A DNA stretch of 64,000 nucleotides from an uncultured Clostridia bacterium (lineage in GTDB: Bacteria; Bacillota; Clostridia; TANB77; CAG-508): NCBI GenBank assembly GCA_947631915.1, contig CANRNC010000008.1, forward strand, positions 3,305 through 67,304, in the 5' to 3' direction. Position numbers and translations under genes: made by a program. The notes beneath the pieces are model-generated. The model did no database searches. It saw only the letters and a list, made by a program, of their open reading frames with translations, and was not told the origin of the DNA. Positions within the stretch are counted from its first letter, which is position 1. Each line of letters starts with the position of its first letter. Positions 1 to 64,000 of this stretch are shown piece by piece.

Positions 1-153
1 GAAAATGGTATGAAATCTTTATTTGCTAATAATGAAAATTTTGATAATTATATGAACGTATTAGAGGATTACAAGACAGCAATTGATAATAAAAATAATT
101 TAATTAATGATTTATATAACGAAGTAAAAATTCTAAAAAAATTAAAATGTTAA
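1..153 (+). CDS. 3' end of an unidentified CDS (partial, runs off the window start)
   Basis: Open frame from the window edge ending ...NEVKILKKLKC, stop near 153, followed by a hairpin terminator. Confidence 0.35.
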   Translation, partial: ENGMKSLFANNENFDNYMNVLEDYKTAIDNKNNLINDLYNEVKILKKLKC

Positions 154-156
154 AAT

Positions 157-183
157 AGGGCAAAATCTTGCCCTATTTTTATT
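157..183. terminator. bidirectional intrinsic terminator hairpin
   Basis: aaaatagggcaaaatcttgccctattttt: GC stem with A/T runs on both sides, between convergent genes. Confidence 0.6.
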
Positions 184-526
184 CTAAACCAAAACTTACT
201 CCTAAAGCATTATTTATCTGATTAATTACACTACTATCATCTATATGCCCTATTTTTTCTTTTAACCTACTTTTATCTATTGTTCTTATTTGTTCTGTTA
301 ATATAACAGAGTCTGTTTTTAATCCACTATTTTGCGAACTTATTTCTATATGTGTTGGTAGTTTATTTTTTCCAATTTGTGACGTAATTGCAGCTGCAAT
401 CACAGTTGGACTATATTTATTTCCTGTATCATTTTGAATTATTAATACTGGTCTAACTCCACCTTGCTCTGAACCTATAACTGGGCTTAAATCTGCATAA
501 AACATATCTCCTCTTTTAACTATCAT
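179..526 (-). CDS. mazF: MazF/EndoA (PemK) family mRNA interferase toxin
   Basis: 115 aa. [33 protein letters not shown] is a typical MazF/EndoA N-terminus. RBS aggagtgagtaataATG. No antitoxin ORF fits the 90-nt upstream gap. Confidence 0.8.
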
Positions 527-617
527 TATTACTCACTCCTGATATTACATTTTAATTTAATGTTTTTTGATATTTTAATATTAGTTTTTTACATGATAGA
601 AAAAATTAGACTTTTTC

Positions 618-1232
618 TTACATTATATCTTCACTTATTTTGCCATTTATTGTTATCTCATTATATAATATGTAAACTAAAGTTTTTTTGTTCTCATCCT
701 TTATTTCCATTTTTGTTGGTTTACCATTTTTTTTATTTATAGTTAGTGTTTTATAGTAGTTATATTTATTCCCGTTTTTTACTCCTAAAGTAATTTCTTC
801 TTTTGTTTCTTTATATTCTATCTCGTTTTTTTTACAATCATCTATAAAATTATTTAAGCTCAATATATTGCTTGTTAAACAATTATAATCCTTATAGATT
901 TTTTCTAGATTTAATCTCGAATTTTTTATTTTTAAATTTGCACCATCATATGTGATAGTAAGTCCTTTTATATTTTCTGGTTCTTGAACTTCTTGCTTAA
1001 AAAAATTTGGACTTTTATACCATTGTTTTATTATATATTTATTTGTATTTTTATTACTATTTATTTCTACAGATATTGTTGATTCGTATGAACTAATATT
1101 TAAAATATATTCTTTAAAATCTGTAATTGATTTACTTATATTGTTTCCTGATTTTTGATTTTTATAATAAAAAATTAAAATTATTACTAAAAAAATAAAA
1201 ATACAAATAAATATTATTTTTTTATTTTTCAC
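618..1232 (-). CDS. hypothetical membrane-anchored protein (N-terminal TM/signal anchor, soluble C-domain)
   Basis: 204 aa, N-terminal hydrophobic segment IIFICIFIFLVIILIFYY, no recognisable catalytic motif. Confidence 0.5.
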   Translation of the reverse strand: MKNKKIIFICIFIFLVIILIFYYKNQKSGNNISKSITDFKEYILNISSYESTISVEINSNKNTNKYIIKQWYKSPNFFKQEVQEPENIKGLTITYDGANLKIKNSRLNLEKIYKDYNCLTSNILSLNNFIDDCKKNEIEYKETKEEITLGVKNGNKYNYYKTLTINKKNGKPTKMEIKDENKKTLVYILYNEITINGKISEDIM

Positions 1233-1350
1233 GAAAACTCCCCCTATCTTCTATTTTGTGCAAATGGCATGGTACACCGTGCCCATACACAATATGTTTT
1301 GTTTTTATTTTTCGTGAAATAATTTTAAAAGGACACATAATAATGTGCCC

Positions 1351-2325
1351 TTACAAATTTTTAAAAAATTCTTTTAAATAATTTTCTAATTCTATCTTTT
1401 TTTCCATTTTATTTATCTCTTGACGTGCTTCTGCACTATTGTGAAAACCTTTTATATATGCTGATAAGTGTTTTCTCATTTCCTTTATTCCAATATCTTC
1501 TCCCTTTATTTCTACTGCTAAATTTATGTGTTCTAAAATTATTTTTAATTTTTCTTCTTTTGTAATATCTTTAACTTTTTCTCCTTGTAAATAATCTTGA
1601 ATTTCTTTAAATATAAAAGGATTTCCTATACTTGCTCTTCCTATCATTATTCCGTCTACTCCTGTATATTCAAACATTTCTAATGCACTTGGTCCGTCCT
1701 TTATATCTCCATTTCCTATTACAGGAATTCTTACGGCCTTTTTTACCTTTTTTATTGTTTCTAGATCCACAGTCCCTGCATAATATTGTGTTCTTGTTCT
1801 CCCATGAATAATAATTGCAGAAGCACCCGCTTTTTCAAAAACTCTTGCCGCTTCTTCTGCAACTATGTTGTTTTCATCCCATCCTTTTCTAAATTTTACC
1901 GTAACTGGATGTGTTGATTCTTGTACTACTGCTGATACAATTTCTTCTGCTAATTTCAAGTCTAATAGTAATTTACTTCCATCTCCATTTTTTACTATTT
2001 TTGGAGCTGGACATCCCATGTTTATATCTATAATATCTGCAATGTCATTTAAATATCTTGTTGCAACTCTCATTGATTCAATATCACTTCCAAATAACTG
2101 CATTGATATTGGTCTTTTTTCATTTTTGACGTTTAATAATAATTTTGTTTTTTCATCATTATAGTATAGAGCTTTTGCACTTACCATTTCTGTACATACT
2201 AGTCCAGGATTATATTTTTCACATATAATTCTAAATGGCAGGTCTGTAATTCCTGCCATTGGCGCTAATATTATATTATTTTCTAGTTCTATATCTCCTA
2301 TTTTTAATTTGTGTAAATATGACAT
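1351..2325 (-). CDS. dusB: tRNA-dihydrouridine synthase (DusB family)
   Basis: LAPMAGITDLPFR and MGCPAPKIVKNGDGSKLL flavin/TIM-barrel Dus motifs. Start placed at the internal Met preceded by aaaaggagaaagaATG. Confidence 0.85.
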   Translation of the reverse strand: MSYLHKLKIGDIELENNIILAPMAGITDLPFRIICEKYNPGLVCTEMVSAKALYYNDEKTKLLLNVKNEKRPISMQLFGSDIESMRVATRYLNDIADIIDINMGCPAPKIVKNGDGSKLLLDLKLAEEIVSAVVQESTHPVTVKFRKGWDENNIVAEEAARVFEKAGASAIIIHGRTRTQYYAGTVDLETIKKVKKAVRIPVIGNGDIKDGPSALEMFEYTGVDGIMIGRASIGNPFIFKEIQDYLQGEKVKDITKEEKLKIILEHINLAVEIKGEDIGIKEMRKHLSAYIKGFHNSAEARQEINKMEKKIELENYLKEFFKNL

Positions 2326-2373
2326 TCTTTCTCCTTTTCGGATGAGCAATTTCTGCTTATTACTTGCTCCTAC

Positions 2374-3483
2374 TTAATCTATAAATATTGCTTTTTGACG
2401 TCTACCACTAATATTAAGCAATAATCCTATACATATAAAGTTTGTTACTAATGAACTTCCACCATAGCTTACAAATGGTAATGGCACTCCTGTTATAGGC
2501 AATAATCCCATTGCCATTCCTATATTTTCTAACATATGGAATGTAAAAATTCCACATATGCCCATTGCTATATATGACCCTAAATCGTCTTTAGAGGTTT
2601 TTGCTACATAAATCGATTTTGTAATTAGTACAACATACAGAATTATTACTAGTGCTGCTATTACAAATCCCATTTCTTCACCTATTACCGCAAATATAAA
2701 GTCTGTAGTTTTTGGATACAGATACCCCAGTTGTGTTTGATTTCCTTTTAATAACCCCATACCTAATAATCTACCAGATCCTATTGCTAGTTTTGATTGA
2801 ATAACATTGTATCCTGATCCTCTAGGATCTAATTCTGGATTTAAAAATACATCTATTCTTGTTTTTGCATGTTCTGGCAAAATATATAAATATGATAATG
2901 GTATTGCAATTATGACTACAACTGTTGCAAGTATTATAAATTTTTTGTCAATTCCACCTGCAAACATCATAAATATATATGAAACTATAAAGGCCATCAA
3001 TGTACCATAATCTGGTTGTAGAATTATTAGTCCAGCTGGAATAGCGATAATTAATACTGTTATTAATAATTTCCAAAATCTATTTATTTCTCGTTTGTCT
3101 CCATTTTGCAATTTTACCAATGTATATGAAAAAAATAATATAAATGCTATTTTTGCGATTTCACTTGGTTGAAATGTCGCCCATTCATTTATTTGAAACC
3201 AGCTTTTGGCTCCATTTATAGGTTCAGTAAATAGAACTGCTATTAATGCTATCATTAAAATTCCATATAATATTGGTGATATTTTTGCTATCTTATTGTA
3301 GTCTATAAACATTACTATAATCATAATAGGTATACTAACTGTTGTCCATACAATTTGCTTTTTCAATTCTGAATTTCCATTATCTTGTGTTGCAGAATAT
3401 AATGCTACCATTCCTATAACAAGCAATAATATACAACATATTAATATACTCCATTCAATATTTTTCAAAAATTTATTTTTCAT
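2374..3483 (-). CDS. rodA: SEDS-family peptidoglycan glycosyltransferase (RodA/FtsW)
   Basis: 369 aa, about 10 TM segments, FtsW/RodA/SpoVE signature regions. Sits downstream of minDE. Confidence 0.85.
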   Translation of the reverse strand: MKNKFLKNIEWSILICCILLLVIGMVALYSATQDNGNSELKKQIVWTTVSIPIMIIVMFIDYNKIAKISPILYGILMIALIAVLFTEPINGAKSWFQINEWATFQPSEIAKIAFILFFSYTLVKLQNGDKREINRFWKLLITVLIIAIPAGLIILQPDYGTLMAFIVSYIFMMFAGGIDKKFIILATVVVIIAIPLSYLYILPEHAKTRIDVFLNPELDPRGSGYNVIQSKLAIGSGRLLGMGLLKGNQTQLGYLYPKTTDFIFAVIGEEMGFVIAALVIILYVVLITKSIYVAKTSKDDLGSYIAMGICGIFTFHMLENIGMAMGLLPITGVPLPFVSYGGSSLVTNFICIGLLLNISGRRQKAIFID

Positions 3484-3505
3484 ATTTTAACTCTCTCTAT
3501 CAGTT

Positions 3506-3991
3506 TTATTTTTTAGGTTTCTCTTTTGTTTTTTCTCCTTTTGAACGAGTAGTATTCTCTTCTTCCTTCTTATCTTTAGATTTTTCGTCGTTTTCTATTT
3601 CTTGTTTCTCATTTTGCGTTTCGTTAATTACTTCTTTTGCTTCTTCGATAATTTTCTTCTCTTCCTCGGCTTCTTTCTTTTCTTTTAATTTAGCTTCTTG
3701 TTTTATATTAACTATTGGAATATTAGCATATAATGCTGGTGCTCCTGTTGTTCCATCAGTATTTTGTTTATTTGTAAGTCTAACATCTATTTCTTTTTCA
3801 TCTACCTCAATATATTTTTTTATAACATCTATTATTTCTTGCCTCATTAAATCAAGGAAGTCAGCTGATACATTTGCTCTATCTTGCATTAAAACTAAAT
3901 GTAGTCTTTCTTTTGCTGCATCTTTTGAATTATTTGTATTTTTTTCTGACTTTTTCATATTCTTAAAAAAGGCTATTATATTTTCAAACAT
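3506..3991 (-). CDS. minE: cell division topological specificity factor MinE with a long K/E-rich C-terminal extension
   Basis: N-terminal about 90 aa matches MinE (MFENIIAFFK...AKERLHLVLMQDR...). About 70 extra low-complexity Lys/Glu residues follow. Confidence 0.8.
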   Translation of the reverse strand: MFENIIAFFKNMKKSEKNTNNSKDAAKERLHLVLMQDRANVSADFLDLMRQEIIDVIKKYIEVDEKEIDVRLTNKQNTDGTTGAPALYANIPIVNIKQEAKLKEKKEAEEEKKIIEEAKEVINETQNEKQEIENDEKSKDKKEEENTTRSKGEKTKEKPKK

Positions 3992-4032
3992 GCTTCATTC
4001 CACCCTTATCTTATTAAATGTATACAAATATT

Positions 4033-4827
4033 TTATTTTTTGCTGAATATACTTTTTAGCTTCTCTAGGAAACTTCTTTCTCTTCCTGGGATACTAACTT
4101 CTATGTTTTCTCCTAATATTCTTTTTGCAATTTCTCTATATGCTTTTCCTGATGGAGCTTTTTTATTAGATACTACTGGTTCTCCCTTATTTGTTTGAGT
4201 TATTATGTATTCGTCATCAGGTATAACACCTGTAAGATCAATAGATAATAAATCTACTATGTCTTCTACGTCCATCATTTCACCTTTTTTTACCATGTTA
4301 GGTCTTATTCTATTTATTACTAATTCTGGATTTTTTATATCTGATGCTTCAAGTAGTCCTATTATTCTGTCAGCATCTCTTATTGATGATATTTCTGCAG
4401 TTGTTACTACTATTGCTCTATCTGCTCCTGCTATTGCATTTTTAAATCCTTGTTCAATTCCAGCAGGGCAGTCTATTAATATGTAATCAAATTCTTCCTT
4501 TAATTTTTTAGTTAATTCTTTCATTTGCTTTTCATTAACTGCACTTTTATCCCTTGTTTGTGCTGCTGGAAGTAAAAATAGTTCTTCAAAACGTTTATCT
4601 TTTATCAGTGCTTGTCTTATTTTACATCTTTCTTCAACAACATCAACAATATCATACACTATTCTATTTTCTAATCCCATTACAACGTCTAAATTTCTTA
4701 ATCCAATATCAGTATCTACTAATGCAACTTTCTTTCCTTCCATTGCTAAAGATGCTCCTAAATTTGCAGTTGTAGTTGTTTTTCCTACTCCACCTTTTCC
4801 TGATGTTATTACTATAACTTCTCCCAT
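4033..4827 (-). CDS. minD: septum site-determining ATPase MinD
   Basis: MGEVIVITSGKGGVGKTTTTANLG deviant Walker A, full ParA/MinD fold. Start ambiguous (4827 or 4839). Confidence 0.9.
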   Translation of the reverse strand: MGEVIVITSGKGGVGKTTTTANLGASLAMEGKKVALVDTDIGLRNLDVVMGLENRIVYDIVDVVEERCKIRQALIKDKRFEELFLLPAAQTRDKSAVNEKQMKELTKKLKEEFDYILIDCPAGIEQGFKNAIAGADRAIVVTTAEISSIRDADRIIGLLEASDIKNPELVINRIRPNMVKKGEMMDVEDIVDLLSIDLTGVIPDDEYIITQTNKGEPVVSNKKAPSGKAYREIAKRILGENIEVSIPGRERSFLEKLKSIFSKK

Positions 4828-5050
4828 GTTTAATATCATTCCTTCCTTTAAAGTTATAAATTTTGTAGTTTATCTCTTTACTTTTTAACTTTATCTTAAG
4901 AATACTTTTAGGTATTATTTCCGTAGTAATTATACGATTATTATCATATCTTAAATTTCATGAAAAGTCAATAGTTATATGTTATCTATTGGAATTTAAA
5001 ACCCCCCTATGTATATAAAGTTGAGTAACTAGTCAAATATTATTATTTTC

Positions 5051-5090
5051 TTGACATTAATTTTTTTTAATAATATACTGTATCCGTAAA
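5051..5090 (+). promoter_or_regulatory. sigma-A type promoter of the oxidoreductase operon, followed by a TATCCGTAAA element at the presumed +1
   Basis: TTGACA-17nt-TATACT, then gTATCCGTAAAt, then RBS aaggagg before the 5118 ATG. Confidence 0.6.
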
Positions 5091-5117
5091 TATTTTTAAT
5101 AAGGAGGTAGGCTTTCG

Positions 5118-5696
5118 ATGAAGGATTTAATAGAAATTAGATGGCATGGTCGTGGTGGCCAAGGTGCAAAAACAGCTTCACTTTTACTTGCGGATGCAGC
5201 ATTTAATACTGGAAAATACATTCAAGGTTTTCCCGAATATGGTCCAGAGAGAATGGGTGCTCCTATTACTGCTTATAATCGTATTAGTACAAAACCTATT
5301 ACTATTCATAGTAATATTTATGAGCCTGATTATGTAGTAGTTGTTGATGATTCTCTTCTTGAATCTGTCGATGTTACAGCTGGATTAAAGGAAGATGGAG
5401 CTATTGTTATTAATACTACCAAAGATGTTGATTACATAAAGAAGAATTTAAAAGGATATAAAGGCGAAATTTATACAATCGATGCTAGAGAAATTTCTTT
5501 GCAAACTCTTGGAAAGTATTTTCCAAATACTCCTATGCTTGCTGCAATTGTGCATGTTACAGGCATAATGAGCGATGAAGATTTTCTAGCCGATATGCAG
5601 GGTTCTTTCAAGCACAAATTTGCAAAGAAACCTGAAGTTATAGAAGGAAATATGAAGGCTTTAGAAATGGCATTAAATAAGGTGACAAAAATTTAA
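5118..5696 (+). CDS. porG: 2-oxoacid:ferredoxin oxidoreductase gamma subunit (pyruvate/ketoisovalerate type)
   Basis: RWHGRGGQGAKTASLLLADAA motif of POR/VOR gamma subunits. Confidence 0.85.
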   Translation: MKDLIEIRWHGRGGQGAKTASLLLADAAFNTGKYIQGFPEYGPERMGAPITAYNRISTKPITIHSNIYEPDYVVVVDDSLLESVDVTAGLKEDGAIVINTTKDVDYIKKNLKGYKGEIYTIDAREISLQTLGKYFPNTPMLAAIVHVTGIMSDEDFLADMQGSFKHKFAKKPEVIEGNMKALEMALNKVTKI

Positions 5697-5724
5697 TTAT
5701 AGTTATGGAAGGATGTGAATTATA

Positions 5725-6003
5725 ATGATAGATAAAGATACTCCTGTAAATGACTTAACTATTGGTGGAAATATATATGAAGCAGGAAACTCTCTTAAGT
5801 TTAAGACTGGAGACTGGCGTTCAACCACTCCTAAATATATTTCAGAGAATTGTAAGCAGTGTGGGCTTTGTTTCCCTGTTTGCCCTGATGATGCTATTCC
5901 CGTAGGAAAGGATCAAAAAAGAGGAGATTTCAATTACGACTATTGTAAGGGATGTGGAGTTTGTGCTAAAGTGTGTCCTTTTAAAGCAATAGTTATGGAG
6001 TAA
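5725..6003 (+). CDS. porD: 2-oxoacid:ferredoxin oxidoreductase delta subunit (2x[4Fe-4S] ferredoxin)
   Basis: CKQCGLCFPVCP and CKGCGVCAKVCP cluster motifs, 92 aa. Confidence 0.85.
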   Translation: MIDKDTPVNDLTIGGNIYEAGNSLKFKTGDWRSTTPKYISENCKQCGLCFPVCPDDAIPVGKDQKRGDFNYDYCKGCGVCAKVCPFKAIVME

Positions 6004-6048
6004 TATAGAAAATAATATATTAAATTTATAAGAAAGGAATGATTAAAA

Positions 6049-7230
6049 ATGTCTATAAGAGAAAGATTAAGTGGAAATGAAGCAGCAGCTATCGCAATGA
6101 AGCAAATTAATCCTGATGTTGTTGCTGCCTTTCCTATAACTCCATCTACAGAAATACCACAGTACTTTTCAACTTTTGTTAGTAATGGTCAAGTTGATAC
6201 AGAATTTGTAGCAGTTGAAAGTGAACATAGTGCTATGAGTGCTTGTATAGGTGCACAATCTGCCGGAGCAAGAGCTATGACTGCCACATCTGCAAATGGT
6301 TTATCTCTAATGTGGGAAATGATTTATATTGCTTCAAGTTTAAGATTACCTATAGTTATGTCTTTGGTAAATCGTGCTGTTTCTGGTCCATTAAATATAC
6401 ATAATGACCATTCTGATGCAATGGGTGTAAGAGATGCCGGTTGGATTATGCTATTTTCTGAAAATAATCAGGAGGCATATGATAATTTACTTATGGCTCA
6501 TAGAATTGCTGAACATAAAGATGTTTTATTACCTTTAATGGTATGTCAAGATGGTTTTATAACTTCACATTCTATTGAGAATATAGAGTTGTTAGAAGAT
6601 GACAAAGTAAAACAATTTGTAGGAAAATATAAACCTGAACATTATTTATTAAATGATAAAGAACCTATTGCAGTTGGTCCTTTGGATTTACAAGCATATT
6701 TATTTGAGCATAAATACCAACAGGCAGAGGCTATGAGAAACGCTAAAAAAGTTATTTTAGAGGTTTCTAAAGATTTCGAGAAGTTAACAGGAAGAAAATA
6801 TTCTTTCTTTGAAGAATATAAAATGGATGATGCAGAGCTTGTTGTAGTTTGTATGAACTCAACTGCTGGTACTACTAAAGCTGTTGTAGATGATTTAAGA
6901 AATAAAGGTGTTAAAGCAGGTTTGTTAAAAATTCGTGTGTTTAGACCTTTTCCTGCTGAAGAAGTTGCAAATGCACTTTCTAATGCTAAAGCAATAGCTG
7001 TATTGGATAAAGCCGATTCTTTAAATGGTGTTGGAGGTGCATTATTTGAAGACGTTGTATCTGGTATGTATGTAAATAATAAAAATGTTCCAATTGTAAA
7101 TTATGTTTATGGAATAGGTGGTAGAGATACTACTACTAAAGAAATTTCTAGTGTATATTCAGATTTACAAAAAATAGTTGATACAGGAAATATTGATAAT
7201 CCTTATAGATATTTAGGATTAAGAAAATAA
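6049..7230 (+). CDS. porA: 2-oxoacid:ferredoxin oxidoreductase alpha subunit
   Basis: 393 aa POR domain I/II architecture. Gene order gamma-delta-alpha-beta. Confidence 0.85.
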   Translation: MSIRERLSGNEAAAIAMKQINPDVVAAFPITPSTEIPQYFSTFVSNGQVDTEFVAVESEHSAMSACIGAQSAGARAMTATSANGLSLMWEMIYIASSLRLPIVMSLVNRAVSGPLNIHNDHSDAMGVRDAGWIMLFSENNQEAYDNLLMAHRIAEHKDVLLPLMVCQDGFITSHSIENIELLEDDKVKQFVGKYKPEHYLLNDKEPIAVGPLDLQAYLFEHKYQQAEAMRNAKKVILEVSKDFEKLTGRKYSFFEEYKMDDAELVVVCMNSTAGTTKAVVDDLRNKGVKAGLLKIRVFRPFPAEEVANALSNAKAIAVLDKADSLNGVGGALFEDVVSGMYVNNKNVPIVNYVYGIGGRDTTTKEISSVYSDLQKIVDTGNIDNPYRYLGLRK

Positions 7231-7251
7231 TGTTAGAGAGGAGATAATAAA

Positions 7252-8214
7252 ATGGCATATAATTTAAAAGAAATAATTGCTGATAAGCCTTCTCGTTTAA
7301 AGTCAGGTCATAGAATGTGTGCAGGTTGTGGTGCACCTATAGTAGCAAGAATGGTATTAAGAGCCTTAAAAAATGAAGATCATGCAGTCATCGCAAATGC
7401 AACTGGTTGTATGGAAGTTTCTACTTTTATATATCCATATTCTGCTTGGTCAGATTCCTACATACATACTGCTTTTGAGTGTGCAGGTGCAACTTTAAGC
7501 GGTGCAGAAGCTGCTTATCGTTCTATGAAAAAGCAAGGAAAACTTCCAAAAGATGTAGATACAAAGTTTATTGCTTTTGGTGGAGATGGCGGAACTTATG
7601 ATATCGGTTTACAAAGTTTATCAGGAGCTATGGAAAGAGGTCATGATATGGTTTATGTATGTTATGATAATGGTGCATACATGAACACAGGTATACAACG
7701 TTCTTCTGCTACTCCTCATTTTGCTGATACAACAACAACTCCAGCAGGAACTGTTATTCCTGGTAAAATGCAAGTTAGAAAAGATTTAACAGAGATTATG
7801 GTTGGACATCATATCCCTTATGTTGCTCAAACTGTTCCTATTAATAATTTTAAAGATTTATATGAAAAATCAGAAAAAGCAATATATACTGAAGGTCCTG
7901 CTTTTTTAAATGTTTTAGCCCCTTGCCCTAGAGGTTGGGGTTATCCAACAGAAGACTTACTTCAAATAAATAAATTAGCTGTTGAAACTTGTTATTGGCC
8001 TTTATATGAAGTTGTAAATGGAAAATATAAAATTAATTATAAACCAGCTAAAAAGTTACCTGTTGAGGAATTTTTAAGACCACAAAGAAGGTTTAAGCAT
8101 ATGTTTAAACCAGGAAATGAATGGATGATTGAGGCTTTCCAAAAAGAAACTGATGAAAGATGGGAAGCATTATTAAAACTTGAAGAAATAACTAACAAAG
8201 AAGAAGAAAAATAA
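7252..8214 (+). CDS. porB: 2-oxoacid:ferredoxin oxidoreductase beta subunit (TPP-binding)
   Basis: GCGAPIVARM...GGDGGTYDIGLQSL thiamine-diphosphate binding motifs. Confidence 0.85.
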   Translation: MAYNLKEIIADKPSRLKSGHRMCAGCGAPIVARMVLRALKNEDHAVIANATGCMEVSTFIYPYSAWSDSYIHTAFECAGATLSGAEAAYRSMKKQGKLPKDVDTKFIAFGGDGGTYDIGLQSLSGAMERGHDMVYVCYDNGAYMNTGIQRSSATPHFADTTTTPAGTVIPGKMQVRKDLTEIMVGHHIPYVAQTVPINNFKDLYEKSEKAIYTEGPAFLNVLAPCPRGWGYPTEDLLQINKLAVETCYWPLYEVVNGKYKINYKPAKKLPVEEFLRPQRRFKHMFKPGNEWMIEAFQKETDERWEALLKLEEITNKEEEK

Positions 8215-8240
8215 GTCGAGAAATTCTCGCTATAACACAG

Positions 8241-8268
8241 AATTTTTATAGGGCACGGTTTACCGTGC
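8241..8268. terminator. GC-rich palindromic terminator (family GGGCAYGGT..ACCGTGCCC), bidirectional
   Basis: tatagggcacggtttaccgtgccctata between convergent porB and the giant adhesin gene. Confidence 0.65.
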
Positions 8269-8276
8269 CCTATATT

Positions 8277-11200
8277 TTATTTATATAAGAATTTGATTTT
8301 ATTTATGTTTGGTCCATACTTTCTATTTTTTATGGTTATAGTTATTACATATCCACATATTCCTAATGATACTATTATCATTACAATAATTGCCGTACTT
8401 ATTACCATTCCTGTTTTTATTCCTATAACTATTTCTGCTTCTGACTTGTTGTTTTCAAAGTTTGACTCTTCAAAATGTAATTTATTGTCTGTCTCTTTTA
8501 TTTCTGCTATTGTTTTGTTTAATCCAAATGCTTCTTGTTCATTTTTCCACCTTAATACTACATCCACATATACTGAATCATTTTCTTTTAGCTCTACTTG
8601 TTCCATCATTGGTATACTTACTTTTCCATTTTTTTCTTGACAATATTGTATATTATCTTGTGGATAAAATCTCATACAACCTGGTATGTTCATTTCTAAT
8701 CTTGTTACTTTTCCTGCTACTTTACTTGGATTACTTACTTGAATTCTATATGTTATTCTTATATCGTCTGTCTTTATGTTTTTATTGCTTACTTCTATTT
8801 TTATTGCTTGATCTTCCGGCTGTGTACTTTCATATTCAACTTGTCCATTTCTTTCTATCTTTTGTATCCAATGATCTATTTTTAAGTCAAATTCTTGTCT
8901 TTCTAGCTTTATTGTTATTGCCTGTATTTCATACTTATCCTCTATTACTATTGTTTCTGTTGTACTTTCATATCCATATGGTGGATTTAATAATTCTAAT
9001 GTGTATTCTCCTTTATCTAATCCTTTTATTACATTATTTATGTCTTCTCCTGTTACATCTTCTACTACATTTCCTTCTTCATCTCTTATTAATATATGCA
9101 CATCTTCTAGATCTTCTATTTTTTCTCCTGTTTCTCCGTCTACTATCTCTATTTGTGCTTTATTTACTGGGTCTGATTCTACCGTTATCGTTTGTGGTCC
9201 TTGCTCGTCTTCTACTACTATTTCTAATGTTAAAGATTTGTATTCTGGTGGTGGATCTAATAATTCTAATGTATATTTACCATGTGGTAATCCTTCTATT
9301 ACACCATTTATGTCTTCTCCTGTTAGGTCTTCTACTACATTTCCTTCTTCGTCTTTTATTACTACGTGTACATCTTCTAAATCTTCTATGACTTCTCCTG
9401 TTTCTGCATCTTTAAACTCTAGTTTTATTTGACTTAATTCTTGTTCTATTACTATCTCTTGTACTCCTGTTACATCTTTGATTGTAAATTCTTTCCTTTT
9501 CATTGTTACATAACCTTTTTGTATATAGTCTTCATCCGTTATTTCTTTTTGTCTTAAAATATACTCTCCTATTGGTAATCCTTCTGTATAGTAGCTTTCT
9601 TCGCTTGATGTTGTAAATTCTCCTACTATTTCTTCTTTTATTACGTTTCCTTCTTCATCTTTTGTTTCTTTTACTATTTCAAATTCCATTCCTTCAAGTT
9701 TTTCTTTTGTTTCTTTATCTACTACATCTATTTGTATTTTTGTTCTCTCGTCTACCATTGTTATTGTATCTTTTACTTCTTCGCCTTCTCCGATTTTCCC
9801 TTGTGAATTTAATTTGAAACTTATTTCATTTGCTGTTACATATCCTGGGGCTGGTGTTTTTTCTACTAGTCTATATTCTTTGTCATATCCTAGCCCTTCT
9901 ATTCCTTGTGGATTTTCACCTGTTTCCCATTCCTGTACTACTGTTCCTTGTTGGTCTTGTATTTGTAGTATTGCTCCGCTTATTTGTTCTCCTTCTATAT
10001 TGGTTTTTACTGCATTTATACTTGTTTTATTATTTGTGTATACCTCTTTTATGCTATTTATCTCTCTTTGGTCTGTTTGATAGTTTCCGTTTATTTCTAT
10101 TATTTCTTCTCTCAATATATATCCTTCTGGTGCTTTTAATTCTTTTATGTAATATTTTCCTAGTGGTATTTCTTTGCTGAATTCTGCTATTCCGTTTTCG
10201 TTTGTTGTTACTGTTTCTATTAGTTCATTTTCTCTTTTTACTATCGTTCCATCTCTTCCTAGTATGTTTTCTTTTGCGTAAATTCCAAATATTGCTCCTG
10301 GTAGAACTGCTTGGTTATTTTCGTCTTGTTTTTCTATTTCTATGTCTAGTTTTTGTCTTTCGTTTCTAAATTTTGTTGTTTTGAATATTACTGGTGTTTT
10401 ACTTGCTTCTTCTCCATTTTCCCCCTGTTCATAACCTATTGTTATTTCTTTTTCTTCTGTATTATGTTTAAATCCTTCTCCTGCTACTGTTTGTCTTACA
10501 TAATATGTTCCTATTGGTAGGTTTTCTGCATATGCTATTCCTTCGCTATTACTTGTTACTGTTTGTACTACTTCTCCAGCTGTATATAGTGTTGTTTGAT
10601 TGTCTTGAGATATTATATCTTCTTTTGCTACTATTTCATATGTTGCTCTTGCTACTCCTCCTTCTTCATACGTTATTTCTCCGTTCTCAATTTTCTTTAT
10701 GTATTCTCCTACTGTTTCTATTTTTATACTTCCTACTTGGGCTTGGTTTTCTTGCTTTTGTACTACTACTATCTCATTTAACCCTTCGTCTATACAATAT
10801 GCTGCATTTCCCATTATCTCAAATTGTATTTTTTCTTTTGGAGTTAATTCTGTTTCTCCTCTATTACTGTTTCCTTCATATCCGTTTAATACATATCCCT
10901 CTGGTGCTTCTATTTCTTCTATTTCATAATTTCCTACCTCTAGTTTGACTGGTGTTATTAGAAATCCTTCACTTCCTGTTTCATATGGTGTCTCATAGCT
11001 TCCTTCTTCTTTATATCCATCTACTGTCCATATTATATTTGTTACTAATTGATCTGTATCTAAATTTCTTATTACATATTTTGCCGTCTTTCCTATTACA
11101 TTCTCTTTCGTTTTATCGTCGGTCTTATATATTTTTACTCTTGCTTCAAAGTTTGGATCTATTATAAATCTCATACTTTGTAATTGTCTTGAATCTTTTT

Positions 11201-21067: not shown

Positions 21068-22006
21068 TTATTTTACTATACTTTTTATTGCAGAATTTAA
21101 TTCATCTCTCATTCTTATTGCTTCTTCTCTTGTTGCTTCTGCATATTGTTCTTCCGTGAACTTGTCTTTCCAAAGTTCTGATTTATATGCACACATCAAA
21201 CTTCTTGATGCATTTATAATTCCTCCAAGTCCATTTTTATCGAATCCTAAAGCTATGTCTTCTGCTTTTCCTCCTTGTGCTCCGTATCCTGGTATTAAGA
21301 AATATGAGTGTGGCATCATCTCTCTTAATTCTTGAAGTTGTTTTGGATATGTCGCTCCTACTACTGCTGAAATACTACTATACCCGTGTTCTCCTATTAA
21401 GTCTTTTCCCCATTCTTTTACTAGTTTTGCTACTTTTTTGTATAATTCTTCTCCATCTTCTGTTTTTAAGTCTTGTAACTCTCCTGAAGATTTATTTGAA
21501 GTTTTTACTAATACGAATATTCCTTTTCCATATTTTGCACAATCATCAACAAAAGGCTTAACTCCATCTGTTCCTAAATAAGGGTTTACTGTAACAAATT
21601 CAACATCAAAAATACTATGGTTTATATCCCCTATTGGTGTTCTTCCTATTGCAGCGTTTGAATATGCTTGAGCTGTCGTTCCGATGTCTCCTCTTTTCAT
21701 GTCTGCTATTACTATCATTCCTTTTGATTTAGCATATTTGCAAGTTTCATCAAATACTTTCATTCCTTCTATTCCAAACATTTCATAAAATGCAATTTGA
21801 GGCTTTACTGCTGGAATTATATCAGATGTAGCATCTATTAGATTTTTGTTGAATTCTAAAAATCCTTTGCATGCTCCTTCAACGGTTTGTGGGTATTTTT
21901 TCTTTATACATTCTGGTAGTATGTCATATCTAGGGTCTAGTCCAATTACAGTTGGGTTGTTCATTTCGCTAATTTTGTTTATTAATTCGTCTATTGCGTT
22001 TTTCAT
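21068..22006 (-). CDS. pyrF: orotidine-5'-phosphate decarboxylase (long type)
   Basis: 312 aa, VIGLDPR...IVIADMKRGDIGTTA motifs. Confidence 0.85.
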   Translation of the reverse strand: MKNAIDELINKISEMNNPTVIGLDPRYDILPECIKKKYPQTVEGACKGFLEFNKNLIDATSDIIPAVKPQIAFYEMFGIEGMKVFDETCKYAKSKGMIVIADMKRGDIGTTAQAYSNAAIGRTPIGDINHSIFDVEFVTVNPYLGTDGVKPFVDDCAKYGKGIFVLVKTSNKSSGELQDLKTEDGEELYKKVAKLVKEWGKDLIGEHGYSSISAVVGATYPKQLQELREMMPHSYFLIPGYGAQGGKAEDIALGFDKNGLGGIINASRSLMCAYKSELWKDKFTEEQYAEATREEAIRMRDELNSAIKSIVK

Positions 22007-22050
22007 TATTTATATCTTCCTTTCTTATAAAACTAATTAGAGAATAATTG

Positions 22051-23325
22051 TTATTTTTCAAATACTACGTTTCCTGAAACAATTGTATATCTAACTTCTC
22101 CTTTTAGTTTCTTGCCAATCCAAGGGCTATTTTTTGATTTTGATACTATCATTTCTTTTGTATATGTATATTCTTTATTTGGATCAAATACTGTTAAGTC
22201 TGCTGTATATCCTTCTTTTATTTGTCCTTTATCTTTTAATCCTAGAAGTTCTGCTGGTCTATAAGACATTAATCTTACCATGTCCATATAATCTATATAG
22301 CCTGGTTCAACAACATTTGTAATAGTTGCTGGAAGTGCTGTTTCAAATCCAATTATTCCGTTTGGTGCACTAGCTAGTCCTTTTGCTTTTTCTTCTTCTG
22401 CATGTGGTGCATGGTCTGTAATTATTGCATCTATTGTTCCGTCTTTTAGTCCTTTTATTATTGCAAGTTTGTCTTTTTCTTCTCTTAATGGTGGATTCAT
22501 TTTTGCATTTACTCCTGATGTTAATACTTCTTCAACTGTAAAACTGTAGTAATGAGGACAAGTTTCGCAAGTTACATTAACTCCTCTTTTTTTGGCGTCT
22601 CTTATCATGTTTACAGATGTTTCTGTGCTTATATGGCATATATGTGCATGAACCTTGTTTGTTTCTGCAATTACTATGTCTCTAGCAGCCATTATTTCTT
22701 CTGCTTCTGGTAATACTCCTACTACTCCTAGTTGTTCTGCTATCTTTCCTGCATTAATTGCTCCTGCTGATACTGATTTTTCTTCGCAGTGCTCTGATGT
22801 AAAACTTCCTAATTTATTTATTTCTAGCATTGCTTCTCTTATTGTTTTTGCATTTGATACTGGACATCCATCGTCTGAAAATGCTACGCAACCTGCATCT
22901 AACATTTCTTTAAAGTTTACTAGTTCTTCTCCCTTTTCTCCTTTTGTTATACTTGAATATGGGATTATATTGCAAAGATTTACCTGTTTTGCTCTATCTA
23001 ATATATATTTTATTGTTTCTGGATTGTCTGGTGTTGGATTCGTATTAGGCATTGGGCATATTGTTGTAAATCCTCCTTTTACTGCACTTTTTGCTCCTGT
23101 CTCGATGGTTTCTTTGTGTTCAAATCCCGGTTCACGTAAGTGACAATGCATGTCTATCATTCCTGGCATAATATATAACCCTGTACAGTCTATAACTTTT
23201 TCTGCATTATCAGTTAAATCCTTTCCTAATTTTACTATTTTTCCGTTTTCAATTAAAATATCCATCTTTTCTTTCTTGTTACTTGCATAATCCAAAACTG
23301 TACCATTTTTTAATAATAGTGTCAT
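22051..23325 (-). CDS. pyrC: dihydroorotase
   Basis: PGMIDMHCHLREPG, metal-binding His/Asp pattern of the amidohydrolase superfamily. Confidence 0.85.
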   Translation of the reverse strand: MTLLLKNGTVLDYASNKKEKMDILIENGKIVKLGKDLTDNAEKVIDCTGLYIMPGMIDMHCHLREPGFEHKETIETGAKSAVKGGFTTICPMPNTNPTPDNPETIKYILDRAKQVNLCNIIPYSSITKGEKGEELVNFKEMLDAGCVAFSDDGCPVSNAKTIREAMLEINKLGSFTSEHCEEKSVSAGAINAGKIAEQLGVVGVLPEAEEIMAARDIVIAETNKVHAHICHISTETSVNMIRDAKKRGVNVTCETCPHYYSFTVEEVLTSGVNAKMNPPLREEKDKLAIIKGLKDGTIDAIITDHAPHAEEEKAKGLASAPNGIIGFETALPATITNVVEPGYIDYMDMVRLMSYRPAELLGLKDKGQIKEGYTADLTVFDPNKEYTYTKEMIVSKSKNSPWIGKKLKGEVRYTIVSGNVVFEK

Positions 23326-23484
23326 ATATAAATACCTCCTATTTATTTTTTCCGTAATATAATATCATTTTTTTTGACTTAATTCAATAGAAATAGATAA
23401 ATTATGATTATTTATTTGATTTATCTAAAAATTAATGCTATAATGATTAAAATTTATATTAAAATTTATTTGGGAGGGAATTTT

Positions 23485-24348
23485 ATGAGTGATTTAGTAT
23501 CATATTTATTTGAGACAAATGCAGTAGAAGTTTGCCCAGAGAATAAACCTTTTTTCCTTACTTCTGGAATGATTTCTCCTTATTTTGTAAATACTCAATA
23601 TGTTTATGGAGGTAAAGAGGCTGCTTCTGAATTGCTTTCTTTTATAGATAGTTTGCTTTCTGATAGAATGAATTTACCTAAAAAAGTTTTTGATAAGGTT
23701 ATCAATCAATATCAATCAAATGACATTTTTAAAGATGTTATCAATATTATGATTGATTCTATAAAGGAAAATGTTAATGTTGATGAAATTGATTATATTT
23801 CTGGTGGAGAAAGAAGAGATTGGTATTTTTCTAATATAATTGCTTATTTATTAAAAAAGCCTCATATAACAATTTTCAAAGATCATGAAACTCTTGTAAG
23901 TAATTATGATTTCTCTACTACTGATAAACTAACTGATTTATCTGGTAAAAAGGTATTACATGTTACCGATTTAGTTACTTCTGCTTCAAGTTTTTCACGT
24001 TTTTGGATTCCATCTATTCGTGATTTGGGTGGAGAGATGATTGCTACTTGTTATATTGTTGATCGTCAACAAGGTGGAACAGAACTTTTAGAAAATGAAG
24101 GTATTAAACCTATTTCATTAACAAGTATTGATATTAGTATTTTTAAAAGAGCTTTTGAACTTGGAATTATAAATTCAGCATCTTTAGAGATGATTGAGAA
24201 ATTTATAGAAGATCCTTATACTTCTATGAGAAACTTCCTTCTTGCTCATCCTGAATTTATAGAAGAGTCTTTGAAGGCAACAGATCCTAAAACTCCTGGT
24301 AGAATAAGAAATCTGTTAGATAATGATTTATATAATTTAAAGGGGTAA
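23485..24348 (+). CDS. orotate phosphoribosyltransferase-like (type I PRTase) protein, divergent
   Basis: N-terminus (FETNAVEV...PFFLTSGMISPYFVN) resembles PyrE. PRPP loop reads KKVLHVTDLVTSASS (GG replaced by AS). About 70 aa longer than PyrE. RBS tgggagggaattttATG. Confidence 0.55.
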   Translation: MSDLVSYLFETNAVEVCPENKPFFLTSGMISPYFVNTQYVYGGKEAASELLSFIDSLLSDRMNLPKKVFDKVINQYQSNDIFKDVINIMIDSIKENVNVDEIDYISGGERRDWYFSNIIAYLLKKPHITIFKDHETLVSNYDFSTTDKLTDLSGKKVLHVTDLVTSASSFSRFWIPSIRDLGGEMIATCYIVDRQQGGTELLENEGIKPISLTSIDISIFKRAFELGIINSASLEMIEKFIEDPYTSMRNFLLAHPEFIEESLKATDPKTPGRIRNLLDNDLYNLKG

Positions 24349-24388
24349 TAAATTTGTTTTACCAAAATAAAATTTCTACTACATAAAA

Positions 24389-24421
24389 AATAACCGCTAT
24401 TTTATAGCGGTTATTTTTTTG
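24389..24421. terminator. bidirectional intrinsic terminator
   Basis: aaaaaataaccgctattttatagcggttatttttttg. Confidence 0.7.
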
Positions 24422-24426
24422 TTATT

Positions 24427-27400
24427 TTATATTACGAATTTCTTAATTCCTATTATTCCTGTGCCTAATATTGTTACTACTACCATTGATAGTGTAATAT
24501 ATGTCATTGGTATTTCTCTTCCTGTTTTTATTACTAGTAAAACTGGTGCATCATCTATATCGTCTTCTCCTGGTACTTCGTTGTCTGGTGTTGAGTCTAT
24601 GTCTGGTGTATGACTTGGATTGTCGTCTTGGCTTATTTCTGCTACATTTACTTTTCTTCCTAAATTGTTTTCTCCGTTTTTCCATGTTAGTATTATTTCT
24701 ACTTCAGCGCTTTCTCCTGGTTGTAGTAGTATATCTTGTAATTGGGTTGTGGCTACTTTTCCGTCTGCTCTTATATACCATTGTGGGTTATCTTCTTGTT
24801 TAAATTCTAGTCCTGCTGGAATGTAATCTGTAATTTCTTTTGCATATCCTGCTATTTCTCCTTCGTTTGTTATTTTTATTTTGTATGCAAATTTTACTAC
24901 TACTTTACTTACATCTTTTGTTTTTAGTTCTACTTTTAGTTCTGGTTCTGGATTTTCATATCCTGTATGTCCTGATTCTATTACAGTTGTGTTTCCGTTT
25001 TCTGTTACTATTGCTTTTGTTACCCATTTTAATAGTGATAAGTCAAAGTATTTTACTTTCACATCTTCATAGTCTATATCATCTTCATGTTTTTCGTCAT
25101 TATATACTTCGTCTCTTTTTGGAACTGAATCTATATCATCATTACTGTCTTGTGATATTTGTGCTACGTTTACTAGTATTTTGCTTTCTTCTCCTACTGC
25201 TTTTACTTGATATGTTACTTTGAAGGCTATTTGCACGTCTCTATAGTCTGGATTTGTATCACTTATTCCTGTTTCCTTGTTATATGCTTTTATTAAATTA
25301 TTTCTTCCTGTTGCTTTTCCTTGTTCTTCTGATAGGTAATCTGTTACTAGATATTTTGCTTTACTTACTTCTGTAGTTTCTTGTTGATTTTCGTCTAACA
25401 TTTTCCATCCATATTGTTTGTTTATTTCATTATCTACTATAAATTGTAATCCAACTGGCACATCGTCTGTTATTTCATTTGCATACCCATCTATTTCTCC
25501 TTCATTGTATACTCTTATTGTATATGTTACTATGTCTCCTGTGCATACGTCTAATGGATCTTTTGGATGTGTATATTTTATGTTTCTTGAATCATCTAAA
25601 CTTAATTCTGGATATCTTGTTGTTACGTCTGTTGTATTTATTTTTGTTATAAATTTTCTTAATGCTAAATCAAAGTTTCCTATTACTTTTACTTTATCAT
25701 AATCATCATCATCTTCTTGTCCTGGTACAAAAGGATTATTTTCATATTCTTCTTTATAGTGTGGTAATTCCGTGTCTCCTGGAATTACTAGGTTTCCATT
25801 TGGTAATGAATCTAAATCTTGTTCTGTATTTCCTTTTGTGTCTGTGAATTTTGTTATTTCTGCTATGTTTGTTTGTATATCTCCTACTTGTGTTTTATCT
25901 GATACTTTACATCTTATTGCTACATCTATATAATTTAATGTATTTCCACCATTGTATGCTGATAATAGTTTTCCATTTGGTCTTGATGTATATATTCCTT
26001 CTGGGTCTGCACTTTCCTTTGCTGTTATTTGTGTTTTTATTTCTCGTGTATTTTCATTATATGTCCAACCATATTTTTTATTTAATTCATCTTCTTTAAG
26101 GAATTCTAAATTTGCAGGTAAATGATCTGTTATTTCACTTACATATGCATCTATGTTTCCTTCATTATATACTCTTATAATATATGTTACTGTATTTCCA
26201 ACTCCAACAGTTAGCGCTTTCTTTGGATGTGTGTATGTTGCTGTTCCAAATCCTTGCTCTGCAATTCCTGCTTTTAGTGTTGTTGTGTCTACTATTGGTT
26301 CTCTTAAGTATCTTCCATTGTCGTCCACAATTTGTCTGTCATCTACTTGTACTATGAATTTTCTTAATGCTAAATCATATTTTGGAATTGTTATTATTAC
26401 CTTTTCAAAATCATCGTCGTCTTCATTTCCTGGTATATAGTCTTTTTCTCCTATTTCATTATCTTTATATTCTTGCCATCCTTGTTCTGTTTCTGGTAAT
26501 TTTGATGTTTCTTCTTCTGATGTTAAATCTATATTATCTGGTGTTGAATCTCTATCTTTGTCTTTTTCTACTATTGGTGTTTTATTTTTATCTGCCATTC
26601 CTGTTATTTCTGCTATATTTGTTATTTTGTAATCTTCTATTATTCCGTCTTCTATATTTGGTTCTAGTACTTCACATGTTATTTGTAAATCTATATAACT
26701 TAATATATTGTTTGTTCTATCATATCCTGGTAATAATATACCCGTACCAATACTTTGTCCAACATATTGTGATAGGTTATCACTTGCCCCTGTTATTGTG
26801 GTTAATGTCGTTGATGTTGCTTTACTTTCATATCTGTCTACTTCATTTTCACCATATTCTCTTAACCATTCTACATTTTCTACATATTTTAAGTATTTTG
26901 ATAAGTAATCAGTCACTTCTGTTATGTATGCTTGTTCACTTCCTTCGTTGTATATTCTTAATGTATATGTTACCTTATCTCCTATACTTACTTTTACTGG
27001 TTCTTTTTCATGATTATAGTCTGCTGTTGTTGCTGTTGCGTTTCTTAATTTTGTAGTGTCTGGATTTGGTACTCTGTTTGTTAATTCTTCTTTTGAGTAT
27101 ACTGTTACTCCTGTTGAATCTACTACTTTACTTATAAATTTCCTTAACGCTAAATCTATATGGTCTTCTAATATTATTTCTTCATCTGTTATAGTTATTG
27201 TTATTGTATTGGTTGCATTATCTACAGATATTTTTACTTTTCCTGATGATGTACTTGTTCCATCTAATGTTGCTCGATCTATTACATAACTTAATCCATC
27301 CTCTGATTCTTTTTTCGTTACTGTTAAATTTATTGGTTGTTCATATTTTTGATATCCTAATGGTGCTTCTGTTTCTACTATTGTATATTGATCTGGTTGT

Positions 27401-28527
27401 TCTCTATTAGCTTCAGTTATATCTATTCCGTTTGGTGTTATATTTACTTTTCCATCTGATCCAGTTGTATAGTCAGGTGTAGAATTTACCGTAAATTTTG
27501 CGCCTTGTAATATTTTTCCTTTTGTATCTACTTTTTTTAATTCTATATTATATTTACCTTTTATATCTTTTTCTCTTTTTACTGTTACAATTGGTTGAGC
27601 TTCTGTATTTGCATATACTGAAATTACTGTTTTAGAATTGCTTTTTATGTCATAACTTGAGTTTTCATTTGCCCCATCAACAAAATATTTATATATCATT
27701 TTTACATAGTACTCTCTTAATTTTCCTGCTAATTGACCACTATCTTCTCCAACTTCACTTGTAAATGTTTGTTCGTAAGTTTTTAGTACTGAATCACCTT
27801 TTGCTAAATATATTTTTGGAATTCCTGTTGCATTGCCTTCGGAATCTTGAAATTCTGAAGGATTTGTTAATTTCCATATTGCTAATTGTTGAGCAACTTC
27901 AATATCTAACTCACTTATTTCTGCTTCTGTTCCTTTTACGCTTAATTCTTCCATTGAGCTTTTAATTGTTTTACCATTCATTCCTGTAATGCCTAAATCA
28001 GTGCATGGAATTTTTTCTAGGAAAGCATCTTTTTCATCTTCACCTGGTATATACATATTATCTAATATCCATACTAGTCCATGAATTGTATCTTCATTAA
28101 ATGCTTTTACTTCTGTTTTACTTGTATAAAGAGCTTTTAATGTATCTAATACTCCATTTTCTTTTAAGTTATAAGGTCCTGAATATTGACTTTGTGAAGT
28201 TCCCACTTCTGCCGTAGGTTTTTGGTTTACTTGTGCTGAAGAATTAAAATTCGTGAAATCTCCATAACCTTCTGCTAAACAATAGAACACTTCTTTTGTC
28301 TCTATTGGTGCTTGTTCATTGTATGGTTGTATATTCCATATGTATTTTAGACTATTATGCCCTTGTGATGAACTCTGGAATGTATATACATATTTTTCAC
28401 CTGAATCATCTGTTCTTTGTGGGCTTATTCCAAACTTTGTATAGTTTGTCGCTGCTTGTATACATCCCGTAAAGATTGTTAGCACTACTATTAACATTAT
28501 TCCAATTTTTAGTAGCAAATTTTTCAT
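24427..28527 (-). CDS. thioester-domain (TED) surface adhesin, 1366 aa: signal peptide, N-terminal TED (YCLAEG Cys motif, QQLAIW Gln motif), SpaA/CnaB-like Ig-fold domains, three DUF11-like repeats (DLALRKFI...), C-terminal IKTG + TM + KKFVI
   Basis: Read directly from the translation. Paralog of 29104..32817, with near-identical N-terminal about 300 aa and C-terminal about 450 aa. Confidence 0.8.
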   Translation of the reverse strand: MKNLLLKIGIMLIVVLTIFTGCIQAATNYTKFGISPQRTDDSGEKYVYTFQSSSQGHNSLKYIWNIQPYNEQAPIETKEVFYCLAEGYGDFTNFNSSAQVNQKPTAEVGTSQSQYSGPYNLKENGVLDTLKALYTSKTEVKAFNEDTIHGLVWILDNMYIPGEDEKDAFLEKIPCTDLGITGMNGKTIKSSMEELSVKGTEAEISELDIEVAQQLAIWKLTNPSEFQDSEGNATGIPKIYLAKGDSVLKTYEQTFTSEVGEDSGQLAGKLREYYVKMIYKYFVDGANENSSYDIKSNSKTVISVYANTEAQPIVTVKREKDIKGKYNIELKKVDTKGKILQGAKFTVNSTPDYTTGSDGKVNITPNGIDITEANREQPDQYTIVETEAPLGYQKYEQPINLTVTKKESEDGLSYVIDRATLDGTSTSSGKVKISVDNATNTITITITDEEIILEDHIDLALRKFISKVVDSTGVTVYSKEELTNRVPNPDTTKLRNATATTADYNHEKEPVKVSIGDKVTYTLRIYNEGSEQAYITEVTDYLSKYLKYVENVEWLREYGENEVDRYESKATSTTLTTITGASDNLSQYVGQSIGTGILLPGYDRTNNILSYIDLQITCEVLEPNIEDGIIEDYKITNIAEITGMADKNKTPIVEKDKDRDSTPDNIDLTSEEETSKLPETEQGWQEYKDNEIGEKDYIPGNEDDDDFEKVIITIPKYDLALRKFIVQVDDRQIVDDNGRYLREPIVDTTTLKAGIAEQGFGTATYTHPKKALTVGVGNTVTYIIRVYNEGNIDAYVSEITDHLPANLEFLKEDELNKKYGWTYNENTREIKTQITAKESADPEGIYTSRPNGKLLSAYNGGNTLNYIDVAIRCKVSDKTQVGDIQTNIAEITKFTDTKGNTEQDLDSLPNGNLVIPGDTELPHYKEEYENNPFVPGQEDDDDYDKVKVIGNFDLALRKFITKINTTDVTTRYPELSLDDSRNIKYTHPKDPLDVCTGDIVTYTIRVYNEGEIDGYANEITDDVPVGLQFIVDNEINKQYGWKMLDENQQETTEVSKAKYLVTDYLSEEQGKATGRNNLIKAYNKETGISDTNPDYRDVQIAFKVTYQVKAVGEESKILVNVAQISQDSNDDIDSVPKRDEVYNDEKHEDDIDYEDVKVKYFDLSLLKWVTKAIVTENGNTTVIESGHTGYENPEPELKVELKTKDVSKVVVKFAYKIKITNEGEIAGYAKEITDYIPAGLEFKQEDNPQWYIRADGKVATTQLQDILLQPGESAEVEIILTWKNGENNLGRKVNVAEISQDDNPSHTPDIDSTPDNEVPGEDDIDDAPVLLVIKTGREIPMTYITLSMVVVTILGTGIIGIKKFVI

Positions 28528-28591
28528 AATAATTTCATTCCTTCCTAGAATATTTATTAATATTTTCCTTCCCTAATACATTTACAAATAT

Positions 28592-28670
28592 ATTTTAAGC
28601 TTTTTTAATATAAAGTCAATGGTAATATTTTGTTGATTTTGGGTGATTTTTGTTTTTTTACTTACGGATA
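28592..28670 (-). promoter_or_regulatory. conserved adhesin promoter module (TATCCGTAAG, N47, CCATTGACTTTAT, 16 nt, TAAAAT)
   Basis: cttacggata at 28661..28670 and ataaagtcaatgg at 28610..28622 on the + strand. RBS aggaaggaatg before the ATG. Confidence 0.55.
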
Positions 28671-29046
28671 AAAGAAAAAAGAACTATTTTCCCCATAATA
28701 TTACATTTGTATAACATTTTTTTAGTTCTTTTTTTACTTTTGTTCTCTTTTTTTATTCTATTAATTATTTGCGTAAGCTTTTTCGGCATTTTTATGTTTT
28801 TAAATATTTGTGTATATACTATCATAAATGCCAATATAATTTTTTCTTTTCGATTATACTACCTTTTTTTGCATTTTGCAACAGTTTATGTATATTTGCT
28901 TAAAAATATCTACAATTAATTAAGAAATTAAATAGATGATAGTGTATCAATAAATTTCACATACAAACCTCTTGCAGATTTAAGAGTACTGTGCACTATT
29001 CTTTTATACAGATGTATATTGTTTTATTTATACATTACTTACATTT

Positions 29047-29074
29047 TATAGGGGCATGGTATCCCGTGCCCCTA
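29047..29074. terminator. GC-rich palindromic terminator (family GGGCAYGGT..ACCGTGCCC)
   Basis: tataggggcatggtatcccgtgcccctat between the two paralogous adhesin genes. Confidence 0.6.
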
Positions 29075-29103
29075 TTCAGATTATATTTTGTCTATTAATT
29101 TTT

Positions 29104-32100
29104 TTACAATACGAATTTCTTAATTCCTATTATTCCTGTTCCTAATATTGCTATTACTGTTGCTGTTAATCCTAGGTATTGCTTTTGTATATCTATTCCT
29201 GTTTTTATTACTAGTAAAACTGGTGCATCATCTATATCGTCTTCTCCTGGTACTTCGTTGTCCGGTGTTGAGTCTATGTCTGGTGTATGACTTGGATTGT
29301 CGTCTTGGCTTATTTCTGCTACGTTTACTTTTCTTCCTAAGTTGTTTTCTCCGTTTTTCCATGTTAGTATTATTTCAACTTCTGCACTTTCTCCTGGTTG
29401 TAGTAGTACATCTTGTAATTGTGTTGTGGCTACTTTTCCGTCTGCTCTTACATACCATGCTGGATTATCTTCTTGTTTAAATTCTAGTCCTGCTGGAATG
29501 TAATCTGTAATTTCTTTTGCATATCCTGCTATTTCTCCTTCGTTTGTTATTTTTATTTTGTATGCAAATTTTACTACTACTTTATTTACATCTTTTGACT
29601 TTATCTCTACTTTTAAGTCTGGTTCTGGATTTTCATATCCTGTATGTCCTGATTCTGTTACTGTCGTTTTTCCGTTTTCTGTTACTATCGCTTTGGTTAC
29701 CCATTTTAATAGTGATAAGTCAAAGTATTTTACTTTTACGTCTTCATAGTCTATATCATCTTCATGTTTTTCGTCATTATATACTTCGTCTCTTTTTGGA
29801 ACTGAATCTATGTCGTCATCGCTGTCTTTTGATATTTGTGCTACGTTTACTAGTATTCTACTTTCTTCTCCTACTGCTTTTACTTGATATGTTACTTTGA
29901 AAGCTATTTGTACGTCTCTATAGTCTGGATTAGTATCACTTATTCCTGTTTCCTTGTTATATGCTTTTATTAAATTATTTCTTCCGGTTGCTTTTTCTTG
30001 TTCTTCTGATAAGTAATCTGTTACTAGATATTTTGCTTTGCTTACATCTGTTGTTTCTTGTTGGTTTTCGTCTAACATTTTCCATCTATATTGTTGATTT
30101 ATTTCATTATCTACTACAAATTGTAATCCAAATGGTACGTCATCTGTTATTTCATCTGCATAACCGTCTATTTCGCCTTCGTTGTATATTCTTATTGTAT
30201 ATGTTACTATGTCTCCTGTACATACGTCTAATGGATCTTTTGGATGTGTATATTTTATGTTTCCTGAATCATCTAAACTTAATTCTGGATATCTTGTTGT
30301 TACGTCTGTTGTATTTATTTTTGTTATGAATTTTCTTAATGCTAAATCAAATTTAGGACTTGTTATTATTACCTTTTCGAAATCATCATCGTCTTCGTTT
30401 CCTGGTATATAGTCTTTTTCTCCTATTTCATCATCTTTATAATCTTGCCAATCTTTTTCTGTTTTTGGTAAGTCTGGTGTTACATCATCTGGTTTTGAAT
30501 CTATATCTGTATCTACTGGATTTTGGTCTTTGTCTAACATTCCTGTTATTTCTGCTATATTTGTTATCTTATATTCTTTCTCATTATTATTCATTTCTGG
30601 TTGTAGTACTTCACATGTTATTTGTACATCTATGTAACTTATCCTATCATTTTCTTTGTCATAAGCTGGTATTAAAACTCCCCCGCTTATAGTTTTTCCG
30701 ATTAATGCTTTTAAATCATCACTTGCTCCTGTTATTATTGTAGAATTTGTTGATGTTGCTTTACTTCCATAAATGCTTTCATCGTTTTCAGTATATGTTA
30801 CATTCCATTCTTCTGTTTCTATGCATTTTAAGTATTTTGATAAATAGTCTGTTATTTCTGTTATATACGCATTTGATTGTCCTTCATTATATACTCTTAA
30901 AGTATATGTTACTTTGTCTCCAACACTTACTTTTAATGGCTCTTTTGTATGGTTATATTCTGATGTTGTTCCTGTTGCTTGTTTTAAATTGGTTGTATCT
31001 ACATTTGGGTTTCTATTTTCTAGTTGCTCATTTGTATATACCATTTCACCTTTTGTATTTACTACTTTACTTATAAATTTTCTTAATGATAAATCTATGT
31101 TGTCCTCTATAACTATTACTGTTATTGTATCCTCATCTATTTCTATTTTTACTTTTCCTGATGCTTTTGACTTTTCGTCTAGTGTTACTGTGCCTAATAC
31201 ATAGCTTTCTCCGTCTGCTGACAATTTCTTTGTTACTTCTAACACTATTGTTCCATCATATATTACATATCCGTCAGGAGCATCTATTTCAGTTAATGTG
31301 TATGTGTCTTTTTCTCCTACATTACTACTATTAATTTCTTTATCTTCAACTAAAGTTGCAAATCCATATTGATCTGTTGTATAATTTTGTCCATCTACTG
31401 TGAACGTTGCACCTTGCAATACTTCTCCTTTTGTATTTTGTTTATTTAATCTTACTGTATATGCATTCTTTTTTTCTTCATTCTTTACTGTTATTGTTAT
31501 TGTATTTGTTTCTGTATCTATCTCTACCTTTCCAGATGAACTACTCGTATCATCTAAAGTTGCCTGATCTATTACATAACTTAACCTATCATCTGATTCT
31601 TTCTTTGTGACGTGCAATTCTATTGTTCCTTTGTATTTTTTATATCCCTCTGGTGCTTTTGTTTCTACTATTGTGTATTCGTCTGTGTCAGTTATATTAT
31701 TTATTGTTACACTATCTACTTTTACTGTTCCATCTGCAGTTGTTGTGTATTTTTGCCCATTTACTGTAAATTCTGCTCCTGATAATGGAGTTCCGTCTGT
31801 TCCCTCTTTTTTTAGTATTATATCATATTCTCCTGTTAATTCTTTTTCTCTTGTTACTGTTACAATTGGTTGTGCTTCTGCATTTGCATATACTGTAATT
31901 ACTGTTTTAGAATCTGCATTTAGTGCATAGCTTTTTTCTTGAGCATCTTTTGCTCCATCAACAAAATATTTATATACCATTTTTACATAGTATCCTCTTA
32001 ATTTTCCTTGTGATTGATCTATGTCTTCGTCTTCAAGGTTTTCTGGAAATGTTAAATCATAAGTTTTTAAATCTGAACTATTTTTTGATAAATAAATGGT

Positions 32101-32817
32101 TGGAATTCCAACTGAATCTCCTTCTGAATTTTCAAATGCTGAATGATTTGTTAAATTCCATATTGCTAATTGTTGAGCTACCTCTATGTCAAAATCTGTT
32201 ATTTCAGCGTTTGTTCCTCTTACTTTCAATTCATCCATTGAACTTTTTATTGTACCACTCATTCCATTTATATCTCCTAAATTGGTACAATTAATTTTTT
32301 CTAGAAAGTTATCTTTATCATCTTCACCTGGTATGTACATATTATCTAATATCCATACTAATCCGTGAATTGTGTTCTCATTAAATGCAATTACTTCTGA
32401 TTTACCACTATAAACAACTCTTAATGCTTCCAAGACTCCACTTGCTTTTAAGTTATAAGCTTTATATTCACTTGTTGAAGCTCCTCCTGTTGTTGCAGGT
32501 TTTTGACCTACTTGTGCTGAAGAATCAAAATCCGAAAAATTTCCATAGCCTTGTGCTAAACAATAGAATACTTCATCTGTTTCTATTGGTGTTTGGTTTG
32601 TGTATGGTTTTATGTTCCATATGTATTTTAAACTATTTGAGTCTTTAGATGAACTTTGAAATGTATATACATAGGTGTCTGTTTCATCAGTTCTCTGTGG
32701 GCTTATACCAAATGTAGTATAATTTGTTGTTGCTTGTATGCAACTTGTGTTTACAGCTAATATTATTATTAATACTATTGCAATTTTTAATAAAGTTTTT
32801 TTCATGATAACTTTCAT
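29104..32817 (-). CDS. thioester-domain (TED) surface adhesin paralog, 1237 aa, same architecture with a variable middle (SpaA/CnaB-like domains), C-terminal IKTG + TM + KKFVL
   Basis: N-terminus MKKTLLKIAIVLIIILA...FYCLAQGYG...VAQQLAIW. C-terminal three DUF11-like repeats nearly identical to 24427..28527. Confidence 0.8.
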   Translation of the reverse strand: MKVIMKKTLLKIAIVLIIILAVNTSCIQATTNYTTFGISPQRTDETDTYVYTFQSSSKDSNSLKYIWNIKPYTNQTPIETDEVFYCLAQGYGNFSDFDSSAQVGQKPATTGGASTSEYKAYNLKASGVLEALRVVYSGKSEVIAFNENTIHGLVWILDNMYIPGEDDKDNFLEKINCTNLGDINGMSGTIKSSMDELKVRGTNAEITDFDIEVAQQLAIWNLTNHSAFENSEGDSVGIPTIYLSKNSSDLKTYDLTFPENLEDEDIDQSQGKLRGYYVKMVYKYFVDGAKDAQEKSYALNADSKTVITVYANAEAQPIVTVTREKELTGEYDIILKKEGTDGTPLSGAEFTVNGQKYTTTADGTVKVDSVTINNITDTDEYTIVETKAPEGYKKYKGTIELHVTKKESDDRLSYVIDQATLDDTSSSSGKVEIDTETNTITITVKNEEKKNAYTVRLNKQNTKGEVLQGATFTVDGQNYTTDQYGFATLVEDKEINSSNVGEKDTYTLTEIDAPDGYVIYDGTIVLEVTKKLSADGESYVLGTVTLDEKSKASGKVKIEIDEDTITVIVIEDNIDLSLRKFISKVVNTKGEMVYTNEQLENRNPNVDTTNLKQATGTTSEYNHTKEPLKVSVGDKVTYTLRVYNEGQSNAYITEITDYLSKYLKCIETEEWNVTYTENDESIYGSKATSTNSTIITGASDDLKALIGKTISGGVLIPAYDKENDRISYIDVQITCEVLQPEMNNNEKEYKITNIAEITGMLDKDQNPVDTDIDSKPDDVTPDLPKTEKDWQDYKDDEIGEKDYIPGNEDDDDFEKVIITSPKFDLALRKFITKINTTDVTTRYPELSLDDSGNIKYTHPKDPLDVCTGDIVTYTIRIYNEGEIDGYADEITDDVPFGLQFVVDNEINQQYRWKMLDENQQETTDVSKAKYLVTDYLSEEQEKATGRNNLIKAYNKETGISDTNPDYRDVQIAFKVTYQVKAVGEESRILVNVAQISKDSDDDIDSVPKRDEVYNDEKHEDDIDYEDVKVKYFDLSLLKWVTKAIVTENGKTTVTESGHTGYENPEPDLKVEIKSKDVNKVVVKFAYKIKITNEGEIAGYAKEITDYIPAGLEFKQEDNPAWYVRADGKVATTQLQDVLLQPGESAEVEIILTWKNGENNLGRKVNVAEISQDDNPSHTPDIDSTPDNEVPGEDDIDDAPVLLVIKTGIDIQKQYLGLTATVIAILGTGIIGIKKFVL

Positions 32818-32871
32818 TCCTTTCTAGAATATTTAAATAATACTTTTATCACATATTTAATGTTATATATA

Positions 32872-32951
32872 TATCTTAAACTATTTTTATATAAAGTCAA
32901 TGGTAGCATTTTGTTAAATAGTATATTGTGCTTTTCTTCTTCTTACGGATA
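32872..32951 (-). promoter_or_regulatory. conserved adhesin promoter module (TATCCGTAAG, N42, CCATTGACTTTAT, about 16 nt, TAAGAT)
   Basis: cttacggata at 32942..32951, ataaagtcaatgg at 32891..32903. Confidence 0.5.
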
Positions 32952-33288
32952 AAAGAAAAAAGTCAACTTTCGTGCTAACATAACATTTGTATAACATTTT
33001 AGTCCTTGTTTTGACATTTGTTTTTTATTTCTTTTCTTATCGTTATTTTTAAGCTATTTCGTGTTTTTGGCAAATTCCTTATAATTTCTTGCCTATACCA
33101 TTTTTTTCTTCATAATTATACTATATTTTAATGTGTTTTGCAACACTTTATGTAGATTTGTTGAAATTGTAAAAATTAATATTGCCTTGAAGTATTTATT
33201 GAATATTTGTAATTTTTTTAATATGTCTGCATACTATATATTATTAAAAAATGATTTTACAAAATATAAAGTTTTAATAATAATCTCT

Positions 33289-33317
33289 TGACTTTTATGC
33301 ATATCTTTGTTATTATA
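33289..33317 (+). promoter_or_regulatory. sigma-A promoter for the tRNA-Gly/tRNA-Cys pair
   Basis: TTGACT-17nt-TATTAT about 75 nt upstream of tRNA-Gly. Confidence 0.55.
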
Positions 33318-33391
33318 TTTAAGCAACACTTTTATGTGAAAGATCTTTTCAGTATCAAATTAACTACTTAATATTTGAATTTTTCTATTTT

Positions 33392-33465
33392 GCAGGTATA
33401 GTTTAGTGGTAAAACATAACCTTGCCAAGGTTAAGTTACGGGTCCGATTCCCGTTACCTGCTCCA
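33392..33465 (+). tRNA. tRNA-Gly (anticodon GCC)
   Basis: Cloverleaf by eye: acceptor gcaggta/tacctgc, anticodon loop cttGCCaag, T-arm, encoded CCA. Confidence 0.9.
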
Positions 33466-33534
33466 TAAATTATTTCAAGTATAAATGTTACCACATAAGA
33501 TATCTGTAATCGGCAAAGCCTCAACAGCTATCTT

Positions 33535-33557
33535 AGTTACCTGCTCCATAAATTATT
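33535..33557 (+). repeat. direct repeat of the tRNA-Gly 3' end (gttacctgctccataaattatt), att-like duplication
   Basis: Identical 22-23 nt at 33453..33475 (tRNA 3' end plus flank) and 33535..33557. Confidence 0.7.
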
Positions 33558-33580
33558 AAATAGTATAATTTAATATTTAT

Positions 33581-33654
33581 GGCGCCTTAGCCAAGCGGTA
33601 AGGCACGAGTCTGCAAAACTCTGATGGTCGGTCCGACTCCGACAGGCGCCTCCA
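33581..33654 (+). tRNA. tRNA-Cys (anticodon GCA)
   Basis: Acceptor ggcgcct/aggcgcc, anticodon loop tctGCAaaa, encoded CCA. Confidence 0.9.
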
Positions 33655-33664
33655 TAAAAAAATA

Positions 33665-33700
33665 AATTCCACAGATTTTTAATATTTCTGTGGAATTTTT
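33665..33700 (+). terminator. hairpin terminator, copy 1 of repeated element H (second copy at 37147..37182)
   Basis: aattccacagatttttaatatttctgtggaattttt. Confidence 0.65.
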
Positions 33701-34014
33701 GTAACTGTCGAAAGCTTTTTATATCAAGCATTTCAATTTTTTTATAATTTCTTTTAGTTTTCTACAATTTTTCAAAACTACATTAACACTACATTAACTT
33801 TCCATAAAAACTACATTAACATTTTTTACAAATATTAACAAATAAGAACTTTTTAAATAATGGTTTTTATATATAAAAAATACTCCTCCAGTTCGAATAC
33901 TTGGTTTTGAATTTATTATTTTTATGGAATATATAATATAATTTATTTGTATAAATATATTGACTTTTGCGAACATCTGTTTTATAATATAAACAAAGTT
34001 TACACAAGGAAGGA

Positions 34015-34999
34015 ATGAATTTATTTATGAATAATCTCACTAATATTGAGCCAGTAAATAAAGAATTAAATTTAGTAAAATATGAAACAATAGATATTAA
34101 GAATTTAATTTATTGCATAAGAGGAAAACAAGTTATGCTAGATAGTGATGTAGCAATGTTATATCATTATCAAACTAAAAGAATAAATGAAACAGTTACT
34201 AGAAATAAGGAAAGATTTCCAGAAAATTTTTGTTTTCAGCTAACGGAAGATGAGTTTTCATGTTTAAGGTCGCAAATTGCGACCTTATTGGAAAGCGAAG
34301 ATATGCGGTCGCAATTTGCGACCGCATGAGAAAAAAGAGAATAGCAAGAGAAATAAAAGTAAACTTCCTTATGCGTTCACAGAACAAGGTATAGCAATGC
34401 TTTCGGGTCTATTAAGAAATGAAATTGCAGTTCAAGTGAGTATAAACATAATGAATGCATTTGTTGAAATGAGAAAATTTATTTCCATAAATGGACAAGT
34501 TTTTGAAAGATTAACAAATGTTGAATATAGATTATTAGAACATGATAATAAATTCAATCAAGTATTTAATGAATTACAAAAGAATAAAGAACAAGAATTT
34601 AAACAAAAAATATTTTTTAAAGGACAAATATGGGATAGCTATGAACTAATAATTGATATTATAAAAACAGCACAAAGTAAAATAGTAATAATAGATAATT
34701 ATATAGACGATACTATTCTTAAAATGCTACAAAAGAAAAATAAAAATGTCCAAGCAATTATTTTAACTTCACAAAATTGTAATCTAACAAAACTAGATAT
34801 TAAGAAGTTTAATGAGCAATACGGGGCACTAAAAATAGCAAGAACAGATAAATTTCATGATAGATTTATTATTATAGATAACAAAGAACTTTATCATTGT
34901 GGAGCATCACTCAAAGACTTAGGTAAAAAATGTTTTGGAATTAATAAGATAGAGGGAATAGAATTTATAGAATATATAAATAAAATAATTAATTTTTGA
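34015..34999 (+). CDS. ORF6N-domain DNA-binding protein (frame broken by a single-base indel)
   Basis: IRGKQVMLDSDVAMLYHYQTKRINETVTRNKERFPENFCFQLTEDEF..LRSQIAT and ..LPYAFTEQGIAMLSGLLRNEIAVQVSINIMNAFVEMRKF are the two halves of an ORF6N domain. Removing one C in atgCGGtcg (~34306) joins them as ...SEDMGRNLRPHEKK.... Confidence 0.65.
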
Positions 35000-35172
35000 T
35001 ACCTTTATATAAGCTTAAGTATTTTATTTTTTTCTGTGTTGTAGTATAATCATTTTATCAAATAGTAAGTTCATGATTTAGAGCAATATCTTGTAATATT
35101 ATGTAAAATTTGTTATAATATTTATAATTCGTGAATACAGCGAATAAACTATTATAATGGGAGGAAAGCAGA

Positions 35173-36189
35173 ATGATGTATGAATATGCACCATGGGCAA
35201 AAGACACATTACATCGGATACTTGCTATCTCTTCAAAAAGTTTGCCTATATTAGACATTCAATTTGGAGGAGCATGTAACCTGAATTGTATCTATTGCGA
35301 CACACCAAAGTACGACCATCCTTGTTTACTAGACTTAAATTCTATTGAAAAAATCATTAACACTGGTACTATTCAATGGATTTATGCTTGTGGACTGGGA
35401 GAACCGACAGCAAAAGGCAATGTTGAAGCTTTCAAGCAAATACTAGCAATGTGTAAACGGATGTCCGTTAAAGTATCCGTATTTAGCAATTTGGTCAATC
35501 TTGATGATGAATTGCTTGACTATATCGCAAACGGAACATTACATGTTCTTTTCAAGCTTGACAGTTTCAAACCAGAAGTAATGCAATTCCTTTATGGAGC
35601 TGACAGGAGTCAGATTATTCTGAAAAACTATCAGAGACTTAAAGAAGTTGTTAGAACGAACAACGGCACAACCAATTTTGGAGCATCTATTGTTCCTACA
35701 GCAAGAAACTACGAAGAAATCTACCAAATTATTGACTGGTGTATGGAAAATCGTGTATTTCCATTATTAGGACAACTTGAGAATGCAGGTAAGTGTGCAC
35801 ATATTTTCAATGAATTGGAACTTAAGGAAGATGAATTATTAACTTTAAGACACTACATTGAAGTTAAATATGGTGTACACTATGAGATCCCAGTGTGTCC
35901 TGCAACTATTTTTGGAATACACATCACAAACACAAATCGTGTCATCGTTGATGAACGAACAGGGCTTTCATGTGGGTGGTTTTGGCTAGACGAACCTAGA
36001 ATGATTCAGATTGGTAACATTACTGATATGACTTTAGAAGAAGTAACGGCAAAAATCATTGACTATCGTAAATCAAAGTTTTCTGATGTTATCGAAACAG
36101 AAAAGTCACTTGAACCCTATCCCTTTGGTGGGTGTGGTGGAGATGCAAAGGCTTTGCTTAGCCAATATATCAGTATTTCTGATTATTGA
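35173..36189 (+). CDS. radical SAM enzyme of unknown function (QueE-like CNLNCIYCDTP motif), GC-elevated
   Basis: GGACNLNCIYCDT CxxxCxxC cluster motif, GLGEP SAM-binding motif. Three further Cys in the C-terminal third (VCPA, SCGW, GGCGGD). Local GC about 35% against about 24% in flanking genes. Confidence 0.75.
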   Translation: MMYEYAPWAKDTLHRILAISSKSLPILDIQFGGACNLNCIYCDTPKYDHPCLLDLNSIEKIINTGTIQWIYACGLGEPTAKGNVEAFKQILAMCKRMSVKVSVFSNLVNLDDELLDYIANGTLHVLFKLDSFKPEVMQFLYGADRSQIILKNYQRLKEVVRTNNGTTNFGASIVPTARNYEEIYQIIDWCMENRVFPLLGQLENAGKCAHIFNELELKEDELLTLRHYIEVKYGVHYEIPVCPATIFGIHITNTNRVIVDERTGLSCGWFWLDEPRMIQIGNITDMTLEEVTAKIIDYRKSKFSDVIETEKSLEPYPFGGCGGDAKALLSQYISISDY

Positions 36190-36316
36190 GCTACCAACCA
36201 GAAAAAGCACATGCTGCATTTGCAGAAGTGCTTTTTCTGGTTTTATGCTTTTAGATATAATATTTTGATATTTTTTTAATATTATATTATAATCATTTTA
36301 TAAAATAATAAGTTAT

Positions 36317-37030
36317 ATGGAGATATTTTATATGGTAAAGAAATATTTTGAAGATTGGAATAAATTTGAAAAAATATTTTTAATATGTGGACTATTAGTA
36401 TCAATAATATCAGCTATGATTTTTAATGGAACTGTAATTGATACTTTATATACATCACTTTATCTAATTACTGCATTATTAATGTCAAAAGGAAAAGTAG
36501 AATCTTATTTTGTAGGTTTTGTAAGTGTATTTTTCTATGGAATAATATCATATAATCAAAATTATTATGGCGAATTGATTATTACAGCATTTTTAACATT
36601 TCCTATAATGATAATAGGTATTATATCTTGGCTAAGACATCAAGATAAAGAAGATGACACAGTTATTATAAGTTCACTATCTAAAAAAGAAATAACTATA
36701 GCATTGCTTTCTCAATTAGTATTGTTTTGGATATATTATTTCTTATTAAAGGCGTTTAATACAGATTTATTAGTAATTAGTACCATTTCAGTTGTGACAA
36801 GTGTTTTAGCTAGTTATTTTGAGGCTAGAAGAAGTGAATTATCATTATTTTGCTATATAGCAAATGATTTAGTAATAATAACATTATGGTTAATTCCTAT
36901 TATAAATGGTCAAACAGAATTAATATCAGTTTTAGTTGGTCCTATATTATTATTAATAAATGATATATATGGAAGTTATAATTGGATTAGATTAAAGAAA
37001 CAGCAAAAAGAAAAAGGTATAGGAGAATAA
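36317..37030 (+). CDS. pnuC: PnuC-family nucleoside/vitamin transporter (nicotinamide riboside transporter-like)
   Basis: 237 aa, 7-8 TM. LLMSKGKVESYFVGFVSVFFYGIISYNQNYYGELIITAFLTFPIMIIGIISW matches the PnuC signature region. Confidence 0.7.
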   Translation: MEIFYMVKKYFEDWNKFEKIFLICGLLVSIISAMIFNGTVIDTLYTSLYLITALLMSKGKVESYFVGFVSVFFYGIISYNQNYYGELIITAFLTFPIMIIGIISWLRHQDKEDDTVIISSLSKKEITIALLSQLVLFWIYYFLLKAFNTDLLVISTISVVTSVLASYFEARRSELSLFCYIANDLVIITLWLIPIINGQTELISVLVGPILLLINDIYGSYNWIRLKKQQKEKGIGE

Positions 37031-37146
37031 AAACTTTCTAAAGCCACATTAATTTTTACATTCTGTGCCTTGTAAGCATTGATATAACTGAATTTATAAA
37101 AATATCAAACCGGAGTAATGCCTCCAAAGAAAAACCAAATTCCACA

Positions 37147-37466
37147 GATTTTTAAGAATTCTGTGGAATTTTTGAAAGATTTCCAGAAAATTTTTGCTTT
37201 CAATTAACACAAGATGCATTTTTAAATTTAAGGTCACAATTTGTGACCTTAAACGAAATTAATATAAATGCAGAACAAGAAAATAACTGGTCGCAAATTG
37301 CGACCAGTTCCAAAAATGAAAATAGTAAACATAGAGGTAAAAAATATATACCTTATGCGTTCACAGAACAAGGTATAGCAATGCTTTGGGATTATTAAGA
37401 TTGAAGGAATAGAATTTATAGAAAATATAAATAAAATAATTAATTTTTGATACCTTTATATAAGAT
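37147..37466 (+). pseudogene. second copy of hairpin H fused to an internally deleted remnant of the ORF6N gene
   Basis: 37183..37400 aligns to 34213..34400 and 37401..37466 aligns to 34945..35018 of the full copy. The middle about 540 nt is absent. Confidence 0.65.
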
Positions 37467-37890
37467 AGATACTTTGTTTTTCGAGATATTTTATTCTATA
37501 AATATTTATAAATTATTATAAGCTATTCGTAACATTAATTCATAAAATTTTAAATTATAAAGATATCAAGGATCATTTAGTTAAATAAAAAAATTATTAA
37601 TTTTCATATTATATATTCAAATGAAAAACTTTTAATTTTATCATATCTAAAAAATCAATAAATTTTATTAAGTTTTCTATACTAATTCCGTATAATGCAT
37701 CTAATTACACTAACATTTATTTTAATATCTTATAAGGATTGATATTTCTAAAATCTTTATATTAAGCATTTGATTTTTTTTATAATTTTCTTCAATTTTC
37801 CAAAACTACATTAATGTTTATATCTTATAACTTTTAAATATTGAAATAATTATAAGGCAGAGATAATATCTGCCTTATAATCTGTAATTA

Positions 37891-38457
37891 TTATTTTTTC
37901 AATTTCAATCCGTCTTTAAAAGCCTCTCCGACTCTTTCAGTAACTTTATAATATCCGTGTGTATATGGATCAAATGCTATTGCATTAACTAATTCAATGT
38001 CAATCTTCTCTCCATTCATTACTTTTTCATCAGCAGTAACATTAACCACTTTCCCTATGACTCCTGCTCCATACTCGTCATTTTGATATTCTATAAATTC
38101 GCATTCAAAACAAATTGGAAATTCATTTATAATTGGTGCATCTACATTTTCTGATTTTGTTGCTGTTAGCCCACTCTTTTCAAATTTATCTGATGTATTA
38201 TTTCCTGATACTACCCCAAAATAATCCGCTTCTACAACATGTTTGCTATCTGCAATACTTACTGTAAATGCCTTTCTTTCTTTTATATTTTTTACAGTTT
38301 TATGAGTTTCTGTTAAATTCAATATAACTTGATTGCTAGATAACATAGTCCCCCATGCCGCATTCATTACGTCAACACTTCCATCTTCATTATATGTTGC
38401 AATCATTAATACTGGCATTGGAAATATTGCCTCTGTATTTTTAATATTTTTTCTCAT
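37891..38457 (-). CDS. flavin reductase-like (FMN-binding split-barrel) protein
   Basis: 188 aa. PMPVLMIATYNEDGSVDVMNAAWGTM is a typical flavin reductase-like domain start. Hairpin terminator aaggcagagataatatctgcctt downstream. Confidence 0.75.
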   Translation of the reverse strand: MRKNIKNTEAIFPMPVLMIATYNEDGSVDVMNAAWGTMLSSNQVILNLTETHKTVKNIKERKAFTVSIADSKHVVEADYFGVVSGNNTSDKFEKSGLTATKSENVDAPIINEFPICFECEFIEYQNDEYGAGVIGKVVNVTADEKVMNGEKIDIELVNAIAFDPYTHGYYKVTERVGEAFKDGLKLKK

Positions 38458-38823
38458 TAAAAATTCCTCCTTTAAATTTTTATTTATATTATTATAAAAT
38501 ATATTAATAATTATTTTAGAAATAATTAAATATTTTGTTTGTATTATATCAAAAACTAATATATAAATTAATATTTTTTAATAAATTTTTATATTAATTT
38601 AAGATAATCTATTTTTCTCGTTTTATACTTATTAATTATTTAAAACATTTTAATAAATTGTATCTAGTATTTAATGAATACAAAATCATAAAGAACTAGC
38701 CTCTAACCTAAAGTATCTCTTAAATACATATATTCTTACCCTTCTTCTATCTCATGAATGTTTGAGTTTTTTTTATAATTATGCTATAATATATTTATAA
38801 AAATACCTCAGGAGGTTAATATA

Positions 38824-39240
38824 ATGAAGATCAATTTAAACTACGACACATCAAAAATGACAAAAGAAGAGCGGTTAAAGGTTCGTAAAGAGATTCAAGA
38901 GGTCTTGGATCAACTGAACCACGAATTAAAGACGGCATCATTTTCACAGCATCGGCATTTTGGTCATCCAACAATGTTTTTTGGTGTATCTTTTGATTTC
39001 GATGCTATGACTAATGAGGAATTGTTGTCAGTTCAAAGAGATGCAAGGCATTTGGCTGCAAATATCCTTATGTGGCATGACAACTTACCTGCGAAGTATA
39101 CTGATCCTGTAAAAACTTTCTTTGACGATGTAGAGTTTAACTTTGCAAAAATGAGTAAAAAGGACTTGTCAAATTCTAAGGATGAATGCCATCGCTTGCT
39201 GACTAACATTACGAAGCAATGTCTCATTCGTAAGCTCTAA
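38824..39240 (+). CDS. hypothetical protein, GC-elevated (about 38%)
   Basis: 138 aa, RBS aggaggttaatataATG, no recognisable motifs. Confidence 0.5.
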   Translation: MKINLNYDTSKMTKEERLKVRKEIQEVLDQLNHELKTASFSQHRHFGHPTMFFGVSFDFDAMTNEELLSVQRDARHLAANILMWHDNLPAKYTDPVKTFFDDVEFNFAKMSKKDLSNSKDECHRLLTNITKQCLIRKL

Positions 39241-39412
39241 CAGCTTTTCTAGCTCTCACTAAATTTTAGTGGGAGCTTTTTCTGTGCTTTTTTCTTTACT
39301 TGATTTTATTTCTATTTACTAATATAATTATATATATTATTATTTTATTTATGCAATTTTAGTAATTTAAATTTTTAATTCTAATTAATATTAGATTTTA
39401 ATTTAGAAAGGA

Positions 39413-40099
39413 ATGAATGCTTTTATGGAAAATTTTATACCATCCGATTTGAGTAATGAAAAAAAATCATTTTTTCCTATTTCAAAAGAGTCTAATGAAA
39501 ATAATAAATATACTTTAGAAGATATTGAGAAGATTAGAAGTTACAATAAAGATGCTTATACTCGTGGCCATTCAGATAGGGTTTCTGCATATTCAGTTCT
39601 AATAGGTAAATATTTAGGACTTCCTGAAAGTCAATTAGATTTACTTCGTATTGGTGGATTGTTTCATGATATCGGTAAAACCGGTATTCCAGATAATATA
39701 CTGTTTAAAACTGATAAATTGACAGATGACGAATATTCTAAAATGAAAGCTCATTCTTCTATTGGTGCAGATATATTATCTAATTCTTTAATATTTAAAA
39801 ATCTAATTCCAATAGTTGAGCATCATCACGAAAGATATGATGGTACTGGATATCCTTCTAGACTTTCTGGTGAAAATATTCCTTATCTAGCAAGAATTAC
39901 TTCTGTATCTGATACTTTTGATGCTATGACTTCTAAAAGATCTTATCGTGATCCTTTACCTTTAAATGTTGTAATATCAGAAATTGAGAAATGTAAAGGT
40001 ACACAATTAGATCCTAAAATAGCAAATGTATTTTTGGATATATTACATAATCATTTTGATGAAATTGAGGAAATTCAAGCTAAATTTCCTATACAATAA
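39413..40099 (+). CDS. HD-GYP domain protein (putative c-di-GMP phosphodiesterase)
   Basis: LFHDIGK and HHERYDGTGYP motifs. Confidence 0.8.
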   Translation: MNAFMENFIPSDLSNEKKSFFPISKESNENNKYTLEDIEKIRSYNKDAYTRGHSDRVSAYSVLIGKYLGLPESQLDLLRIGGLFHDIGKTGIPDNILFKTDKLTDDEYSKMKAHSSIGADILSNSLIFKNLIPIVEHHHERYDGTGYPSRLSGENIPYLARITSVSDTFDAMTSKRSYRDPLPLNVVISEIEKCKGTQLDPKIANVFLDILHNHFDEIEEIQAKFPIQ

Positions 40100-40104
40100 A
40101 AAAA

Positions 40105-40128
40105 CAGGCACAGATAACTGTGCCATAT
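40105..40128. terminator. bidirectional terminator
   Basis: aaaaacaggcacagataactgtgccatattttt. Confidence 0.65.
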
Positions 40129-40130
40129 TT

Positions 40131-41711
40131 TTATTCTATCTCTAAATATTCATTGTATGTACATTCTTTATCTATTACTTTATCTTTCTTTATATCTATT
40201 ATTCTATTTGCTACTGTTTGAGTTAATTGATGATCATGTGATGTGAATAATATATTTCCTTTAAATTTAACCATTGCTTCATTTATTGATGTTATACTTT
40301 CCATATCCAGATGATTAGTAGGTTCATCAAATATCAAGAAATTTGCACCTGATAACATTAATTTTGAAAGAACGCATCTAACCTTTTCTCCTCCTGATAG
40401 AACTTTTACTTTTTTTAAGGCTTCCTCTCCAGAAAATAACATTCTTCCTAAAAATCCTCTAACATAAGTTTCATCTGGATCTTTTGAATATTGTCTTAAC
40501 CAATCCGTAATGCTTATATCTTGCTCGAATAAGTAATTATTATCTTTTGGAAAATACGCATTAGATATTGTAGTTCCCCATGTTATTGTTCCTGAATCAG
40601 GTTCCATTTCTCCTGCTATTATTTGGAATAATACTGTTTTTGCTAGTTCGTTATCTGCTAAAAATGCAATTTTATCATCACTTTTAACTGTAAAAGATAT
40701 ATTGTCTAATATTTTTTCTCCATTTACTGTCTTTGTGATATTCTCTACTTTTAATATTTCTTTTCCTGGTTCTCTGTCTGGCTTAAAGTCTATGTATGGA
40801 TATTTTCTATTAGATGGTTTAATCTCCTCTAATTCTATTTTTTCTAATGATTTTTTCCTTGATGTAGCCTGCTTTGATTTTGAAGCATTAGCACTAAATC
40901 TTGCAATGAATTCTTGTAGTTCTTTTATTTTCTCTTCCTTCTTTTTATTTGCATCTTTTGCTTGTCTTAATGCTAACTGGCTAGATTCATACCAGAAGTC
41001 ATAGTTTCCTGGGTATACTGTTATTTTTCCAAAATCCACATCTGCAATATGTGTGCAGACTTTATTTAAGAAATATCTGTCATGTGATACAACTATTACT
41101 GTATTTTCAAAGTTTATTAGAAATTCTTGTAACCAATTTATTGTTTTTAAATCCAAGTCGTTTGTAGGCTCATCTAAAAGTAATATGTCAGGGTTTCCAA
41201 ATAGACTTTGTGCTAATAATACTTTTACTTTGTCTTTTGCTTCAATTTCTCTCATATATTTGTCATGCATTCCACTTAATATTCCAAGCTCATTTAATAA
41301 TGTGGCAGCATCTGCTTCTGCGTTCCAACCATCTAATTCTGCGAATCTTTCTTCTAATTTTGCTGCTCTCATTCCATCTTCTTCAGAAAAGTCTGGCTTT
41401 GCATATATTTCTTCTTTTTCTTTCATTATTTTATATAATTCTTCATTGCCCATAATAACTGTGTCTAAAACTCTATAATCTTCAAAAGCAAAGTGGTCTT
41501 GTTTTAAAACTGAAACTCTTTCCGTTTTATCATGTGTAACTTCCCCTTTGCTTGGCTCTATCTCTCCTGATAATACTTTTAAAAAAGTTGATTTTCCTGC
41601 TCCATTTGCTCCTATAATGCCATAGCAATTTCCTTTTCCAAATCTAATATTTACATCTTCAAATAAAACTCTTTTTCCAAATCTTATTGTTACTCCTGTT
41701 GAAACTAGCAT
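40131..41711 (-). CDS. ABC-F family ATPase (two tandem ABC domains, no TM domain)
   Basis: Two Walker A motifs (GANGAGKST, and a second set), two LSGGE signatures, 526 aa. Confidence 0.85.
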   Translation of the reverse strand: MLVSTGVTIRFGKRVLFEDVNIRFGKGNCYGIIGANGAGKSTFLKVLSGEIEPSKGEVTHDKTERVSVLKQDHFAFEDYRVLDTVIMGNEELYKIMKEKEEIYAKPDFSEEDGMRAAKLEERFAELDGWNAEADAATLLNELGILSGMHDKYMREIEAKDKVKVLLAQSLFGNPDILLLDEPTNDLDLKTINWLQEFLINFENTVIVVSHDRYFLNKVCTHIADVDFGKITVYPGNYDFWYESSQLALRQAKDANKKKEEKIKELQEFIARFSANASKSKQATSRKKSLEKIELEEIKPSNRKYPYIDFKPDREPGKEILKVENITKTVNGEKILDNISFTVKSDDKIAFLADNELAKTVLFQIIAGEMEPDSGTITWGTTISNAYFPKDNNYLFEQDISITDWLRQYSKDPDETYVRGFLGRMLFSGEEALKKVKVLSGGEKVRCVLSKLMLSGANFLIFDEPTNHLDMESITSINEAMVKFKGNILFTSHDHQLTQTVANRIIDIKKDKVIDKECTYNEYLEIE

Positions 41712-41852
41712 TTTCTATCTCCTTCCACCTTTCATAATGGTGCTATTATATAATATTTTTTATTATTTGTAAATAATTAATATTCTTAAGATTTCTGTAA
41801 CAGTTTTTTCTTATTTTTAATATAATAAATAAAATAGAAAGGATTATTTTTA

Positions 41853-43079
41853 ATGAAAAATTATATTGCTAAATTTTCTATAATGTTTTTTGCCTTAACT
41901 ATACATATTTTTGGAGTCATGTATTCTATTTCTTATGCAACTTCTAATTTAACAGATAATATTTATCAAGGTATTGATGTAAGCGAATTTCAAGGTGATA
42001 TAGACTATTCAAAGGTAAAAAATGCTGGTATAGAGATAGTTTATATAAAGTCTAGTGAAGGAACTTATTTAGTAGATCCTTATTTTAGAACAAATTACGA
42101 TAATGCAAAAAGAGAAGATTTAAAGGTGGGATTTTATCATTTTTTAAGAGCCCGTAATGAGGAAGATGCAATAAAGGAAGCTGATTTTTTTAATTCCGTA
42201 ATTTCTGGTACTAGTCCTGATTGCAGACTTGCAATGGATTTTGAAGTATTTAATGGTTTAAGTGTTGAAAGAATTAATCAAATTTCTTTCGCTTTTTTAC
42301 GAAGAGTTCAGGAATTAACTAATAAAGAATGTGTAGTTTATAGCGATGCTTTTAATGCTAGAACTGTTTTTAGTCGTGAATTAGCAAGTGAATATCCATT
42401 ATGGATTGCCGAATATGATGTCAATATTCCTTCAAGTACTGGAAATTGGGATGAATGGATTGGATTTCAGTATTCTGATAAAGGTCAAATTGATGGCATA
42501 AATGCTAATGTAGATTTAGATAAATTTAGACAAAATATTTTTCTTTCAGATAATAGCGAGATTCCAAAACCGCCAGAGCCACCACCAGATATTTCTAATA
42601 ATATATATTATATTGTAAAGCGTGGAGATACTTTATCTCGTATTGCCTCTTGGTATAATACTACTGTAGCTGAATTAGTACGACTAAATAATATTGAAAA
42701 TCCTAATTTAATTTATATTGGAGAAAGGCTTTTAATTTCTACTTCTGATGATCCTAATCAAGAAAAAGAAATACTTTATACCGTAAAAAAGGGAGATACT
42801 TTATCTCAAATTGCAAATCGCTATGGTATAACAGTAAATGAAATTGTAGAATTAAATAATATTAAAAATCCTAATTTAATTTTTGTGGGGCAAGAACTTA
42901 AAATTCCTTTAGAGAATTCTATTAATCAAATGCAAACTGTGTATTATAGAGTTCGTCGTGGCGACCGTTTATGGAGAATAGCTAAAATGTATAGAACTAC
43001 TGTTTATAATATAGTTAGATTAAATAATATTAAAAATCCCAATCTAATTTATGTTGGGCAGTTGTTAAGAATTTATTAA
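41853..43079 (+). CDS. GH25 muramidase (lysozyme) with three C-terminal LysM domains, secreted
   Basis: Signal peptide. [17 protein letters not shown]...VGFYHF GH25 motifs. Three repeats of YxVKxGDTLxxIAxxY..NPNLIxxGQxLxI. Confidence 0.85.
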
Positions 43080-43114
43080 TTTAGAGGGTAAGTTTTTCTC
43101 TTACCCTCTATAAA

Positions 43115-43795
43115 TTAAAATATTATTTTTAGAATTAAGTTGTCATTATACATTCTGTTTCCTATGGTTGATGAATTTATTGCTTCTAATATTCCTGAAT
43201 TCTCCATTGTTGGTGCAAATACTGATAGTATTGCAAATACTATGTATACTATTAGTAGTCCTTGTAAAACTCCGTAAATTGCTCCACCTATTTTATTGAA
43301 TTGACCTATAATTGGTAAATGTGATATGAATTTTGCTAATACTTTTACAAATATTAATATTGTTTTTGCTAATATAAACACTATTATGCCCACAGCAATT
43401 TTTATTAAATTATTTGCTACCGTTTCTGATACATTGTTTATTATGTCTTTTTCTGTATTTTCTACTTGTTGTTTTTCTTTTTCAATAAATCCGTTTATAT
43501 AATCTGTCATAACTTTTGGAGAATTATCTTCTGTTTGTTTTTCGCTTTCTTCATTATTATCTGTGCCAATTACATAAGTTGCAACTGTACCACTTATTGC
43601 TTCTTTTAAAGTTGGTTGTATTGGTGTGTTATTAATTATAAAATTAGATATAGGTGAATACAATATTAATGCTATTAATAATGCTATAAAGAATCCTAAA
43701 ATGTTTACTGCAACTCGTACTAACCCTTTTTTGTACCCTAAAAATACGCAAATTATTATAATTGCTACTATTAAAATATCAACTATAAATGCCAT
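43115..43795 (-). CDS. cvpA: CvpA family membrane protein
   Basis: MAFIVDILIVAIIIICVFLGYKKGLVR N-terminus, four TM segments. Confidence 0.8.
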   Translation of the reverse strand: MAFIVDILIVAIIIICVFLGYKKGLVRVAVNILGFFIALLIALILYSPISNFIINNTPIQPTLKEAISGTVATYVIGTDNNEESEKQTEDNSPKVMTDYINGFIEKEKQQVENTEKDIINNVSETVANNLIKIAVGIIVFILAKTILIFVKVLAKFISHLPIIGQFNKIGGAIYGVLQGLLIVYIVFAILSVFAPTMENSGILEAINSSTIGNRMYNDNLILKIIF

Positions 43796-43810
43796 CTATT
43801 TTCCTCCTTT

Positions 43811-44986
43811 CTATAGATTTATTATTTCTATTCTGTCTCGATATACAATACCTGCTATTGAGCTTCCTAGTATAATTTCAGATATTTCTTGACTGGTCTT
43901 ATATTTTTTCTGTAACCATCCTAAAGTATTTATAAACTCCGCTTCTGATCCTAAATTTATTGCTATATTCGTATCATATACTTGCAAAGATTTTACTGTA
44001 CTATCTACTTCATATGTTGTTTCATTATTGTTATAAACATTTTTTATTATTATATTTGTGCTTGTACTAAATATTCCATTTGATTTTTCTGTTGCATATA
44101 CTATATTATTTTTATTTTTTATTTCTGCCATTATTGTTTTGTTTTCAAATTTTAATATTTCTGTATCTTGTCCTTTTTCTATTGAATGTATGCTATCATC
44201 ATAAATACAAATTAATTTATCTTTATCTTGATATTTAATATTTGTTATTAATGCTCCTTCATTTCCTACCATATTATATTCAACAGAGTTCGTAGGATCA
44301 CTTTTGGCTTTATCTACTGAAATTATTTTTATATTTGATTGTATTATAGCTTTACTTGTATCAACTTCTGCTATTGCGAGATATTTGTTATCTTCGGATA
44401 TGTCAGAAGTTATTGCTATACTTGAGGAAAGATATGTTTTAAATAATTCTTTTCCATCTGAATCAAATAAAATTACTATATTTTTATATGACGTTCCTTT
44501 CTCTACTACTGATACATATCCGTTTTTATTTACTGTTATTTTTTCTATCGTCCCTTCTACAGAAGTCTGCCACAAAAGATTTTCCCCTGATATTAAATAA
44601 ATACTATTTCCTTTGTTCTCTGCAATACATAAATATCTGCCATTTGAATTATATATTGGATTACTAATATTTACTTCTATTTCTTCTAATTTATTACCGT
44701 TCGAACCATACATAGATAATATGTTTTTTTCTAATACAGTTATATATCTATCATATGCATAAACACTTGGGTTATTTGCTGAATCTATTTCTATATATGT
44801 TATATCTGTATTTTCTATGTTTTTTCTAAAAATATATGTATCCATCCAGTCTCTAAAATTATTATTTTTCATATATATTATACCTGTAATTATTATAGCT
44901 ACAACAATTAAAAAAATTGAAACTATTATTATTCTTTTTTTTATAGTTAATTTTTCTTTGTATTGGTTTATATCAATAATGCTCAT
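43811..44986 (-). CDS. hypothetical membrane-anchored protein (single N-terminal TM, large repeat-like/beta-rich ectodomain)
   Basis: 391 aa, TM IIIVSIFLIVVAIIITGIIY, no catalytic motif. Confidence 0.5.
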   Translation of the reverse strand: MSIIDINQYKEKLTIKKRIIIVSIFLIVVAIIITGIIYMKNNNFRDWMDTYIFRKNIENTDITYIEIDSANNPSVYAYDRYITVLEKNILSMYGSNGNKLEEIEVNISNPIYNSNGRYLCIAENKGNSIYLISGENLLWQTSVEGTIEKITVNKNGYVSVVEKGTSYKNIVILFDSDGKELFKTYLSSSIAITSDISEDNKYLAIAEVDTSKAIIQSNIKIISVDKAKSDPTNSVEYNMVGNEGALITNIKYQDKDKLICIYDDSIHSIEKGQDTEILKFENKTIMAEIKNKNNIVYATEKSNGIFSTSTNIIIKNVYNNNETTYEVDSTVKSLQVYDTNIAINLGSEAEFINTLGWLQKKYKTSQEISEIILGSSIAGIVYRDRIEIINL

Positions 44987-45082
44987 TTGTTTTCATCTCC
45001 TTACAATGAGTATGTATAAATTTTATCAAATATACTAAAAATAGACAATAGTTTTTATTAATATACTTTTAAAGGTGACTTA

Positions 45083-46088
45083 CTAGTCACCTTTACAGTA
45101 TAAAATTGCTGAAATCTGTAATATACCTATTATACCAAATAAAGGATAAATTACATTTACTAGATTTGCAAACCCTAATAAAGATATTGGTATACCTAAA
45201 GCACACATTATAATATTAGCAATTTTATATGTTTTTTTATTATTACTTATATTAGCTAAAAAATTATATCCTTCAGAAATTGACGTTGTATAAATTGCTA
45301 TTAATATAATTATACTATATAAAATTTTATATGGCTCCCCAAATTTATTTGCAACATATAACATTGGTATTTCAACTTGCTTATCAATATTTATTAATAA
45401 TAAATAAATAATTATTGCTAAAGACATAAATATTAAAGATGTTAGTATTGCAACTTTCAAACAATCTTTTTTATTTTTTAAAAATTTATTCATTATTCCT
45501 GTTAATCCAATTAATGTTATACTATTATAGCTTGTATATATGATTCCACTAATAATCCATAAAAAATTATTATTAGTTTTGGTAATACCTTTATTTTCAA
45601 TATTATTAATATTATTTAAGCCAAAAAATATAAATAAAATAATTATTATTGGAATTAATATTGTATTTATCTGTATTATTTTTTCTACATTTTTATTGAA
45701 TGTAATATAGCATAATATTACTAAAAATAATGCACTTAAAATTTTATTTATATAATATTCTTGATAAAAATACGCAGAAAATCCTGCTATCATTATATAG
45801 AAAGAACTTATTAAAAATATATTAATTATTATTTTTATTATCTTTTTTATTACTGCATTTTTTATTATTTTATTTAATAATTCATCATAACTATTTAAGT
45901 TATATTTTTTTGATATTATTAATGTTTTATAAATTATTACTCCCAAAAATATCGAAGCTACAATTATTCCTGATATTCCCCATATTCCAAATGAATAAAA
46001 AAATGAATATATTTCTTGACCGAGATGCAAAACCTGCACCAATTATTATTCCTATTATTGCAAAAGTTATTTTCAATATATTTAGCAT
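45083..46088 (-). CDS. YkvI-family (GerAB/APC-like) membrane transporter, frame broken by a single-base indel
   Basis: The upstream frame encodes MLNILKITFAIIGIIIGAGFAS. Removing one C in tctCGGtca (~46021) gives GAGFASGQEIYSFF, the YkvI signature. Confidence 0.6.
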
Positions 46089-46136
46089 AAAAAAATCACC
46101 ATTTTTATTTTATGGTGATTTTTTTATTTTATGAAT

Positions 46137-47600
46137 TTATTTTCTACGTTTTCTCATTATCCAAATAGTAATTCCTATTGCTATTATAACTAGTGGCAAT
46201 ACAAAAATTATTATTCTTACTAATAAATCTTCATATTCCGTTGGTGTATATGTCACATTTGAATATGTTTTTCTAATTGTGATTGCATCTGTTCTTTCTG
46301 TTAAATATGAAATTGAATTCAATATTAAATCCTCATTATTATAAAAATATATTGCATTTGATGCTTGGTTATTTATTGTTATTGGATAATCTGTTGCAAA
46401 TATTCCATCTGCATATACAATTAAATTTGAAACTACACCCTCTTCTTCTCCTTCTATTGTTTTTGTTGCTAGTGCTCCAACTACATAAGATTTAACTTCT
46501 TCTCCATTAGCAGCATTTACTGAATTTATTGTTAAATCTTTTCTGTAAAATGATTGTTCACTTGTGGTTAATAATTGTGTTACTGTTACTCCTAACTCTG
46601 CTAATTTTTCTTCATTCTCAAGTTCTATCTTTCCTGAATCCAAAAATAGTACTTTTCCACTTTTAGAAATTACACTTGTAATTTCTGATTCGCTATTTAT
46701 TGTAGGAATTATCAAATCCGGTGTTTGCATAAGCATTGCTGATGTATCTTGTTCTAAAATAATTCCATCATTTGCAACACTAATACCATATAAATCTAGT
46801 ATTTTTTGTGTATTGCTTAATGCTCCTCTTTTTGAATAATCGGAAAGCCATAATATGTTTCCACCTTTATTAATATATTTAATAATTAATTCTGTCTCAA
46901 AATCTGTAAAATCAGTTTGTGGAGATGCAATTATTAATGTTTCGCAATCTTCTGGTATTTCATTTTTTACTAATAAGTCTAATGTTTCTACTTCATTAAC
47001 TTCACTTTGTAAGGCTTCTGCTAATATCATAAAATAATCATTAAGTCCATATTCACTATGACCTGTTAAGAAGTATATTTTTGGTGCGTTTTCTAATGTG
47101 ACTCCTAATATTGAGTTAGTCATCTTTTGTTCCGTTAAGTCTATTTGTTCATAACTTGTATAATCTACTGTATAGAAATCATAATCATCTGCTTTTATAT
47201 TTCTACCCTCACATTCAAATACTACTACTCCATTCTGCTCATCTGACGATGTAACACTATATTCTTGTGCTAAATCTGGTCTAGATTCAACTGAAACAGT
47301 GTCTACTTTTATATTATCCTTATATTTAGAATATTGTTTTGCTAAATCCACTACAGTAGAATCTTCTGCATATCCAAAAATATATATATTTATTTCTTTA
47401 TCTATGTCTTTTATTTGATTTTTTGATTCTTCAGATAAATGATAAAATCCCTCTTTTGTTAAATCTATATCTGTTATTTCTAAAGCTTTTACTCCCAAAT
47501 TTATAGCTATATATGCTACAATTATGACTGCAATTAACAGAATCGTGAAGCTTGTTTCTCTTAACCATTTATTCTTAATTATTTCTAGTATTTTTTTCAA
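46137..47600 (-). CDS. GldG-like ABC-2 transporter auxiliary component
   Basis: 487 aa with N- and C-terminal TM anchors. Cotranscribed with the ABC-2 permease and ATPase. Confidence 0.7.
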   Translation of the reverse strand: MKKILEIIKNKWLRETSFTILLIAVIIVAYIAINLGVKALEITDIDLTKEGFYHLSEESKNQIKDIDKEINIYIFGYAEDSTVVDLAKQYSKYKDNIKVDTVSVESRPDLAQEYSVTSSDEQNGVVVFECEGRNIKADDYDFYTVDYTSYEQIDLTEQKMTNSILGVTLENAPKIYFLTGHSEYGLNDYFMILAEALQSEVNEVETLDLLVKNEIPEDCETLIIASPQTDFTDFETELIIKYINKGGNILWLSDYSKRGALSNTQKILDLYGISVANDGIILEQDTSAMLMQTPDLIIPTINSESEITSVISKSGKVLFLDSGKIELENEEKLAELGVTVTQLLTTSEQSFYRKDLTINSVNAANGEEVKSYVVGALATKTIEGEEEGVVSNLIVYADGIFATDYPITINNQASNAIYFYNNEDLILNSISYLTERTDAITIRKTYSNVTYTPTEYEDLLVRIIIFVLPLVIIAIGITIWIMRKRRK

Positions 47601-47615
47601 TTTTATCTCACCTCA

Positions 47616-48296
47616 TTATTTTAAATTTTTCCTTCTTTGAAGAATGATAATAGTTAATATTATGCACATTACTGTAAATGTAACTAATGCTACTGTCTCT
47701 TCAATAGGAATAATTCCATCTACAAACTTTTCATATAAATTCATAAAAGATATTGTTGAAAAAATATCTGATAAATTTGAAATATACATTGATCCAAAGA
47801 AAAATACAAATGTAATTATGTAAGCAATAATTGGTTGATCTGTTATACTAGAGGCTAATTCTCCAAAAGATATATATGCCATTGTTAATAATATAAATCC
47901 TAATAGAGTAGTGCCTAATGTTGATGCATCTGGAGTTCCAAAGTGGCTTATTATTGCTAAATATACACAAGAAAATATTTCTGTAATTATAACTACTACC
48001 ATTGCTGCAAAAAATTTTCCTAATACTATTGAGGTTATACTTTTAGGAGATGTCATTATTAGTTGATCTGTTCCATTTTTTCTTTCTCCCGCAAACATAT
48101 TCATTGTTAATATTGCTATTATAAATGTTAAAATAACTGCACTATCATAAAATATATACGAGAAATTTAAACTTCCTGAATAATATGTATAAATATAAAA
48201 TATTAGACTAGATACTTCCAAAAATAATCCTATAAAAACATATCCTATTGGAGTTAAAAAGTATGTCTTTAATTCTTTTTTTAATACGGATAACAT
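47616..48296 (-). CDS. ABC-2 family permease
   Basis: 226 aa, 6 TM, immediately downstream of the ATPase (1-nt gap). Confidence 0.7.
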   Translation of the reverse strand: MLSVLKKELKTYFLTPIGYVFIGLFLEVSSLIFYIYTYYSGSLNFSYIFYDSAVILTFIIAILTMNMFAGERKNGTDQLIMTSPKSITSIVLGKFFAAMVVVIITEIFSCVYLAIISHFGTPDASTLGTTLLGFILLTMAYISFGELASSITDQPIIAYIITFVFFFGSMYISNLSDIFSTISFMNLYEKFVDGIIPIEETVALVTFTVMCIILTIIILQRRKNLK

Positions 48297-48297
48297 C

Positions 48298-49365
48298 TTA
48301 TTTTTTACCTCCTTCTTCGTCTTGTTTTTCTATTATTTTTTTATCACTTTTTGTTTTTATTTCTTTTATAACTTCTTGTTTGTCTTCGTTTAATTTATTC
48401 TTCTTATTGCTTTTATCATCATCTTCTTTACTGTAATTATTTATTAATTGTAAGAAGGCATCTTCTAATGTTGCTTCTGTTTTCTTTAATTCTAATATAG
48501 TTATTTCATTCTTTGCAAAAGTTTCAGAAATTTCTTTTCTTATATCTTTATCATCTTTAGCAAATATTGTATATTGCTTTGTGCCATCTGAATTCTCACT
48601 TATTAGTTTTATATCTTTTATATTATCTATTTTATTTACTACTTCGTTTATATTGTCTTTAGTGTCTTCTACTGTTACTGTTAATATATTTTTATTGCTT
48701 ACTTTGTCCTCTAGGTTTTTAGGTGTATCAATAGCTAAAATGTTGCCTTTATCTATTATTATGACTTTCTCACATATTTGGCTTACTTCTGACAAAATAT
48801 GTGAACTTAACAATACTGTATGATTCTTTCTTAATGATTTTATTAGATCCCTAATTTGTTTTACTTGTTGAGGATCAAGCCCTACTGTTGGTTCATCTAA
48901 TATAAGTACTTTAGGATTTCCAACAAGTGCTCCAGCCATACTTACACGCTGTTTGTAACCTCTTGATAAATGTCTATTTAATGTGTTTTGAACATCTGTT
49001 AATCCTGTCTCTTTAATTACCTTCTGTACCTCTTCTTTTTTGTGTTCTCTTTTAACTCCTTTTAAATCTGCCATATAATTAACAAATTCTTTGACTGTTA
49101 AATCATTATAAATAGGAACTCCCTCTGGCATGTATCCAATTTGCTTTTTGGCTTTTTTAGGCTTTTTATTCATATCATAGCCGTCAATTTCTATCCTTCC
49201 TTGTGTAGGTTCAATATATCCTGTTATCATATTCATAGTTGTTGTTTTGCCCGCACCATTTTTGCCAAGAAAGCCCACAATCTCTCCTTCTTCAATATCA
49301 AAGCTAATATTTTCTACTGCTACGAAGTTACCATATTTTTTTGTAACGTTTTCTACTTTAATCAA
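48298..49365 (-). CDS. ABC transporter ATP-binding protein with a K/E-rich C-terminal tail
   Basis: GKNGAGKTT Walker A, LSRGYKQRV signature, ILDEPT Walker B. Confidence 0.85.
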   Translation of the reverse strand: MIKVENVTKKYGNFVAVENISFDIEEGEIVGFLGKNGAGKTTTMNMITGYIEPTQGRIEIDGYDMNKKPKKAKKQIGYMPEGVPIYNDLTVKEFVNYMADLKGVKREHKKEEVQKVIKETGLTDVQNTLNRHLSRGYKQRVSMAGALVGNPKVLILDEPTVGLDPQQVKQIRDLIKSLRKNHTVLLSSHILSEVSQICEKVIIIDKGNILAIDTPKNLEDKVSNKNILTVTVEDTKDNINEVVNKIDNIKDIKLISENSDGTKQYTIFAKDDKDIRKEISETFAKNEITILELKKTEATLEDAFLQLINNYSKEDDDKSNKKNKLNEDKQEVIKEIKTKSDKKIIEKQDEEGGKK

Positions 49366-49455
49366 CTTTGTTTCCTCCTATAAATTTGATATTAAAATAT
49401 TATCATTTTTATATTGCTTTTTGCAATACATTTCACGAAAAATTTACAGTTTTTC

Positions 49456-49465
49456 CTTACGGATA
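49456..49465 (-). promoter_or_regulatory. TATCCGTAAG element upstream of the ABC-2/GldG operon
   Basis: Fourth exact copy of the 10-mer, same orientation relative to the downstream gene, about 90 nt from the start codon. Confidence 0.45.
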
Positions 49466-49564
49466 TAATATTTTTACCAACATTATACGACAAATTATTG
49501 TTTGTGTGATTATTAAAATATAAATTAATGGAGATAATTATCATTAATTTTCTATTTAAAGATA

Positions 49565-49636
49565 CCCGTAAGGCGCATTGCAATGCGCCCGTTAAATATA
49601 TTATTAATTCCTAAAAGGGCACATTGCAATGTGCCC
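49565..49636. repeat. two GC-rich perfect palindromes (GGCGCATTGCAATGCGCC and GGGCACATTGCAATGTGCCC)
   Basis: 20-bp perfect palindrome at 49617..49636, identical to 57743..57762. Related 18-bp palindrome at 49572..49589. Confidence 0.7.
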
Positions 49637-49812
49637 CTACATTTATAATTTTTATGCATTTATTACAAATATTAGGTCGAGCAAAACTCGCACCCTACAA
49701 TCCATAAGGAATTTAACAATTGAGAAAAACAACAATTTATATGAAATATATTAATTTTTTATATAATGTATTGACTTTATTTATGTTTTATGTTATTATA
49801 TTTAAGCGTTAT

Positions 49813-49889
<77 letters not shown>

Positions 49890-49960
49890 TTTGCTCAATT
49901 TGTGAGCGCACCTCATTCTATTCTTGATAGATGAGCGTATTTGAAAGGAGGTGTTCAATC

Positions 49961-50188
49961 GTGGTGACGTTTTTTGAAGCAATATATGGATCAATAATAT
50001 TACTACTACTAGTATTGCTAATTCAACTTTCGGAAAAATTACAATTATATAATAATTATTTTTGTAATTTATTTTTCCAAGAAAATTTGCGGATTTTTAC
50101 GCCAAATGAAAATGCAGATGCTTTTGTAGTAAATTTATTGCGACTTAAACGTCGTCGATTACGGATTAAACGAGGTGCTGTATTCTGA
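49961..50188 (+). CDS. small hypothetical membrane protein with an Arg-rich C-terminus
   Basis: GTG start 9 nt after gaaaggagg. TM AIYGSIILLLLVLLIQL. Tail RLKRRRLRIKRGAVF. Followed by a strong terminator. Confidence 0.35.
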   Translation: MVTFFEAIYGSIILLLLVLLIQLSEKLQLYNNYFCNLFFQENLRIFTPNENADAFVVNLLRLKRRRLRIKRGAVF

Positions 50189-50227
50189 TTTAAGGCTTTT
50201 AGTCTTATCCTTGTCTAATCCTTCACA

Positions 50228-50262
50228 CGATTTGTAACATCCTAACCGGGTTTCAGAAATTT
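50228..50262. terminator. bidirectional terminator
   Basis: aaccgggtttcagaaattttctgaaacccggtt, 15-bp stem. Confidence 0.75.
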
Positions 50263-50295
50263 TCTGAAACCCGGTTTTGTATTTTTATTCTTTTT

Positions 50296-51849
50296 TTAAT
50301 TAATCTGCTTTTTTGAAAACGCTTTTATTTTTGAATTGATTTTACTTATACTCGTTTTTATATTACTTTCATTAATGTATATAGAAGCAATAGGTATTAA
50401 TACTACTATATATGGAATAATATATCTTGACTTTCCTTCCCATAATATATGGAATGTAAATCCTCCTATAAAGATAGTGACTAAAAATATAATGTCCATT
50501 GAAAGATTTTTCCTATTCTGTATTAAAACTATTAAGCTACATATACAAATAAGTATTAAAACTGCTTTTTGATAAAAATTTAATGGCTTAATAATATTTT
50601 CAAATGAATAATCATCTACTCTATTCTGCCATACTGCTGAATATGTATTTTCACTCCACATAGATGCTATTTTCATAGTATAGAAATTGAAAGTATACCC
50701 TATATTCTTTGAAAAATATACTAGTCGTTCTTTAATTCTCGTTAAATATTCGTCTTTGACATTTCCACGTTCTTTTAATGCATGTTCTCCTATACTTTCA
50801 TTATACCATCCATTTGCTCTAGGTCCTTCTTCCATTGCCATAAGAAAATAGCTTATATTAGGATATTCTTTGTTTTTATCCATATTATATTTATTTATAT
50901 AATAATTTTTAACTAATGATGATGGTATAATTGATATAATAATATATGTTAAAATCACTAATGTACTAATTATATTGTTTTTCCATGATTTTTTTACGAA
51001 ATCTTTGAATAACGTTAATATAAGATATATTACTGTCGCAATTATAAATATTAAACTATTCATTCTCATCATATATGCTATCATTGTAAATATTGATGCA
51101 CTAATTGGATAAATAATTTTTTTATTTTCTGTATATCTCATCATAAAATAAACAGAGTATAGACATAAGGCTAAACTTGGAATATCGCCATATACAAATG
51201 TTGAAAGCATTGGTAAAGATATAAAACCTAATATTAATGTTAATAATAGAACTTTATTTATTTTATATTTTTTAGATAATTGATTACCTATTTTATATAG
51301 TGCAATAACAATTAGTATATTACCTATCACATTTAATACCCTTAATAGTTCAATTACATCATAATGTATTATTCTAAAAAATATACTAAATACAAATGAC
51401 AATGAAATTTGTTGATGATATGCTTCCATATACTCGCTTAATGGAATTCCCGCATATGTCATATTTGGTAAAAATTCTTCCAAGTTTCCCCTATAAAAAG
51501 TTTGTGCTAAATTGCAAGCATGAATTTGATCTCCCACTATTGGTGGTCTTACTAAAATTACCCATATTATATTGAATGCTGTATATATAAGTAATGAAAT
51601 AATGAATAAAATTTTCCTGACCTTATTTTTAGATTTAGTATTTTCATCATTATATAATTTATTGTTAAATATTTTTATAGCTACAAATATAATTATTCCT
51701 ATTAATATAAGTCCACTACTATATATTATACTATTTGTATTAATAGTAATATGTTCTGAACTATTAATACTTGCCGTAAAGCATAAATTTATTATAATAA
51801 TTATTGCTAAAAATAATATTCCTAAAAAATATATGAATTTTTTTAACAT
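50296..51849 (-). CDS. polytopic membrane protein, GT-C-fold glycosyltransferase-like (ArnT/PMT_2-like)
   Basis: 517 aa, more than 10 TM, with periplasmic-loop and C-terminal soluble regions typical of GT39/GT83-like enzymes. Assignment by architecture only. Confidence 0.5.
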   Translation of the reverse strand: MLKKFIYFLGILFLAIIIIINLCFTASINSSEHITINTNSIIYSSGLILIGIIIFVAIKIFNNKLYNDENTKSKNKVRKILFIISLLIYTAFNIIWVILVRPPIVGDQIHACNLAQTFYRGNLEEFLPNMTYAGIPLSEYMEAYHQQISLSFVFSIFFRIIHYDVIELLRVLNVIGNILIVIALYKIGNQLSKKYKINKVLLLTLILGFISLPMLSTFVYGDIPSLALCLYSVYFMMRYTENKKIIYPISASIFTMIAYMMRMNSLIFIIATVIYLILTLFKDFVKKSWKNNIISTLVILTYIIISIIPSSLVKNYYINKYNMDKNKEYPNISYFLMAMEEGPRANGWYNESIGEHALKERGNVKDEYLTRIKERLVYFSKNIGYTFNFYTMKIASMWSENTYSAVWQNRVDDYSFENIIKPLNFYQKAVLILICICSLIVLIQNRKNLSMDIIFLVTIFIGGFTFHILWEGKSRYIIPYIVVLIPIASIYINESNIKTSISKINSKIKAFSKKQIN

Positions 51850-52140
51850 TTATTCCTCCTAATATATTTATATTTATTTTATCATACGCAAAATTTATTA
51901 TCAAGTTTAGGTTTATATGTTTTTTCTTTTTATTTTCTAGTAAATTCTTGCATTTTTTATATTCTTAGTATATACTTATGTAAATTTATTTTTTATTTCT
52001 TTGGTTTTATTTTAGAAATTTTTTTCAAACAAATTTTAAATTTTTTAATTTTTTATCTTTTCACATCCCACATAATTATTTTTATTTATTATTTATCTTA
52101 CTTTTGTAATTCTATTTACATTTTGAAAGGAGGTGATTCA

Positions 52141-52665
52141 ATGACAAAAAAGGCTCAAAATAAAGTAATTATTATTATATTTTCAATTGTCCTCATATTA
52201 TTGATAAGTATCTATATATTAAATCAATATGAAGTTTATATTCTTACTGTTGAAAACATATACGATGATCATATTAGAGCAAATTTACCCTTATATAAAA
52301 CATATACTTTAAGTAAAAATATAATTATATATGATAAAGATGGAAATATTTTAAATATTTCTGATATGAAAGTGGGTGATACAATTTTTTTTATACCAGA
52401 AAATAATGATAATTTAGAAAGTGCTATAATTGAAGAAATAAATAATTTCAATAATACTTTTACAGTTTCCTGTGTTTTTACTACTTTAGAATATCCTATA
52501 CCAATTCAAGATCCGAAAAATATAAAAATTATTGATTACAATAGGAATGAAATTAGTATTTCTAAATTAAATATTGGTGACACTTTGTATGTAGTTATGA
52601 AAAAAAATCCCTTTAAAAATAATTTTGAGGAACCTAAATTAATTCAACTTCTCACTACTGAATAA
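52141..52665 (+). CDS. hypothetical membrane-anchored protein
   Basis: RBS aaaggaggtgattcaATG, TM VIIIIFSIVLILLISIYIL. Confidence 0.5.
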   Translation: MTKKAQNKVIIIIFSIVLILLISIYILNQYEVYILTVENIYDDHIRANLPLYKTYTLSKNIIIYDKDGNILNISDMKVGDTIFFIPENNDNLESAIIEEINNFNNTFTVSCVFTTLEYPIPIQDPKNIKIIDYNRNEISISKLNIGDTLYVVMKKNPFKNNFEEPKLIQLLTTE

Positions 52666-52840
52666 TCTCTCAATTGATTTACATATTGTGTTTTCTTTTG
52701 ATTTATGATATAATTATTTTGTTTTGGAAATTTCCCAAAATCTGAAAAATATTTTCACTTATTATTTTACTTGTTGTAATTTTAAACTTTTGCCTATTTT
52801 AGGCACAACACCAATTGTCATGCGAAAGGAGCAAAAAATA

Positions 52841-53527
52841 ATGGAAAAAGCAGTAATAAAAGTTTTACTATCAGGTTGCAACGGTAAAATGGGGCGGTCT
52901 ATCTGTGATCTTCTAAAGAACTCAAAAAATTTTCAAGTTGTCGGTTACGACATTTCATCTGATTGTTCTGGAGAAATTCCGGTATATAATGACCTTTCCG
53001 ATATCGCTGAATGTCCTGACATAATTATTGATTTTTCTTCACCCGATTGTACACATACTGTACTAAATTATGCTTATCTAAATGAGATTCCTATTGTCAT
53101 CGGCACAACTGGACTTTCTGAGCAGCTTATTGCCAGCATAAAAACTTACTTCTGCAATAAGATTCCGGTTTTTTTGGAAAATAATATGAGTCGTGGTATC
53201 AACATACTGCTTCTATTGGCTCATTATCTCATAAGAAACTTTTCAAATGATATTACTATTTTAGAAAAGCATCACAAGCATATGGAAAGTACACCTAGTG
53301 AAATTGCTTCAATGATTGCTAACCTCTCTACAATTCGTTTAGGAGATATTTGGGGTGAGCATACATTTGATTTTCACAGTAAAGGTGAACGAATAATTAT
53401 TACTCACATTGCCGAATCCCAAGAAGCATTTGCCAGAGGTGCAATTGAAGCAGCTTGTTTCTTGTTAAAACAGGATAATGGTTTCTATAATATGTGTGAC
53501 TTAATTTCTGAAAAGTACCAGTTGTAA
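52841..53527 (+). CDS. dapB: 4-hydroxy-tetrahydrodipicolinate reductase-like (DapB), somewhat divergent
   Basis: KVLLSGCNGKMGR NAD-binding N-terminus and EKHHKHMESTPSEIA (compare EAHHRHK.DAPSGTA). RBS aaaggagcaaaaaataATG. Confidence 0.7.
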   Translation: MEKAVIKVLLSGCNGKMGRSICDLLKNSKNFQVVGYDISSDCSGEIPVYNDLSDIAECPDIIIDFSSPDCTHTVLNYAYLNEIPIVIGTTGLSEQLIASIKTYFCNKIPVFLENNMSRGINILLLLAHYLIRNFSNDITILEKHHKHMESTPSEIASMIANLSTIRLGDIWGEHTFDFHSKGERIIITHIAESQEAFARGAIEAACFLLKQDNGFYNMCDLISEKYQL

Positions 53528-53607
53528 AATTTTAAGTGAAAATAAGCAAAAAGAAAGCAACAGTTATATTATGACTGTTGCTTTCTTTTTTATCTAAATA
53601 TATTCTA

Positions 53608-53814
53608 TTAATCATTTATTTTTGTATATAGTCCTATTGATATTAATCCTGAAATTCCTACAAGTACATATATAATTCTACTTACTACACTCATTGTTCC
53701 AAATATTGTAGCAACTAAATCAAAATCAAATAGACCAATTAATAACCAATTTAGAGCTCCTATTATTACTAAAGTAAGAGCTATATAATATAAAACTTTC
53801 ATAACATCCTCCAT
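53608..53814 (-). CDS. DUF378 family small membrane protein
   Basis: GALNWLLIGLFDFDLV motif, 68 aa, 2 TM. Confidence 0.7.
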   Translation of the reverse strand: MEDVMKVLYYIALTLVIIGALNWLLIGLFDFDLVATIFGTMSVVSRIIYVLVGISGLISIGLYTKIND

Positions 53815-53927
53815 AATAAATATTTAGATATTATTATTATATTTCTTTTTTTCAAAAAATATTCATATTTTTTTATATTATTAAATTTTTCCAAAAATTT
53901 TTTAAAAGTTATGACGTCTTCTATTTT

Positions 53928-54068
53928 ATCATGCAAAAAAAGACTTACAGGAGTTTCTGCTTCTCCTGTATTTTTATATGAGTTCTTTTATTTTATTGCC
54001 TGTTAAATTTGCTTTGCAAATTTATCATGCAAAAAAAGACTTACAGGAGTTTCTGCTTCTCCTGTAAG
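53928..54068. repeat. two copies of a 44-bp element containing a perfect 10-bp inverted repeat (cttacaggag...ctcctgtaag)
   Basis: Copies at 53928..53970 and 54024..54068. Each hairpin is flanked by T/A runs and could terminate in both directions. Confidence 0.6.
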
Positions 54069-54384
54069 AAAATAATATAAATGGGGGCTATGTAGAGGAA
54101 AGTTTTTCTGAAAATTTGGGAGCCAGAAAAAAAAGATTTTAAATTTTTCTTTCCCCTACAAGTTTAAAAACATGATGAATAATCTACGATAAATAAAATT
54201 TTAATTTTGAATAATTAAAATTCCTCTATCGTTTTATACTTTTATCTAACAGGATTTTTTGGATTTAATTACTAGATTTAAAAAATCTTTTGATACAAAA
54301 AATATTGATTTATTTGATAAAAATATATAAAGAATTAAAAAATTATTTCTTTATATATATGATAACATTTTTTTACATAACATG

Positions 54385-54925
54385 TCAACAAATTTTCATC
54401 GACATCATTCGACAAACCATTATAGCAGTAGCTATTCCAATCACATCTGCAATTAAAGCAGCATATAAAACAAATCTCGTTTTTTTTATTTTAACTACTC
54501 CTGTATATACTGCTATTGTATACAATGTAGTTTCTGTTGCACCCATTATTACAGATGCAATTATTCCTATTTCACTATCCACTCCATAATTTTTCATTAT
54601 GTTTGTTGCTGTTGCAATAGATGCACTTCCGAGAAATCGGTCTTAATAAAGCTAGAGGTAATATTTCTATAGGAAATTTTATTAATGTCAAAATTGGCGA
54701 TAAAATTTTTCCTATTCCGTCTATGATTCCAGAACTTTTTAACGCACCTATTGCTAAAAATAATCCAATGAGTGTCGGTAGAATTTTTATAGTAGTTTCT
54801 ATTCCTTCTTTAGTTCCTTCTATAAAAATATCAAAAACTTTTTTCTTTTCTAATACTCCATATAATATAATTATAAATATTACAAAAGGAACTGCAATTA
54901 TAGAAATATAATTCATTATTTCCAA
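54385..54925 (-). CDS. spmB: spore maturation protein B (nucleoside-recognition domain), frame broken by a single-base indel
   Basis: ORFs 54575..54925 and 54385..54597 are two halves. Removing one C in tctCGGaag (~54631) gives LLRPISGSASIATATNIMKNYGVDSEIG..., the SpmB consensus. Confidence 0.7.
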
Positions 54926-54946
54926 ATTAATACCTCCAATAAATTA

Positions 54947-55525
54947 TTATTTATTTTTTAATATAAATAATTTTACAGCTGTAATTCCGGCTACCGCTGC
55001 ACATATCGTAGCTATCCATACTGGTACAATTATTACAGTAGGATTTTGTGATTTTAAAGATACTCTTATTGCTATTATCGTAGTAGGTATTAATTGTAAA
55101 GATGCCGTGTTTAATACTATTAACATAGCCATTGAATTAGATAATTGGTCTTTATTTTTATTACATTTTTGTAATTCCTCCATTGCCTTTAGTCCTAATG
55201 GCGTTGATGCATTCCCTATTCCTAAAATATTAGCTGTGATATTCATTGCTATTTTTTCTTTTGCTAGTTTATTTTCTTTAATTTCTGGAAAAAGCCAATT
55301 CATTATAGGATTTAATATTTTCGTGAATTTTATAATTAAGTTTGTACTTTGAGCAATTTTCATAATTCCACACCATAAACACATTGAACCTAATAAACCT
55401 ATACTTAATGAAACAGCTTCATTAACTGAATTAAAAATTTCTGTATTTACTTCATTTAAATTTCCTGCAAAAGTTGCATAAATATATGAAATTATTATAA
55501 ATATAGGCCAAATAATATTTAACAT
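54947..55525 (-). CDS. spmA: spore maturation protein A
   Basis: 192 aa nucleoside-recognition (Gate) domain membrane protein directly upstream of spmB. Confidence 0.8.
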   Translation of the reverse strand: MLNIIWPIFIIISYIYATFAGNLNEVNTEIFNSVNEAVSLSIGLLGSMCLWCGIMKIAQSTNLIIKFTKILNPIMNWLFPEIKENKLAKEKIAMNITANILGIGNASTPLGLKAMEELQKCNKNKDQLSNSMAMLIVLNTASLQLIPTTIIAIRVSLKSQNPTVIIVPVWIATICAAVAGITAVKLFILKNK

Positions 55526-55692
55526 TTTTACTCCTTTACTCTTGTTAAACTGTATTCTAATTGATAAAAAAAATACATTAATTTTACCAAATTTTTCATT
55601 GACCTAATTATACAAATTATGCTATTATATATAGGTAGTTTTACTTTTAAAATATCCAAAGAAAAAACAAGCTTTTAAGAGGAGGAATTTCT

Positions 55693-55959
55693 ATGATAAA
55701 ATCTACAGGAATTGTTAGAAGAATGGACGAACTAGGTCGTGTAGTAATACCCATGGAACTTCGTAATCAATTCAAAATAGTAGAGAAAGATCCGATTGAG
55801 ATTTTTGTTGACGGTTCTTCTATAGTTTTAAGAAAATATGAACCTAATTGTATTTTTTGCGGAAGTACAAAAGATTTATATGAATATAATGATAAACTTA
55901 TTTGTAGCAAATGCGCTGAAAAAATTAGTGATTTAAAAAGTAAAGAAGAAAAAAAATGA
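55693..55959 (+). CDS. abrB: AbrB/SpoVT-family transition-state regulator with a C-terminal CxxC..CxxC element
   Basis: MIKSTGIVRRMDELGRVVIPMELRNQF swapped-hairpin domain. C-terminus CIFCGS...CSKCAEK. Confidence 0.85.
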   Translation: MIKSTGIVRRMDELGRVVIPMELRNQFKIVEKDPIEIFVDGSSIVLRKYEPNCIFCGSTKDLYEYNDKLICSKCAEKISDLKSKEEKK

Positions 55960-56014
55960 TGGAATATTTCCATCATTTTTTATTTTCCTCTAATACTTTA
56001 GTATTTTTCATCTT

Positions 56015-56842
56015 TTATTTTTTTATAAACTGTTTATATATCTCATTTTTTTGTACATTTCTATCTTTTGCTATTTGCTTTATTATTTCTTTGTTTTCAT
56101 ACCCTAATTTCTCATAATATTTGTAATGTTCTTCTAAACTTAATTTATTTAGTTCTTCAATATCGTTGGTTTCACTATTGTTTTGTTCGATTAAAATAAC
56201 ATACTCTCCTTTTGGTTCTATTATTTCTCGTAAGAAATCTCTTGCTGTCCCTCTTTCGAAACTTTCATGTATTTTCGTCATTTCATGTGCTATTACAATT
56301 GTTCTATCCCCTATTATTTCATCTAAATCTTTTAAAGTGTCTTTTAATTTATGTGGTGCTTCATAAAGTATTGTAGTATTTTTAGAAAATTTAATTTCTT
56401 GCAATTTTTCTTTTCTATTTTTATTATTCATAGGCAAAAAACCTATAAAAGTAAATTCTTTTGTATTTAATCCAGATGATATTAATGCACAAATTAATGC
56501 GCATGCGCCTGGTATTGGTACTACATTTATATTATTTTCTATTGATTTTTTTACAAGTTCTTCTCCTGGGTCTGATATTCCAGGTGTTCCAGCATCTGTT
56601 ACTACTGCTATATTTTTTCCTCCTAATATTTTTTCAATTATTTCATTTACTCTTTTTTCATTACTATGTCTTTGATAGCTTATTAATGGCTTCGATATTT
56701 CTAAATGATTTAACAATTGTAAAGTATGTCTTGTATCTTCTGCTACTATTATATCCGCTTCTTTTAATATTCTAATCGCTCTTAAGGTAATATCTTCTAA
56801 ATTTCCTATTGGAGTTGCTACTAAATATAATTTTCCAGTCAT
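56015..56842 (-). CDS. rsmI: 16S rRNA (cytidine1402-2'-O)-methyltransferase
   Basis: MTGKLYLVATPIGNLEDITLRAIRILKEADIIVAEDTRHT. Confidence 0.9.
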   Translation of the reverse strand: MTGKLYLVATPIGNLEDITLRAIRILKEADIIVAEDTRHTLQLLNHLEISKPLISYQRHSNEKRVNEIIEKILGGKNIAVVTDAGTPGISDPGEELVKKSIENNINVVPIPGACALICALISSGLNTKEFTFIGFLPMNNKNRKEKLQEIKFSKNTTILYEAPHKLKDTLKDLDEIIGDRTIVIAHEMTKIHESFERGTARDFLREIIEPKGEYVILIEQNNSETNDIEELNKLSLEEHYKYYEKLGYENKEIIKQIAKDRNVQKNEIYKQFIKK

Positions 56843-56856
56843 TTTTATTTTCCTTT

Positions 56857-57600
56857 CTATATTTTGTCATATATTTTTAGGATCTCTTTTGTATATGTAC
56901 CATCGTCATTGTATATAATTATAGGTTCTAACACTTTTAAAAATTTTCCTCCATGCTTTACAGCTTTTATTAATACTTCATTAGGTGCTTTATCTTTTTT
57001 GGGCTGTACAAATCTAATCTCTTTTGGCTCTAATTTATATTTCCTTAAATATTCTATTATATCTGCTATTCTTTCTGGTCTATTTATCATATATAACGTT
57101 CCTTGACTTTTTAATTGTTCAGCAGATACTCTAATAAAATCTTCTAAATCTGCTGTTGTCTCATGTCTTGAAATTGCCTTTACATCATTTTTATTTATAA
57201 TCCCACTTTCTCTCTTCTTGTATGGTGGATTAGTTACAACTACATCAAACTTTGCTTGTCCTAAATCCTTTGATATATTTTTTATATCATCATTAATTAT
57301 TGTAATGTTTTTTTCTAGATTATTCAGCTTTACACTTCTCTCCGCCATTTCTGCTACTTCTTTTTGGACTTCTATAGCTGTTATCTGTGAATTTTCTATC
57401 TTTTTAGATAATAATATCGCTATTATCCCTGTACCTGTACCTAAATCCAAAATTTTACTCTGTTTTTTCTCGTTTTTTGAAAAGTTAGCTAATATTACAC
57501 TATCAATTCCAAAACAAAACCATTCTTTATTTTGTATTATCTTTAATCCCTTATATTCTAGATCGTCTATTCTTTCATTATTTTTTAGCTCTATATCCAT
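56857..57600 (-). CDS. tRNA (adenine37-N6)-methyltransferase-like (TrmN6/YabB family) SAM-dependent methyltransferase
   Basis: ILDLGTGTGIIAI motif I and VVTNPPY motif IV (NPPY). Start at the internal Met (57600). Confidence 0.75.
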   Translation of the reverse strand: MDIELKNNERIDDLEYKGLKIIQNKEWFCFGIDSVILANFSKNEKKQSKILDLGTGTGIIAILLSKKIENSQITAIEVQKEVAEMAERSVKLNNLEKNITIINDDIKNISKDLGQAKFDVVVTNPPYKKRESGIINKNDVKAISRHETTADLEDFIRVSAEQLKSQGTLYMINRPERIADIIEYLRKYKLEPKEIRFVQPKKDKAPNEVLIKAVKHGGKFLKVLEPIIIYNDDGTYTKEILKIYDKI

Positions 57601-57742
57601 TTTAAAACCATTCCTTATTAATGCACAAATCAATATTTCATCGAATATTATATATTAAAAATATAAATTTTTCAATATATTGCTGTTTGTGTGATTGAAT
57701 TATCATTGACATCTTAATTATAAAAATATAATTTATTTGTAG

Positions 57743-57762
57743 GGGCACATTGCAATGTGCCC
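57743..57762. repeat. 20-bp perfect palindrome GGGCACATTGCAATGTGCCC (second copy)
   Basis: Identical to 49617..49636. Lies in a divergent intergenic region. Confidence 0.7.
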
Positions 57763-57838
57763 TGCATTTTACATTTTATAAAAATTTTAATACTCTCACA
57801 AATAGCAATTTATTTTTATAGAAAGGACTGTGCTATAT

Positions 57839-58054
57839 ATGGAACAAAGAATTTTTTATGGTTCTGCTCCTGCTAATAATTCAAATAACCCTAAAACTCC
57901 TAACCATTCTAATAGTAAAAAATCTAAAAAAAATAAGATAGACTTTGCTCAGAAAAAAAATAATACAATTAATTCTTTAAATGAAGTAGAATGCTTTTTA
58001 AACGATTTTAAAAATTTTAAAAGGTACCTTCATCTTTACAAATTTTTTAAATGA
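57839..58054 (+). CDS. small hypothetical protein (Asn/Lys-rich)
   Basis: 71 aa, weak RBS. Could be non-coding. Confidence 0.3.
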   Translation: MEQRIFYGSAPANNSNNPKTPNHSNSKKSKKNKIDFAQKKNNTINSLNEVECFLNDFKNFKRYLHLYKFFK

Positions 58055-58071
58055 TTAAAAGTGTAAAACTT

Positions 58072-58626
58072 TTAATCATTTCTTTCAAAATTTTCTATAA
58101 AATTCATACATCCATCAATAAAACTTTGATTTTCCTTTCCATCAATTAGAATTCTAACAAATGTCACCTCATTTAATTCAGTTAAGGTATCAACAATAGA
58201 ATAAATTGTTTTTATTTCATTTTCTAGTCCCCCCTCATGTTCTTCAATAAATTCTTTTGAAAAATCTATATAAACTATATTTCCTGTAATATTTACATTA
58301 TTTATTTTTGTCCCCTTTGGTATTGTACTTTGCAATCCTTCTGCTTCTGGTCCTTCTATTAGCATTTCCAAAAGTTCCTTATATGGATTGTTAGCTAAAA
58401 CCTTAACATCTATCATACGTGTTTCTTTAGTTAATTCTCCTGTTTGCTTATCTTTAAAATACAAAGATATCATTGTTTTTCGTTGCTGTTCCTCACTAAT
58501 TTCTTCTTCAGGCGTTATTTCAGTCTGAAATGACACTTCTTCTTGTCTACTTCTTGTGCACAAAAAAATAATTCCTCCTGCTATTAATAAAATTGCTAAT
58601 ACAATTAGTATTATTTTACCCTTCAT
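58072..58626 (-). CDS. GerMN-domain lipoprotein (sporulation/germination-associated)
   Basis: Signal peptide with Cys (FLCTRS), then VYIDFSKEF...TFVRILIDGK, typical of GerMN. Confidence 0.65.
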   Translation of the reverse strand: MKGKIILIVLAILLIAGGIIFLCTRSRQEEVSFQTEITPEEEISEEQQRKTMISLYFKDKQTGELTKETRMIDVKVLANNPYKELLEMLIEGPEAEGLQSTIPKGTKINNVNITGNIVYIDFSKEFIEEHEGGLENEIKTIYSIVDTLTELNEVTFVRILIDGKENQSFIDGCMNFIENFERND

Positions 58627-58847
58627 TTTTCATCATTCCTTTCTTACAATTAACTCAATTTTGAAAATAATATTAAACTTGTCTTTATAATTTTCTTGTT
58701 TATTTATATTCGAATATCTATGTTTTAGAACCTTTTTATCCATTTTATTACATTGACATTTTTATGAATTCATTGTAGAATGTGATATATTATAATTGAG
58801 ATAATTTATATGTCTTTGGTTTATGATTAAGGGGGAAATTTAAATTT

Positions 58848-61800
58848 ATGGAAAATAGTAATACATTACATGTTGGTCTTGACGTCGGTTCTACAACTGT
58901 AAAAGTAGCAGTATTAGATGAAGAACTAGATACTATATATACTGCATATGAAAGACACTTTTCAGATACAAAAAATACTATTTGTAATTTATTAGAAGTT
59001 CTAGTAGAAAAGTATCCTAATAATGATTTTACAATATCACTTACTGGGTCAGGAGCTATGTCTGCAGCTACTTTTTTAGACTTACCTTTTATTCAAGAAG
59101 TTGTTGCATGTAAGCGTTCTGTTGAAAAATATATACCAGAAACTGATGTAGTAATAGAGCTTGGCGGAGAAGATGCAAAAATAATTTATTTTGGTAAATC
59201 TGTTGAACAACGTATGAATGGAACTTGTGCAGGTGGTACAGGTGCTTTTATAGATCAAATGGCTAGTTTATTACATACAGATACTGAAGGATTAAATAAA
59301 TTAGCAAAAAATTATAAAACAATATATCCTATAGCTTCTAGATGTGGTGTTTTTGCCAAAACTGATATACAACCTTTAATTAATGAAGGAGCAGCAAAGG
59401 AAGATATTTCTGCTTCTATATTTCAAGCTGTTGTTAATCAAACTATCAGTGGTCTTGCTTGTGGTAGACCTATTCGTGGGCATGTTGCTTTTTTGGGTGG
59501 TCCTCTAAATTACCTTTCTGAATTAAGACAAAGATTTATTGAAACTTTAGGTTTAACTAATGAAACTACTATAATACCCGAAGATGCTCATCTTCTTGTT
59601 GCGAAAGGTGCAGCACTTGATTCTGTTAATTCATCTTCTGTTTCTATAGAAAAATTAAAAAGTAAAATTGAAGTTTTAAAAGTTTCACATGATGATACTT
59701 CAAAACCTTTAAAACCACTATTTTCTATAGACGCTGAATACGATGAGTTTCAAAAACGCCATGCAAAAGACAAAGTTAAAAGAAAAAGTTTAGAAAACTT
59801 TAGAGGAGATTGTTTTATAGGTATTGATGCCGGTTCTACTACTACAAAACTAGTAGTTATAGATAGAGATAGTAATTTATTATATTCCTTATATAGAAAT
59901 AACGAAGGTGATCCTTTAAAAAGCGTTATAGCTATGTTGAAAGAGACATACTCTGTGCTTCCTAAAGAAGCTAATTTAAGATTTTCTGGAGTTACAGGTT
60001 ATGGTGAAAAATTAATACAAACAGCATTAAATGTAGACTTAAATGAAATCGAAACTATTGCACATCATAGAGCAGCTTGTGAATTTATGCCTGATGTAAC
60101 AAGTATCGTTGACATAGGTGGTCAAGATATGAAATACATAAAAATGAAAAATGGTGTGATTGATAATATAATGTTAAATGAAGCCTGTTCTTCTGGATGT
60201 GGTTCTTTTATTGAAACTTTTGCTAAAAGTTTAAATCTGTCAATACACGATTTTGTTGAAGCAGCTTTAGAATCAAGAACTCCTGTTGATTTAGGCTCAC
60301 GATGTACTGTATTTATGAATTCTAAAATCAAGCAAGCGCAAAAAGAAGGTTATTCTGTAGGCGATATTTCAGCTGGGTTATCTTATTCTGTAATAAAAAA
60401 TGCAATTCAAAAAGTTATGAAGGTTAGAGATCCGAAAACTTTAGGAGATCATATTATTGTTCAAGGAGGAACTTTTCTTAATGATGCTGTACTCCGTGCA
60501 TTTGAATTAATTGTTGGCAAAGAAGTTGTTCGCCCAGATATTTCAGGATTAATGGGTGCTTATGGTATTGCTTTACTTGCAAAAGAACAATATGAAGCCA
60601 ATTTTGATATGGAATATATGTCTACTCTTACTAGTTTAAAAGATTTAGATAAGTTAAATATACAAATCAATCATACTCGTTGTAATGGGTGTGAAAACCA
60701 TTGTTTACTTACAATAAATAAATTCAATAATAATAAACGTTATATTTCAGGAAATCGTTGTGAAAAAGGTGCAGGTATTGTATCTTCAAACTCAAAGCTA
60801 CCTAATCTAATGAAATATAAAAATGAAAGATTATTTGCATATGAACCTTTATCAGAAGATAAAGCTTTTCGTGGAACAATAGGAATTCCAAGAGTATTAA
60901 ATATGTATGAAGATTATCCATTTTGGTTTACTTTTTTAACACATCTAGGATTTAGGGTCATTCTTTCAGAAAAAAGTACTCGTAAAACTTATGAAAAAGG
61001 TATGGAATCAATGCCTTCTGAATCAGTATGCTATCCAGCTAAACTTTCACATGGTCATATTAAGAGCTTAATTGATTCTGGTATAAAAACTATATTCTAT
61101 CCTTGTATACCTTACTCTAGAAAAGAATATTCTAAAGCCGATAATCATTATAATTGTCCTATAGTAATTTCTTATTCTGAAGTAATAAAAAATAATGTAG
61201 AAGAATTAAAAGATATTAAATATCTTAATCCATTTTTACCTTTTGATTCTAAAAATCTAGTTAACAGAATGTTGGAATTGGATGAATTTAAAGAATATAA
61301 GTTTACCAGAAAAGAATTATGTGAAGCTGTTGAGCTTGCAGAAAATGAATATCAAAGGTTTAAACATGATGTTCAAAGTAAAGGTCAAGAAGCTCTAAAA
61401 TATATGGAAGAACACAATTTAAAAGGAATTGTACTTTCTGGTAGACCTTATCACGTCGATCCAGAAATTAATCATGGTATTGATACTTTAATAACTGGAC
61501 TAGGTCTTTGTGTTTTAACAGAGGATTCTATCTCAAATCTTACTGAAGCAAAAAGACCACTTCGTGTAGTTGATCAATGGGTATATCATGCTCGCTTATA
61601 TGCAGCTGCTGACTTTGTTGGAAAACATGATAATTTAGAACTTGTACAACTTAATTCTTTTGGTTGTGGAGTCGATGCTGTTACAACAGACCAAGTTGAA
61701 GAAATTCTTTCAAGCTATGAAAAAATGTATACTTTAATAAAAATAGATGAAGTTAATAATCTTGGTGCAGTTCGTATTCGTATTCGTTCGCTACTTGCAA

Positions 61801-63188
61801 GTATGCAAAAAAGACTTTCAAATAAAAACGAAACTGAATCCTTAAAAGGTAATTATGGAATTAATAAAATTCCTTTTACAAAAGAAATGAGAAAAGATTA
61901 TACAATTTTAATACCACAAATGTCTCCTATTCATTTTGAATTTATAGAATCTGCTGTTGCTTCTTGTGGTTATAATGTAAAATTATTAAGAGAATGTACT
62001 CCAAACACTGTTGAAACAGGTCTAAAATATGTGAATAACGATGCTTGTTATCCTTCAATTCTAACCACAGGTCAAATGATTGAAGCATTACAATCAGGAG
62101 AATATGACTTAAATAAAACAGCATTGGTTATGTCACAAACTGGAGGTGGATGTAGAGCTACGAACTATATTGGATTTATTAGAAAAGCCCTAAAAGATGC
62201 TGGTTTTTCTCAAATCCCTGTAATATCTTTTAATTTTGTTGGCATGGAAAAAAATCCTGGATTTAAAATTTCACCTGAAATGATGGAAAAACTTTTAAAA
62301 TCCATTGTATATGGAGATTTATTACAAAAAATGCTTACAAAAAATAGAGCTTATGAGATAAATAAAGGTGAAACCCAAAAACTTTATGATGTCTGGATAG
62401 AAAAATGCAAAACTATTTTAACAAAACCTGGCACAAAAGCATTCAAGCAAAGTATCTATGATATAGTAAATGATTTTGAAAAAATCGAGCTAGATACATC
62501 TATTAAAAAACCAAAAGTAGGTATAGTAGGTGAAGTTTTGATAAAGTATCATCCTTTTGGAAATAACTTTGTAGCTAATGTTTTAGAAAAAGAAGGTGCA
62601 GAAGTAGTTCTTCCTGACTTTATGGGATTTATAAAATTTATAGCTACACACAAAATTACATTTAATCAACTTTTAAAGACTGATAGAGCAAAAGCAACAA
62701 TATTTAAATTAGCTATAAAATTAATGGATATATTCGAAAAAGATGTAAGAATTGCACTTTCTAAATCTAAAAAAGGATATATGCAACCATGCAACATTTG
62801 GGAATTAGAAGAAAAAGTAAAATCCGTATTATCTATTGGAAATCAAACTGGAGAAGGTTGGTTCTTGACTGCTGAAATGATAGAATATATTGAACATGGA
62901 ATACCTAATATAATATGTGTTCAACCATTTGCATGTTTACCAAATCATGTAGTAGGTAAAGGCGTTATAAAAACTATTAGAGAAAAATATCCTAATGCTA
63001 ACATATCTCCTGTTGATTATGATCCAGGTGCTAGTGAAGCAAATCAAACAAATAGAATTAAATTATTAATGACAGTTGCAAAAGATAATTTGAAAAAATC
63101 TGAAAAAGAATTAAATGCGATAAAGCAGGAAAATTCAATTGAGTTCGAAAAAGACCATAATAATTTTAAAGAATCAAAATTAAAATAA
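58848..63188 (+). CDS. acyl-CoA dehydratase activase-related fusion protein (two BadF/BadG/BcrA/BcrD-type ATPase domains plus HgdB/DUF2229-like C-terminal region)
   Basis: 1446 aa. Two repeats of HVGLDVGSTTVK / FIGIDAGSTTTK ASKHA-fold N-termini. CxxC clusters near residue 600. The long C-terminal region is typical of the 1400-aa clostridial proteins of this family. Confidence 0.85.
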   Translation: MENSNTLHVGLDVGSTTVKVAVLDEELDTIYTAYERHFSDTKNTICNLLEVLVEKYPNNDFTISLTGSGAMSAATFLDLPFIQEVVACKRSVEKYIPETDVVIELGGEDAKIIYFGKSVEQRMNGTCAGGTGAFIDQMASLLHTDTEGLNKLAKNYKTIYPIASRCGVFAKTDIQPLINEGAAKEDISASIFQAVVNQTISGLACGRPIRGHVAFLGGPLNYLSELRQRFIETLGLTNETTIIPEDAHLLVAKGAALDSVNSSSVSIEKLKSKIEVLKVSHDDTSKPLKPLFSIDAEYDEFQKRHAKDKVKRKSLENFRGDCFIGIDAGSTTTKLVVIDRDSNLLYSLYRNNEGDPLKSVIAMLKETYSVLPKEANLRFSGVTGYGEKLIQTALNVDLNEIETIAHHRAACEFMPDVTSIVDIGGQDMKYIKMKNGVIDNIMLNEACSSGCGSFIETFAKSLNLSIHDFVEAALESRTPVDLGSRCTVFMNSKIKQAQKEGYSVGDISAGLSYSVIKNAIQKVMKVRDPKTLGDHIIVQGGTFLNDAVLRAFELIVGKEVVRPDISGLMGAYGIALLAKEQYEANFDMEYMSTLTSLKDLDKLNIQINHTRCNGCENHCLLTINKFNNNKRYISGNRCEKGAGIVSSNSKLPNLMKYKNERLFAYEPLSEDKAFRGTIGIPRVLNMYEDYPFWFTFLTHLGFRVILSEKSTRKTYEKGMESMPSESVCYPAKLSHGHIKSLIDSGIKTIFYPCIPYSRKEYSKADNHYNCPIVISYSEVIKNNVEELKDIKYLNPFLPFDSKNLVNRMLELDEFKEYKFTRKELCEAVELAENEYQRFKHDVQSKGQEALKYMEEHNLKGIVLSGRPYHVDPEINHGIDTLITGLGLCVLTEDSISNLTEAKRPLRVVDQWVYHARLYAAADFVGKHDNLELVQLNSFGCGVDAVTTDQVEEILSSYEKMYTLIKIDEVNNLGAVRIRIRSLLASMQKRLSNKNETESLKGNYGINKIPFTKEMRKDYTILIPQMSPIHFEFIESAVASCGYNVKLLRECTPNTVETGLKYVNNDACYPSILTTGQMIEALQSGEYDLNKTALVMSQTGGGCRATNYIGFIRKALKDAGFSQIPVISFNFVGMEKNPGFKISPEMMEKLLKSIVYGDLLQKMLTKNRAYEINKGETQKLYDVWIEKCKTILTKPGTKAFKQSIYDIVNDFEKIELDTSIKKPKVGIVGEVLIKYHPFGNNFVANVLEKEGAEVVLPDFMGFIKFIATHKITFNQLLKTDRAKATIFKLAIKLMDIFEKDVRIALSKSKKGYMQPCNIWELEEKVKSVLSIGNQTGEGWFLTAEMIEYIEHGIPNIICVQPFACLPNHVVGKGVIKTIREKYPNANISPVDYDPGASEANQTNRIKLLMTVAKDNLKKSEKELNAIKQENSIEFEKDHNNFKESKLK

Positions 63189-63269
63189 ATTTTATGATAG
63201 AAAAATGTTTATAGGGGTACTTTGATTGTACCTCTTTTTTCTTTAATCTTGTCATAATTTTTCTTTAAG

Positions 63270-63686
63270 TTATCCACATAGTTATCCACATTTTTTATTT
63301 TTTTAGTTTAAATTCTATTCTCACTTTTGATATTGTTTTTATTTAATTTTTTACGTTTTTTTTTAGTTGTTTTGTCTTTTATGTACAGGATTTTGAGTTG
63401 ATTTTTTTATATACTTTTATACTATTTTTCATATTATATTTTTTTCAACAAATTTGTTGACAACTCATTGTGATTAGGGGTTTTCGAGGTTTCTCTTTTT
63501 CCATATTTTTTTAAATTTTTTTCCATATTCCTTTTTAATTTTTTCACATTTTTTTCAACTTATTTTATATTCAAATACTGATATTTATTTATCTTTAATT
63601 TTGCCTTTTTGTTAATACTTTTTCATGCGTTTTTTATGTTTTTTTTTACAGATTTTATCCACATTTATCCCTAGGGTTATGTGGAT
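63270..63686. promoter_or_regulatory. cluster of DnaA boxes in an AT-rich non-coding region (candidate oriC segment or DnaA-regulated promoter)
   Basis: Perfect TTATCCACA at 63270..63278, 63282..63290 and 63655..63663. Inverted near-box TGTGGAT at 63680..63686. No ORF in the last 800 nt. Confidence 0.5.
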
Positions 63687-64000
63687 TTTTATTTTTTATA
63701 TTTCATTTCTGTAAAGTCTTTTTTTACATTACACAATTGTATTATTCATAAAATTTGGAATCCAAAACATCTTGCACTTACATATACATTTTTAATTCTT
63801 CTATGTTAATTTTTATATATTCATCTTTCTACAAAATTTTCTAATGCCTAAATTCTCATTTCATTTTCTATATTCTATTTTTTAGTTTCGTTTTTCAAAA
63901 AAAATTTCTTATATTTCACTTTTATTTTTTGATTCTAATTTTTTATTTTCTCTTTTGAATTTTTAGTATCGTTTTTTATTAAAAAATTTTTTATCCTTTT

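Follow-up and report, generated by a model that had tools for sequence, protein, structure and literature searches.

Thioester-isopeptide (TIE) adhesins of Class I, such as SfbI and Cpa of Streptococcus pyogenes and CpTIE of Clostridium perfringens (PDB 5a0l, 4c0z, 2xid, 5a0g), carry behind a Sec signal an N-terminal thioester domain (TED) on a stalk of isopeptide domains. Their TEDs are marked by [YFL]CΦ, TQxxΦW-like and terminal Gln motifs. The TQxxΦW motif is a third, accessory one whose Gln and Trp are dispensable for bond formation, and the bond-forming Gln sits in a weak ΦQζΦΦ motif close to the domain end (PMC6194298). Class II proteins (BaTIE, SaTIE, EfmTIE86) bear LPXTG-type signals, LPATG in BaTIE, and the TIE proteins characterised to date are either anchored by sortase or built into pili (PMC6194298). 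CLIPPER is an isopeptide domain by crystallography; Acinetobacter silvestris B9T28_05395 (PDB 9ifr), a Gram-negative protein with an OmpA-like anchor, has a stalk of tandem CLIPPER domains with a Lys...Asn isopeptide pattern (PMC12617251). For C. difficile CbpA the motif NVQTG has been proposed; it is uncleaved by SrtB in vitro and the anchoring mode is open (PMC4155245).

We describe two tandem genes on the minus strand of a 64,000-nt stretch of DNA (the window, meaning the whole stretch analysed) from an uncultured gut bacterium of the Clostridia with low GC and a cell wall; the RodA/FtsW, MinD, MinE, GH25-LysM lysozyme and DapB ORFs of the window indicate a walled host. Both genes are present in the ORF list, and features are collected in Table 1. 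Our preferred reading, held with modest confidence, is that they encode paralogous fibrillar adhesins of the TIE type whose tail is an uncleaved membrane anchor. A previous sequence-only reading of the locus stands in part: its ORFs, motifs and tails hold, and its domain counts, the near-identity of its N-terminal modules and its third ORF do not; as to interpretation, TED adhesins and recombination are supported, and the partner Gln and an unrelated third adhesin are not.

Table 1. Features of the adhesin locus (window positions; aa, residues of the encoded protein)
Feature	Position	Strand	Basis
Third adhesin, open part of frame, 2014 codons stop-to-stop	8277..14321	-	Pfam, sequence reading
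Third adhesin tail: IGIKTG, TM, KNRK plus 15 aa	8280-8459	-	Sequence
16-bp hairpin, A and T runs at sides	24385..24419	.	Between convergent pyrE-like gene and paralog 1
Adhesin paralog 1, 1366 aa	24427..28527	-	ORF list; Pfam DUF11/CLIPPER 77.2 bits, SpaA 35.5 bits, TED 17.6 bits
Tail, aa 1332-1366: VIKTG, REIPMTY, hydrophobic segment, KKFVI	24430..24534	-	Sequence, tail consensus
Terminal CLIPPER module, aa 1160-1336 (FDLSLLKWV ... NVAEIS ... DIDSTPDN ... EDDIDDAPVLLVIKTG)	24520..25050	-	Homologue search
High-identity block (91-98% DNA) with 29255-30355	24578..25678	-	Sliding identity on MAFFT alignment
Three internal CLIPPER (DUF11) domains, aa 456-1158	25054..27162	-	PF01345 and TIGR01451, motif positions
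SpaA (CnaB-type) domain, aa 327-450	27178..27549	-	PF17802 E 1.1e-8, residues 327-407
Predicted TED, aa 26-322, short Class I-like form	27562..28452	-	AF2 model, Foldseek, PF08341 in relatives
Gln311 codon in AQPIVTV, predicted thioester partner	27595..27597	-	Motif in relatives, PMC6194298
QQLAIW, aa 213-218, accessory TQxxΦW motif	27874..27891	-	Conservation, PMC6194298
Cys83 codon (FYCLA), predicted thioester Cys	28279..28281	-	Conservation in aligned relatives
Signal peptide, aa 1-25 (MKNLLLKIGIMLIVVLTIFTGCIQA, then A)	28453..28527	-	Sequence reading
Adhesin paralog 2, 1237 aa	29104..32817	-	ORF list; Pfam DUF11 57.1 bits, SpaA 53 bits
Tail: VIKTG, IDIQKQY, hydrophobic segment, KKFVL	29107..29211	-	Sequence
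Terminal CLIPPER module, aa 1031-1207	29197..29727	-	Paralog alignment, motif positions
Two internal CLIPPER domains, aa 573-1029	29731..31101	-	Pfam, motif positions
Two SpaA domains, aa 334-570	31108..31818	-	PF17802, 2 stretches
Predicted TED, aa 30-327	31837..32730	-	63% identity to paralog 1 region
Gln316 codon, predicted thioester partner	31870-31872	-	Motif position
QQLAIW	32158-32175	-	Motif position
Cys86 codon	32560-32562	-	Motif position

Each paralog begins with a Sec-type signal peptide ending in IQA. Relatives keep the VQA/IQA-A end but not the Cys preceding it, which points to a type I signal peptide without a lipobox; a lipobox reading of the paralog 1 signal was rejected for this reason. 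The hairpin beside paralog 1 is likely a bidirectional terminator.

Predicted thioester head

The sequence-only reading had proposed thioester-domain adhesins in which SpaA/CnaB-like domains and DUF11-like repeats follow the head, and structure prediction of the N-terminal domain as a check. The AF2 model of that domain in paralog 1 (pLDDT 91, pTM 0.92) has a TED fold: Foldseek matches 1-12 in the PDB are TEDs without exception (4c0z, 5a0l, 2xid, 2xi9, 4bug), the probability being 0.99-1.0 for Cpa 4c0z and SfbI 5a0l, and the matched structures are of Class I only. The Pfam TED family PF08341 is matched by 56 of 66 relatives (best E 8e-10); against its cut-off of 22 bits a homologue of equal length, from locus L045, scores 27.6 bits, full-length paralog 1 scores 17.6 bits (E=0.005) and its isolated domain 21.1 bits, both below the cut-off. 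All 107 aligned relatives have the predicted thioester Cys, and 105 of them the Tyr before it; at the QQLAIW positions the Gln is found in 105 and the Trp in all 107, and a motif xQP[VIL][VIAL]x[VI] ends the domain in 72 of 79. These relatives share 20-27% identity, yet keep all three TED motifs. The N-terminal domain is a predicted TED on the strength of its modelled fold, the family profile and the unvarying Cys, in agreement with the proposal, and the heads of both adhesins probably bond covalently to a target.

A TED-like fold lacking the thioester, used as a non-covalent binding head or with another role for the Cys, would suit the scores slightly under the Pfam cut-off, the TM-scores of 0.45-0.54 between model and solved TEDs, a sequence search of the PDB with the window TED that found no solved TED, and the Ala at the ζ position (the residue after YCL), where a hydrophilic residue is expected. 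The retention of the three motifs, with an invariant Cys, at such low identity is nonetheless hard to explain without the bond, and we hold this alternative to be highly improbable.

FYCLA[EQ]GYG and QQLAIW occur in both paralogs, and the Gln of VAQQLAIW had been taken as the partner of the Cys. We rejected this assignment: QQLAIW corresponds to the accessory TQxxΦW (PMC6194298), and the terminal, ΦQζΦΦ-type AQPIVTV fits instead. To judge by this motif, Gln311 of paralog 1 and Gln316 of paralog 2 are the likely bond-forming residues. The Cys-to-Gln spacing would then be about 228 aa, in contrast to about 150 in Class I examples, and the window TED lacks detectable sequence similarity to solved TEDs. 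Class II TEDs (PMC6194298) have the same motifs, and the same bond chemistry is predicted here; long-form relatives, in which 280-400 aa lie between Cys and Gln and a beta-rich segment is inserted, may recall the Class II beta-sandwich insertion. Both window proteins have the short form.

Stalk domains and the high-identity block

PF01345, TIGR01451 and PF17802 score above cut-off on the stalk, which by these profiles is built of SpaA and CLIPPER (DUF11) isopeptide-type domains; CLIPPER domains set it apart from Class I TIE adhesins. Each internal CLIPPER domain of paralog 1 starts with DLALRKF and ends with EDDxD. There are four CLIPPER domains and one SpaA domain in paralog 1, and three and two in paralog 2, so that the domain types given by the sequence-only reading were right and its counts (three DUF11 repeats each) were not. 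The second SpaA domain of paralog 2, missing in paralog 1, appears as an insertion in the DNA alignment. The tandem CLIPPER stalk and Lys...Asn pattern are shared with B9T28_05395, and the profile of A2 matched 9ifr weakly (E 0.013). The window CLIPPER domains are about twice as long and carry an acidic DxDSxPxN...EDDxD stretch ahead of the last strand, and unlike in B9T28_05395 the terminal copy is a specialised one that continues into a TM tail.

Recombination between paralogs with near-identical N- and C-terminal modules had been suggested. Near-identity holds for a 3′ block of about 1.1 kb, the only part with 91-98% identity, and not for the N-terminal modules (63% protein and 72-83% DNA identity). 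On the MAFFT alignment, sliding identity is 72-83% in the genes outside the block, 84% over the last 150 nt and about 57% in the flank downstream; the repeat spacing between the paralogs is 4677 nt. The abrupt rise of DNA identity from about 77% to about 95% speaks for gene conversion, and the gain and loss of domains, together with the much more similar 3′ block, is consistent with recombination, as suggested, or with gene conversion.

The terminal CLIPPER module and its tail

The terminal CLIPPER module has 402 homologues, with at least 559 stretches in species-representative genomes, and occurs across hundreds of uncultured gut Clostridia. Neither the Lys of FDLSLLKW nor the Asn of NVAEIS varies in it. 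Both paralogs end as had been described, in VIKTG, a hydrophobic stretch and KKFV[IL]. The consensus of 234 distinct tails of this kind reads EDDIDDAPVxL[STA][IV]xTG, followed by a hydrophobic run of about 20 residues and KK[FY]V[LI]. The register from EDDIDDAPV to G is ungapped (L 95%, [STA] 89%, [IV] 81%, x variable, G 98%). The T of TG is kept in 86% and replaced by Leu in 10% (for example in a large TVALG subgroup), the rest of the tail being unchanged. Position 2 is I/V in 81% and Pro in 4% (10 of 234 tails: SPATG, SPQTG, APATG, TPQTG), hence not Pro in 96%; x is Lys in 48%, matching the LPKTG of the clade itself. At this motif P0081 and P0162 read NPKTG and MPKTG, and an NVQTG tail exists within the clade.

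At internal junctions 9-11 aa separate EDDxD from the start of the next domain, and EDDID lies 11 aa from the G of TG, which places TG at the domain boundary; from the repeat register VLLVIK would be the last beta-strand. No low-complexity spacer before TG was seen in IKTG tails, unlike the canonical LP[KQ]TG/IPQTG tails of the clade. The tail is present in 48 of 54 long TED-family proteins and LPxTG in none of the 54, a further difference from Class I TIE adhesins; in the data examined the tail was never seen apart from a CLIPPER-type terminal domain.

A third protein of the window had been described as an unrelated adhesin, a single 2190-aa ORF at 8277..14854 ending in IGIKTGM, a TM segment and KNRK. 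The ending was found, but the ORF was not: the span of 6578 nt is indivisible by 3, the frame stays open no further than 14321 and breaks upstream, and two other frames contain the start with the signal peptide and a stretch rich in Gly. The open part has 8 SpaA domains, 1 Cna_B domain and a divergent terminal CLIPPER-like module. By an unscored reading of its sequence, the last domain (FDLKIDHWIQK ... LRWKNEQEAFGLNKTIAEIKET ... EAEIVIGIKTG) appears to be a divergent copy of the terminal module of the paralogs, at odds with an unrelated C-terminus. The three tails being homologous, their agreement amounts to a single observation.

Sorting signal or membrane anchor

In line with the sequence-only reading, no sortase was found in the window by a TLxTC-type regex over six frames, by phmmer of its ORFs with S. 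aureus SrtA or by Pfam scans of neighbouring ORFs. Its sorting-signal claim holds as to layout (motif, hydrophobic stretch, KK); VIKTG as a sortase pentapeptide is on balance disfavoured. Were the tail a true cell-wall sorting signal with the pentapeptide [STA][IV]xTG, a housekeeping sortase of relaxed specificity, or a second unrecognised one, would cut between T and G and link the adhesin to peptidoglycan. The three-part layout, the kept T and G, the frequent Lys at x and the occasional Pro at position 2 are in its favour, as are NPKTG, MPKTG and the NVQTG tail. SPATG and SPQTG match the (S/P)PxTG substrate motif of C. difficile SrtB, and the usual tails resemble CbpA in having a beta-branched hydrophobic residue for Pro at position 2, then a TM segment and basic residues. 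Related genomes contain canonical LP[KQ]TG or IPQTG substrates and sortases, so the machinery is at hand, and sortase anchoring is the precedent among characterised TIE adhesins (PMC6194298).

However, the sortases found adjoin a canonical LP[KQ]TG protein in four loci, one of whose contigs also has an adhesin ending in LSLKTG...KKFVL, and that of L045 is the sole one in 1.46 Mb of adhesin-centred loci, not above chance expectation. The LPXTG model TIGR01167 matches the canonical tails of the clade and not IKTG tails, for which NCBIfam anchor models gave no match at E<=10. The motif stands in fixed register with the last strand of a conserved domain end, in hundreds of proteins, unlike that of CbpA, whose NVQTG, the sole precedent in the literature for Val at position 2, is not cleaved by SrtB in vitro (PMC4155245); even some SPxTG proteins stay unprocessed in vivo (PMC5569036). 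Because Pro is rare, Leu replaces Thr in 10%, the spacer is missing, canonical substrates lie beside the sortases and the LPXTG model is blind to these tails, we do not take the tail as a sortase signal, and consider that reading possible but unlikely.

The tail, alone or with the terminal CLIPPER module, might instead be the recognition unit of a different sorting or processing system specific to gut Clostridia, analogous to exosortase/PEP-CTERM or rhombosortase/GlyGly-CTERM. Its conservation exceeds the need of a generic TM anchor (G 98%, a GG-like TM position, a near-fixed IKK[FY]V[LI]), curated anchor models miss it, and adhesin copies per genome are numerous, such as five adjacent genes in L003. 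Yet a candidate enzyme was not found among recurrent neighbours of adhesin loci; the Ig-like TM protein, REC-GGDEF protein and YabG peptidase that recur look like the plain gene order of a single locus, and the window has none of them. Since the tail in the data examined always accompanies a CLIPPER-type terminal domain, its conservation may reflect common descent, and we think such a system improbable.

An uncleaved membrane anchor has a parallel in the giant staphylococcal adhesins Ebh and Embp, which have a C-terminal membrane-spanning anchor and are likewise very long repetitive Gram-positive surface fibres without LPXTG. They differ in their unrelated repeat domains, in having no thioester head and in a tail without TG or KK[FY]V[LI]. 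Against the membrane-anchor reading stand the three-part layout of a sorting signal with strongly kept TG, the frequent Lys at x as in LPKTG, the few tails with Pro at position 2, the sortase or pilus attachment of characterised TIE proteins and the mechanical oddity of a covalent head on a non-covalent anchor.

In the mechanism we propose, each adhesin would be exported by Sec and cut after IQA by signal peptidase I. The Class I-like TED would form an internal thioester, with predicted pairs Cys83-Gln311 and Cys86-Gln316 and the QQLAIW helix beside the bond, and an amine on the target would attack it to give a covalent link, by analogy with SfbI and Cpa. The stalk of SpaA and CLIPPER (CnaA-like) domains, which appear to retain Lys and Asn where internal isopeptide bonds would require them, would keep the head away from the cell and cross the wall. 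The last strand of the terminal CLIPPER domain would run into TG, after which come 3-8 polar residues, a hydrophobic stretch of about 20 and a carboxy-terminal KK[FY]V[LI]; this tail would sit in the membrane as an uncleaved stop-transfer anchor and not be a sortase substrate. Gain and loss of stalk domains would diversify the paralogs while gene conversion keeps their 3′ ends alike. Across uncultured gut Clostridia, the tail would be a widespread, hitherto undescribed anchor that resembles a cell-wall sorting signal but probably does not act as one.

Thioester-domain head and stalk

The ORF list places both adhesin genes on the minus strand exactly where the sequence-only reading had them (see table), in a window of 28.3% G+C. 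Each product begins with a Sec-type signal peptide with an IQA end. We rejected FTGC of signal peptide 1 as a lipobox, because its Cys is not conserved in paralog 2 or in relatives while the [IV]QA site is. Between the third adhesin of the window and the paralog pair stands a gene for a type I signal peptidase; nothing indicates that it is dedicated to the adhesins. Promoter-like sites were no commoner than in shuffled sequence, and we therefore make no statement on transcription units.

The head domain of both adhesins is a divergent thioester domain (TED) at the edge of the Pfam model. That model (PF08341, gathering score 22 bits) gave 17.6 bits with full-length protein 1 (E 0.005) and 21.1 bits with its isolated domain; no PF08341 match was listed for protein 2 in the Pfam scan. 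Relatives scanned individually matched at E≤0.01 in 56 of 66 cases (best 8e-10), and in locus L045, from a related genome, an equally long homologue scored 27.6 bits. A word-indexed search for relatives of the head yielded five only; an exhaustive profile search yielded 194, the subfamily's representatives at the 50% identity level, 38 of them at E≤1e-10.

The TED fold claimed from sequence motifs was borne out by structure prediction. An AlphaFold2 model of the head built from a 66-sequence alignment reached pLDDT 91 and pTM 0.92 (a 7-sequence alignment had given pLDDT 48). The best twelve Foldseek matches in the PDB were all TEDs, including the N-terminal TED of Cpa (4c0z), the SfbI TED (5a0l) and Cpa 2xid, 2xi9 and 4bug, with E down to 6.9e-5 and target-normalised TM 0.45-0.54. 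Probability was 0.99-1.0 for the top eight, and matches ranked below the twelve were noise. A profile of the family found no solved TED among PDB sequences, so the Cys and Gln cannot be aligned to solved TEDs by sequence. Among the family proteins P0126-P0273, the Cys-to-Gln distance distinguishes two head size classes. Heads of the window type span 194-234 aa and are Class I-like in structure; the other class spans 280-400 aa. These larger heads have an inserted beta-rich segment with a YIVGPF-type motif, which recalls the beta-sandwich insertion of Class II TEDs.

Three motifs are described for TEDs: [YFL]CΦζ with the Cys, a weak ΦQζΦΦ with the bond-forming Gln, and TQxxΦW, whose Gln and Trp adjoin the bond and are not required for it (PMC6194298). 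FYCLA, present in both window proteins, fits the first; among aligned N-terminal domains the Cys is found in 107 of 107 and the preceding Tyr in 105 of 107, and the ζ position is K or R in most relatives and Ala in the window proteins. The Gln of QQLAIW, earlier named as the thioester partner, must be replaced in that role. QQLAIW, within helix 182-197 of the model, corresponds to TQxxΦW with Gln in place of Thr, in a motif QQxA[IL]W that is essentially invariant (Gln 105/107, Trp 107/107); it is assigned as the third, accessory motif. A Gln of the ΦQζΦΦ type sits instead in AQPIVTV, near the domain end of both proteins, and xQP[VIL][VIAL]x[VI] is found directly ahead of the stalk in 72 of the 79 relatives with enough sequence. 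The predicted thioester pairs are accordingly placed by motif at Cys83-Gln311 in protein 1 and Cys86-Gln316 in protein 2.

The stalks contain SpaA domains (PF17802; 35.5 bits in protein 1 and 53.0 bits in protein 2, cut-off 23.1) and DUF11 domains (PF01345, 77.2 and 57.1 bits, cut-off 24.6; TIGR01451, 86.5 and 45.6 bits, cut-off 24). DUF11 was renamed CLIPPER in 2025, and in its crystal structure (PDB 9ifr) a Lys-Asn isopeptide bond lies inside a CnaA-like domain (PMC12617251). Both domain types had been recognized earlier, with three DUF11 repeats assigned to each paralog; by motif positions and Pfam that count holds for protein 2 (three CLIPPER, two SpaA), while protein 1 has four CLIPPER and one SpaA. 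Three signatures recur in each CLIPPER repeat: DLxL[RL]K[FW] with its Lys, N[IV]A[EQ]I[ST] with its Asn, and [YT]NEG. The Lys and Asn are invariant across 26 terminal modules (the last CLIPPER domain, running into the tail). By analogy with 9ifr, this Lys and Asn may pair in an isopeptide bond. Every CLIPPER repeat of both paralogs also has, ahead of its last strand, an invariant acidic segment, DxDSxPxN...(G)EDDxD, which resembles a metal-binding site placed where two domains join and is not known to be described for 9ifr.

We are confident of the adhesin part of the mechanism, whose chemical steps are deduced from family membership: both proteins would be exported through Sec, a Cys-Gln thioester would form by itself in the head and may bond covalently to an amine on the target, and a SpaA/CLIPPER stalk of isopeptide type would carry the head.

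Divergence between the two genes changes stepwise. DNA identity is 72-83% over the 5' two-thirds, 91-98% in a 3' block of about 1.1 kb and 84% in the final 150 nt, falling to about 57% in the downstream flanks; each protein also has a domain that the other lacks, a CLIPPER in protein 1 and a SpaA in protein 2. Such steps within one gene pair argue for gene conversion or mosaic recombination, in line with the recombination between paralogs that had been suggested. Of the near-identical terminal modules on which that suggestion was based, the C-terminal one stands (the last ~400 residues are nearly identical) and the N-terminal one does not (63% identity over the first 450 residues).

Coordinates of the features discussed, in the window or in loci (L) of related genomes
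Feature	Location	Strand	Details
Paralog 1	window 24427..28527	-	1366 aa
Paralog 2	window 29104..32817	-	1237 aa
Conserved 3' block of the paralogs	window 24578-25678 and 29255-30355	-	
Acidic CLIPPER segment (example)	window 24553-24620	-	
Third adhesin, broken 5' end	window 14250-14900	-	
Type I signal peptidase	window 17086-17730	-	TIGR02227, 141 bits
ORF6N-domain gene, apparently split	window 34015-34999	+	overlapping frames 34015..34329 and 34277..34999
CoA-enzyme activase-type protein	window 58848-63188	+	1446 aa; two BcrAD_BadFG ATPase stretches, DUF2229
Adhesin gene array	L003 1-20963		1.67-Mb contig ERZ28760378 contig_4147
ORF ending SNVQTG, TM, SKRK	L032 13139-13915	-	258 codons
Three genes 3' of the adhesin (example)	L045 10765-13590		
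Cohesin-like/sortase/dockerin cluster	L045 13726-17809		
Cohesin-like/sortase/dockerin cluster	L084 and L085 8867-14211		
Cohesin-like/sortase/dockerin cluster	L086 8831-14452		
Sortase	L045 14875-15483		PF04203, 81 bits

The terminal module and its tail

A search for further proteins ending in a KTG-type motif and a transmembrane (TM) segment was proposed with the original observation. The last CLIPPER domain plus tail retrieved 402 proteins, many at 100% coverage, and a scan of one genome per species gave at least 559 confirmed stretches of the module. The 79 loci kept from that scan are all from metagenome-assembled genomes of uncultured gut Clostridia, sampled from human, mouse, rabbit, ruminant and other sources. 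Clostridium sp. CAG:571 and CAG:354 are among the names given; both probably belong to the GTDB order TANB77. A paper on a TANB77 'pilin' was set aside, as it concerns Tad-type pili, unrelated to these proteins. The adhesin family is strongly expanded in some genomes: one contig has at least five adjacent adhesin genes, with SpaA, CLIPPER and Cna_B domains and products of 5044, 871, 320, 2954 and 3490 aa.

An ungapped alignment of 234 distinct tails from EDDIDDAPV gave the consensus V-[IML]-L(95%)-[STA](89%)-[IV](81%, P 4%)-x(K 48%)-T(86%, L 10%)-G(98%), with other residues in 4% at the Thr position, which would be the scissile one. After the TG come 3-8 polar residues and then a hydrophobic stretch of about 20; the C-terminus, IKK[FY]V[LI], hardly varies. 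Of the 54 TED-family proteins that are 900 aa or longer, 48 have this tail, the other six looking truncated or divergent, and LPxTG is found on 0/54. The terminal-module profile had no match at all among PDB sequences, and our literature search found no paper on IKTG or VKTG with sortase, nor on such a tail.

The third adhesin (stop at 8277) ends in IGIKTG, TM, KNRK. It had been called unrelated to the paralogs, but its last domain appears, on an unscored reading of the sequence, to be a diverged version of the paralogs' terminal module; its tail is for that reason not independent evidence. Nor is it one 2190-aa ORF at 8277..14854, as first described: the main ORF is open only from 14321, and a start resembling a signal peptide, MRKNEMKG...IIITCIIMVTLLTVTFVLS, and a segment rich in Gly, YGAKGGNGNSYGDHG...AAAGGGGGGGG, occupy two frames, both different from that of the main ORF. 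Either a pseudogene or assembly indels would account for the break. The ORF6N-domain gene is a second broken gene of the window, which hints at assembly indel errors. The large CoA-enzyme activase-type protein further along is an ordinary one, unrelated to the adhesins.

Sorting signal or membrane anchor

The layout of a sorting signal had been recognized in these tails with a pentapeptide other than LPXTG, and that layout holds: in the paralogs the TG motif is followed by 22-25 hydrophobic residues and KKFV[IL], a hydrophobic stretch with a basic C-terminus. The pentapeptides, VIKTG in the paralogs and GIKTG in the third adhesin, are neither LPXTG nor a validated variant (Pro at position 2, or Ala in class E). 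TIGR01167 and all other NCBIfam anchor models gave no match to the IKTG tails at E≤10; canonical tails of the same clade, as a positive control, scored 11.9-16.9 bits on TIGR01167 (cut-off 15.9).

Cleavage of the tail at T|G as a sortase-type signal is possible, if doubtful. It would explain the three-part layout, the conserved TG and the frequent Lys at x, and it has precedent in the solved thioester-isopeptide-type adhesins, which are sortase-anchored (PMC6194298). A few tails even have Pro at position 2 (SPATG, SPQTG, APATG, TPQTG, NPKTG, MPKTG), but 96% do not, and NVQTG of Clostridioides difficile CbpA, with Val at that position, was not cleaved by SrtB in vitro (PMC4155245). Some SPxTG proteins, too, go unprocessed in vivo (PMC5569036). 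The same NVQTG pentapeptide, disputed as a signal in CbpA, stands ahead of the TM segment in an ORF of locus L032. Against cleavage also stand the tails with Leu for Thr, such as the abundant TVALG group: because the rest of the tail is unchanged in them, its role evidently survives loss of the scissile residue. The position of the motif argues likewise. In protein 1, the next domain starts 9-11 residues after EDDxD at each of the three internal junctions, and the G of TG comes 11 residues after EDDID, which puts TG exactly at the domain boundary; VLLVIK would then, from this register, be the connecting last strand of the terminal module.

Substrates and enzymes of the clade point the same way. 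Canonical LP/IPxTG substrates (LP[KQ]TG and IPQTG tails, the latter in L016 and L055) occur in 7 of 83 loci, and they differ from the adhesin tails in their low-complexity N/K/T/G-rich spacer before the motif, in their R/K-rich end and in their TIGR01167 score. The 64-kb window has no sortase, as noted from the start, and 1.46 Mb of adhesin-centred loci has just one, in L045, immediately downstream of a cohesin-like protein whose C-terminus reads TLPKTG, TM, SKKN; one in 1.46 Mb is the chance expectation for genomes of about this size. Three more sortase loci show the same pairing of sortase with canonical substrate (KLPQTG, TLPKTG), and on one of these contigs there is an adhesin gene as well, its product ending LSLKTG...LIKKFVL. 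The sortase of L045 belongs to a cluster conserved in related genomes, which runs: a cohesin-like protein with an LP[KQ]TG anchor, a small sortase (~200 aa, no class assigned by NCBIfam), a Big_2 plus dockerin protein and a cadherin-like protein. The cluster looks like a small sortase-anchored cohesin-dockerin system.

Taken further, the tail could be a new lineage-wide sorting signal, made up of the terminal CLIPPER strand, [STA][IV]xTG, TM and KK[FY]V[LI], cleaved at T|G and anchoring hundreds of thioester adhesins covalently to the wall; the enzyme would be a sortase that prefers a beta-branched residue over Pro, or another transpeptidase. We regard this as unlikely. Wall anchoring is possible in principle, because the host is walled: the window encodes RodA/FtsW, MinD, MinE, a GH25-LysM lysozyme and DapB, and these also dismiss a wall-less cell as a trivial reason for a TM anchor. 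Recognition of the tail by a dedicated sorting system of another kind is highly improbable. Behind the adhesin gene, 29-37 of the 79 genome loci share the same three genes: one for a 309-aa protein with Ig-like domains and a TM segment at its N-terminus, one for a REC-GGDEF protein and one for YabG, the sporulation peptidase. As candidate tail processors these were set aside, being synteny of one orthologous locus and absent from the window.

We lean towards an uncleaved C-terminal membrane anchor as the mode of retention; the anchor would be built into a specialised terminal CLIPPER module.

Novelty and significance

TED adhesins and CLIPPER stalks are already known kinds of protein. What appears new is a large TED subfamily that lies on the margin of the Pfam model, has been sampled only in uncultured gut Clostridia and is coupled to a conserved non-LPXTG tail for which there is no curated model. 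Thioester adhesins are the sole bacterial adhesins known to form covalent bonds with their targets, and the examples studied to date are from cultured pathogens and fixed to the wall by sortase.

These surface proteins would have practical interest if CAG:354 and CAG:571 do belong to TANB77. An association between TANB77 abundance and checkpoint immunotherapy response has been described (PMC11680825).

The mode of anchoring, once known, would tell either that a covalent adhesin works from a plain membrane anchor or that sortase-like enzymes accept a proline-free motif. Interest would be clearly higher if the tail proves to be a cleaved sorting signal: an all-covalent chain would then run from a host or dietary ligand to peptidoglycan in an order of uncultured gut Clostridia.
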